From positions 1 through 34,438 of the forward strand of contig CAIXSC010000173.1 of the NCBI GenBank assembly GCA_903921945.1: a DNA stretch of 34,438 bases. The letters run 5' to 3'. Positions within the stretch are counted from its first letter, which is position 1; the number at the start of each line of letters is the position of its first letter. This stretch comes from an uncultured Planctomycetaceae bacterium (GTDB lineage Bacteria; Planctomycetota; Planctomycetia; Pirellulales; Pirellulaceae). The notes below the pieces were generated by a model that made no database searches, was not told where the DNA came from, and was given only the letters and a program-made list of their open reading frames with translations. Positions 1 to 34,438 of the stretch are shown here, piece by piece. The position numbers and the translations under genes were made by a program.

Positions 1-535
1 CCTCTTCGACCGTGATCACGCCGTCCTTGCCAACGCGATGCAAGGCATCGGCCAGCAATTCGCCGATCGCCTTGTCGTTGTTCGCACTGATGGCGCCAAC
101 GTTCGCGACTTCTTCCTTGCTCGTTACCGGCTTGGCCATCGCCAACAATTTGGCCTCGGCCGCCTGGACCGCCTTCTCGATGCCGCGTCGCACGGCCATC
201 GGATTGCTTCCGGCGACAATGTTCCGCAGCCCCTCTTTGAAGATGGCATGGGCCAAAACGGTCGCCGTTGTGGTGCCGTCGCCAGCCAGATCCGAAGTCT
301 TCTGCGCGACTTCGACGACCAGCTTGGCGCCCATGTTCTCGAACCGGTCTTCCAGTTCGATTTCCTTGGCCACCGTCACGCCGTCCTTCGTGACCGTCGG
401 GCCACCGAACGACTTGTCGATAATTACGTTGCGGCCGGTCGGGCCCAATGTTACGGCCACCGCATGGGCCAGTTTTTCCACGCCCTGGAGCATCTTGGCC
501 CGGGCGTGATCTTCGAACATCAATTGCTTAGCCAC
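1..535 (-). CDS. groEL: Chaperonin GroEL (Cpn60), N-terminal ~178 codons; the rest runs off the window edge
   Basis: Absent from the ORF track because it has no in-window stop. Reverse-complement translation from GTG (535-533) reads [19 protein letters not shown]. At the window edge it reads [32 protein letters not shown], colinear with the complete GroEL at 1079-2794. Plus-strand ORFs 12-509 and 38-613 are antisense shadows. Confidence 0.9.
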
Positions 536-605
536 GCTGGCGTTTCCTTGTGGAAAAAAGAGAGATTGTCGGGGACAAAGGCGGAATCGATCGGCTCAGT
601 GCGGC

Positions 606-905
606 TCACTTGACCACCTTCGCCAAGATGTCGCTTTCTCGCAGGATTTTCACTTCCTGACCGCTAACCTTGATGTCCGATCCACCGTACTTGCCGTAGA
701 TCACCTCGTCGCCTTCCTGAACCGACAGCTCGCCACGCTTGCCGTTGTCGAGCAACCGTCCCGGTCCGACCGCGACGACGGTGCCGCGTTGCGGCTTTTC
801 CTTGGCGGAATCGGGCAACACGATACCGCCCGCCGTTCGTTCCTCGGCTTGGAGCGGCTGTACCACGACACGGTCATCCAGCGGACGCAACTTGATCTTG
901 CTCAT
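606..905 (-). CDS. groES: Co-chaperonin GroES (Cpn10), 99 aa
   Basis: [49 protein letters not shown]...ILAKV is a typical GroES sequence. I chose the ATG at 905 inside ORF 606-956 because GAGGAGAG lies 6-8 nt upstream. It sits directly upstream of the partial groEL on the same strand. Confidence 0.93.
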
Positions 906-1078
906 TCCGTTCTCTCCTCTCGCGAAACCAGTCTGTGTTGTTTTTGAATTCTGCAAACGTTGTTTTTCGCAAAGGCCGTTTCAGGGAAACAGGCATTTGT
1001 CAAACGCGATTGTTTGTAAACGTGACTTTGTGCGGACGTAACTCGGCGGGGCCGTGACACAAGCGGGCCGGCAGGCGA

Positions 1079-2794
1079 CTACATCATGCCTTCCATGCCG
1101 CCCATACCTCCCATGCCACCCATACCGCCCATTCCTCCCATGCCACCCATTCCTCCCATGCCGCCCATGCCATGGTCATGGTGATCGCCGTGGCCGCCGT
1201 CGTCCCCTTCTTCCTTCGGGATGTCGGTGATGAGCGACGATGTGGTCAGCAACAGCGAGGCGACGCTGGCGGCGTTTTGCAGCGCCGTCCGGACGACCTT
1301 GGCAGGGTCGATCACGCCCGCCTTCACGAGGTCGCAGAATTCGTCCTTGTCGGCGTCCCAACCTTCGTTCTTCCCCTTGAGGTTGCGAACGCGATTGACC
1401 ACGACGGCCCCGTCACGGCCAGCGTTCTTGGCGATGGCACGCAGCGGTTGGTCGAGCACATTGCGGATGATGGCGGCGCCGAGTTTCTCGTCGCCCGTCA
1501 ATTCCAGCTTGTCGATCGCCTTTTCCGCTCGGAGCAGGGCGACGCCGCCGCCGGGAACGATGCCTTCCTCCAGCGCGGCTTGCGTGGCGTTCTTGGCGTC
1601 TTCGACGAGCCACTTCTTTTCTTTCATTTCGGTTTCGGTCGCGGCTCCGCAACTGATCTGAGCCACGCCACCGGCGAGTTTCGCGAGCCGCTCTTGCAGC
1701 TTTTCGCGGTCGTACTCGCTATCGGTGCGCCCGATTTCGTCGCGGATCTGTTGCACGCGGCCTTCGATCTCTTCCTTGCTGCCGATACCGTCGACGATGG
1801 TCGTTTCCTCGGAGGTGATCTTCACCTTCTTGGCGCGGCCGAGATCCGAGAGCTTGACGCTTTCCAGGTCGATACCGAGATCCTTGAAAATCGGTTGGGC
1901 ACGCGTGAGCACGGCGATGTCGCCGAGGATCGCCTTGCGTCGGTCGCCGTAACCCGGGGCCTTCACCGCGGCGACTTGCAAGATGCCCCGCATCTTGTTC
2001 ACGACCAGCGTGGCCAACGCCTCGCCTTCGATGTCTTCCGCGATGATGAGCAGCGGCTTGTTCGCCTTGCTGATCGCCTCGAGCAGCGGGATCATCTTCT
2101 TGTTGGAAGTGATCTTCTCTTCGTGGATCAGGATATAGCAGTTGTCCAACTCGACGATGACCTCGTCGGCATTGGTGACGAAATGCGGCGAGAGGAAGCC
2201 GCGGTCGAACTGCATGCCCTCGACAACGTCGACGGTCGTTTCGCGGCCGCGGCCCTCTTCGACCGTGATGACGCCGTTCTTGCCCACCTTCATGAAGGCG
2301 TCGGCGAGCACTTTGCCGATTGACGGATCGTTGTTACCGGCGATCGTCGCGACTTGTTCGATTTCCTTGCGGCTCTTCTCGTTGATCTTCTCGGCCATCT
2401 TGGTGATGGTTTCGCCGACCGCTTCGGTCGCCTTGCTGATACCGCGGGAGAGCGCCATCGGGTCAGCCCCGGCGGCGATCATCTTCAGGCCTTCGCGGAA
2501 GATGGCTTCGGCGAGCACGGTGGCGGTCGTCGTGCCGTCGCCCGCGACGTCGTTGGTCTTGCTCGCCGCTTCCTTGACCAGCTTGGCGCCGAGATTTTCG
2601 TAGGGATCGTCGAGTTCGATGTCTTCCGCAACCGTGACGCCGTCTTTGGTGACTTTGGGCGAGCCCCAACCTTTGTCGAGCACCGCGTTACGGCCGCGCG
2701 GCCCGAGCGTGCTCCGAACCGCACGGGCGAGCTTGGAAACGCCCGCCAACAGCGGTTGCCTCGCTTCGTCGTCAAAAACCATTTGCTTTGCCAC
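1079..2794 (-). CDS. groEL: Chaperonin GroEL (Cpn60), 571 aa, with a His-rich plus GGM-repeat C-terminal tail
   Basis: Full-length GroEL-like translation ([19 protein letters not shown]...[11 protein letters not shown]...). The GTG start at 2794 is preceded by GGAGGT about 8 nt upstream and parallels the VAKQLMFED start of the other copy. The tail reads [11 protein letters not shown](GGM)8EGMM. Confidence 0.93.
1094..1171 (-). repeat. 9 nt in-frame tandem repeat encoding the (GGM)n chaperonin tail
   Basis: Repeated catgccNcc units are visible on the plus strand and translate to [26 protein letters not shown]. Confidence 0.85.
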
Positions 2795-3693
2795 GAGACG
2801 ATACCTCCAAGTGTATTGACGAATCACTCGCCCTGCGGGCGGGAATCACGACCAGCCGCTGTATTTGGCAGGCCTTGCGTTACTGCCATCCCCTCAAGCA
2901 ACCGGCGTGCCAAAATGGTGGAGGTGCTCGTAAGTAATTGCAAGAAAGACGGTTACGGCGAGTGCGTTGGATTCCGTGAGGGTGCAGAATTTGGGGAAGT
3001 GTCAATTTGGCAGCGGTGTGAGAATGGTGGTCCGAGCGTCGCATGGTCCGCGGAGGTTGCGGTTTCGGATTTCGGCCCCGTCGTGTTCCTTGACGTGCGA
3101 CGGTGGGGGGCCGGCTACCAACCGGAGAGTGGGTTGGGCGAGGCGTGCACCGCAGGACCGTTCCATGATTGCCAGGTGGTGTTGGCTCTGAAGCTTGTGT
3201 GCCATGGAAACGCTAGGGGCGATGGTCGGTAGCTGGTCCGGGAACGCTGCCCTTGGTTTCGTTGCGTTTGGCCTGCGGCCAGAGGATCGGCAACCATTAG
3301 TCGGTCGTGAACACGTGAAGTAGCTCAGCCGGCGATCGGTTTCTGACCGCCACGTGAAACCGGTGACGCAACCAAATGATCTGCCAAGTTTAAAGTCCTT
3401 TCAGCGGTTTTGCGTTCAGCCGCCGACCGATGGCGCAAATCGCTCGGGGGGGCGCGGTGGCTGGCGACCGATCGTCGGCCGTTGGGTGCGAAGAGGCGTG
3501 GACGGCAGTCGGCTGAAAAAAGTTCCATCCGGGATTCGTGTGGGGGCCTCCGAGGATTCGTGCCTCGCAAAACTTCCGCGCCACCGCGCAATCCAACGCG
3601 GCGACAGCCGCACCCTGCGACTCCTGCGATGGCGAACCACAGGAAACCCAGAAGGACCTGAAACAAGCGACCGTCGAGTTCTCACGGGAGTTT

Positions 3694-3708
3694 TGGCGCG
3701 CGGGTTGC
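3694..3708 (+). promoter_or_regulatory. Candidate sigma-54 (-24/-12) promoter upstream of glnII
   Basis: TGGCGCGcgggTTGCC matches the TGGCACG-N4-TTGCW consensus with correct GG-to-GC spacing. It is intergenic, on the plus strand, about 300 nt upstream of the glnII start. A chance match is possible in GC-rich DNA. Confidence 0.35.
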
Positions 3709-4013
3709 CTAGTCGGATCATGACAGCTTACGCAGGCGGAATTCAAGGAAAACTGCCTGTAAGGCGGGCGGTCGCTGCGCGAAAAACGGGCAGCGTCGAC
3801 GAGGTGGCGTTTTTTCCTGCGTTAGGGCGTTGCGAGTCGTTCGAAACGTCCTAAACTCTGGCCGAAGTTGAGCGTGGTTCGCTCGGCGGGGCCGGCAGAT
3901 CGATCGCTGCTTCGCACGACGTTCGTTCTCACCTCCACGCGTAGCGCTGTGCGGCGTGCGCTGTTGTGTGTGGATTCGCGTCCCTTTCTTTCTTCTATCT
4001 AAGGATTTGCCTC

Positions 4014-5030
4014 GTGTCGTCTGATTCAAAGTACAAGTTGGAGTACGTGTGGCTGGACGGGTACTTGCCGGAGCCGAACCTGCGGAGCAAGACGAAGATC
4101 GTCAAGACGGCTCCCGCGTCGGTCGCGGACTGTGCCCTGTGGGGTTTCGACGGCAGCTCGACGCAGCAAGCCGAAGGCAGGAGTTCGGACTGCGTTCTGA
4201 AGCCCGTTTCGCTCTATCCGGATAGCACGCGTAAAAACGCGTTCCTCGTGATGTGCGAAGTGCTCAACGCGGACGGCACGCCGCATCCGTCGAACTTCCG
4301 CAACACGGTGGAAGACGATTCGGACCTGTGGATTGGGCTCGAACAAGAGTACTTCTTCTACAAGGATGGGCGTCCGCTCGGCTTCCCGGAAACCGGCTAT
4401 CCGGCGCCCCAGGGACCGTACTACACCGGCATCGGCTACAAGAATGTCGGCTGCATGGCTCGCAAGATTGTCGAAGAGCACATCGACATCACGCTGGATG
4501 CCGGCATCGAGCTGGAAGGCATCAACGCGGAAGTGGCGAAGGGCCAATGGGAATTCCAGATTTTCGCCAAGGGCTCGAAGAAGATTGGCGACGACATGTG
4601 GATGGCCCGTTACCTGATGGTGCGGCTCTGCGAACAGTATGGCGTGGACGTCGAGTTCCACTGCAAGCCGATCCGGGGCGACTGGAACGGTTCGGGCATG
4701 CACTGCAATTTCTCGACGAAGTTCATGCGTGAAGTGGGTGGCAAGGAGTACTTCGAGAAGTTGATGGGGGCGTTCCAGAAGTACCGCGACGAGCACATCG
4801 CGGCATACGGTCCGGACAACCACCTGCGTTTGACCGGTTTGCACGAAACGCAGTCGATCGACAAGTTCAACTACGGCGTGGCGAACCGCGGCGCGTCGAT
4901 CCGCATTCCGCACAGCTTCGTGGCCAACGACGCCTACAAGGGTTACCTCGAAGATCGTCGGCCGAACTCGCAAGCCGATCCGTACAAGATCGTATCGCGG
5001 CTGCTGAAGACCATCCGCTCGGTCGGCTAG
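4014..5030 (+). CDS. glnII: Glutamine synthetase type II (eukaryote-like GSII), 338 aa
   Basis: SSDSKYKLEYVWLDGY...LRSKTK...WGFDGSSTQQAEG...EQEYFF...GPYYTGIG...GINAEVAKGQWEFQI...KPI.GDWNGSGMHCNFS...NRGASIRIP is the GSII pattern and length. The GTG at 4014 is preceded by AAGGA about 8 nt upstream. The longest ORF starts at 3966 but adds a non-GS-like leader. Confidence 0.87.
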   Translation: MSSDSKYKLEYVWLDGYLPEPNLRSKTKIVKTAPASVADCALWGFDGSSTQQAEGRSSDCVLKPVSLYPDSTRKNAFLVMCEVLNADGTPHPSNFRNTVEDDSDLWIGLEQEYFFYKDGRPLGFPETGYPAPQGPYYTGIGYKNVGCMARKIVEEHIDITLDAGIELEGINAEVAKGQWEFQIFAKGSKKIGDDMWMARYLMVRLCEQYGVDVEFHCKPIRGDWNGSGMHCNFSTKFMREVGGKEYFEKLMGAFQKYRDEHIAAYGPDNHLRLTGLHETQSIDKFNYGVANRGASIRIPHSFVANDAYKGYLEDRRPNSQADPYKIVSRLLKTIRSVG

Positions 5031-5075
5031 CTCACCGCTCCCGTTGCCAATCCGGCCGGGGATCGTTCTGATAAG

Positions 5076-5111
5076 ACGCCGTTTCGCAGGTTTGCGAGAC
5101 GGCGTTTTTTT
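5076..5111 (+). terminator. Rho-independent terminator of glnII
   Basis: ACGCCGTTTCGCA-ggt(t)-TGCGAGACGGCGT forms a 13 bp stem with one G-U pair, followed directly by a T7 run. Confidence 0.75.
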
Positions 5112-5140
5112 GTGGAAATGCGGCGGGGAAGGCGGACGCG

Positions 5141-6409
5141 ATGCAAGAGGCCAAAAACACGGCGCGGGCCTTGGTCCGCATCGGCTTCGATGGAAGCGTA
5201 CACAAGCAATTCCGAGCGAAGGACGCCGAGAGCCGCTTCGACAACGAAGTGCGGGTGCTCCGGTATCTCGAACAGCGCGGATGCAATTTCGTGCCGCGAA
5301 TCATCAGTTGCGATCGCGAAAAGCTGATTTTGGTCACCACCAACTGCGGAGCGCGTGTCCAGCAAATCAGCGAGGAAAAGTTGCGGTCGCTGTTTGCCGA
5401 GCTGGAAAGCTATGGTGTCCGCCACGACGATCCGTTCCTGAGGAATGTGACCTATCGAGCTTCGGATGGACGGTTCTGCATTATCGACTTTGAATTCGCC
5501 ACGATTCTCGACGAAGCCGACGCCGAGCGGCTCGGGGCGGGCTTTTCGGCGGCCGACCTGCCCGGGGGGACGGCCGAGCAATCGCCCGCACCACAATTGC
5601 TTCGTTGGTCGGGCCTGACCGACATTGGCCGTTTTCGCCCCAATAACGAGGACGCGTTTTTGGGCATCGCCTTCAATCGCCAGGATCTGTATTTCCTCGG
5701 CAAAGAAGGGGACGCGCACGCCAAGGGAATGGACTACATCTTCGCGGTCAGCGATGGGATGGGAGGCGAGCGGTCCGGCGAATTCGCCAGCAAGTTCACG
5801 CTGGACAACATCACTCGGTTGTTGCCACGACGATTCCAGTTATTGCCGGCCCATCGACGCGTCGGCATCCGCGAATGCTTGCTCGACTTATTCCAGGGAA
5901 TCCATCGACAATTGACCAGCCTCGGCCAAAGTTACGCGGAGGGGCACAATATGGGTTCCACGCTCAGTTTGATCTGGTATGTCGGCGGCTACGCCCACTT
6001 CGGCCACATTGGCGATAGCCGTATTTACTTGCTGCCCAAGGACGGCGGGATTCGCCAAATCACCGAGGATCACACCTACGTGGGATGGCTCCGCCGAAGC
6101 GGTCAGTTGAACGAACGCGAAGCCCGCTTCCACCCGCGTAAAAACGTGCTGAACCAATCGCTCGGGGCCGGTGCGCAATCGATCCACCCGCAGATCGGCG
6201 AACTGGCGTGCCAACCCGGCGACCGCATCCTGCTCTGCACCGATGGCGTGATCGAAGGACTCTGGGACCGCGGGCTGGAAGAGGCGATACGCTGCCCCGC
6301 GGGCCCGTATGCCGCGAACGGGCCCGCCGAGCGGATTGTGAGGATGGCGGTCGAGGAATCCGGCCGTGACAATGCGACGGCCGTCGTGGTCGAAATCGAG
6401 CATGCTTGA
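5141..6409 (+). CDS. Fusion protein: N-terminal minimal protein-kinase-like domain plus C-terminal PP2C (PPM) Ser/Thr phosphatase, 422 aa
   Basis: The N-terminal ~130 aa carry kinase-like motifs: VHKQF (Lys), NEVRVLRYL (Glu), GVRHDDPFLRNV (HxD...N catalytic loop) and IIDFEFA (DFG-like). The C-terminus has PP2C motifs: TDIGRFRPNNEDAF, AVSDGMGGERSGEFAS, GHIGDSRIYLL, ITEDHT, LLCTDGV, DNATAVVVE. Confidence 0.8.
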   Translation: MQEAKNTARALVRIGFDGSVHKQFRAKDAESRFDNEVRVLRYLEQRGCNFVPRIISCDREKLILVTTNCGARVQQISEEKLRSLFAELESYGVRHDDPFLRNVTYRASDGRFCIIDFEFATILDEADAERLGAGFSAADLPGGTAEQSPAPQLLRWSGLTDIGRFRPNNEDAFLGIAFNRQDLYFLGKEGDAHAKGMDYIFAVSDGMGGERSGEFASKFTLDNITRLLPRRFQLLPAHRRVGIRECLLDLFQGIHRQLTSLGQSYAEGHNMGSTLSLIWYVGGYAHFGHIGDSRIYLLPKDGGIRQITEDHTYVGWLRRSGQLNEREARFHPRKNVLNQSLGAGAQSIHPQIGELACQPGDRILLCTDGVIEGLWDRGLEEAIRCPAGPYAANGPAERIVRMAVEESGRDNATAVVVEIEHA

Positions 6410-6491
6410 TGAGTCGGCTGGCAGCAAGCCTTGGGGTGTTCGGGTGGGTCGCGTAAGCCGTCCGTGAAATGGTGAAACCGGCGAATCGGGC

Positions 6492-6514
6492 AATTCCGGG
6501 CCACGGATTTTTTT
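6492..6514 (+). terminator. Weak candidate terminator downstream of the kinase/PP2C gene
   Basis: A short hairpin, AATTCCG-ggcca-CGGATTT (4 strong bp), overlaps and is followed by a T7 run. The stem is weak. Confidence 0.3.
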
Positions 6515-6578
6515 CGCGAAATGGGTCGTCTTTGCGCAAGTGCCTATCGTTTCTTGATTTGCGTGTGGCGAATCAATC

Positions 6579-6606
6579 TTGACGGTGTTTGGCGACCCGA
6601 TATAAT
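6579..6606 (+). promoter_or_regulatory. Near-consensus sigma-70-type promoter for the response-regulator/kinase operon
   Basis: TTGACG (6579-6584), a 16 nt spacer, then TATAAT (6601-6606). This is striking in a GC-rich intergenic region. It would give a leader of about 225 nt before the ATG at 6838. Confidence 0.45.
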
Positions 6607-6837
6607 CCCGTCCGTTGGCAAGCTCGGTAATTCGGGAAGAAACGGTGGAAACTGCCGATTCTACCGGAGCCGGAAGAGCGGAAGCTTGCACACGCCACGG
6701 AGTCTGAAACCGAAGGATCATTGGACCAGGCGCTCTCAAGTGTCGCCGGGGCACGCCAAACACGCGGTAATCCAGGCAGGGTAGCCGGATGCGTCGTTTG
6801 CCCACGGACCGGCGCAACGCGGGGGTAGGAAGGACGG

Positions 6838-7434
6838 ATGTCTGACATGAGTAGCAAGACCGTATTTACCACAGGCGAGGCCGCGAAGATTTGCAAGGTT
6901 AGCCAGCAGACGATCATCCGCTGCTTCGACAACGGAACCTTGAAGGGGTTCCGAGTGCCAGGCAGCCGTTTTCGCCGGATACCCCGCGATCAATTGTTCG
7001 CCTTCATGCGTGACAACGGCATCCCGACCGATGCCCTGGAGAGCAGCCGCCGCCGTATTCTGTTGGTCGATGACGATCAAGAATTGGTCGACCTGCTCCG
7101 CGATGCCTTCGAACGCGATGGCCGTTTCGAAGTCCACACCGCGAATAACGGCTTCGACGCCGGTATGAAGGTCAAGGAACTGCGTCCCGACCTCGTGGTG
7201 CTCGACGTCATGCTGCCCGACATCAACGGCAAGGAAGTTTGCCAGCGAGTTCGTAGCGACGAATCGCTTGATTCGGTGAAGATCATCTGCATTTCCGGTA
7301 TGGTCGAGCAGGACAAAGTGGAAGAACTCCGCGCGGCCGGGGCCAACGATTTCCTGCAAAAGCCGTTCGCGGTCGAACGGTTGCTCGACCAAGTCTGCGG
7401 GCTGCTGGATATGCAGCGAGCCTTGGTCAGCTAG
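6838..7434 (+). CDS. Response regulator with N-terminal excisionase/MerR-type HTH and C-terminal receiver domain, 198 aa
   Basis: The N-terminus FTTGEAAKICKVSQQTIIRCFDNGTLKGFRVPGSRFRRIPRDQL resembles an HTH_17/excisionase-type helix-turn-helix. The receiver part reads RILLVDDD...PDLVVLDVMLPDING...FLQKPF. GGAAGGA lies upstream of the ATG. Confidence 0.85.
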   Translation: MSDMSSKTVFTTGEAAKICKVSQQTIIRCFDNGTLKGFRVPGSRFRRIPRDQLFAFMRDNGIPTDALESSRRRILLVDDDQELVDLLRDAFERDGRFEVHTANNGFDAGMKVKELRPDLVVLDVMLPDINGKEVCQRVRSDESLDSVKIICISGMVEQDKVEELRAAGANDFLQKPFAVERLLDQVCGLLDMQRALVS

Positions 7435-7449
7435 CCCAACGCGGTCCGC

Positions 7450-8975
7450 ATGCTAAGTCTTCCCCCCTTACGACTTGGCGAACGGATCGTGTGTTTGCCT
7501 CTCTCCCCGCTGGGGTCGATCGACCTAGCCAATCTTTGGCTGAACGCGGGAGCGGGGGAGCGGCCTAGTGGTTGGGAAACTCTGCTGGTGCAGGAGCCAG
7601 CGTTGGCCCTGTGGGCGGCGCTGGTCGGCCCGCCCCATCCCTCGCCCGCCGCATCCCGTGCCGCGACGGCAGTCCCGGCGTCTCTCAAGCCAGACTGCGG
7701 CACGCTTGAACTGGCTTCGCTGGCAGTGGTCTGCGAAGCGCGATTGTTGCCCGCCTATCAGGGATTTCGCCCAAGGTCGGCGACGCCCAGCGAGTCCGCG
7801 ACCCACCGCGATGGTTTCGACGCCGCTGCGTGGTCGGACGGTCTATGGGCGATTCGCGCGGCGCGCCGCGGCTTGCGAGCCGACGTCGCCGGCCTCACCG
7901 GCGAAGTTTGGACCGCCGAATGGCTCGGAGATGCGGCCGAATGGACGGAACGAGCGCAGTGCGTTGCCGTCGAGGGCGACTTGAATGTCGATTCGCCGAG
8001 CGACTTCCAGTATTCGAACATCATCGAGGCGATGAGCGGCCGACTCGAAAGTTTGGCCGCTTTGCGGCGAAAACGCCGTCTTGGGGCTTTGCCGGAACTG
8101 ACGGCGGAAATCAAGTCGGCTCTATTGGCCCGTTGGTCGACTGCTGGTCCGGCGGTCGATCTTGTCGCGCTGGCTCAAAGGTTGGGAGACGCGGCGGAAC
8201 AAGCGGTTCGCTTCCGCCAAGAACTCGCTCAGCAAAAACTGGTCGCGCTTCGCGATTTGGCCTACGGAGCGAGCCACGAGATCAACAACCCGCTGGCGAA
8301 TATCGCAACGCGGGCCCAAGGGCTGATGCGTGACGAACGGGATCCCGAACGCCGGCGCGGACTCGCGGTCATCGCCAGTCAAGCCATGCGAGCGCACACG
8401 ATGATCACCGATATGATGCTGTTCGCGAAACCGCCAGCGCTCCGCCCCGCGCTTGTGGCCTTGGAGGAATTGCCGACATGTATCCTGGCGGAGCTTGGGA
8501 CGCGTGCCGCCGACCAACAGACGGTGCTCGCCATCAGCTCGCCACGTCCCCGGCTTTGTCTGATTCCGCCTCGCCGGTTGCGATGGCGGATCGCGAACAA
8601 CTTTTGGTTGCCCTTCGCGCTCTGGTCGAAAACTCGCTGGAAGCGCTTGGGCAGGGGGGGCGGGTTGAGATCGGCCCCCTGCCGCCGACCGCCGCGACAT
8701 GTGGATTCCAAGTGATCGATAACGGACCGGGAATTCCCATCGAAGCGCGTTCACGGCTGTTTGATCCGTATTACTCGGGCCGCGAGGCGGGCCGTGGACT
8801 CGGATTGGGCCTCTGCAAAGCTTGGCGGATTGTCACCGATCACGGTGGCCGATTGTCGTTTGACGAGCAGTTCGCGCCGGGGGCTCGATTCGTGCTCGAA
8901 CTTCCGCGACACCAGGACTCGTCAGTTCGCCGTGTGCTGCACGGCGAACTTCAAGCGGAGCCCGCCGGTTCCTGA
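7450..8975 (+). pseudogene. Cytoplasmic sensor histidine kinase interrupted by a single-base frameshift (or sequencing error)
   Basis: The frame of ORF 7450-8715 carries the HisKA H-box (LAYGASHEINNPLANI) and then degenerates into Arg/Trp-rich nonsense. The frame of ORF 8478-8975 carries HATPase motifs: PVAMADREQLLVALRALVENSLEA (N-box), VIDNGPGIP (G1), GRGLGLGL (G2). The frames can be joined at the C4 run 8548-8551, where one extra C gives ...AISSPRPPALSDSASPVAMAD.... Confidence 0.7.
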
Positions 8976-8990
8976 TTCCAAGTTGTTGCC

Positions 8991-9314
8991 TTAGGCGGCC
9001 CGGCGTCGGCCACCTTCGCGTGATTCAAACCGGTCGGCGCGCCGCATCCGGCGAAAGTCTTCGAACGACAGAATTCGCGGCTCGTCGGTGTCGCTCGGCG
9101 ACTCCCGCTCCGCAGGCCACTCGCGGTTTTCGCCGGCACTTACCGACGAACTCATGGAGCGGGAGGTGTTGTGCTCGAAGCTATCGCTGGCCTGTGCCGC
9201 CAGCAAACTCGCCCGCGCCGCTCGATATTCCCGCCAGTCAATGGCTCCTGTTTCCCACTGGTGCGCTAACTCGCGAAGCAAAACCGCCGATCGCCGGCCG
9301 CCCTCCGTGAACAT
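8991..9314 (-). CDS. Hypothetical small protein, 107 aa
   Basis: The ATG at 9314 is preceded by GGAGGG about 9 nt upstream, and third codon positions are G/C-rich in this frame. No recognisable domain. Competing plus-strand ORFs 9020-9310 and 9088-9369 look less protein-like. Confidence 0.4.
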   Translation of the reverse strand: MFTEGGRRSAVLLRELAHQWETGAIDWREYRAARASLLAAQASDSFEHNTSRSMSSSVSAGENREWPAERESPSDTDEPRILSFEDFRRMRRADRFESREGGRRRAA

Positions 9315-9767
9315 GGCGTTTAGCCCTCCTTGGACAAGTTCTCACCGGTCCCCATGGTCGCTGGTCTAACCTTGCTGGTACCTGTGTCAGGGGTGCCAGT
9401 CGGCTGGGGGAACCCTTCTGATCGATACGGAATTTCTGTCCGATCGCCAAGAGCGTTTGCGGGCGGTTCTCCGGCTTTCACTTCCGGTAGCGTGCCGCGA
9501 GAGGCGGCGGAATGTCGGATGGCGGCAAGGATGAGAAGACGCGACGAGCGTGTCGACGGGAGAAACTGGGAAGTTCGCACCGACGGCGCCGTCGCGGCCG
9601 CCGCGCGGAGAAGCCGTAGAGTTCCCCTCGCTTTCCGTCCGATCAATCTCCGAGGCGGCATGGGGGTCTCTGGTAACCGGTCTAGCCCGGCGCCGCCCGC
9701 ATCCAGGGAAGGATGCGTTGCTCGCTCGACTTATCCCCGATGGTTTTCCGGCCAGGAGCAGACTCGC

Positions 9768-10952
9768 ATGACGCGGTCCGGTCGACTCGCTTTTCCGTTG
9801 TCGCTGCGTTGGCTCGCCGCCTTGGGGCTTGTCGCGACGCTCGGCAGCCTCTCAGCGGGACAATCGCCGACATCGCCCAACTTGGGAGCCAATGCTTCCA
9901 TGACCGCAGGTCAAGCGGTGGACGCTAATCCGTCGAACGAACTCGCCAACTCCAATGCCGCGGCCGCCCCGCCCGTTTCCAATAACGCACCGCCGACCGT
10001 TCCGGCCTCCCTCGGCGACGTTTCCGGGAGCAAGCCTGCGAATTCGAAGAGCATGCTGCAGGTGTTTCGTGATGGCGGGCCGCTGATGTACCCGATTGTC
10101 GGCTGTTCGTTCCTGCTTGTGGTGTTCTTCTTCGAGCGACTCATCAGCCTTCGCAAGGGTCGAGTCGTTCCGCGGCCGTTTTCCCGCAAGTTCATCGAGC
10201 AATTGCAGGATGGACTGTTGGATCGCGAATCGGCGCTCGACCTGTGCGAAGAAAACCCGAGTCCCGTGTCCGATGTGTTCGCGGCGGCGATCAAGAAGTG
10301 GGGACGGCCCGCCGTCGAGGTCGAACAAGCGATCCTCGATACGGGCGAACGCGTCACAAACGACCTCCGTCGCAACATCCGGCTGTTCAACGCCATTTCG
10401 ACCGTCAGTCCACTCCTGGGACTGCTCGGCACGGTCTTCGGCATGATTAGTTGCTTTCAAAACATTTCGTCGGCCGACGCCATGGGCCGCCCGGAGATGC
10501 TGGCGGGCGGCATTGGCGAAGCGTTGCTCACGACGGCTGGCGGACTGGCGGTCGCGATCCCGGCTCTGATCGCCTACTGGTTTTTCGTTAGCCGCGTCGA
10601 CAGCCTGGTCGTCGAAATCGACGGACTCGGACAGCGGATCGTCGAAGTGATCGCCGCCGAGGCGAAACTCGACGCCGCCCGGCTTCGCGCCGCCCGCCGC
10701 GAACGCCGTGCCGCCTCTGCGGCCGCTGAGCCAAGCACCGGTTCCAGCGACAGTGGCAAACGCTCAGGCGACAAGGCGGCTGACAAGACTGCCGAGAAAG
10801 CGGCGGAAAAGGCGGGTGACAAGGCGGGTGACAAGGCGGGTGACAAGGCGGCGGACAGAGGAGCTGTCGAGCGAGTTGCGGAGAAGGCGGAAAAGAATGC
10901 CGAGCGTAGTGGTGACAAAGCGGGCGAGCGATCGCGGGATCGGGCAGCCTAG
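9768..10952 (+). CDS. MotA/TolQ/ExbB proton-channel family protein with signal peptide/N-terminal extension and a Lys/Asp/Ala-rich tail, 394 aa
   Basis: The core GPLMYPIVGCSFLLVVFFFERL...FNAISTVSPLLGLLGTVFGMI...GGIGEALLTTAGGLAVAIPALIAYWFF is typical of ExbB/TolQ. I chose the ATG at 9768 (AGGAG 9 nt upstream, MTRSGRLAFPLSLRWLAALGLVATLGSLSAG signal-like), not the ORF-track start at 9330. Confidence 0.85.
   Translation: MTRSGRLAFPLSLRWLAALGLVATLGSLSAGQSPTSPNLGANASMTAGQAVDANPSNELANSNAAAAPPVSNNAPPTVPASLGDVSGSKPANSKSMLQVFRDGGPLMYPIVGCSFLLVVFFFERLISLRKGRVVPRPFSRKFIEQLQDGLLDRESALDLCEENPSPVSDVFAAAIKKWGRPAVEVEQAILDTGERVTNDLRRNIRLFNAISTVSPLLGLLGTVFGMISCFQNISSADAMGRPEMLAGGIGEALLTTAGGLAVAIPALIAYWFFVSRVDSLVVEIDGLGQRIVEVIAAEAKLDAARLRAARRERRAASAAAEPSTGSSDSGKRSGDKAADKTAEKAAEKAGDKAGDKAGDKAADRGAVERVAEKAEKNAERSGDKAGERSRDRAA
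10809..10856 (+). repeat. 12 nt in-frame tandem repeat (aaggcgggtgac x3 plus 1 variant) encoding (KAGD)n
   Basis: Direct reading of 10809-10856. It lies in the C-terminal tail of the ExbB-like protein. Confidence 0.85.
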
Positions 10953-10967
10953 GAGCGAATCGCCGCT

Positions 10968-11450
10968 ATGCCCCTGAAAACGCAACTCGATGAACAGCCA
11001 TCGCTCAATCTCACGTCGATGATCGACATCGTGTTCAACCTGATGATTTTCTTCATGGTTGGAACGCGTTTCAGTTCGCTGGAGGAACGAATCGACGTCC
11101 GAGTGCCCCAGGTGAGCAATGCGGCTCCGTCCCGTGTGCCGCCCACAAAACTGACGATTACCGTGCAGCGTGACGGGGCGATTATGCTCGACGGCCGGCC
11201 GCTGGGGCTCGAACAGTTGGGGCCGCGCCTGCGTGCGGAACGGTTGCGGAATCCGGCGATCGCGGTCGTGGTCCGCGGCGACGGCGACGGCGCGCTCAAA
11301 CATGCCGCTGGAGTGCTTTCCGCCTGCCGAGTCGCGGGTATTGCGGATTTGGGGATTGCGGTTCGTGTCGAGCCATCCGCTCGACCGGAGAATGTTCGTT
11401 CCGCGGCCGCTCCCCCTGGCGTAGCCTCCGGCGAAAGCGTCTCCCGATGA
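10968..11450 (+). CDS. Biopolymer transport protein ExbD/TolR family, 160 aa
   Basis: PSLNLTSMIDIVFNLMIFFMV followed by a periplasmic domain (ITVQRDGAIMLDGRPL...VVVRGDGD...) is typical ExbD/TolR. AGGAG lies upstream, and the gene starts 15 nt after the ExbB-like stop. Confidence 0.88.
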   Translation: MPLKTQLDEQPSLNLTSMIDIVFNLMIFFMVGTRFSSLEERIDVRVPQVSNAAPSRVPPTKLTITVQRDGAIMLDGRPLGLEQLGPRLRAERLRNPAIAVVVRGDGDGALKHAAGVLSACRVAGIADLGIAVRVEPSARPENVRSAAAPPGVASGESVSR

Positions 11451-13588
11451 TCGCCGGCATGATGTTGTTCGCCGAATGGACTGGTTCCTTCAGTCATTAC
11501 CTGATTTGGAGCGGCCTGTTCGCGCTATTGCTGGCCCCGGCCGTGCTGGCCCGAACCCGGTGGAGCGAATCGCCGCCGCTGCTCATCTGCGTCAGCCTCT
11601 CGGTTGTCGCCCACTTGCTGCTAACCATCTACGCTTACGCGATACGGTTGCCCCATGGCGACGCCGGTCCGGGCGCGGGCGGCGACATGGCTGGCGAAGT
11701 CGTCATCGCTTTGCAATTACTTGACGACGCCAATTCGGTCGCCGAGTCCGCTGCCGCTGCGGAGCCTCAACCCCGGTCGTTCGAAGCCAACGACACAGCG
11801 TCGGACGCGATGAACAGCAGCGAGTCCGCGACTGGCCAAGACATCGACGCCTCGCCGAAGGTCGAATCGATCGCTGAATCGGACGTCACGCCCAGCGCGG
11901 TCGCCGCTTCCAAAGCGGCCCCTCCGAGCGTTTCCCCGTCGAACACGGCCCCACCGCCGGCCGTATCGCCGGCCGTATCGCCGGCCGTATCGCCGGCCGT
12001 ATCGCCGACCGTATCGCCGACCGCGATCGTCGCCGCCTTGCCCGCCGGTCCCACCGAACTCGTTGATCCCTCGCATTCCGCCGACCCGAACGATCCGTCC
12101 GCTACGGACCGTGTCCCAAACACCCCGAACGATCCCGCCACCGCCACCGCCACTGCCAGTGCCGCCGCAGCCGACACCGAGGACCGTTACGCGCCAACGA
12201 ATCCCGCCCGAAAAAGTGACGCTGAAGCTCGTGCCGCTGAAGCCAGTAACGCTGAAGCCAGTGACGCTCCCAACAGTCCCGAGGCAGCCAAAGCCGCTGA
12301 GGCGAGTGCTGCTGAGGCCAATCGTGCTGAAGCCAATGTCGCTGAATCCAAGGCCGCTCAAGACCGACCTGATACCGATTCCGAGAGGCAGAACGCGGAG
12401 CCTGCCAACCGCGAGCCGTTGCGAACGGCTGCGAACGACTCGAGACCGACGGAATCGCAGCCGCCAGCGGAGCCTCGTCCCGCGCCAACGACTGCCGTTT
12501 CGCCAGCCGTGCCGCTCGCTTACCGCAATCGCCAGTTGAATCGACGTTTCGAAAACGCCTTGCGGCAAGGTGGTTCGGCGGACACGGAGGCGGCCGTCGA
12601 GGCAGCGCTGGATTGGCTGGCGGCGCAGCAGACGCCCGAGGGGGTCTGGGCGGCCGCGGCGACCGGAGCGGGCCGCGAGGCCCGAGTCCTGGGCCAGGAT
12701 CGCGGCGGCGCTGGCGCCCATGCTGACGCGGGACTCACCGCGTTGGCGCTTCTGGCATTCCTTGGCGCCGGCGAAACGCACCTCGAAGGCGGGCGACGTC
12801 AATCCGTGCAGCATGGCCTTGAGTACCTGTTGCGGATTCAACGCGCCGATGGCGAACTGGCCGGCAGCGCGGACCTCTTCGCCCGGATGTATTGCCACGG
12901 CATGGCGACGTTGGCGATCAGCGAAGCGTACGCTTTGACCGGCGACGCCCGACTTCGCCCCGCGCTCGACGCCGCGATCGGCTATACGGTTCGCGCGCAG
13001 GACCCGAACGGTGGCGGATGGCGTTACCGCCCCGGCGACTCCGGCGACACGAGTCAATTCGGCTGGCAACTCATGTCGCTTAAAAGCGCTCAACTCGCTG
13101 GACTTCCGATCCCGCCCACCGTGTGGGAGCGGGCCCGCAAGTTTCTGCGCTCGGTCAGCTCTGGAACCGACTCGGGGTTGGCCAGCTATCGTCCTGGCGA
13201 GCGCCCCAGCCGCACGATGACGGCCGAAGCGCTCTTCTGCCGTATTCTGCTGGATGACAGCCAGCCTGCGCAAGCTCGCGAGGCGCTCCGTTTTGTCGCC
13301 CAGGAACCGCCGGGCGTCGGCCCTGACAACCATTACTACTGGTACTACGGAACGCTCGCCCAATTCCAGACGCAAAGCGATTCCTGGCGGGGCTGGAATG
13401 CAGCGTTGCAACGCCAACTGCTCGCCCGCCAACATCCGGCCGGTCCGCTCCGCGGGAGCTGGGATCCCGATACCGTCTGGGGCACGCACGGCGGCCGGGT
13501 TTTCAGCACGGCGCTTTCCGCCCTGTCACTCGAAGTCTACTACCGTTACTTACCGCTCTACCAAACGGCTCGCGCAGGAACGCGGTGA
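11447..13588 (+). CDS. Membrane-anchored protein: N-terminal TM segments, ~300 aa Ala/Pro/Ser/Glu-rich linker, C-terminal prenyltransferase/squalene-cyclase-like alpha/alpha-toroid repeats, 713 aa
   Basis: Its ATG overlaps the ExbD stop (ATGA at 11447-11450). The hydrophobic N-terminus reads FSHYLIWSGLFALLLAPAVLA and LLICVSLSVVAHLLLTIYAY. The C-terminus, AVEAALDWLAAQQTPEGVW...GLTALALLAFLGAG...GLEYLLRIQRADGE...YCHGMATLAISEAY...AIGYTVRAQDPNGGGWRY...QFGWQLMSLKSA, resembles terpene-cyclase/prenyltransferase repeats (recognised from memory, not searched). Confidence 0.75.
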   Translation: MIAGMMLFAEWTGSFSHYLIWSGLFALLLAPAVLARTRWSESPPLLICVSLSVVAHLLLTIYAYAIRLPHGDAGPGAGGDMAGEVVIALQLLDDANSVAESAAAAEPQPRSFEANDTASDAMNSSESATGQDIDASPKVESIAESDVTPSAVAASKAAPPSVSPSNTAPPPAVSPAVSPAVSPAVSPTVSPTAIVAALPAGPTELVDPSHSADPNDPSATDRVPNTPNDPATATATASAAAADTEDRYAPTNPARKSDAEARAAEASNAEASDAPNSPEAAKAAEASAAEANRAEANVAESKAAQDRPDTDSERQNAEPANREPLRTAANDSRPTESQPPAEPRPAPTTAVSPAVPLAYRNRQLNRRFENALRQGGSADTEAAVEAALDWLAAQQTPEGVWAAAATGAGREARVLGQDRGGAGAHADAGLTALALLAFLGAGETHLEGGRRQSVQHGLEYLLRIQRADGELAGSADLFARMYCHGMATLAISEAYALTGDARLRPALDAAIGYTVRAQDPNGGGWRYRPGDSGDTSQFGWQLMSLKSAQLAGLPIPPTVWERARKFLRSVSSGTDSGLASYRPGERPSRTMTAEALFCRILLDDSQPAQAREALRFVAQEPPGVGPDNHYYWYYGTLAQFQTQSDSWRGWNAALQRQLLARQHPAGPLRGSWDPDTVWGTHGGRVFSTALSALSLEVYYRYLPLYQTARAGTR
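11959..12018 (+). repeat. 12 nt in-frame tandem repeat (ggccgtatcgcc x4 plus 1 variant) encoding (AVSP)n
   Basis: Direct reading; the protein shows PAVSPAVSPAVSPAVSPTVSPT. Confidence 0.85.
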
Positions 13589-13668
13589 ACGAGTTCCAGT
13601 AGGCAGGGTTCAAGAACAGGGCTGGATGCTCGCCGAGTTGGCACTGGATTGTGGCTGTCGGACGGGCC

Positions 13669-14298
13669 TCAGGATTTCACGGCATCGAGCATCGCTTTGG
13701 CACGGGCTTCAATGACGTCCCAGCGACCGGCTTTGACATCGGCCGGTTCGAAAAGGCTATTGACGAAACCGACAGCGAACGCGCCCGCCTTGAGGTAGGC
13801 GGCGGCGTTTTCGAGCGTCACGCCGCTCGTGGGGACAATCCGCAGGAACGGCAGCGGGCCGAGCGTTTGTTGGACCCAGACCGGTCCCGTGCCCGGAGCG
13901 GGAAACAGCTTCTGCAACGCCGCGCCGCAGCGATACGCTTGCAGCATTTCCGTGGGTGTAGCGCATCCGGGCATCATCGCCACGCCCAATCGAGCCGCCT
14001 CGGCAATGATGGCTGGATCGATCACCGGGGCGACGAGAAACTTCGCCCCGGCCGCCACTGTCGCCCGAGCTTCTTCGACGGTCAGCACGGTTCCCGCACC
14101 CACCACCAGATTGGAATCCCGGGAGAATTCGGCGATCAAGTCGACCGCGCCGGGAATGCTCAAGGTGAACTCAATCACGCGAAATCCGCCGCGCACGGCG
14201 GCTCGCATCGCCTCCCTGGCCAAATCGACGTTCGACGTTCGCAGGATCGCGGACGCACGCTGGGAACGATACAGTCCGAGGAATTCATCGATATTCAT
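13669..14298 (-). CDS. eda: KDPG/KHG aldolase (2-dehydro-3-deoxyphosphogluconate / 4-hydroxy-2-oxoglutarate aldolase), 209 aa
   Basis: AILRTSNVDLAREAMRAAVRGGFRVIEFTL...VVGAGTVLTVEEA...GAKFLVAP...PGCATPTEM...LQKLFPA...VPTSGVTLENA is the Eda family pattern. The ATG at 14298 has AAGGAAG upstream, overlapping the end of the preceding gene. Confidence 0.88.
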   Translation of the reverse strand: MNIDEFLGLYRSQRASAILRTSNVDLAREAMRAAVRGGFRVIEFTLSIPGAVDLIAEFSRDSNLVVGAGTVLTVEEARATVAAGAKFLVAPVIDPAIIAEAARLGVAMMPGCATPTEMLQAYRCGAALQKLFPAPGTGPVWVQQTLGPLPFLRIVPTSGVTLENAAAYLKAGAFAVGFVNSLFEPADVKAGRWDVIEARAKAMLDAVKS

Positions 14299-14312
14299 GG
14301 TGTCTTGCTTCC

Positions 14313-14726
14313 TTAGTTGGCCACCGCGTCGAGGATTTCTTCGGCGACGAAAATCGGCAGCGCCGGGGTGCAACTGACGGCGACGGCGATCGCATCGGAG
14401 GGGCGGGCGTCCAGTTCCAGCAGTTCGCCGTCGCGGCGGACCCGGATGAGTGCGAAAAAGGTGTCGCTACGCAACTCGGTGATCAGGATGCTTTCCAGTT
14501 TGCCGCCCATCTGCTGAACGATTTGGACGATCAAGTCGTGCGTGAGCGGCCGGGGCGGAACCAGCGTCTTGTGAAGTTTCTTCACGCGTTGATCGATGCT
14601 TTTCGCCTCGCACATCCCGATCTCGATGGGAAACTGGCGGTCGCCATCGACTTCCCGGAGGAAGATCAGGTTGCGATTGGTGATCTCGTTGAGGACGATT
14701 CGGGCGAGCATCATCTGGACAGGCAT
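14313..14726 (-). CDS. Bifunctional nuclease (BFN/DUF151) family protein, 137 aa
   Basis: FLREVDGDRQFPIEIGMCEAKSI...PPRPLTHDLIVQIV...FFALIRVRRDGELLELDARPSDAIAVAV...PIFVAEEIL matches the BFN domain pattern. The ATG at 14726 is preceded by AGGAGG. Confidence 0.85.
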   Translation of the reverse strand: MPVQMMLARIVLNEITNRNLIFLREVDGDRQFPIEIGMCEAKSIDQRVKKLHKTLVPPRPLTHDLIVQIVQQMGGKLESILITELRSDTFFALIRVRRDGELLELDARPSDAIAVAVSCTPALPIFVAEEILDAVAN

Positions 14727-14842
14727 GGTTCCTCCTGGGCCTTGGCGATTATAAAGGCGGCCGCTCGTTGGCCGCCAGCGGATGCCGCAGGCGGCCGGAA
14801 CCGCCACTGGGAACCACCTTCCGTTCCTCCCGAGGATCGATC

Positions 14843-15334
14843 ATGGATCGCTTTCGTATCGCGCTGGACACATACGCGTTTTACCGGTCTCGCACGCTCG
14901 CGTTGCTCGAACGAGTAGCCGCCGAACCGGACCCGATCCGGGTGTTGGGGTTTCGGCCCGGACCAGGGCGAGCGCACATCGCATGGCAGTTGATGCACGT
15001 CGGCGTGACCGAAGAGTTGTTCGCGACGGAACGGCTCGTGCCCGGTTCGCAGCCCAAGGACGCCGCGCTCGTCGCCCGGTTTCGCGGCGGCAGCGTACCC
15101 GATGACGACATTCCATCGCTCGACATGATCCGCCGAGTGCTGGACGAATCCCGCGCCTGTTTGCTCGCAACCCTGGCCACCTTCAACGAAAGCCAGCTCG
15201 GCTGGATTTCCCCCGCCTTGTCCCAGCGGCAATTGACACTCGCAACCGTGCTCGATCTGCTCGCGTGGCACGAAGCGCACCACCAGGGGCAAGCACACTT
15301 GACCATGAATCTCTACAAGGCGGCCAACGGCTGA
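14843..15334 (+). CDS. DinB-family (DinB_2/YfiT-like) metal-dependent protein, 163 aa
   Basis: A four-helix DinB pattern with His ligands: HIAWQLMHVGVTEELF ... LLAWHEAHHQGQAHL. The ATG at 14843 has GAGGA upstream; the ORF-track start at 14768 adds a non-protein-like leader. Confidence 0.75.
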   Translation: MDRFRIALDTYAFYRSRTLALLERVAAEPDPIRVLGFRPGPGRAHIAWQLMHVGVTEELFATERLVPGSQPKDAALVARFRGGSVPDDDIPSLDMIRRVLDESRACLLATLATFNESQLGWISPALSQRQLTLATVLDLLAWHEAHHQGQAHLTMNLYKAANG

Positions 15335-15354
15335 CAGGGCTTGAAAAGCGGCCA

Positions 15355-15407
15355 TCGTGAGCTGGCAACGTGAGCTGGCATCGCGGGTCGGCATCGTGGG
15401 TTGGCGG
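15355..15407. repeat. 13 nt tandem repeat, 4 copies (tcgtgagctggca-like), in the queD upstream region
   Basis: tcgtgagctggca / acgtgagctggca / tcgcgggtcggca / tcgtgggttggcg, read directly. Confidence 0.7.
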
Positions 15408-15467
15408 CCGTGTCTGAGAGCCGTTTCCGCGAGCGGGTGTCGACGTGATTTACGGTAGGGAAGGGCG

Positions 15468-15962
15468 ATGGAAGAAACGTTTCGCGTGCGGCTGACCAAA
15501 GAGTGCCATGTCTTCAGCGCGGCGCACTTCATCACGTTCAACGGCAACATTTGCGAACGGCTACACGGCCATAACTACGCGGTGGCGGTCGAGGTGGCCG
15601 GGCCGTTGGATGGAAACCAATACGTGGTCGACTTCATCGCGTTGCGGGACGAGCTGCGGACCCTGACCGACGAACTGGATCACCGCATGTTGCTGCCGCT
15701 CGAACATCCCGCGATCCGAGTTGACGTGGGGGAACGCGAAGTCGAAGCGCGCTTCGAGGACCGTCGCTGGGTCTTCCCCCGCGGCGACTGCGCCCTGCTG
15801 CCGCTCGCACAAACCACCGCGGAACTGCTGGCAAAATACCTTGGAGAACGATTGCTTGACGCGCTACGCGGTCGCTGCGGCTTCGTTCCCTCGGAGCTGC
15901 GAGTGGAAGTGGACGAGAATCACGGCCAATGGGGTATCTGGCAGCGACGACTGCCGGTGTGA
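15468..15962 (+). CDS. queD: 6-carboxy-5,6,7,8-tetrahydropterin synthase / 6-pyruvoyl-tetrahydropterin synthase family, 164 aa
   Basis: FSAAHFI...CERLHGHNY (the Cx3HGH motif characteristic of QueD/PTPS) ...VVDFIALRDEL. GGGAAGGG lies upstream of the ATG. Confidence 0.82.
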   Translation: MEETFRVRLTKECHVFSAAHFITFNGNICERLHGHNYAVAVEVAGPLDGNQYVVDFIALRDELRTLTDELDHRMLLPLEHPAIRVDVGEREVEARFEDRRWVFPRGDCALLPLAQTTAELLAKYLGERLLDALRGRCGFVPSELRVEVDENHGQWGIWQRRLPV

Positions 15963-16095
15963 ACGGGGTTCGTTGAACGACACGCCGATTCGGGCGGCAA
16001 TCGCTCGTCGAGCGACCGCTCAAACGACCCCTCATGCCCCGCGCTTGCCCTTTTTCCCCATCCATGTTTCCAGGGGCCTCCGATCGTGGGTCGCT

Positions 16096-16225
16096 TGCGC
16101 CATGGGCCGCTGCGTGATAGACGCTGCGATAGGGAGCTGCGATAGATCGCTGCGATGGCCTGCGGGGACGGGCCGTTGCGCCATGGCCCGCTGCGATGGC
16201 CCGCGGAGACGGGCGGTTGTTGCGA
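16096..16225. repeat. Nested direct repeats built on GCTGCGAT(A/G)G units plus a ~40 nt duplication
   Basis: ttgcgccatgggccgctgcg...gctgcgataggga gctgcgatagatc gctgcgatggcctgcggggacgggccgttgcgccatggccc gctgcgatggcccgcggagacgggcggttg, intergenic between queD and the next gene. Confidence 0.7.
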
Positions 16226-16364
16226 GCCGTCGTCAATGGACGGCGGGGCGGGGAAGGGCTAAACTGCCGCATTGTTGGAAATGTGGCATTTGAATGCCCG
16301 AACGTGAACGGATCTGGGCTACGTTTTCCGTTGGTCTTCAATTCTTGATGCGAGGAGGAATTCC

Positions 16365-17177
16365 ATGGCACGTCGCAGGCGAAATTGGACGGGTCGCTTT
16401 CTCCACTCCGTGGTGCCGGCGGCCGCCGCCATCCTCACCCTGTTTGCTGGCTTTGCGCCGCTGGACGGATTTGCCGTTGAACGTGTGGTGGCGGCCAACA
16501 AGGCGGCCACGGCTCCGGCCACGGCTCCGGCGCCGTCCGCCGACGCGGAGAAACGCGAGCCAAAATCGGCGCAGCGAGGCGAGGTCCAGGGCTACTACGT
16601 CGAGAGTCGTTCGTGCCAAGTCTTCACTGGTCCCTGCTTCGCCAACGCGGAGATGGCGTTGACCGGCAAAGACGCCGTGATGGCGTGGGGGATCGTCGCT
16701 GGCCGCTTTAACGGCGTCGATTTGTCGGGCCTGAATGTGGTCATGGTGGTGCGGGCATCGGAGACGCTCGGCTTCGGTGGCCTGGACGCTCCGGAATCGA
16801 TCAAATCACTGGTCATTGTGGATGAGCGTGCCACTCCGGTCCAGCGCGAGGCGCTCGTCGCGTTCGCTCAAAAGCAGACCGGGAAAGCGGGGCGTTCCAT
16901 CGTCCGCATGGAGGCTTTGCCGATCGAAGTCTCGGTCGATCCGGGCACGCTGGTGGGAAAGGTGAAGGCCGGCTCGTGGGTCAACGTCTTGACGCGGAAA
17001 GCACGGCCGAACGACTGCATTTGCACCAATGAAGTCGCCTACTATCCGCCGCTAACCGCCCTTAAACACTTCGCGGCCGGTGTCTGCACGGAAGCCGAGT
17101 TCCGCGGTCGTGGGCTCGGTAACCGTTGGTCGCTCCCGAACAGCCGCAGCGCCTACCTGGGCGAGTTCAACCTGTAG
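16365..17177 (+). CDS. Secreted/anchored hypothetical protein, possibly DUF1326-like, 270 aa
   Basis: GAGGAGG lies upstream of the ATG. The N-terminus MARRRRNWTGRFLHSVVPAAAAILTLFAGFA looks like a signal or anchor. The body, GYYVESRSCQVFTGPCFANAE...GRFNGVDLSGLNVVMVV...VDERATPVQREALVAF, resembles my recollection of DUF1326 proteins; this was not searched. Confidence 0.6.
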   Translation: MARRRRNWTGRFLHSVVPAAAAILTLFAGFAPLDGFAVERVVAANKAATAPATAPAPSADAEKREPKSAQRGEVQGYYVESRSCQVFTGPCFANAEMALTGKDAVMAWGIVAGRFNGVDLSGLNVVMVVRASETLGFGGLDAPESIKSLVIVDERATPVQREALVAFAQKQTGKAGRSIVRMEALPIEVSVDPGTLVGKVKAGSWVNVLTRKARPNDCICTNEVAYYPPLTALKHFAAGVCTEAEFRGRGLGNRWSLPNSRSAYLGEFNL

Positions 17178-17233
17178 GACTCGCGTGCCGAAGAGGCTCG
17201 CGAGTCGCTGGTTGTGATGTTCGGTTGGATTTT

Positions 17234-17265
17234 GGTCGAGCGGTTTTTTTCAACGCCGCTCGACC
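17234..17265 (+). other. Perfect 10 bp GC-rich stem-loop between genes (possible terminator, processing or stability element)
   Basis: GGTCGAGCGG-tttttttcaacg-CCGCTCGACC. The T-run lies in the loop, not after the stem, so this is not a canonical intrinsic terminator. Confidence 0.5.
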
Positions 17266-17353
17266 AACTCGCCCTCGAGTCGGTTCGCCCGTTGCCTCCA
17301 CTGTGCTGGTTTTCCCGCCGCTCGTATTCCTGCCTCTAACCGGAGATTCTCGG

Positions 17354-18094
17354 ATGTTTTCCCGCTCCGCGATCATCGCGCCGCGTTGGCGACAAGTCAC
17401 CCAGGCCTCGTTCGTGATCGGCGCCGTGTTCGCCCTCACGGCGGTGTCGACGCTGGCATGGGTCCCGTCGGCGTACGCGGTGGACCACAAAGTCGAACCG
17501 AACGATGCCGCTCCGCCGAAGGATGCCTTGCCGCCCGCGATCGCAGATCTGCTAGGCGGTCCATCGTTTCGCGTGGTGCGTGGCGCCTCGCGCGTGGTTT
17601 GCGAAGTGTGGCTCTGCAAGGAATGGTCGATCGCGGCCGACGCCAAGCCGAAGGGCGATGTGCTGTATCCTTTCCAGCTTGGCCAAGTGATTGGCGTGGT
17701 TCGTTATCCCCGCAAGGGAAGCGATTTCCGCGATCAAGTCGTCGCCGATGGCGTCTACACGCTGCGTTACGGACTGCAACCGGTGGACGGGGCCCACGTC
17801 GGCACCTCGCCGATTCGCGATTTCCTTGTGCTCGTCAAAGCAGCGGACGAGCAGTCCGCGGAACCGCTCGACTACAAGACCTTGGCCAAGAAGGGGGCCG
17901 CTGCCGCCGGCGCCAGCCATCCGCTGCTGCTCTCCTTGCACCGGACGGATGCGGCCGAAACGGCTTCGCTTTCGATCCGCCACAACGAACAAGCCGAATG
18001 GTGGATCGTTCATGTCGTGGGCCAGTCCAAGACGGGCGACAAGCTCGGAAAGCTGCCCCTTGATCTCGTCGTTGTGGGACATGCGAGCGACTGA
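17354..18094 (+). CDS. Secreted hypothetical protein, 246 aa
   Basis: The ATG at 17354 is in frame within ORF 17126-18094. The signal peptide reads MFSRSAIIAPRWRQVTQASFVIGAVFALTAVSTLAWVPSAYA. The frame is coding-like, with no recognised domain. Confidence 0.55.
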   Translation: MFSRSAIIAPRWRQVTQASFVIGAVFALTAVSTLAWVPSAYAVDHKVEPNDAAPPKDALPPAIADLLGGPSFRVVRGASRVVCEVWLCKEWSIAADAKPKGDVLYPFQLGQVIGVVRYPRKGSDFRDQVVADGVYTLRYGLQPVDGAHVGTSPIRDFLVLVKAADEQSAEPLDYKTLAKKGAAAAGASHPLLLSLHRTDAAETASLSIRHNEQAEWWIVHVVGQSKTGDKLGKLPLDLVVVGHASD

Positions 18095-18098
18095 TTCG

Positions 18099-18752
18099 AT
18101 GCGCCGACCTGTGCCGTTACCTCGTTGCGTGATTGCCGCGTTTTTCGCCCCCGCAGTGGCTTTGTTGGCCGCTGCGGCATGGGCGGACGACCCCGTTGGC
18201 ATTCCAGCCGTTCCAGCCATTCCGGCCACCCCAACCATTCCGGCCACTCCAGCCACTTCCGCGACGGGGAAGGCGCTTGCGACAACTCCGACGGCGTCAG
18301 CCGCGGCCGAAACGGCGACCGCCGCCAAGGCCCCGATGGCGCCTGCGGAGGGAGCTCCGCGGTTTACGGTCGAGACGGTCCGCGGCCGGGTTGTCTTCTT
18401 CGGCGAGGCGATGCAGCGGCTCGCGGGAGTAAAGTGTGTCGACGAGGCCCGTGAGCGAACTTTGGCTTTGGAGACGGCCGACGGACAGCTACTGCCGCTC
18501 TTGGAAGATGTGCGGGGACGCGGATTCCGCAACGACCCGCGATTGCGGGCGTGCGACCTGGAATTGACAGTGCGTCGCTACCGCGTCTCCCCGTTCTTGC
18601 AAACCTTGCGAGTCTACTCGGTGGAGAAGACTGGAAAGTTTGAACTGGACTATTGGTGCGAAGTCTGCGCGATCGCGATGTACGAACTGAAACCGTGTGA
18701 ATGTTGCCAGGGGGACACGCTGTTCCGCCGGCGGCTCGTCCGCGGCGAGTAG
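18099..18752 (+). CDS. Secreted hypothetical protein with a C-terminal Cys cluster (CxxC...CxCC), 217 aa
   Basis: The ATG at 18099 lies 4 nt after the previous stop, in frame within ORF 17691-18752. The signal peptide reads MRRPVPLPRCVIAAFFAPAVALLAAAAWA, followed by a Pro/Ala/Thr-rich linker. The C-terminus reads DYWCEVCAIAMYELKPCECCQGD. Confidence 0.55.
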   Translation: MRRPVPLPRCVIAAFFAPAVALLAAAAWADDPVGIPAVPAIPATPTIPATPATSATGKALATTPTASAAAETATAAKAPMAPAEGAPRFTVETVRGRVVFFGEAMQRLAGVKCVDEARERTLALETADGQLLPLLEDVRGRGFRNDPRLRACDLELTVRRYRVSPFLQTLRVYSVEKTGKFELDYWCEVCAIAMYELKPCECCQGDTLFRRRLVRGE

Positions 18753-18765
18753 CCTGTTCGACGCC

Positions 18766-18804
18766 ACGCGGGGCGAGGTCGCGGCGCCCCGAGCGTCCTT
18801 TTTT
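18766..18804 (+). terminator. Rho-independent terminator after the secreted-protein genes
   Basis: ACGCGGGGCG-aggtcgcgg-CGCCCCGAGCGT (10 bp with a 2 nt bulge), then CC and a T6 run. Confidence 0.55.
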
Positions 18805-18820
18805 CCTCTGGATTCCGTGA

Positions 18821-20149
18821 ATGCCGTCTTCCGATTCCACGCCGCTGCCCGTTACTCATGGTCAGCCGGGCCAGACCGGTTCTGTCAAGCCAAACGCGTC
18901 GGCGGACGTTTCCCCCGGCGAAACCAAGGCCGTGGTTGTGGACGCCAAGGAACTGGCCGGCGGCAGTTTCGCGGCTGTGGCCCGAGCCACTCGCGACCTG
19001 TTTCCCGACCCGGCCTATCGGCCTGTGGACGGCCCCGGCGGCGTTCGTTTGCCATTCGGATCGCATCGGCTGGCGGTGAATAGCGATGGCACGGGGACGA
19101 AACCGGAACTCGCCGAGCGTTTGGCGGACGCGACGGGCGACTATCGTTACTTCGAGCGGCCGGCGTTCGACGTCGTGGCGATGGTGGCTGACGATGCGGC
19201 GCGGCATGGCCAGTTCACGCTGGGCATCGTCAATTGCGTGGACGTCAATAGCGCCGCCAACGCCGAATTCGTGGCCGCTTTGGCGAACGGAATGCGGGCG
19301 GCATGCGAAGCTGGGCGTTTTCCGCTGATCAATGGAGAAACGGCGGAGCTCGGCTATCGTGTCCCTGGACCGGGCGGATCGCGTTTGAACTGGAACGCCG
19401 TGGCGCTGGCGTTGGTCCACGAGGCGAAAGCGTTTCGACCGGAGAATCTTCGCCCAGGGCAGCCGCTGGTGGCCTTCCGCGAGTCATCGATCCGCAGTAA
19501 CGGATTGACGCGAGCGCGGGCCGTGTTGGAGCACGCCTATCTCGCGGAACGAGGCGTGACTCGCGCGGAATGGCTCGAATCGCGTTTGGCGAGTCGTAGC
19601 GGACTGCCGGTGGAGACGATCCGCCAGTTGAACGTCGCTTTGCTAGCCGAGCAACCTTGGTTGGGCGAACAACTGATTGTCCCGTGGCACGAGCGGTTCG
19701 CGGAACTAACCGAGCAACTCTCGCGGCCCGCCACGATCTATTCGCCGGCGATCGCGGCCGCTCAGGGTGGAGTCGATGGACCGGTCGCGGTTCCGATCAT
19801 TGCCGCCACGCATGTGACGGGCGGGGGAATTCCTTTGAAAGTGAAACGAACGCTGGCCGGCACGGGCCTTGGTGCGGCGATCGAAGCTGTCTTTCCCGAT
19901 CCGGCGGGGGTGCCGCAACTGCTGGAATTGGCTCAACGATACCCGATGGCCACCGGACCGTTGGTAAACGAACGGACCGCCTGCGAACAGTGGAATCGGG
20001 GAATCGGTTTCCTTTGTGCGACGGCCGATCAAGGGGCTGCGTCCGCGTTGGTACAACTCGCTCGTTCGTTCGGCTACGAGGCGGCGATCGCGGGCGTAAT
20101 CCGTGAAACGCCCGAAATCCACTGGCGCGGCGAGACCTGGACCGCCTAA
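18821..20149 (+). CDS. AIR synthase (PurM)-related protein, 442 aa
   Basis: LAVNSDGTGTKPELA (DGxGTK motif), FDVVAMVADDAARHG, INGETAELG and TGGGIPLK are PurM/AIR-synthase superfamily motifs. It is longer than canonical PurM and not in a pur operon, so it may be a paralogue. Confidence 0.72.
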   Translation: MPSSDSTPLPVTHGQPGQTGSVKPNASADVSPGETKAVVVDAKELAGGSFAAVARATRDLFPDPAYRPVDGPGGVRLPFGSHRLAVNSDGTGTKPELAERLADATGDYRYFERPAFDVVAMVADDAARHGQFTLGIVNCVDVNSAANAEFVAALANGMRAACEAGRFPLINGETAELGYRVPGPGGSRLNWNAVALALVHEAKAFRPENLRPGQPLVAFRESSIRSNGLTRARAVLEHAYLAERGVTRAEWLESRLASRSGLPVETIRQLNVALLAEQPWLGEQLIVPWHERFAELTEQLSRPATIYSPAIAAAQGGVDGPVAVPIIAATHVTGGGIPLKVKRTLAGTGLGAAIEAVFPDPAGVPQLLELAQRYPMATGPLVNERTACEQWNRGIGFLCATADQGAASALVQLARSFGYEAAIAGVIRETPEIHWRGETWTA

Positions 20150-20353
20150 TTCGAAGCGACAGTCTTCGCCCGCGGCGGACGGAGTCGGAAGGAACTCGAT
20201 CTCAATCGCTTGTGGCTTGATGGCGCAAGGCTTTGTTTTCGAGGCTTCCGACTATGGCAGCCAACACAAATGGGCGATCGCCATTAGCCCGAGCTCTTTG
20301 CGGCTCTTTGGGGCTCTTTGGGGCTTGTTCGGTGAGTTTTCGCGGCAATCCAA

Positions 20354-20650
20354 GCGGTAAACAAAGAACCGCCGCGTTCACCGCTCAAGTTTACCGCCAC
20401 CTCGTTTACCGCCGAGCCGTAGGCGAAGGCCGGGCCGGCCCCGAGATCAGCGACGCGAGAGCAAATCGCGGCTTGCGGCACTGCCTGCGTTTTTCGCATA
20501 GCGGTAAACAAAGAACCGCCGCGTTCACTGTCAATTTCACCGCTAAAGTTTACCGCCACCTCGTTTACCGCCGAGCCGTAGGCGAAGGCCGGGCCGGCCC
20601 CGAGATCAGCGCCGCGAGAACAAATCGCGGCTCTGCCTGCGTCTTCAGCT
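20354..20650. repeat. Tandem duplication of a ~147 bp intergenic unit (2 copies, with indels)
   Basis: Copy 1 (20354-20500) and copy 2 (20501 to about 20650) both begin gcggtaaacaaagaaccgccgcgttcac. Both share ...aagtttaccgccacctcgtttaccgccgagccgtaggcgaaggccgggccggccccgagatcagcg.cgcgaga.caaatcgcggc. Copy 2 has a 12 nt insertion (tgtcaatttcac) and a short deletion. Confidence 0.88.
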
Positions 20651-20703
20651 CGGCGGTGAAGGATGATTGTCGCGAGTGGCCATGGCTTGACGCCCCAAAA
20701 TTC

Positions 20704-21699
20704 CTACTCGGGACGACGCGGCCGTTCGGGCCGCTCGACGCCGGGACCGGGTCGGCCGCCGGGCCCTGCGCCGCGTTCACCCGGACCGCCAGGCCCCGGA
20801 CCTCCGGGCCCTGGACCTCCAGGACCGAAACCGCCTGGGCCAACGCCTCCAGGACCGCCGCCTCCGGGGAAGGGCCCACCTTGGCCAGGTCCGCCTGGGC
20901 CGCGCCGGCCGGGGCCAGCGTGCTGACGAACGAAATCATCAATGAAGGCGCGTAACTCTTCAGCGCCGAGCTTGCCGTCTTTGTCGCGATCGAACGACAT
21001 CGCGTGATCCATCATGCGTTGGGGATCGGGGCCGGCTGGAGGTCCGCCTTCCGGCCGCGGTGGTCGTGGTCCGCCATCGGGTCCGCCTTCCGGCCGCGGT
21101 GGTCGCGGTCCGCCTTCGGGTCCGCCTTCCGGCCGCGGTGGTCGCGGGCCAGCGTCGGGTCCGCCTTCCGGCCGCGGTGGTCGCGGTCCGCCATCGGGTC
21201 CGCCTTCCGGCCGCGGTGGTCGTGGTCCGCCATCGGGTCCGCCTTCCGGCCGCGGTGGTCGCGGGCCGGCGTCGGGTCCGCCTTCTGGTCGCGGTGGTCG
21301 CGGGCCGCCATCGGGTCCGCCTGGTCCCCCCGGTCCGCCAAAGCCCGGACGGAAGCCTTGCGGTCGGTATTCGTCTTCGGTCAGTTTGCCATCACGATTC
21401 CGATCCAAGGTGGCCAAAGCGGTTGCCGCGTTCTTGAGCTCTTCGGCCGAGATTTCGCCGTTGCGATCGGCGTCCAGTGCCGCGATCAGTGGACTTGCCA
21501 TCCGTGGACCTGGAGGGCCGCCCGGTTGAGGGCCGCCGGGCGGCGGCCCTTGTGGACGGTCGGGGCCGCCGCGTCCGGGGCCGGCACCTGGCGGCCTTCC
21601 GGGGTCGCCACCGTCAGGTTTTCCTGGTGGCTGTGCGATGGCCAACACTGTTCCGCACGCGACCGCCGCCGCGCCAAATCCTGCTATCCATTTTTGCAT
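20704..21699 (-). CDS. Secreted EF-hand calcium-binding protein with Pro/Gly-rich 13-aa repeats, 331 aa
   Basis: The signal peptide reads MQKWIAGFGAAAVACGTVLAIA. There are three canonical EF-hand loops: DADRNGEISAEE, DRNRDGKLTEDE, DRDKDGKLGAEE. The middle region is (GGPDGGPRPPRPE)n. The ORF-track start at 21708 is a GTG; I prefer the ATG at 21699. Confidence 0.8.
   Translation of the reverse strand: MQKWIAGFGAAAVACGTVLAIAQPPGKPDGGDPGRPPGAGPGRGGPDRPQGPPPGGPQPGGPPGPRMASPLIAALDADRNGEISAEELKNAATALATLDRNRDGKLTEDEYRPQGFRPGFGGPGGPGGPDGGPRPPRPEGGPDAGPRPPRPEGGPDGGPRPPRPEGGPDGGPRPPRPEGGPDAGPRPPRPEGGPEGGPRPPRPEGGPDGGPRPPRPEGGPPAGPDPQRMMDHAMSFDRDKDGKLGAEELRAFIDDFVRQHAGPGRRGPGGPGQGGPFPGGGGPGGVGPGGFGPGGPGPGGPGPGGPGERGAGPGGRPGPGVERPERPRRPE
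21041..21313 (-). repeat. 39 nt in-frame tandem repeat, 7 copies plus a partial copy
   Basis: The plus-strand unit ggtccgccttccggccgcggtggtcg(t/c)ggtccgcc(a/t)tcg recurs exactly every 39 nt from 21041. It encodes the GPRPPRPEGGPDG repeats. Confidence 0.9.
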
Positions 21700-21754
21700 T
21701 GCCTGCACCCTATTATGGTTGACTAGAAACGAACGATTTATGTCGACGGTGGAA

Positions 21755-23293
21755 TTACTTGGCGGTCTGGCCTACGCAATACAAATAGCGATCGGAACGG
21801 AGGAGAATGCGGCCGCCGCTGATGGCTACCGAGCCATTGAAGTCGCTTTCATCGCCGTCGAATTGGTTGCGGGCCAGCAGTTGGTAGCTTGGTTTGGCGG
21901 CGAGCACCAGGACGCCGTGCCAACGGGAAGGGATGTAGAGCCGGCCGTCGGCGGCGATGGGCGATGCGTACACCGGCCGACCGCTGGCGGTGAGCCCTTC
22001 CACACGTTCGCGATACACCAATTCACCGGTCTTCGCCGCGACGCAGTATGCCTGTCCGCGATCGTCGATCCAGTACAAATGGCCGTCGACGAGCACGGGG
22101 GTGGCGACGTACGAGCTGTTGCGTCCGGTCCAGCCGAGGTGGGACCGTGTGACATCGCCATTGCCGCCCGCTCGCACAGACAGACTGCCCGCAGCGCGGA
22201 AGCCGCCGAAGATATATAAGGTTTCGCCATCCGCGACAACGCTCGGACTGATGTTGCCAGTCAACCCATGTTCGGCGAACCACTTGAGTTTGCCGGTTTC
22301 CGGATTCAATCCCCAGACCTCGCCGGGAACGGCGATCGCGACCTCGGTTTGTCCCGCCACGCTCGTCAGTGTGGGGGTGCCGTAGGCGAGTTCCAACGCG
22401 GCGGCGCTGGCCTTCCATATTTCCTTCCCCGAGCGGCGATCAAAACCGCGGATCGATTGGCTTTCCTCAGACGCGTTCACGATTAACGTTTCTTGGTGCA
22501 ATACCAAGCTCGACCCGGTTCCCCAACGCCGATTGCTGGATTCCTTGCCGACATCGGCGCTCCAGAGCGGTTTCCCGTCCCAGTCGAACGCATGCACGCC
22601 CGCCTTGCCGAAGAAGGCGTAGACCCGTTCGCCGTCGGCGACCGGCGTTCCGCTCGCATAGCCATGTTCCGTGATGAAGCCTTGATACGCGTCTTCGGGC
22701 CCCTGGCCTTTGACCGACCGGGTCCACAACTGTTTGCCGGTCGACAGTTCGAAGCAGGTCAATTGCCGTTCCAGGCGAGCGATATCCGACGTGGCCGGCC
22801 CGGCTGCCGTGCCAGCCGTTCCTTCGGGCACTCCGTAACCGCTATAGCTCGTCACGAACACGCGGTCGCCCACCACGATCGGACTGGACGAGCCCGCACC
22901 CGGCAAAGCAACTCGCCAGACAAGATTTTCGCGGCTCGACCATGTTTGCGGCAAACCCGTTTCGCGACTCGCGGCCAGACCGCCCGGTCCACGAAACCCG
23001 GGCCAATCCTCAGCGTGAACGCACCGTTCGCCGCCGCTCGCCAGCATCAGGCAGGCACCGAGCCAAACAATCGCAAGTAGCAACGAATGCCTGCGGATGC
23101 GAACTCGCACCTGGCGCATTCCCACCTGGCGCAGTCCCGCCTGGCGCAGTCCCGCCTGGCGCAGTCCCGCATCACGCAATCCCGAATGGCGCAGTTCCGA
23201 CTGGCAAAGCGCGACGTGCGGCTTGGCCGCTGCACGGAAACTCATGCCAGGGCCAGCCGAGTCGTTTTCTGCGTGAAGTGACGAGCCGCTCAT
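21755..23293 (-). CDS. PQQ-like beta-propeller repeat protein (BamB-like fold), secreted or anchored; start uncertain (23293, or 23119 giving 454 aa)
   Basis: EDWPGFRGPGGLAASRETGLP..WSSRENLVWRVALPGAGSSSPIVVGDRVFV... with recurring propeller blades (G.VYA.D..TGK..W). The signal/anchor RRHSLLLAIVWLGACLMLASG follows M59. The ATG at 23293 has a GGGGA about 8 nt upstream. Confidence 0.8.
   Translation of the reverse strand: MSGSSLHAENDSAGPGMSFRAAAKPHVALCQSELRHSGLRDAGLRQAGLRQAGLRQVGMRQVRVRIRRHSLLLAIVWLGACLMLASGGERCVHAEDWPGFRGPGGLAASRETGLPQTWSSRENLVWRVALPGAGSSSPIVVGDRVFVTSYSGYGVPEGTAGTAAGPATSDIARLERQLTCFELSTGKQLWTRSVKGQGPEDAYQGFITEHGYASGTPVADGERVYAFFGKAGVHAFDWDGKPLWSADVGKESSNRRWGTGSSLVLHQETLIVNASEESQSIRGFDRRSGKEIWKASAAALELAYGTPTLTSVAGQTEVAIAVPGEVWGLNPETGKLKWFAEHGLTGNISPSVVADGETLYIFGGFRAAGSLSVRAGGNGDVTRSHLGWTGRNSSYVATPVLVDGHLYWIDDRGQAYCVAAKTGELVYRERVEGLTASGRPVYASPIAADGRLYIPSRWHGVLVLAAKPSYQLLARNQFDGDESDFNGSVAISGGRILLRSDRYLYCVGQTAK
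23108..23212 (-). repeat. 15 nt tandem repeat, 7 copies (3 perfect), at the 5' end of the PQQ-propeller gene
   Basis: Plus-strand units: cacctggcgcattcc, cacctggcgcagtcc, cgcctggcgcagtcc x2, cgcatcacgcaatcc, cgaatggcgcagttc, cgactggcaaagcgc. In frame they read ...GLRDAGLRQAGLRQAGLRQVGMRQV. Confidence 0.85.
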
Positions 23294-23716
23294 CGGAGCA
23301 TCCCCATACGGAACGTGAAGCTAGTCGCCGCGCGAGCGAACGCTGCGCGCACGAAACTCGGCGATGGCTGAACGCAACAGAGTAACGTCCGCCGTCCCCG
23401 GTTTATTGCGGGGCGTCCGAAAAAAGCCATCGCAGCGGAAGCCGTCCGGGGAATCTCTCGCTCGGGAGCAGCGCGATTGCCACTCACCGTGGAATATGGA
23501 TTCTCCGACAGCGTTGAAACGGGCCAATTCGACGTCGCAAGGGCACCTGTTGGAAGTGGCCGGCGAGTCGGCGGCCATCGCCGCGGCCACGGGATGTTCC
23601 GGGGATTCGCGCGACCGCAGGGGGGCTTCGCATTTGACATTCCACTGCGGAACCGATTACAGTTTCGCGGTCGAGAAGGGATTGATTCGCTAGGAAAGCG
23701 GCTGGGGAAACGGACA

Positions 23717-24721
23717 GTGCTATTCCATCGGGACACGTTTCGCAGCCTTCACGCGCGTTGGCTGGCGTTGGCGATTGTGGCCTTCGCGGCCAGTGCCCTA
23801 GCGTACGTGTGGGAATGGCGGTTGATCGGAGCGCTCCCGGGCGGCGGTTCCCGCGTCGGCTTGGTGCTTGGCGTTGTCGCGGGCATCATTTGCCTGTTTG
23901 AATTCGCGCTCGTAGGGCGCAAAACGCGTTGGTTCCGCACGCGTCGGCGGATTCTCGGCCTATCGATCGGCTCGGCGAAAGCTTGGATGGCCGCCCATAT
24001 TTGGCTCGGTTTGCTCGCCGTGCCCCTGGTTTTTTTGCATAGCGGCTTCCAGTTCGGCGGACCTCTGACCACCGCGTTGGCGTGGCTGTTCGCGTTGGTG
24101 ATCGCCAGCGGCGCGGCCGGTTTGGTGCTTCAAAACATTTTGCCGCGACTCATCACCGATTCGATTCCTGAAGAGACCATCTATTCACAGATCGACACCG
24201 TGGGGCGGCAGTTCGCGGCGGACGCGGTGCGGTTAGCGCAGCGTTACGCCGGACCCGGACCGCGTGGTCTGTGGGACGACTTCGAGTCGCAATTCGCCGC
24301 CGAGCGAGGTGTGGCGGGCGATGTGTTGGTGGTCGGCGCGCCTCGCCGCGTGGGCACGATCGTCACGCCCACACCGCACGGTGAACTTGAGAAACCGCTC
24401 GCGGCCGACTCCCCCGAGCTGCACGCGGCGCTTCGCGATCAGGTTGTCGCCTTCCTCTCGACTGGCCGGGCGGCGTCGGCCGATTTCTCATCGGTCGCGC
24501 GGATTCGCTGGTATTTCGAAGACCTGCGGCGTCGGGTTGTCCGCGACGCCGCCCCTGCGATCGACCAGATTGAGTCGCTCTGCCTGCAACGTCGGCAAAT
24601 GGAACGGCAGAAGAACCTGCATGTCGTTTTGCACTGTTGGCTGTCGGTCCACTTGCCGCTGTCGGTGGCGCTGATGTGGTTGTTGGTCGCTCACGTTTTT
24701 GGCGCCCTGCTGTATGCATAA
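23717..24721 (+). CDS. Polytopic membrane protein with conserved-looking His in TM helices (candidate b-type haem or quinone-interacting subunit), about 334 aa; start uncertain
   Basis: Predicted TM helices: WLALAIVAFAASALAYVW, VGLVLGVVAGIICLFEFALVG, WMAAHIWLGLLAVPLVFLHSG, LTTALAWLFALVIASGAAGLVL. A ~170 aa soluble segment follows, then a terminal TM LHVVLHCWLSVHLPLSVALMWLLVAHVFGALLY. I chose the GTG at 23717; the longest ORF starts at a TTG at 23477 (GGGAG upstream). Confidence 0.6.
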   Translation: MLFHRDTFRSLHARWLALAIVAFAASALAYVWEWRLIGALPGGGSRVGLVLGVVAGIICLFEFALVGRKTRWFRTRRRILGLSIGSAKAWMAAHIWLGLLAVPLVFLHSGFQFGGPLTTALAWLFALVIASGAAGLVLQNILPRLITDSIPEETIYSQIDTVGRQFAADAVRLAQRYAGPGPRGLWDDFESQFAAERGVAGDVLVVGAPRRVGTIVTPTPHGELEKPLAADSPELHAALRDQVVAFLSTGRAASADFSSVARIRWYFEDLRRRVVRDAAPAIDQIESLCLQRRQMERQKNLHVVLHCWLSVHLPLSVALMWLLVAHVFGALLYA

Positions 24722-24754
24722 TCGCCCCAGCATCCTCGCCCGGCGAAACCGTTT

Positions 24755-26575
24755 ATGAGTCCACCTGTCGGTCCCCCGCAATCACCGGCGAAGCAGCGAG
24801 CGCTCCGCATTCCGCTCGATTATTACAAGCGGTGGACCGCTCTCGATCGCGCGAAGTGGATGCTCGCGGCGCTCGCGACCATCGTGGGCGCGGCCTACGC
24901 GGTTTGGGTCGTGGCGGGGTATCGGAGCGGCGCGGCGGCCCGCCAGTTCTCGCCGGGCCATGTGACGCTAGCCCACGCGGCTTGGAACGACCGCTGCGAT
25001 GCGTGCCACGAACCGGGTACGCCACTCAACCCGCACGCCGGTGGCAGCGAGACCCTGCGACAATGGTTGACGGGCGGAACGAAGCCGGCCCGGTTGCTGA
25101 ACGAACAAAAATGTGTCGCCTGCCACCCAGCGGCGACCCACCATCCCCGTCAAATCGCCGACCAAGTTGAAACTTGCGCTTCCTGCCACCACGATCACGC
25201 CGGCGTCGACGCCGATCTGAAGCAAGTCGCCAGCGAACGTTGCATCGCCTGCCATGCGGAGATCGCCGGCCACTCCACGCTGGCCACCGCGACTCCGGCG
25301 GTGAATGTCGCCTCCTGGGCAACTCATCCCGATTTCCGTGCCTTGGATCATGCTGATCCGGGTCGAGTCAAATTCAATCATCGATTGCACCTGCTTCCGG
25401 GGCAGTACCCGCGGGACGCGAAACCTTCCGCCTTGAAACGACTCGGCACGATCCACAAGTCGTATTGGAATCTCCTTGGTTACGCCCAGGACGCGTCACC
25501 CGATACCGTGGTGCAACTCGATTGCTCGGCGTGCCACGAATTCGAAGAAACCTCGGGCCGTCTCGCCTCCACCCGTTCAACGACCGGTTCGCTTGAGAAC
25601 TCAACAACAGAGTCCGCTGCGACAGAGTCCGCTGCGACAGAGTCCGCATCAACAGAGTCCGCTGCGAAACGGGGTGGTCCGCAGAGCGGTGCTTCGAGTC
25701 CGCTGGTGAGCGGGAATGTGCCGGCCACCGGCGCCTACGCGTTGCCGATCCGTTACGAGCGTCACTGCGCGTCTTGCCATGACGCCGACCTTGCGGCAAC
25801 GGTGGAAGGCTCGCGTGGTGCTGTTCGCGCGTCGATTCCGCATGGTTCGTCGCCGGACACGATCCGCGGCCTTCTCCGCGGCGCGTTCTTGGCCGCCGAA
25901 AGCGATTCGAGCACCGCGACCGGTGGCGGCGTTGCACGCGGCACTCCCGGTGACGGTCCGCTGGTTCCACGCCGCGCCGTGCCCGGCCGTTCGCTGCGGA
26001 GCAACGATGCTGGTCAATCGACGGGCACCAGTCTCGAAGCGATTCCCGCGGCGGCCCGCGTTCGACAGGCCGAATTGCAATTGGCGGCGGAAAGCCACTG
26101 TGGGAAATGCCATCCGTTTTCCGCGGCAGACGCGTCGCGCGGCACGGCCCAAGTTGCGGCGGCGACGGACAGTGAACTGCTCGCGGTGGGCCCGACACAG
26201 ATTCCCGCGATCTGGTTATCCAAGGGCGGTTTCGACCATGCCGCGCATCGCGCGTTGCGCTGCGATGCGTGCCATGAATCGTCTTCGTTCGAGTGGTCCG
26301 CGGGCGGCAAGCCGCCAATCGATGATGCCAAGCCGAAGATCCCGCGAATTGACAACTGTCGCCAGTGCCATGGCGATTCGCCGGCTCAGACGAAGGCGTC
26401 CGTCGCGGTTCGTGCGGATTGCGTGACGTGCCATCGCTATCATGCTGCCAACGATCCGCCGCACGGACACGGCGCCCCCTCGCACACGCCGCCGCCGGCG
26501 CGCCGAATTAGCGCCCGCGAGTGGCTCGATGGCCGCTTTTACCGATCGGAACTTGCCGAGGGGACAACGCCGTGA
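24755..26575 (+). CDS. Membrane-anchored decaheme c-type cytochrome, 606 aa
   Basis: Ten CXXCH motifs: CDACH, CVACH, CASCH, CIACH, CSACH, CASCH, CGKCH, CDACH, CRQCH, CVTCH. The N-terminal anchor reads WMLAALATIVGAAYAVWVVAGY. Confidence 0.87.
   Translation: MSPPVGPPQSPAKQRALRIPLDYYKRWTALDRAKWMLAALATIVGAAYAVWVVAGYRSGAAARQFSPGHVTLAHAAWNDRCDACHEPGTPLNPHAGGSETLRQWLTGGTKPARLLNEQKCVACHPAATHHPRQIADQVETCASCHHDHAGVDADLKQVASERCIACHAEIAGHSTLATATPAVNVASWATHPDFRALDHADPGRVKFNHRLHLLPGQYPRDAKPSALKRLGTIHKSYWNLLGYAQDASPDTVVQLDCSACHEFEETSGRLASTRSTTGSLENSTTESAATESAATESASTESAAKRGGPQSGASSPLVSGNVPATGAYALPIRYERHCASCHDADLAATVEGSRGAVRASIPHGSSPDTIRGLLRGAFLAAESDSSTATGGGVARGTPGDGPLVPRRAVPGRSLRSNDAGQSTGTSLEAIPAAARVRQAELQLAAESHCGKCHPFSAADASRGTAQVAAATDSELLAVGPTQIPAIWLSKGGFDHAAHRALRCDACHESSSFEWSAGGKPPIDDAKPKIPRIDNCRQCHGDSPAQTKASVAVRADCVTCHRYHAANDPPHGHGAPSHTPPPARRISAREWLDGRFYRSELAEGTTP
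25607..25666 (+). repeat. 15 nt in-frame tandem repeat (acagagtccgctgcg, 4 copies) encoding (TESAA)n
   Basis: Direct reading; the protein shows TTESAATESAATESASTESAA in a linker between haem motifs 5 and 6. Confidence 0.85.
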
Positions 26576-28326
26576 TGCTGTCCCCGCGTAAACTTGTCCG
26601 CCGCTTCGCCGCGGGACTGTGTGTGGCTGGCTTGGTGTTGGCGTTGCGGGTTGTCCCGGACGGCGCCCCTTCCGCGTCCCGCGCGACGTTCGCCGCGCCT
26701 CAGGCAGCGACTGCATCTTCGGCGGTCCCGGCGTCGGTTCCTTCGGCAGTCCGTGCGGCAGTCCCTTCGCCCGCGGTGGTGGCGGCGAGCCAGTTGTCGG
26801 CCGCACCTAACTCGCCGGCGCCGCCGGCTTCCACAGGGTGCTCGGCTTCCGCCTGCCACGGCGACCCTGTGGCAGGTGAGGTCCGCGATTGGCGTTCCGC
26901 CGCCACGGCGTGGTCGCTGTTCGATCCCCATCGCCGCGCCTTCGCCGTGCTTTACTCGCCGCGCTCCGTGGAGATCTACGACAATTTGCAGCGAGCCGAG
27001 CAGGAAGGCGCGCCGACGAGCATGCTTCGAGCCTCTCAAGGCACGGCTGACACCGCCGCGTCTGCCGCAATCGAAGGGCCTGATCCAGCGGCGTACGCGC
27101 GGTTCCTGGCCGAACGCTGCATCGGTTGCCACGCGACGTCGCAAAAGCCGGAAGCACCGATCGAGACGCTGGCCGGAGTGACCTGCGGCTCATGCCATCC
27201 CAGCGACTCGGCCGAATGGACGGCCGGCCACTATCTTTCAACCTTCCCTGCGAAGTCCACGGTTGACGGCGCATCGCCGGCCGCTCGCGGAGATCTGTGC
27301 AGCTCGTGCCACCTTGGTCCGAAACGCGCGAGCGGACGTGTGTTTGATGTCAATCACGACCTCATCGCCGCCGGCCACCCGCGGATGCTTTTCGAACTCG
27401 ATTCGCTCTTGGCGAACTACCCCAAGCATTGGGACGAACGCGCGGTTGCTTCCAAGCGGCAAACCGCCGAGGGAGCCCGCTTCCAACACCTTGATCAGTG
27501 GTTCGCGGGCCAAGTCGCTGCCGCTCGCCGAACGCTGGATCAGCTAGAGCATCGCGCCGCGCTGGCGTCGCCCGACTTCGCGCAGTTCGCTTGCGGCGAT
27601 TGCCATCATGCCTTGTCGCCGCCGACCGGCCCCCGTCCACGGGCGGCGCGAGCGGCTTCACGTAAGGGCTCGCCTCGTCCGAGTCTCGAGTCGGTGGAAA
27701 CGCTGTTGTCGGGGCCGATAGCAGAGCCGACTGTCGGGGCGGCCGCCGCGTCCTCCGGTGGAGTTTCCACTGCGGACGTGCTCGAATCCGTTCGCCGCCA
27801 ACTGGAACGCTTCCAGCCATTCGACGACGCTGGCCGCGCGGCGATTGCGAAGCTGCGAGAACGCGTCGAGGCGGTTGCGAATCGCGGACCCGCGACGGTT
27901 GCCGATCATCGCGCTGTTGCCCGCTGGCTCGCCGACCAACTCCGCGAGCCGCGGCGGATCGATTCCTGGGATGCGGCTGTCGAGCGGTTGCTGGCCGTCG
28001 ACGCGTTCCGCGCCGATCTGCCGTCCGCCGCGTCGCCGACCGCGGATTCGCCTCCCGCCAAGGCGGCGGTCGCGGCCTTGAACGAAGCGTTGGAGAGGCT
28101 GCGGGCGGCGCTCTCCGATCCAGCATCGTTTGGACAAAACGGGGCGACGAGCGTTTCGACGTCTGTCCCGCCTCTGATTCCGACTCTCATTCCGACTCTG
28201 TACGACACGCCGGCGGCGTTCGATCCGAGCGTCATCGAGCCGTTGTTGCGGGCGGTCGCGGAACGGCTGGATGATCCCGCGTTTCCACTGCCCGCGTTTC
28301 CGAATCCCGAGGGTTCGCGACCATGA
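26575..28326 (+). CDS. Multiheme c-type cytochrome (4 CXXCH plus 1 CX4CH), cytochrome c554/HAO-like N-terminal half and Ala-rich helical C-terminal half, 583 aa
   Basis: Its ATG overlaps the upstream TGA (GTGATG at 26572-26577). The signal/anchor reads MLSPRKLVRRFAAGLCVAGLVLALRVV. Motifs: CSASACH, CIGCH, CGSCH, CSSCH, CGDCH, plus NHDLIAAGHPRMLFE. Confidence 0.8.
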   Translation: MLSPRKLVRRFAAGLCVAGLVLALRVVPDGAPSASRATFAAPQAATASSAVPASVPSAVRAAVPSPAVVAASQLSAAPNSPAPPASTGCSASACHGDPVAGEVRDWRSAATAWSLFDPHRRAFAVLYSPRSVEIYDNLQRAEQEGAPTSMLRASQGTADTAASAAIEGPDPAAYARFLAERCIGCHATSQKPEAPIETLAGVTCGSCHPSDSAEWTAGHYLSTFPAKSTVDGASPAARGDLCSSCHLGPKRASGRVFDVNHDLIAAGHPRMLFELDSLLANYPKHWDERAVASKRQTAEGARFQHLDQWFAGQVAAARRTLDQLEHRAALASPDFAQFACGDCHHALSPPTGPRPRAARAASRKGSPRPSLESVETLLSGPIAEPTVGAAAASSGGVSTADVLESVRRQLERFQPFDDAGRAAIAKLRERVEAVANRGPATVADHRAVARWLADQLREPRRIDSWDAAVERLLAVDAFRADLPSAASPTADSPPAKAAVAALNEALERLRAALSDPASFGQNGATSVSTSVPPLIPTLIPTLYDTPAAFDPSVIEPLLRAVAERLDDPAFPLPAFPNPEGSRP

Positions 28327-30218
28327 TTGTGCAAGAGCTGCTGCGCTTGCAGGACACGTTTGGCTACCTGCCTCGGAAGCAGATGGCGGCGCTTGCTCAT
28401 CGCCTATCCGTGCCGCTCTACCGAGTCCATGAGGTGGCGACGTTTTTTCCCCACTTCACGGTGTTTCCCACCGACGAAGAGGAGCGGCGTGGCGCGGCGG
28501 CGCTGCCCGAATTCGAAGTCGCCGTCTGTCGCGACATGGCCTGCCAACTTCGTGGAGCTCCCCAATATGTGGAGGCGCTCGAGAAGGCGGCGGCCGCTCA
28601 CGGTGGCAAAGTCCGAGTTCGCAGCGTTTCCTGCCTGGGGCGTTGCGACCGCGCACCGGCCGTGCGCATCGTTCAACACGCGTCCGGCGATGCGGGCTCG
28701 AGTCATTCCGATGCCCAGGACTCGTCGAATCACGGGCATCACGTGCGCGCCTTGATGGGAAGGCCGGTCGCCGAGGTCGTTGCTGTGGCCCAGTCGGTGT
28801 TCGCAGGCCGCGTCGATGACCGTTTGCCCGACGATCGGGACATCGCGTTTCCCCCGAGCCAAAACCCGGCCGAATGGCGCATCGATGCTTACGGAGGACA
28901 ACCGCGCGAGGCCCGTTACGCGGCGATTCGCCGGTTTGTGGCCAGCGCCTCCACCGACCCAAGTTTCAATAGCGAACGGGTTCGCATTATCAAGGCGCTG
29001 CAAACGGCGAATCTGCTCGGCATGGGTGGCGCTGGGGGACGGGCTTACAAGAAGTGGAGCGAAGTCCGCGAAGCGACTGGCGAGCGGCGCTACGTGGTGT
29101 GCAACGGCGATGAGAGCGAGCCGGGCACGTTCAAAGACCGCGAACTGTTGTTGCGGGCGCCGCATCTGGTCGTCGAAGGCATTTTGCTCGCCGCCCTGGT
29201 GGTTGGGGCCGAGCACGCCTTCCTTTACATCCGCCACGAATACGAAGAGGCGATCGAAGCGGCGCGACAGGAAATCGCGTGGGCTCGCCAGTATGGACTG
29301 TGTGGCGACAACATCCTCAACTCGGGATTGCGCTGCGATCTGCAAGTGTTCGTCAGCCCGGGCGGCTACATCTGCGGCGAGCAGACAGCGATGGTCCAGG
29401 CGATCCAGGACGAACGTGCCGAGCCCCGGAACCGGCCGCCCGAATTGCAGACGAACGGACTGTGGAACATGCCGACGCTGGTGAACAACGTCGAAACGCT
29501 CGCCTGGGCCCCCGCCATCGCGATCGCCGGCGACGGTTCGGGCCGCTGGTATGCCGACCATGGCCTCGCGGGTTATCAAGGGGCCCGATTTTTTTCCGTG
29601 TCGGGCGATGTCGAAAAGCCGGGCGTTTACGAGGTTCCCATCGGGATCACGCTGGGCGAGCTTTTGGACAATTACTGCGGCGGCATTCAAGGCGGCAAAC
29701 CGATCAAGGCGTTCGCGCTTTCCGGCCCGTCGGGCGGTTTTCTTCCGCCTGTTCTGCCGCTCGATTCGTTCAGTCCGGAAACTCGGGACAAGGTCAAAAA
29801 GTTGGCGGGCGAAGACGCGAACGCTTTCGATCTTCGCAAACTGCCGCTCGATCTGGGCGTCACTCGGCAGTTGAAGTTGATGCTCGGCGCGGCGATCGTC
29901 GTCTACGCGGAAGGCTCGGACCTTGTCGCGCAGATGCTGGCTTGCCAGCGTTTTTACCAAGCCGAGTCTTGCGGCAAATGCGTGCCGTGTCGAATCGGGT
30001 CGGCGAAGCTGGTTTCGATCGGCGAGGATTTGCGGACCGGCAAGCTCGATCAAGCTGCCGCTAACCGGTTGAGCGACCGGCAACAGAGCGAACTGTTCGC
30101 GTTGGCGCAGGCGATGGCGGACACCGCGATTTGTGGACTCGGCACTTCCGCCCCGAATCCGCTCAAATCGCTGCTCGCGTACTTCCCCCAAGATGTCTCC
30201 AAACACCTCCGGACCTAA
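28323..30218 (+). CDS. NuoE-NuoF fusion: NAD(P)H-oxidising flavoprotein (2Fe-2S thioredoxin-like domain plus FMN/NADH/4Fe-4S 51-kDa-type domain), 631 aa
   Basis: ATGA overlap with the upstream gene. The NuoE-like part reads YRVHEVATFFPHF, VAVCRDMACQLRGA, VSCLGRCDRAPAV. The NuoF-like part reads GMGGAGGRAYKKW (FMN), VVCNGDESEPGTFKDRELL (NADH), SPGGYICGEQTAM, PTLVNNVETLA, ESCGKCVPCRIG...ICGLG (4Fe-4S). Confidence 0.9.
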   Translation: MIVQELLRLQDTFGYLPRKQMAALAHRLSVPLYRVHEVATFFPHFTVFPTDEEERRGAAALPEFEVAVCRDMACQLRGAPQYVEALEKAAAAHGGKVRVRSVSCLGRCDRAPAVRIVQHASGDAGSSHSDAQDSSNHGHHVRALMGRPVAEVVAVAQSVFAGRVDDRLPDDRDIAFPPSQNPAEWRIDAYGGQPREARYAAIRRFVASASTDPSFNSERVRIIKALQTANLLGMGGAGGRAYKKWSEVREATGERRYVVCNGDESEPGTFKDRELLLRAPHLVVEGILLAALVVGAEHAFLYIRHEYEEAIEAARQEIAWARQYGLCGDNILNSGLRCDLQVFVSPGGYICGEQTAMVQAIQDERAEPRNRPPELQTNGLWNMPTLVNNVETLAWAPAIAIAGDGSGRWYADHGLAGYQGARFFSVSGDVEKPGVYEVPIGITLGELLDNYCGGIQGGKPIKAFALSGPSGGFLPPVLPLDSFSPETRDKVKKLAGEDANAFDLRKLPLDLGVTRQLKLMLGAAIVVYAEGSDLVAQMLACQRFYQAESCGKCVPCRIGSAKLVSIGEDLRTGKLDQAAANRLSDRQQSELFALAQAMADTAICGLGTSAPNPLKSLLAYFPQDVSKHLRT

Positions 30219-30224
30219 CGCGCT

Positions 30225-32771
30225 ATGGCCGACAACGTGTTTTTCGACGAACTGGCGCAGTCCTGGGAAGAGGAAGGCCTCTTCGCTCGCGACTTGAATG
30301 GCCAGTTGATTCGCGTCGTCGCGAAGACCGAGCAGGACTATTCGCGATACGTGACGGTGGTCATCGACGGCCAGGAGATCCAGGTGCCGCGCGCCGTCCC
30401 CACCACCGACGCGCAGGGCAACATCGTGCATGTCGACGCCGCTGGTCGCACGGTTCCGCGCGCGACCACTATCTTCGACGCCGCGCAGCAACTCATCCAG
30501 CGCGCGAACGCCGCCCGCCGCCAGGCCGATCCGCAGGCTTCGCCGGTTCCCAATCCGATTCCGACGCTGTGCCATTTGGAACATTTGAAGCCGGTCGGTG
30601 TTTGTCGCGTTTGTTCGGTGGCGGTGGAGACGTTCGAGGTCGATCCGCGCAACCCGAATGAAAAGAAACGCAAGCGGCAGGAAAAGCTGGTTCCCGCCTG
30701 CATGCAACCGGTTGAAGACAACATGATCGTCCACACGCTCGAATCGCCCGACTCGCGGCAACGCGGCAAGGTGGAACAGAGCGTGAAAGTGTTGTTCGAA
30801 CTGCTCGGGTCCGACCATTTGCCATCCTCGCCCCCCGCCCGTGGCGAGCAAGCGAGCGATCTGGAACGGCTCTTCGAGCGTTACAGCGGCCGGCTCGGCG
30901 CCCGCCGCGACCGCTTCGCACGGGCCGAAGCGCCGATCGCACCGCAAGACGACTCCTCGCCGCTCATCCATGTCGACCACGACGCCTGCATCCTGTGCGA
31001 TCGCTGCTCGCGCTCGTGCGGCGACGTCAAACAAAACTTCATCATCGGCCGGCAGGGTAAGGGCTATCTCGCGCAAATTGGCTTCGACCTCGGCAATCCG
31101 ATGGGCGAGTCGAACTGCGTCGAATGCGGCGAATGCATGCTCGCCTGTCCCACCACCGCGCTGACGTTCCGTAAACCGGTCGAGTCGGACTGGTACCGCG
31201 AGCAGTTGGCGAAACCGGGCCGCGCCGCCGTGTCCCCCGGCGAAATGGAGGAGAACGAGCTGCTGCGGACCTTGCCGTGGCGCTACCGTCAGTGGAACCA
31301 AAGCTCTGTGCTGCGTTGGCGAGTGAAACGCGGCGACGAACTGTGTCGGCTCGGCGACTACGGCTCGACCGCTTTTGTGCTGCATAGCGGTTCCTTCGGC
31401 GCTTGGCTGCCGCGTCGCGACGCCACTAGCGGCGCGTTGGCCGCCGGCTGGGATCAAGGCGAGCCGACCTTTGTGTGCGGACCGGACGAATTGATACTCG
31501 GAGAAATGACGATCCTCAGCCAATATCCGCGGAACGCCACCGTCCGCGCGCTGGCCGACGGCGAGGTTTACGAAATCCGCCGCAACGTGCTTTTCACCTT
31601 GCAACGCAGTCCGGAAGCTCGCGAAAAACTCGATCGCGTCTATCGCCGCCGCGCGATCTCCAACCACCTGAACAAAGTCCCGCTCTTCGCGAAACTCTCG
31701 GAGGACGACCGGCGGAAATGCCGAGACTTGTTGCTCCGCGAGCCGTCAGCCGCGGCCGGCGCGGCAGGCGGCCGGCGATCGATCGAACTGGTTCACGTCG
31801 ATCCCGGACAGACGATTTTCCGCCAGGGCGAGCGGGCCGACTGCTTCTACATGATCTACATCGGCCACGTGAAAGTCTCGCAGACGTTTGGCGGACAGGA
31901 ACGCGTGCTGACCTATCTGCGGCCCGATCAGTCGTTCGGCGAAATCGCCTGTATTGGCGATTGGCCGGAGATTCGCGACGCGATTCCGCCCGACCAACGC
32001 GGGCCGCTCGACAACCGTCGGGCCGCTTCGTGCGCGGCACTGGATGATGTCGCTTTGGTTCGCATCGACGCTTCCGCCTTTCGCGCGTTGCTCCGCGAAG
32101 TGCCCGCGTTGAAAGCGCAAATCATCGACCAAGCCCGCGGGTACTTGGCCGATCGGCAAGGGCCCAGTCCGGCAGCCGCGCCGAAACGCCAGACCAGCAG
32201 TGAACTCCAAGCATTCACGGACCAGGGACTGTACAACGCGCAGCGGCTCTTGGTGCTTGACCTGGAATCGTGTACTCGATGCGATGAGTGTACCAAGGCC
32301 TGTTCGGACACCCATTCCGGTATCACTCGGCTGATCCGCGACGGCCTCCGGTTCGACAAGTGGCTGGTCGCCAGCAGTTGCCGCAGTTGCACCGATCCAT
32401 ATTGCTTGGTGGGATGTCCGGTCGACGCGATTCATCGTCTCGATCCGAATAGCTCGCATCAGCCGATCCGTATTTCCGCCGCCGATCGGCATCCCGATTC
32501 GCAACGCACCGAAATCCAGATCGAAAACAATTGCATCGGGTGCGGTTTGTGCGCGAAAAACTGTCCCTACGGCAACATCAATATGCACGGCGAAGAACGG
32601 CTGGATGCGGCCACCAAGCGGCCGGTCGTGCAGTTCCGCGCGACCACCTGCGATCTGTGTGGCGATATCGTCGGCAATCAATGGCGCGATGTCAGTTGCG
32701 TCTACGCTTGCCCTCATGATGCGGCTCATCGCGTTCGCGGCGATGAACTCCTAACTATGCTCCGTCGTTGA
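30225..32771 (+). CDS. Multidomain Fe-S protein: HoxU/NuoG-N-terminal-like 2Fe-2S plus 2x[4Fe-4S], two cyclic-nucleotide-binding domains, and a C-terminal DmsB/NrfC/HybA-type 4-cluster ferredoxin, 848 aa
   Basis: The 2Fe-2S pattern reads PTLCHLEHLKPVGVCRVCSV...PAC. CILCDRCSRSC and CVECGECMLACP follow. The cNMP-like segments read ILGEMTILSQYPRNATVRALADGEVYEI and FRQGERADCFYMIYIGHVKV...FGEIACIG...RRAASCAALDDVALVRI. The C-terminal clusters are CTRCDECTKAC, CRSCTDPYCLVGCP, CIGCGLCAKNCP, CDLCGD...CVYACP. Confidence 0.85.
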   Translation: MADNVFFDELAQSWEEEGLFARDLNGQLIRVVAKTEQDYSRYVTVVIDGQEIQVPRAVPTTDAQGNIVHVDAAGRTVPRATTIFDAAQQLIQRANAARRQADPQASPVPNPIPTLCHLEHLKPVGVCRVCSVAVETFEVDPRNPNEKKRKRQEKLVPACMQPVEDNMIVHTLESPDSRQRGKVEQSVKVLFELLGSDHLPSSPPARGEQASDLERLFERYSGRLGARRDRFARAEAPIAPQDDSSPLIHVDHDACILCDRCSRSCGDVKQNFIIGRQGKGYLAQIGFDLGNPMGESNCVECGECMLACPTTALTFRKPVESDWYREQLAKPGRAAVSPGEMEENELLRTLPWRYRQWNQSSVLRWRVKRGDELCRLGDYGSTAFVLHSGSFGAWLPRRDATSGALAAGWDQGEPTFVCGPDELILGEMTILSQYPRNATVRALADGEVYEIRRNVLFTLQRSPEAREKLDRVYRRRAISNHLNKVPLFAKLSEDDRRKCRDLLLREPSAAAGAAGGRRSIELVHVDPGQTIFRQGERADCFYMIYIGHVKVSQTFGGQERVLTYLRPDQSFGEIACIGDWPEIRDAIPPDQRGPLDNRRAASCAALDDVALVRIDASAFRALLREVPALKAQIIDQARGYLADRQGPSPAAAPKRQTSSELQAFTDQGLYNAQRLLVLDLESCTRCDECTKACSDTHSGITRLIRDGLRFDKWLVASSCRSCTDPYCLVGCPVDAIHRLDPNSSHQPIRISAADRHPDSQRTEIQIENNCIGCGLCAKNCPYGNINMHGEERLDAATKRPVVQFRATTCDLCGDIVGNQWRDVSCVYACPHDAAHRVRGDELLTMLRR

Positions 32772-32785
32772 TCGGGCTGCCTGTC

Positions 32786-34438
32786 ATGAACCGCTCCCGC
32801 AGCCGTCGTCGCTGGACGACGCTCGCTTTGATCCTGTTGCCCGTCGCGGTCCTGGCGGCGATTGTCGCGCTCCGCCTCCAGCCGCGTCGCGAGGCTCAAT
32901 GCGAGCTTCTGACGGCGGCCAAGACGAAGGCGATCGCGCTGCTCGAAAATGGCAAAGAGAACTTGGCCGAGCCGCTGTGGGACCAGATCGCCGCGCTCCT
33001 GCCGAACGAACCGCTGGCTGCTCGGAATCGAGCGCTCGGCCGGTTGCTCGTCTTGTCCAAGGACAAGAGTGAAGAAGTCTTCGCGAACGCGACGGCGGCG
33101 GTTGCCGCCGCGAAATTGGCCGAGCCATCTTCCTGGGTGCCGTTCTGGATCGAAGGCCGGCTGGAATTGCTGAAGAAGGATCTTCCCACAGCGCCGGAAA
33201 CGCAGGACGCCCACCTTTCCGCCGCGCTGCGGGCCTTCGCCGAATCGGCCCGACTCGGGCCCGACCAAGCGATTCCTCGTTACGAACAGTTCCAAGCCAG
33301 CAAACTCTCCGCGGTCGAAGCTGAAGTGTCCGCCGGCCGGCTCGCGCTTGCCGAGGCCTATCGACTCGATCCGGCGAACCTGTTCATCGCGCTTGACTGG
33401 TTGGAGGTCGCGGCCGAGGCCCGCGATGCCAAGTTTGCCGCCGCCGTCAGCCAGTTCTTGAAAACACTCGGACCGCTCCTCCCTGGTTTGAAACGCCGCA
33501 CGCGGATCGATGTCGAACCGTTCGTGCAACAGGCGGTCGAAATGGCGGCGAAGGACCAATGGCCACAAGCGGCTGGCATCGTGCGTCGACTCGGATTCGT
33601 CCGCGCCGAGGATGTCGCCCAAAGCGACTATCGCCGCATTCTGCCCAATCCGTTGGAACTTGTGCTGCACGAATTCCGCGACGCCCGCTGCGACCCGCCC
33701 GTGCCCGTCGCGGCGCCCGCGATTCCCGTTCAATTCACCTCCCAGCGAATCACGGGGAGCGCCCCAGCCGCGTCCGGCAAGGCTCGACCGGGCGACGTTC
33801 GCGTCGTCGACTTCGACTTGGACGGGCAACTTGATGTTGTCTGGCTGGACACGGAAAAGTTGACGGTGTTTTCCCGAACGGCACCGATGAACGGGACATC
33901 GCCCAGTTGGAAAGCGACCTACAGCTTTCCTGTGGAAGCCGGATATCACCGCTTGCTCGCCGCCGACCTGGACCGTGACGACAAAGGGGCCGATCGACCG
34001 CCGCCACGCGATGTGGAACTGTTCTTTCAGGCGGATGCCGACCTCGTCCTTTACGGTCCCGCGGGACTGCGTGTGTACCGCAATCGGTTGGATCCAGCGA
34101 CCGGTGAACGGCGTTTGGAAAACGTGGAGCAAACCGAGTCGTTGGCGGCCGCACGCGAGGTGTCGGCGGCGACGCTCGCCGACTTCGATCACGACGGCGA
34201 TCTCGATCTGGCTTTCGCCGCGGCAGGTGGCGTTGGCCTCTGGATCAATCGCGGGAACCTCACGTTTGACGATGTCTCCGCGTCGTCGACGTTGCCACCG
34301 CGTGGTGTGTTGCCGGCGGGACTGCAGGCCGTCGATTGGGACCGTGATATCGACGCCGACATTCTCGTTGCGGACGCCAGCGGACAAACGCTCGGCTACT
34401 TGGAAAACCTGCGGCATATCGAATTCCGTTGGCGGCCG
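32786..34438 (+). CDS. Membrane-anchored protein with helical (TPR-like) N-terminal region and FG-GAP/VCBS beta-propeller repeats; partial, continues past the window end
   Basis: Absent from the ORF track (no in-window stop). The ATG at 32786 opens a frame that stays open to 34438 (551 codons): MNRSRSRRRWTTLALILLPVAVLAAIVAL.... FG-GAP-like repeats include VRVVDFDLDGQLDVVWL, LLAADLDRDD, ATLADFDHDGDLDLAFA and LQAVDWDRDIDADILVA. The 563-aa minus-strand ORF 32726-34417 is its antisense shadow. Confidence 0.78.
   Translation, partial: MNRSRSRRRWTTLALILLPVAVLAAIVALRLQPRREAQCELLTAAKTKAIALLENGKENLAEPLWDQIAALLPNEPLAARNRALGRLLVLSKDKSEEVFANATAAVAAAKLAEPSSWVPFWIEGRLELLKKDLPTAPETQDAHLSAALRAFAESARLGPDQAIPRYEQFQASKLSAVEAEVSAGRLALAEAYRLDPANLFIALDWLEVAAEARDAKFAAAVSQFLKTLGPLLPGLKRRTRIDVEPFVQQAVEMAAKDQWPQAAGIVRRLGFVRAEDVAQSDYRRILPNPLELVLHEFRDARCDPPVPVAAPAIPVQFTSQRITGSAPAASGKARPGDVRVVDFDLDGQLDVVWLDTEKLTVFSRTAPMNGTSPSWKATYSFPVEAGYHRLLAADLDRDDKGADRPPPRDVELFFQADADLVLYGPAGLRVYRNRLDPATGERRLENVEQTESLAAAREVSAATLADFDHDGDLDLAFAAAGGVGLWINRGNLTFDDVSASSTLPPRGVLPAGLQAVDWDRDIDADILVADASGQTLGYLENLRHIEFRWRP

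Follow-up and report, generated by a model that had tools for sequence, protein, structure and literature searches.

Among described redox systems, the closest to the locus analysed here are the HoxEFU, NuoEFG and FdsBG modules, which belong to the bidirectional [NiFe] hydrogenase, the N-module of complex I and the NAD-dependent formate dehydrogenase, respectively; the FdnGHI and NarGHI complexes, in which a dihaem cytochrome b receives a docked four-cluster ferredoxin subunit and carries electrons across the membrane; and the Tmc, Hmc and DsrMKJOP-type complexes of sulfate reducers, which are thought to carry electrons across the membrane. To our knowledge, all characterised inner-membrane entries to periplasmic multihaem wires (CymA, ImcH and CbcL, from Shewanella and Geobacter) are quinol dehydrogenases. 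Further points of comparison are the DUF4405, MsrQ, PepSY-like and ferric-reductase (NOX, STEAP) carriers, as well as the cyclic-nucleotide-binding (CNB) domains of the PKA regulatory subunit and CRP.

The window (the whole stretch of DNA analysed, 34,438 nt) contains five plus-strand genes, g1 to g5, packed in 23717-32771. These genes, the modules of g5 and the flanking features are the following.

23634..23663, plus strand: promoter-like site TTGACA-18-TACAGT, 54 nt 5' of the g1 start, 10/12 matches
23717..24721, plus strand: g1, 334 aa, predicted dihaem cytochrome b with a GTG start, distantly related to DUF4405
24755..26575, plus strand: g2, 606 aa, anchored decahaem c-type cytochrome, 10 CXXCH
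26572 (GTG) or 26575 (ATG) to 28326, plus strand: g3, pentahaem cytochrome, secreted or anchored, CX4CH and 4 CXXCH
28323..30218, plus strand: g4, 631 aa, NuoE-NuoF fusion, predicted 2Fe-2S, FMN and 4Fe-4S
30225..32771, plus strand: g5, 848 aa, cNMP-binding polyferredoxin, cytoplasmic Fe-S protein (Pfam, homologue alignment)
30543..31184, plus strand: g5 residues ~107-320, HoxU/NuoG-N-terminal-like module, 2Fe-2S and two [4Fe-4S]
31272..32174, plus strand: g5 residues ~350-650, tandem CNB domains, cNMP_binding E = 2.4e-26 in two stretches
32250..32729, plus strand: g5 residues ~676-835, DmsB/FdnH/ActB-like four-cluster [4Fe-4S] ferredoxin module (profile and PDB matches)
32786 to the window end, where it is cut, plus strand: sixth gene, FG-GAP repeats

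The genes are separated by 33 nt (g1/g2), -4 or -1 nt (g2/g3, a GTGATG overlap), -4 nt (g3/g4, an ATGA overlap) and 6 nt (g4/g5), and the sixth gene follows after 14 nt; coordinates, spacing and cofactor motifs agree with an earlier, sequence-only reading of this DNA. Co-transcription of g1-g5 is thus probable, although, since planctomycete promoters are poorly described, operon structure is deduced from the spacing only. The promoter-like site carries little weight, because two such sites were found against 1.1 expected, and terminator-like sites within the cluster show no excess (8 found, 11.2 expected). The earlier reading counted six genes. Five of them hold together as a set in 44 of 79 genome loci, while the FG-GAP gene is confined to L001-L003, the three closest loci, and is therefore placed outside the conserved unit.

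As in HoxEFU, NuoEFG and FdsBG, g4 combines a NuoE 2Fe-2S site, a NuoF FMN/NADH site and an N3-type 4Fe-4S site. Its four Pfam domains (2Fe-2S_thioredx, Complex1_51K, SLBB and NADH_4Fe-4S) all score above their gathering cut-offs, in line with the cofactors first assigned to it. The match to nuoF_fam reaches E = 8.5e-96, yet lies under the equivalog cut-off; in the PDB, FdsB, HydB and NuoF match best (E = 1e-80 to 1e-72). The likeness to these modules continues into the N-terminus of g5, with its 2Fe-2S and two 4Fe-4S sites. Here, however, NuoE and NuoF are fused, hydrogenase, molybdopterin and Nuo Q-module partners are missing, and the g5 module is followed in the same chain by CNB domains and a DmsB-like ferredoxin. 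The lack of such partners, already remarked in the sequence-only reading, holds across the 34-kb window, in which no hydrogenase, molybdopterin, FDH, Nuo or NrfD/DmsC gene was found; likewise, hydropathy gives no TM segment or signal peptide in g4 or g5.

The Pfam matches of g5 comprise Fer2_4, cNMP_binding (92 bits; cut-off 27.5) and several Fer4 families. Its six complete four-Cys groups and one four-Cys 2Fe-2S site are invariant in 13 homologues, in keeping with the 2Fe-2S and about six 4Fe-4S clusters proposed before. Within the HoxU-like module, the invariant residues are C116, C127, C130 and C159 for the 2Fe-2S cluster, and C255..C265 and C298..C308 for the two [4Fe-4S] clusters. This part matches HoxU (E = 8.6e-24) and the N-terminus of FeFe_hydrog_A6 (E = 6e-36), and in the PDB the N-termini of HydA, FdsA and Nqo3. 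The His-ligated 4Fe-4S of NuoG, HoxU and HydA is missing: H198 alone is conserved, with no CxxCx5C. PKA regulatory-subunit structures cover both CNB domains. Cassette A is canonical (LGEMTILSQYPRNATV, of the G-E-x-x...P-R-x-A-T type), cassette B retains FGE...R-x-A-[ST] with a 17-aa insert in this lineage, and the phosphate-binding-cassette Glu and Arg are invariant. Unlike PKA and CRP, the domains are embedded in an Fe-S electron-transfer protein that has no kinase-binding or DNA-binding output. CRP/FNR-type folds may also bind ligands other than cNMP. The C-terminal module, with four invariant Cys groups, matches DMSO_dmsB, NapG, FDH3 beta, ActB of ACIII (6f0k_B) and HycB.

The reading frame of g1 is open already from 23477, and about 280 homologues (320-340 aa) begin where its GTG (23717) stands. 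It is predicted to be N-in, with five TM helices and a helical cytoplasmic domain of ~160 aa, a coherent topology for the bridging role that the earlier reading gave to a membrane protein with paired His. That role is plausible: H94/H108 and H312/H326 are each spaced i,i+14, all four residues are invariant, as is H12, and the four TM His are kept in relatives at E ~1e-21 to 1e-29. As read from the sequence, such spacing matches a stack of two haems b with bis-His ligation. The family (3239 clusters at 50% identity) shows sub-threshold matches to three dihaem-b-type families, namely DUF4405 (28 of 30 members), Ni_hydr_CYTB (7 of 30) and Ferric_reduct (5 of 30); g1 itself stays under the Pfam cut-off of every cytochrome b family (17.2 against 26.7 bits). 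An AF2 model (pLDDT 82.6) has no PDB match with E < 1 by Foldseek. Haem b binding has been demonstrated experimentally for DUF4405 (PMC11334425), and g1 is plausibly a cytochrome b. It resembles the DUF4405 and ferric-reductase carriers in four membrane His placed for two stacked haems b and in the proposed outward passage of electrons, which would come from a flavoprotein linked to NAD(P)H in the cytoplasm. It differs from them in matches below the family cut-offs, in five TM helices instead of six, in its large cytoplasmic helical domain, in a donor that would be an Fe-S chain rather than a fused FAD domain or flavinylated protein, and in its acceptor, multihaem cytochromes.

Those cytochromes, g2 and g3, carry 15 haem motifs, far above chance. 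The 14 CXXCH and one CX4CH reported before are present and invariant (33 homologues for g2, 44 for g3), and distal His are conserved in matching numbers. In g2, a conserved cytoplasmic N-terminal motif and one TM helix precede a periplasmic domain with the ten CXXCH, which, together with ~11 other His, are invariant. Pfam Cytochrome_C7 matches it (E = 3e-13), whereas membership of the DmsE decahaem family was rejected (25.7 bits, where the cut-off is 192), as was membership of NapC/NirT on family profile search. In g3, a hydrophobic N-terminal segment agrees with the anchor claimed earlier. Its five haem motifs, of which the CX4CH is CSASACH, are conserved along with H119, H219, H261, H268 and H285, the C-terminal ~230 aa are poorly conserved, and homologues match Cytochrome_C554. 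Six loci (L009, L010, L012, L016, L019 and L033) have g2-g3 fusions. None of g1, g2 and g3 matches a PDB sequence, and no product of the five genes closely resembles a subunit of a known complex, which accords with the earlier remark that the combination corresponds to no familiar characterised respiratory complex.

On balance, we lean towards the reading that g1-g5 encode one membrane-bound, quinone-independent, cNMP-regulated NADH:multihaem-cytochrome c oxidoreductase that sends electrons outwards; searches turned up neither a characterised homologue nor a published account of the five-gene system. NADH would be oxidised at the FMN of g4; electrons would leave g4 by its 4Fe-4S cluster, enter the HoxU-like module of g5 with its one 2Fe-2S and two 4Fe-4S clusters, and move on to the four-cluster DmsB/FdnH-like module at the g5 C-terminus. 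Like NarH on NarI, this last module would dock on g1, at the latter's cytoplasmic domain, and the membrane would be crossed via two stacked bis-His haems b, held by H94/H312 on the cytoplasmic side and by H108/H326 on the periplasmic side. c-Type haem is attached outside the cytoplasm, and electrons would emerge on the periplasmic face of this membrane, where the 15 haems of the anchored g2 and of g3 would serve an acceptor encoded outside the five-gene core.

A cytoplasmic four-cluster ferredoxin facing two His pairs at i,i+14 follows the logic of FdnH-FdnI and NarH-NarI, and the location is that of NarH. However, g1 falls outside the NarI and FdnI families, without a Pfam match above cut-off, and has five TM helices plus an insert of 160 aa in the cytoplasm, while on the far side multihaem cytochromes take the place of a quinone site and electrons are proposed to run outwards, starting from NADH. 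In Tmc, Hmc and DsrMKJOP, too, a multihaem cytochrome c of the periplasm is co-encoded with a cytochrome b of the membrane and an Fe-S protein of the cytoplasm. Here, in contrast, the cytoplasmic subunit has no HdrD/CCG-type Pfam match, an NrfD-like subunit is lacking, and the set includes CNB domains and a flavoprotein predicted to oxidise NADH. Like CymA, ImcH and CbcL, g2 is an anchored multihaem protein at the inner-membrane start of a putative haem wire, and CbcL also joins a cytochrome b to a multihaem unit; those proteins draw on the quinol pool, whereas here the linked genes encode a dedicated NADH dehydrogenase module and a polyferredoxin.

Conservation was followed in the 79 loci, seeded on g5. 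The complete sets are colinear in 32 loci and rearranged in 12, and only three loci with full flanks are incomplete, so that the neighbourhood put forward from one sequence recurs. The set extends down to 38% g5 identity, in genomes labelled Pirellulaceae, Planctomycetaceae and Gemmataceae (grouped by label: Pirellulales, Planctomycetales and Gemmataceae), including the cultured Anatilimnocola aggregata and a Gemmataceae MAG. Where the order is broken, g1-g2(-g3) relocates as a block within a few kb; in one clade it lies on the opposite strand, 3' of g5. The modules can nevertheless exist apart, since in L040 no g1-g3 lies within 10 kb of g4-g5, a g5 paralogue stands by itself in L032, and at the remote locus L087 no ferredoxin gene adjoins the g1-like and g2-like pair. 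In other remote loci (L083, L084 and L086) a ferredoxin gene stands directly 5' of a g1-like gene, followed by a g2-like one.

The arrangement of L087 indicates that g1 may be able to draw electrons from elsewhere, for example from quinol. An unlikely alternative makes g1 a cytochrome b that reacts with quinone, comparable to FdnI, NarI, PhsC or the CbcL b domain. In that case g4-g5-g1 would form a non-pumping NADH:quinone oxidoreductase and, alternatively or additionally, g1-g2-g3 a quinol:multihaem-cytochrome oxidoreductase, both halves being joined by the quinone pool instead of a continuous protein wire. The precedent of CymA, ImcH and CbcL, the weak Ni_hydr_CYTB matches in the g1 family and the location of L085 beside NDH-2 and succinate dehydrogenase genes point the same way. 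Against this, no quinone-site motif was identified, and the four-cluster ferredoxin gene adjoins g1 in remote variants despite exchange of the NAD(P)H module. The quinone-linked and direct-wire readings are compatible, because haem b proteins of the g1 type often have a quinone site too.

The separate occurrence of g4-g5 (L040) and of a g5 paralogue (L032) would also suit a soluble diaphorase or redox sensor under cNMP control. Its true partner, such as a formate dehydrogenase or hydrogenase catalytic subunit, would be encoded elsewhere, and it would merely be co-regulated with a separate cytochrome b/multihaem module. The resemblance of g4 and the g5 N-terminal part to FdsB/FdsA and HydB/HydA, and a molybdopterin FdsA-like gene 2.6 kb 3' of g5 in the Gemmataceae locus L081, agree with this. 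It is nonetheless improbable: the C-terminal module of g5 belongs to a kind that connects to membrane subunits and is retained where the flavoprotein module is swapped or lost, Pfam finds no sensor output domain in g5, the window holds no catalytic partner gene, and linkage of g4-g5 to g1-g3 is kept in 44 of the 47 loci whose flanks are long enough.

The sequence alone does not dictate the direction of flow, and NuoEF/HoxEFU modules are reversible in vitro, so that periplasmic or extracellular donors could in principle feed electrons through g3, g2 and g1 to g4 and there reduce NAD+. Such reverse operation is very improbable, since inward electrons would oppose the membrane potential, the step from c-type haems to NAD+ is also uphill in redox potential and, judging from domains and standard potentials, no proton-pumping or ion-coupling subunit would pay for it. 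Chance adjacency of unrelated redox genes without a functional unit is hardly credible, being contradicted already by conservation across the three family labels, block-wise rearrangement, g2-g3 fusions and translationally coupled starts.

Returning to an electron-exporting oxidoreductase, NADH stands at -320 mV and the membrane potential is positive outside; outward flow would be downhill in redox potential and aided by the membrane potential, and would therefore dissipate energy. We propose that this is why a tandem cNMP module lies between the two Fe-S modules of g5, where binding of cAMP or cGMP from cyclases often encoded nearby would switch or tune electron flow. Genes for adenylate/guanylate cyclases, with GAF or CHASE2 domains, occur in the flanks of 15 of the 79 loci, immediately adjoining the cluster on either side in ~10 of them, and also stand at the remote variants L083 and L084. 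The 'gated' conduit of the sequence-only reading thus gains support from the conserved cassette residues, the recurring cyclases and the constant CNB-ferredoxin core, while gating itself we infer. In the remote variants, tandem CNB plus four-cluster ferredoxin, g1 and g2 stay constant, while NuoEF/HoxU is swapped for a Pyr_redox flavoprotein domain (L083, with Pyr_redox_2/3 fused to 2xCNB and the four-cluster ferredoxin) or the input module is absent (L084). This pattern fits a constant CNB-ferredoxin, cytochrome b and multihaem-cytochrome wire, which would be served by interchangeable inputs.

Six plus-strand open reading frames fill positions 23717-34438, with the following coordinates and recognisable features:

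g1, 23717-24721, plus strand: 334 aa, GTG start
g2, 24755-26575, plus strand: 606 aa, ten CXXCH motifs and a single transmembrane (TM) helix at residues 36-54
g3, 26572 or 26575-28326, plus strand: hydrophobic N-terminus, CSASACH (CX4CH) and four CXXCH motifs
g4, 28323-30218, plus strand: 631 aa; 2Fe-2S_thioredx, Complex1_51K, SLBB and NADH_4Fe-4S each score higher than their Pfam cut-off
g5, 30225-32771, plus strand: 848 aa, with Fer2_4, two cNMP_binding stretches and matches to many Fer4 models
g6, 32786 to the window end, plus strand: N-terminally anchored with FG-GAP/VCBS repeats, incomplete because the window ends within it

Successive genes from g1 to g6 are separated by 33, -4/-1, -4, 6 and 14 nt. 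A sigma-70-like site lies 54 nt 5' of g1, and terminator-like hairpins show no excess within the cluster. The sequence-only reading, which proposed a six-gene, gated transmembrane electron conduit, was right in all checkable details of these frames (coordinates, gaps, domains and haem motifs). It had also pointed out that the usual diaphorase partners are absent, and genes for hydrogenases, molybdopterin enzymes and Nuo or NrfD subunits are indeed lacking throughout the window, whose other genes code for GroEL, a GlnA-like protein, PP2C, a histidine kinase, MotA/ExbB, KDPG aldolase and others. The minus-strand gene at 20704-21708 codes for a secreted EF-hand protein whose proline-rich 13-aa (39-nt) repeat lies at 21002-21361, where a 126-nt reference recurs in 7 overlapping copies. 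The intergenic stretch 20353-20660 carries a composite repeat, about 150 nt in total, in two copies 147-159 nt apart, with a 97-nt segment (97% identical), a 29-nt segment (100% identical) and an inverted-repeat partner at 20628-20663.

The conservation of the cluster was assessed by scanning GTDB species, each represented by one genome, with an alignment of g5 homologues as seed. The scan yielded 198 relatives, from which 79 loci were retained; every one carries the label Planctomycetota except L051, labelled Candidatus Kuenenia. Because greedy longest-ORF calling on loci of 64% GC chose antisense ORFs, synteny was derived from tblastn searches with the six window proteins. An example of such an ORF is the 1087-aa open frame on the minus strand at 28404-31667, antisense to g4 and g5. 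The antisense frames of related loci group together by BLAST; as a gene, this frame was rejected as an artefact of high GC and conserved sense-strand genes. The order g1-g2-g3-g4-g5 is colinear in 32 of the 79 loci, at g5 identities as low as 38% (L078), and a further 12 contain all five genes in rearranged form, where g1-g2(-g3) lie together as a block on the other strand, a few kb downstream of g5. The five-gene arrangement is thus conserved in relatives, being complete in 44 of 79 loci. Flanks are insufficient upstream in 26 loci, which cannot be judged, and downstream in 6. Only three loci are incomplete despite full flanks: L028, where tblastn gives no g3 match; L040, with g4-g5 alone; and L032, a lone g5 paralogue in a MAG that also holds a complete locus (L034). 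In L009, L010, L012, L016, L019 and L033, g2 and g3 are joined in one 850-1050-aa protein that has 14 CXXCH motifs and one CX4CH. The sixth gene fared differently from the rest: outside the three closest loci, L001-L003, g6 does not follow g5, and it is therefore regarded as a lineage-specific neighbour, so that the conduit first proposed for six genes stands for g1-g5. The cluster is also found in the complete genome of the cultured Anatilimnocola aggregata and in a Gemmataceae MAG (L081), and about 2000 protein clusters were found for g5. The cluster is real and widespread; what is proposed for its function draws on sequence and gene context.

The cytoplasmic input is predicted to reside in g4 and the N-terminal third of g5. 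In g4, the NuoF/HoxF/FdsB signature is present in full, with Complex1_51K (129.2 bits), SLBB (36.1 bits) and the C-terminal 4Fe-4S domain (N3; 75.4 bits), and its translation contains the ESCGKCxPCR...C motif; the best PDB match is FdsB (E = 1e-80). Its N-terminus is of the NuoE/HoxE kind (2Fe-2S_thioredx, 69.5 against a cut-off of 24.8 bits), with Cx4C...Cx3C in the translation. An assignment to complex I fails, as g4 scores 320.8 bits against the equivalog cut-off of 558.65 bits for NuoF (TIGR01959) and the nuoA-N context is missing in the window. Likewise, HoxEFU(YH) or another NAD-dependent hydrogenase or formate dehydrogenase is rejected, there being no hydrogenase or molybdopterin catalytic subunit in the window or among the recurrent neighbours of the 79 loci. 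In the Gemmataceae locus L081, a gene at 9672-12565, 2.6 kb downstream of g5, encodes a molybdopterin FdsA/NuoG-like protein (Fer2_4, Fer4 and Molybdopterin), which could be another partner of the NuoEF module in that lineage.

Three modules can be distinguished in g5. The N-terminal third aligns with HoxU and with the N-termini of NuoG, HydA and FdsA; it matches Fer2_4 (28.3 against a cut-off of 22.8 bits) and has two invariant CxxCxxCxxxC groups. The HoxU model gives 84 against a cut-off of 333 bits, and the Hx3Cx2Cx5C motif of the His-ligated cluster was not found in g5. The middle aligns with the tandem cyclic-nucleotide-binding (CNB) domains of PKA regulatory subunits, with two stretches matching cNMP_binding (92 against a cut-off of 27.5 bits). 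The Gly, Glu and Arg of the phosphate-binding cassettes are invariant among homologues of 50-70% identity, namely G426, E427 and R436 in domain A and G572, E573 and R599 in domain B. In the window, the cassette of domain A is canonical (LGEMTILSQYPRNATV), and that of domain B retains FGE and R-x-A-[ST] with a 17-aa insert. The C-terminus aligns with the four-cluster ferredoxins ActB, HycB, DmsB and NapG, and also matches the Fe-S subunit of AOR; the cysteines of all four clusters (C683..693, C719..731, C770..780 and C809..829) are invariant. The g5 homologue of A. aggregata (P0084) is publicly labelled 'Anaerobic dimethyl sulfoxide reductase chain B'. A DmsABC identity is contradicted by a DMSO_dmsB score of 36 against a cut-off of 214 bits and by the absence of DmsA and DmsC/NrfD genes from the window; on these sequence grounds, the 'DmsB' label is a misnomer.

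The open frame of g1 extends upstream to 23477, and the public gene call (P0121, 414 aa) takes this longer form. Around 280 homologues measure 320-340 aa, with an alignment that begins at the GTG at 23717, and lend no support to the 80-codon N-terminal extension. All g1 homologues carry the annotation 'hypothetical', and the family comprises 3239 clusters at 50% identity in an exhaustive HMM search. In a 30-sequence alignment, H12, H94, H108, H312 and H326 are invariant and the non-membrane His are unconserved. In the AF2 model (pLDDT 82.6), four helices cross the membrane; they are accompanied by a soluble domain, likewise helical, at about residues 150-275 and by a 58-residue terminal helix that is hydrophobic over its last 30 residues. 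The loop at residues 66-88 contains eight Arg/Lys, which by the positive-inside rule would place it and the soluble domain on the cytoplasmic side; with the domain so placed, H94 and H312 would sit towards the cytoplasm and H108 and H326 towards the periplasm. The four conserved TM His form two pairs at matching depth, TM3 bearing H94/H108 and the final TM helix H312/H326, each with i,i+14 spacing, and the same four are kept in remote relatives. This spacing is that of the haem-ligating helices in respiratory cytochromes b. Sub-threshold matches among 30 family members point to DUF4405 (28, counted at E <= 1; best 4.9e-5), Ni_hydr_CYTB (7) and Ferric_reduct (5), none of which reaches the gathering cut-off in g1 (for DUF4405, 17.2 against 26.7 bits). 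DUF4405 has recently been shown to bind haem b, with four central His as in MsrQ (PMC11334425). The predicted structure gives no basis for assigning g1 to a family, as a Foldseek search of the PDB with the AF2 model gave no match with E < 1 and hence no solved counterpart of the whole-chain fold; the alignment profile gave only chance-level matches to PDB sequences. The long family members examined contain no domain fusions, their added length being devoid of Pfam domains. Taken together, g1 is very probably a dihaem cytochrome b that would represent a new and distant family; it is predicted to function as such a cytochrome, and is not demonstrably a member of any curated family.

The predicted electron carriers on the periplasmic side are g2 and g3. 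All ten CXXCH motifs of g2, together with about eleven additional His, are invariant, a number that would suit ten bis-His haems, and on the cytoplasmic side its TM helix is preceded by a basic motif (SAKQRALRIPLDYY) that is conserved. In g3, the five haem motifs and five other His are conserved, the C-terminal 230 aa are weakly conserved, and a lipobox is present in many homologues. An Mtr-type identity is rejected for g2, which scores 25.7 bits against the cut-off of 192.2 bits for MtrA/DmsE decahaem cytochromes (NCBIfam TIGR03508), the ten-CXXCH count being the sole common feature. NapC/NirT/NrfH/CymA can also be dismissed, since g2 has no Cytochrom_NNT or NrfH match in Pfam and NCBIfam. 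In the same databases, g3 belongs to neither the MtrA/DmsE nor the NapC/NrfH families. Sequence searches of the PDB with g2 and g3 gave nothing usable, the g2 search yielding a weak match to a c3-type tetrahaem protein (E = 0.011), and the AF2 model of g2 (33 homologues; mean pLDDT 56) is too poor for a fold search. Neither protein looks catalytic, so the acceptor would be located elsewhere.

Five remote variants, reached via weak g2 matches, are informative about which parts of the cluster belong together:

L083: polyferredoxin (5756-8125) in which a Pyr_redox_2/3 domain replaces the NuoEF/HoxU input, followed by two CNB domains and the four-cluster ferredoxin; g1-like (E = 9e-28), g2-like, HbpS-like, a 589-aa protein without assignment, an LVIVD multihaem protein and a C554-like (g3-like) protein
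L084: polyferredoxin (3486-4997) with two CNB domains and four clusters only, without flavoprotein; g1-like, g2-like, and a divergent g3-like protein
L085: g1-like, g2-like, NuoEF, g5-like
L086: a ferredoxin C-terminus, g1-like, g2-like fused to FHA, HbpS-like, a 633-aa protein, LVIVD, C554-like
L087: g1-like, g2-like, HbpS-like, an uncharacterised protein; no ferredoxin gene adjoining

The L083 genes lie on one strand, all overlapping or abutting. In both L083 and L084 the polyferredoxin gene stands immediately upstream of the g1-like and then the g2-like gene, and the remote variants have canonical cassettes in both CNB domains. To judge from gene content, what stays constant is therefore a core made up of the tandem CNB domains with their four-cluster ferredoxin, together with the cytochrome b (g1) and the decahaem protein (g2), and the predicted NAD(P)H-oxidising module is interchangeable. 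These variants provide the strongest evidence that the ferredoxin module would feed g1 and that the CNB domains would be integral to the system. The main caveat is L087, where g1-g2 exist without an adjoining gene for a cytoplasmic donor.

A second gene set recurs beside or inside the cluster, as at L080:12695-21730 in A. aggregata (CP036274.1) and at L007, L038, L048, L050, L079, L083, L086 and L087. Its members are a small 137-aa protein, an HbpS-like protein of about 700 aa, a secreted uncharacterised protein of 590-650 aa with an aromatic C-terminus, and a protein of about 1350 aa with 10 CXXCH motifs and LVIVD repeats. The third of these, the ~640-aa protein beside the LVIVD cytochrome, has no Pfam or PDB match, and its aromatic C-terminal end hints at an outer-membrane barrel. 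These proteins may make up the portion of the same electron path that lies in the periplasm or further out, and the chain probably continues via the HbpS-like, ~640-aa and LVIVD proteins in A. aggregata, L007, L038, L079, L083 and L086. None of these three genes is found in the window.

From the perspective of regulation, a gene for a GAF plus class III adenylate/guanylate cyclase is present within the flanks of 15 of the 79 loci (among others, L020:2235-4079, L029:12637-14451, L036:12343-14148, L040:12511-14259, L063:2014-3969, L079:865-2775 and, twice in one locus, L074:1879-3783 and 12505-14430). About 10 of those 15 have it immediately next to the cluster, either upstream of g1 or downstream of g5. 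CHASE2-cyclase genes are found in the remote variants L083, where the gene is upstream, and L084; the window contains no cyclase gene. These neighbouring genes suggest that g5 may bind cAMP or cGMP with an allosteric effect. The g2-like cytochrome of L086 (1232-3052) carries an N-terminal (cytoplasmic) FHA domain, and FHA and PP2C genes lie near the cluster in L084; their presence hints at further control by Ser/Thr phosphorylation.

In the proposed mechanism, electrons from NADH would enter FMN and N3 in g4, pass to the 2Fe-2S and two 4Fe-4S clusters of the g5 N-terminus and then, via the four 4Fe-4S clusters of its C-terminus, reach the haem b on the cytoplasmic side of g1. From there they would cross to the periplasmic haem b, the ten haems of g2, the five haems of g3 and finally the acceptor. 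On thermodynamic grounds, we infer that flow from cytoplasmic NADH would be outward, because the redox potential and the membrane potential (positive outside) both favour this direction, while reverse flow is unlikely, being doubly uphill in a system that has no coupling subunit. The CNB tandem would act as the switch of this flow, which makes sense because outward transfer would dissipate both NADH and membrane potential.

As far as sequence can tell, every module of the cluster is of a known kind. The HoxEFU/NuoEFG diaphorase module is found in g4-g5, the g5 C-terminus and g1 resemble an FdnH/NarH-type ferredoxin on a dihaem cytochrome b, and g1 is likened to the haem-b carriers MsrQ, NOX and DUF4405. 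A conduit of similar kind, built of cytochrome c, cytochrome b and Fe-S proteins, exists in Tmc/Hmc; membership in Tmc/Hmc/DsrMKJOP was rejected, as none of the six proteins has a CCG, Nitrate_red_gam or NrfD match. In the literature searched, no published description of the cluster was found, the sole relevant paper being that on DUF4405 haem b (PMC11334425). Two predicted properties set the cluster apart: NADH would feed into it directly, no quinone step being evident, and a cNMP sensor would be embedded in it. To our knowledge, all characterised routes that carry metabolic electrons to periplasmic multihaem cytochromes across the bacterial inner membrane begin at the quinol pool. The CNB domains in the Fe-S subunit, together with the neighbouring cyclases, suggest a direct second-messenger control of electron flow, which we do not know from any respiratory complex.

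Our most far-reaching reading, which we put forward tentatively and regard as rather unlikely, is that cAMP or cGMP acts directly on the Fe-S subunit to open or close a quinone-independent path from NADH to periplasmic multihaem cytochromes, as a new respiratory or redox-balancing class. The same speculative reading would have the control be post-translational and ligand-gated, and the input exchangeable (NuoEF/HoxU or a Pyr_redox flavoprotein). With equal reserve, it would extend the output in many lineages via HbpS-like, ~640-aa and ~1350-aa decahaem LVIVD proteins. 

The conduit hypothesis itself is open to direct testing, since cultured planctomycetes carry the cluster, A. aggregata among them. 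The 'DmsB' and 'NuoF' annotations in planctomycete genomes would be corrected, and a large family of 'hypothetical' membrane proteins, that of g1, would gain a role. If the proposal is true, the path from NADH through an Fe-S chain to a dihaem membrane protein would bypass quinones, and the cells would gain an outlet for reducing equivalents beyond the cytoplasm.

Follow-up and report, generated by a model that had tools for sequence, protein, structure and literature searches.

How an iron-sulfur electron-transfer protein comes to carry two cyclic-nucleotide-binding (CNB) domains in the middle of its chain, and what such domains might do to the flow of electrons, is the question raised by an open reading frame in a 34,438-nucleotide stretch of DNA from an uncultured Planctomycetaceae bacterium (GCA_903921945.1 CAIXSC010000173.1:1-34438; hereafter the window). 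The frame (30225..32771) lies on the plus strand, as do all features described below, starts with ATG and encodes 848 residues, in which a HoxU-like module is followed by two CNB domains (CNB-A and CNB-B) and a four-cluster ferredoxin (Fd4). The family is common across Planctomycetota under generic database annotation, and our literature search found neither a paper on it nor a described CNB domain inside an Fe-S relay subunit. The reading developed here, to which we assign a probability of roughly 45%, is that the protein belongs to a conserved, NADH-fed transmembrane electron conduit of Planctomycetota whose ferredoxin arm would be switched by cAMP or cGMP.

Sequence comparisons confirm that the protein combines Fe-S electron-transfer modules with two mid-chain binding domains of the cAMP/cGMP type, and the domain order given in a preliminary description of the locus (HoxU/NuoG-like, two CNB domains, DmsB-type ferredoxin) is right by Pfam and NCBIfam matches and by cysteine spacing. 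Ligand motifs indicate seven Fe-S clusters, and all 28 Cys ligands are retained in 80-81 of the 81 species-level genomes, at 40-94% identity, that make up our conservation set. The N-terminal module begins with a [2Fe-2S] ferredoxin domain (residues 43-175, 30351..30749; Pfam Fer2_4 at 111-172) that aligns with the N-termini of HydA1 and NiFe-HydA and whose ligands C116, C127, C130 and C159 are invariant (81/81). Next comes the remnant of a His-ligated [4Fe-4S] site (residues 176-245, 30750..30959), a region of variable length in which H198 is invariant (81/81) and the Cys ligands are gone: H198 aligns on the His of H-x3-C-x2-C-x5-C in HydA1 (8a6t_A), the three Cys of that motif are replaced, and the cluster itself (the N5 or FS4C equivalent, of which HoxU, NuoG and HydA each have one) is absent; residues 160-254 are free of Cys. 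The module closes with a 2x[4Fe-4S] ferredoxin domain (residues 246-318, 30960..31178; Pfam Fer4_9 and Fer4_10, dicluster match 249-312), whose motifs, CxxCxxCxxxC at 255-265 and CxxCxxCxxxCP at 298-309, hold eight invariant Cys.

Residues 111-321 match the N-termini of HoxU, [FeFe]-hydrogenase and NuoG in NCBIfam, although the HoxU and NuoG equivalog cut-offs are missed by a wide margin (NF005745, 84.2 vs 333 bits; TIGR01973, 40.4 vs 470 bits), and the best sequence or fold matches to residues 110-320 are HydA1 (8a6t), NiFe-HydA (7t2r, 7t30) and FdsA-type formate dehydrogenases. In HoxEFU, the diaphorase of bidirectional [NiFe] hydrogenases, and in the NADH-dehydrogenase modules NuoEFG, FdsGBA and HydABC, as here, a flavoprotein of the NuoE-NuoF type partners a subunit that opens with [2Fe-2S] and then 2x[4Fe-4S]. 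Unlike all of these, however, the present system has lost the His-ligated cluster, has NuoE and NuoF fused, and carries no hydrogenase or molybdopterin domain, in whose place stand the CNB tandem and Fd4. The tandem starts after the dicluster domain exactly where the catalytic domains of HydA and FdsA begin, a coincidence that favors a reading of the tandem as a structural scaffold or dimerisation element that takes the place of the hydrogenase or formate dehydrogenase catalytic domain, has its ligand bound permanently or never binds one, and leaves electron flow unregulated. We regard this reading as unlikely in view of the CNB domains themselves.

Both CNB segments of the preliminary description proved genuine, and the motifs quoted for them lie where it had placed them (G426-E427...R436-N-A-T-V440 and F571-G572-E573...R598-R599-A-A-S602). 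Pfam cNMP_binding (PF00027) matches two stretches of the protein (E 2.4e-26, 92 bits vs a gathering score of 27.5), and the predicted fold is a beta-barrel, modeled by AF2 at pLDDT 80-97 across residues 346-645 and matched best in the PDB, by Foldseek, to the CNB tandems of PKA and PKG. CNB-A (residues 346-462, 31260..31610; Pfam cNMP_binding, pLDDT 85-97) contains a canonical phosphate-binding cassette (31500-31550), G426-E427-x8-R436-N-A438-T439...A442, of which G and E occur in all 81 genomes, R and T in 80 each, and the full G-E-x8-R-x-A-T pattern in 80/81; yeast Bcy1 and PKA RII-alpha align in register with this cassette and with the start of CNB-B. The inter-domain helix (residues 463-490, 31611..31694; DSSP helix 463-484) corresponds to the B/C helix of PKA and aligns with the inter-domain segment of RII-alpha, and the distance from A442 to F488, which spans the CNB-A to CNB-B connector, is 45 aa in 73/81. 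In PKA, a connector of this type rearranges strongly on ligand binding. CNB-B (residues 491-626, 31695..32102; best Pfam stretch 523-579) has an expanded cassette (31935-32039) of F571-G572-E573, 25 residues, and R599-A-A-S602-C603, so that its G-E and R-A-A-S elements (the latter R-T-A-T/S in the family pattern) are present at enlarged spacing; G572 is found in all 81 genomes, E573 in 76/81, R599 in 79/81, and a Thr or Ser three residues past the Arg in 79/81.

The likeness to PKA and PKG regulatory subunits thus consists of two successive CNB beta-barrels and a long helix (Foldseek E ~1e-15; 6rsx, 4z07, 1rl3). In contrast to those subunits, the 848-aa protein lacks a kinase partner, an inhibitor sequence and a docking domain, its tandem sits inside a bacterial Fe-S protein, and its CNB-B cassette loop is 10-23 residues longer, with an E-to-R spacing of 25 here and 18-31 in the clade vs a canonical 8. 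This longer loop may alter or abolish cNMP binding by CNB-B in the clade. CNB domains fused to non-transcriptional effectors are otherwise known from Pat, the mycobacterial cAMP-regulated acetyltransferase (4orf, 4onu), and Bd1971 (EAL; 6hq2), both of which are among the sequence matches, from MloK1-type channels, and from family 2B encapsulins, whose shells bear CNB insertions (PMC8346489). None of them works in redox chemistry or electron transfer.

Across the 81 genomes, the cassette residues of both CNB domains are under strong purifying selection, and pairwise identity is 0.53 and 0.50 for the two domains, 0.56 for the [2Fe-2S] domain, and highest, at 0.74, for Fd4. The CNB domains are therefore about as conserved as the [2Fe-2S] domain, which makes a regulatory ligand site plausible. 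For the scaffold reading, it is difficult to see why a spacer should hold near-invariant, at 40-94% identity, the G, E, R and T/S residues that in PKA and CAP contact the ribose phosphate, or why paralogues that lack the N-terminal module should keep canonical cassettes in both domains. In its favor are the expanded CNB-B cassette of this clade and the loss of cassette arginines from one or both CNB domains of some distant family members (for example, P0131, P0143, P0152, and CNB-B of P0136); cNMP binding is accordingly not universal in the wider family. Among 50%-identity representatives with an N-module, the cassette is intact in 51/63 for CNB-A and 42/63 for CNB-B, and the canonical E-to-R spacing of 8 in CNB-B is found in 6/63 of these and in 10/11 representatives without the module. 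On balance, it is unlikely that the tandem is a decayed remnant in this clade, and cassette conservation suggests that it most likely binds cAMP or cGMP.

Fd4 (residues 673-848, 32241..32771) is a four-cluster [4Fe-4S] ferredoxin of the DmsB/HycB/NrfC type, with Pfam 4Fe-4S motifs at 716-835 and Cys groups at 683-693, 719-731, 770-780 and 809-829 that are kept in 80-81/81 genomes. Its sequence matches in the PDB are ActB (6f0k_B), AorA (8c0z_C), HycB3 (7qv7) and HycB (7z0s_B), and in NCBIfam the C-terminus aligns with DmsB, NapG, AegA and HycB-type proteins, below the equivalog cut-offs for DmsB (TIGR02951, 36 vs 214 bits), NapG (38 vs 269) and AegA. By these profile scores, Fd4 is of the DmsB/NrfC/HycB fold type and a member of no named subfamily. 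AF2 confidence is low for Fd4 (pLDDT 34-60) and also for the linker that precedes it, which has a fixed length, with 18 aa from F664 to the first Fd4 Cys in 81/81; the linker between the HoxU-like module and CNB-A varies from 42 to 61 aa.

Fe-S relays require cofactor gaps of about 14 Å or less. The CNB domains therefore cannot lie between the clusters in the transfer-competent state, and the earlier suggestion that they are placed physically between two Fe-S modules is untenable for that state. Any gating in such a protein must work via docking and undocking of Fd4. The question then becomes which partner Fd4 would dock to, and here the genomic context is informative.

The gene is the last of a five-gene operon, preceded in order by genes for a membrane protein (g414), two multihaem cytochromes (cytA and cytB) and a fused NuoE-NuoF (NuoEF). 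Junctions are tight: the cytA stop codon and the cytB ATG at 26575 overlap as TGATG, cytB and NuoEF overlap as ATGA, and a 6-nt gap precedes the 848-aa gene. The fused NuoE-NuoF NADH-dehydrogenase flavoprotein (28323..30218; Pfam 2Fe-2S_thioredx, Complex1_51K, SLBB, NADH_4Fe-4S) is NuoF-like under the equivalog cut-off (320.8 vs 558.65 bits). It has the Cys sets of two clusters only, N1a (69, 74, 104, 108) and N3 (550, 553, 556, 604), and its chain ends 27 residues past the last N3 Cys; since the NuoF part lacks the extra clusters of the HydABC/NfnABC bifurcating type (a [2Fe-2S] at the N-terminus and 2x[4Fe-4S] at the C-terminus), there is no sign of electron bifurcation. The decahaem c-type cytochrome cytA (24755..26575) has ten CXXCH motifs and an N-terminal anchor (hydrophobic helix, residues 35-56), and matches Cytochrome_C7 and MtrC/MtrF domain II/IV in Pfam, with a weak match to DmsE-family decahaem proteins. 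The pentahaem c-type cytochrome cytB (26575..28326) has four CXXCH and one CX4CH, together with a signal sequence or anchor (hydrophobic 28-49).

The g414 protein (23717..24721) is a novel five-helix membrane protein and probably a transmembrane dihaem cytochrome b, as judged from its hydrophobic helices and conserved His pairs. The mechanical reading frame begins at 23477, and homologues of about 330 aa favor a GTG start at 23717. Of 55 homologues, at least 53 retain H92, H174, H188, H392 and H406, and 50 retain H386. Two of these His form one pair, H174/H188, and two another, H392/H406; the pairs, retained in at least 54 of the 55, sit on helices 3 and 5 with a spacing of 14 residues in each, and the positive-inside pattern fits one haem near each membrane face. 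The AF2 model is confident (pLDDT 87) and finds no fold match in the PDB, and no Pfam family matches above threshold. Sub-threshold profile matches over 56 family members are to DUF4405 (54), Ferric_reduct (11) and Ni_hydr_CYTB (11), all of them two-haem cytochrome b families, and even the DUF4405 match is weak, with a best E of 4.2e-5 in the family and, for the window protein, 17.1 bits where the cut-off is 26.7. On its cytoplasmic side, g414 also has a conserved helical domain, about 160 aa long.

The association of a DmsB-family four-cluster ferredoxin with multihaem c-type cytochromes and a membrane protein bearing two His pairs on two helices recalls NarGHI and FdnGHI, whose four-cluster Fe-S subunit sits on a dihaem cytochrome b anchor, and the predicted path from an Fe-S chain through two membrane haems to periplasmic haems recalls these and other transmembrane cytochrome complexes, to which Geobacter Cbc/CbcL and Desulfovibrio Hmc/Tmc also belong. 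Unlike in these systems, the membrane protein falls in no established family, given that its profile matches are all sub-threshold and it lacks a PDB fold match, the input would be NADH via NuoEF, the Fe-S subunit carries the CNB tandem, and no quinone site can be inferred.

We propose that the 848-aa protein would be the cytoplasmic electron-transfer subunit of a respiratory-type module. The fused NuoE-NuoF would oxidise NADH (FMN, N1a, N3) and pass electrons into the [2Fe-2S] and 2x[4Fe-4S] clusters of the HoxU-like module, which would deliver them to Fd4. Docked at the cytoplasmic face of g414, Fd4 would in turn reduce two b-haems stacked across the membrane, and g414 would pass the electrons on to the periplasm, where the membrane-anchored decahaem and pentahaem cytochromes c would receive them, if the inferred direction of flow is correct. 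The CNB tandem would serve as an allosteric switch that moves CNB-CNB-Fd4 relative to its loosely tethered HoxU-like donor, or alternatively governs how it binds the membrane partner. In both cases, the tandem would give on/off control over a conduit that would otherwise drain NADH and membrane potential.

Gene order over the wider clade is consistent with such a module. NuoEF lies immediately upstream of the 848-aa homologue in 75 of 80 loci, while g414 and cytA lie no more than 10 kb away in 54/80 loci, cytB in 59/80; this synteny spans Pirellulales, Planctomycetales and Isosphaerales, and the homologues have no further conserved gene family as a neighbor. In P0136, NuoE, NuoF, HoxU, both CNB domains and Fd4 form one chain of 1483 aa. 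Given that neither the 848-aa protein nor NuoEF has a transmembrane segment or signal peptide, and that several genomes have no cytochrome genes within 10 kb, the two proteins might instead form a soluble diaphorase, NADH:ferredoxin or with some other acceptor, to which the cytochrome genes would be functionally unrelated. Cytochrome genes are indeed non-adjacent at some loci (for example, L019, L050, L069, L077 and that of P0136). Nevertheless, five-gene synteny over three orders, translational coupling in the window, and the presence of g414 and cytA beside CNB-CNB-Fd4 even where NuoEF and the HoxU part are missing make this alternative very improbable.

The last of these observations comes from relatives that lack the HoxU part and carry FHA or extra CNB domains at the N-terminus of CNB-CNB-Fd4. 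The claim that the CNB domains are inserted between Fe-S modules consequently stands as a description of sequence order and fails as history, since CNB-CNB-Fd4 exists with other domains replacing the HoxU part. At sampled loci of these FHA- or CNB-headed paralogues, a g414 homologue lies directly downstream in 4/6 (hhalign E 1e-51, 1.8e-44) and a cytA-like cytochrome adjoins in 4/6 (L081, L083, L084, L085); cytB is absent at the sampled loci. Because the g414 and cytA partners persist without the HoxU part, CNB-CNB-Fd4 is best seen as the conserved unit and NuoEF plus the HoxU-like module as one input to it, such that the latter module looks like a variable add-on.

This modularity bears directly on where a switch might act. 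In a variant that we consider rather unlikely in its strict form, cNMP would control the binding of CNB-CNB-Fd4, with NuoEF and the HoxU part attached, to the cytoplasmic domain of g414, leaving the gap between the HoxU-like module and Fd4 constant, by analogy with PKA regulatory subunits releasing their partner. It would account for g414 remaining a neighbor of CNB-CNB-Fd4 whatever the N-terminal module and for the conserved cytoplasmic domain of g414, and in the paralogues without an N-terminal Fe-S module the intramolecular gap cannot be the regulated step, there being no such module; the conserved length of the CNB-B/Fd4 junction, on the other hand, fits both models equally.

No electron-input module is evident in the FHA-headed paralogues, and this would fit a signaling role as well. 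In a third direction, the haem and Fe-S chain could act as a transmembrane redox sensor that reports the periplasmic or membrane redox state to the CNB domains, or to FHA in the paralogues, with no bulk transfer. The joining of CNB-CNB-Fd4 to phosphopeptide-binding FHA domains without a recognizable input enzyme speaks for this, as does the additional, divergently oriented FHA gene at L081, but NuoEF, the partner of the 848-aa family and fused to it in P0136, is a complete NADH-oxidising flavoprotein, the Pfam matches of the 848-aa protein include no output domain (kinase, cyclase or DNA-binding), and seven plus two Fe-S clusters and fifteen c-haems seem excessive for a sensor. We consider the sensor improbable and retain the NADH-fed conduit as the preferred reading.

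A broader proposal, possible yet doubtful, is that the locus belongs to an unrecognised class of cNMP-gated conduits built on a core of cytoplasmic CNB-CNB-Fd4, a novel dihaem protein in the membrane and a multihaem cytochrome c, in which cAMP or cGMP would connect or disconnect an Fe-S wire. Were this so, an NADH dehydrogenase (NuoEF plus the HoxU-like module) would here be plugged into a second-messenger-gated core, yielding a valve under cNMP control that would lead from NADH to periplasmic cytochromes and bypass the quinone pool.

Respiratory and Fe-S electron-transfer complexes are usually controlled through gene expression, substrate supply or membrane potential, and we know of, and found, no description of an Fe-S relay placed under direct allosteric control by a cyclic-nucleotide second messenger. 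The open reading frame at window positions 30225-32771 on the plus strand, which opens with ATG and has a codon-position GC profile (GC3 0.75) like that of its neighbours, encodes an 848-residue protein whose domain architecture can be given with near certainty: a HoxU-like Fe-S module, two cyclic-nucleotide-binding domains (CNB-A and CNB-B) and a C-terminal four-cluster ferredoxin of the DmsB/HycB type (Fd4). Pfam assigns residues 111-172 to Fer2_4 and 249-312 to a 4Fe-4S dicluster domain, matches cNMP_binding over two central stretches (E 2.4e-26; 92 bits vs a gathering score of 27.5) and locates 4Fe-4S motifs over residues 716-835, and NCBIfam aligns residues 111-321 with the N-termini of HoxU, [FeFe]-hydrogenases and NuoG, and the C-terminus with DmsB, NapG, AegA and NuoI-type ferredoxins. 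Together with the cysteine pattern, these matches bear out the domain order, and the assignment of the central segments to the cNMP-binding domain family, claimed in the preliminary description. All NCBIfam scores lie far under the equivalog cut-offs, which places the protein outside every curated family.

By cysteine pattern, the [2Fe-2S] ligands are C116, C127, C130 and C159, and [4Fe-4S] groups occupy residues 255-265 and 298-308 of the N-terminal module and 683-693, 719-731, 770-780 and 809-829 of Fd4. All 28 Fe-S cysteines are kept in 80-81 of the 81 sequences of our conservation set, drawn from species-level genomes at 40-94% identity. The N-terminus had been called HoxU/NuoG-like, a label that holds for the [2Fe-2S] and the two [4Fe-4S] clusters but not for the His-ligated [4Fe-4S] cluster of HoxU, NuoG and HydA; in alignment with HydA1 (8a6t) three cysteines are replaced and H198 falls on the His ligand. 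Fd4 (window 32241-32768) is the best-conserved region of the protein (pairwise identity 0.74) and has the lowest AF2 confidence (pLDDT 34-60), to which the absence of clusters from the model and a shallow alignment may contribute. Ahead of the [2Fe-2S] domain, residues 8-30 (window 30246-30314) form a conserved motif in which W14, E15, E17, G18, L19, F20, R22, G26, L28 and R30 show little or no variation, with pLDDT below 52 despite this conservation; it may be a docking peptide for the NADH-oxidizing NuoEF protein or another partner.

The CNB domains are genuine and constrained. An AF2 model built from a 68-sequence alignment (mean pLDDT 76.8, pTM 0.68) has confidence values of 80-97 in the N-terminal Fe-S module and in both CNB domains, and the best PDB fold matches found by Foldseek are the tandem CNB-A/B domains of PKA and PKG regulatory subunits (E ~1e-15), so structure prediction agrees with the proposed fold; the next matches, HydA of HydABC, NiFe-HydABCSL and NAD-dependent formate dehydrogenases, are to the N-terminus. 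In phmmer alignments the CNB-A cassette (ILGEMTILSQYPRNATVRA) is in register with those of Bcy1 and RII-alpha (GELALMYNxPRAATV), and the inter-domain segment aligns with the start of PKA domain B. Both cassette motifs quoted earlier were recovered, G426-E427...R436-N-A-T-V440 in CNB-A and F571-G572-E573...R598-R599-A-A-S602, with a long loop between its halves, in CNB-B. Across the 81 sequences, CNB-A keeps G-E-x8 in 81, the arginine in 80, the alanine in 81 and the threonine in 80; CNB-B keeps G572 in 81, E573 in 76, R599 in 79 and T/S602 in 79, with an E-to-R spacing of 18-31 as against the canonical 8. Averaged over pairs, identity is 0.53 in CNB-A and 0.50 in CNB-B, compared with 0.56 in the [2Fe-2S] domain. 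In the wider family, 63 of the 50%-identity representatives carry the N-terminal module; of these, 51 have an intact CNB-A cassette and 42 an intact CNB-B cassette; CNB-B spacing is canonical in several lineages and the cassette arginines are lost in a few. The CNB-B insertion was rejected as a mark of the HoxU fusion, several HoxU-containing representatives having the canonical 8-residue spacing.

In the clade of the 848-residue protein both sites thus look binding-competent, CNB-A canonical and CNB-B modified, and cyclic-nucleotide binding is predicted from sequence with somewhat better than even odds. The cassettes of the 848-residue protein read R-N-A-T and R-A-A-S, the family consensus R-T-A-T; the latter presumably resembles PKG sites, a likeness that is not decisive for cAMP vs cGMP. 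A rival explanation casts the tandem as a scaffold or dimerisation element without regulatory function; the conserved binding residues and the PKA-like tandem arrangement strengthen the case for second-messenger control. Two conserved cysteines that belong to the CNB domains and not to the clusters, C374 (window 31344-31346; 81/81) and C603 directly after the CNB-B cassette (window 32031-32033; 77/81), could possibly act as a thiol switch or metal contact.

The protein is encoded by the last gene of a five-gene plus-strand operon. The first, g414, specifies a five-helix membrane protein (23717-24721); its mechanical reading frame, from 23477, opens ~80 codons too early (23477-23716), and since homologues of ~330 residues cover ~80% of that frame, translation probably begins with the GTG at 23717. 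It is followed by cytA (24755-26575), for a decahaem cytochrome c with an N-terminal anchor, cytB (26575-28326), for a pentahaem cytochrome c, and nuoEF (28323-30218), a fused NuoE-NuoF gene. The junctions are tight: TGATG between cytA and cytB, ATGA between cytB and nuoEF, and a 6-nt gap before the CNB-encoding gene. Scans for promoters and terminators gave counts at or under shuffle expectation. Within cytA, a 15-bp tandem repeat (window 25607-25667) encodes a TESAA-type low-complexity linker between haem-binding blocks. NuoEF carries FMN- and NADH-site motifs and cysteine sets for N1a and N3 only, and by these features resembles the non-bifurcating type; electron bifurcation was rejected, the NuoF part being without extra clusters.

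A one-genome-per-species scan gave 230 matched stretches with relatives of the protein. Among the best 80 of these loci, nuoEF lies directly upstream in 75, most of the others reaching a contig end, and within 10 kb the membrane protein and cytA are each found in 54/80 and cytB in 59/80; no conserved gene family other than these four was found around the gene. The downstream FG-GAP gene was rejected as a member of the system, its synteny being confined to the three closest relatives. An electron-transfer context for the CNB protein is reasonably probable; as a rival explanation, NuoEF and the CNB protein might constitute a soluble diaphorase unrelated to the cytochromes. Physical association with NuoEF is supported by a natural fusion, representative P0136, a single 1483-residue chain of the order NuoE-NuoF-HoxU-CNB-CNB-Fd4. 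P0136 comes from a 98.9-kb contig of JGI sample 3300047160, and has a degenerate CNB-B cassette (FSP...YPAN); divergently upstream is a REC-GGDEF gene, the planctomycete markers PSCyt2/PSD1 and DUF1501 lie downstream, and the adjoining genes gave no cytochrome Pfam match.

As a single sequence, g414 matched nothing in Pfam, NCBIfam or PDB, and its confident AF2 model (pLDDT 87) had no PDB fold match with E < 0.1. Consistent weak matches to the cytochrome b clan came only from a family-wide Pfam scan, all sub-threshold: DUF4405 in 54/56 members, and Ferric_reduct and Ni_hydr_CYTB in 11/56 each. At least 54 of 55 homologues retain two histidine pairs, H174/H188 in helix 3 and H392/H406 in helix 5, each at a spacing of 14 residues; further conserved histidines are H92 and H386. 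With the strongly basic helix 2-3 loop placed inside, one histidine of each pair would lie near each membrane face, the classic two-haem transmembrane arrangement. We regard g414 as a likely dihaem cytochrome b.

More than 120 full-length homologues of the CNB protein (46-92% identity) are annotated in general terms, for instance as "cyclic nucleotide-binding domain-containing protein", and an exhaustive search of representatives returned 482 clusters at E <= 1e-30, so that the fusion architecture, whose spread the preliminary description had left to be surveyed, belongs to a widespread family. The best 80 loci are all labelled Planctomycetota; they include the cultured genera Rhodopirellula, Novipirellula, Rubripirellula, Roseiconus, Neorhodopirellula and Aporhodopirellula as well as metagenome-assembled genomes assigned to Planctomicrobium and Isosphaeraceae. 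A full-text literature search found no paper on the family, and one candidate, on Desulfatiglans, proved unrelated. The family, to judge from that search undescribed, is a variant on the themes of NADH-dehydrogenase modules, CNB switches and Fe-S/dihaem-b anchors.

Representatives that match CNB-CNB-Fd4 alone carry other N-termini: one or two FHA domains (P0213, P0236, P0244), extra CNB domains (P0212, P0226) or unassigned sequence (P0216, P0228). Six such paralogue loci were surveyed. In four of them, L081 (2463-6855), L082 (4643-8367), L084 (450-5345) and L085 (8001-14210), with architectures of FHA-FHA-CNB-CNB-Fd4, CNBx3-Fd4 or X-CNB-CNB-Fd4, the next gene downstream encodes a membrane-protein homologue (hhalign E 1.1e-51 and 1.8e-44; hmmsearch E 1e-70 to 1e-82). 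That gene is followed by one for a cytA-like multihaem cytochrome in L081, L084 and L085; in L083 such a cytochrome is encoded upstream, and none of the six loci contains NuoEF or cytB. At least one paralogue cluster is also from Planctomycetota. The L082 contig ends before any such cytochrome gene is reached, and L081 has a second FHA protein encoded divergently upstream. On the evidence of the six loci sampled, the conserved unit accordingly comprises CNB-CNB-Fd4, the membrane protein and cytA, with NuoEF and the HoxU-like module as one input attached to it. The preliminary interpretation is thus borne out in part. The CNB domains had been described as inserted between two Fe-S modules, which is correct as to sequence order, but the system is better described as a pre-existing CNB-regulated ferredoxin/cytochrome b/multihaem cytochrome module onto which an NADH-dehydrogenase input was fused. 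Linker lengths agree with this modular reading: 45 residues between CNB-A and CNB-B in 73/81 sequences, 51 from CNB-B to F664 in 51/81 and 18 from F664 to the first Fd4 cysteine in 81/81, as against a variable 42 to 61 between HoxU and CNB-A. The FHA-headed paralogues also suggest a rival in which the system is a transmembrane redox sensor.

Under the proposed model of a gated electron path, electrons would pass from NADH through NuoEF to the HoxU-like [2Fe-2S] and two [4Fe-4S] clusters and on to Fd4, and from there over two b-haems across the membrane to CytA and CytB in the periplasm. Such outward transfer would be favoured by both redox and membrane potential and would dissipate both, so that a fast post-translational gate would make sense. 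Because electrons cross Fe-S relays only over cofactor gaps of ~14 A or less, the CNB tandem cannot sit between clusters in the conducting state, and gating would instead require the length-constrained CNB-CNB-Fd4 unit to move, either with respect to the HoxU-like module on its looser tether or between bound and unbound states at the membrane partner. PKA regulatory subunits, which undergo a large rearrangement driven by cAMP, offer a precedent. A rival holds that the ligand governs membrane docking and not the intramolecular gap. We give the gating model a probability of roughly one in three; if true, it would add a new principle for the regulation of electron flow and a new membrane cytochrome b family, together with a candidate path from cytoplasmic NADH to periplasmic multihaem cytochromes that is independent of quinones, in a module conserved across cultivated planctomycete genera that include Rhodopirellula, Novipirellula, Rubripirellula, Roseiconus and Planctomicrobium. 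Respiratory chains of planctomycetes are in general poorly understood.

Of the window ORFs scanned, none was seen to encode a nucleotide cyclase. A run of signalling genes at 5141-8715 comprises a fused APH-like kinase/PP2C phosphatase (5141-6409), an HTH_17 and receiver response regulator (6838-7434) and a HisKA protein (7450-8715). Positions 2-2827 encode a partial groEL, groES and a second groEL, in that minus-strand order, and a 27-bp repeat (1085-1172) lies close to the 3' end of the latter gene. At 21041-21322, a 39-bp tandem repeat (7.2 copies, 92% match) sits inside overlapping ORFs at 21004-21726 (plus strand; no Pfam match) and 21012-21341 (minus strand; GC3 0.98).
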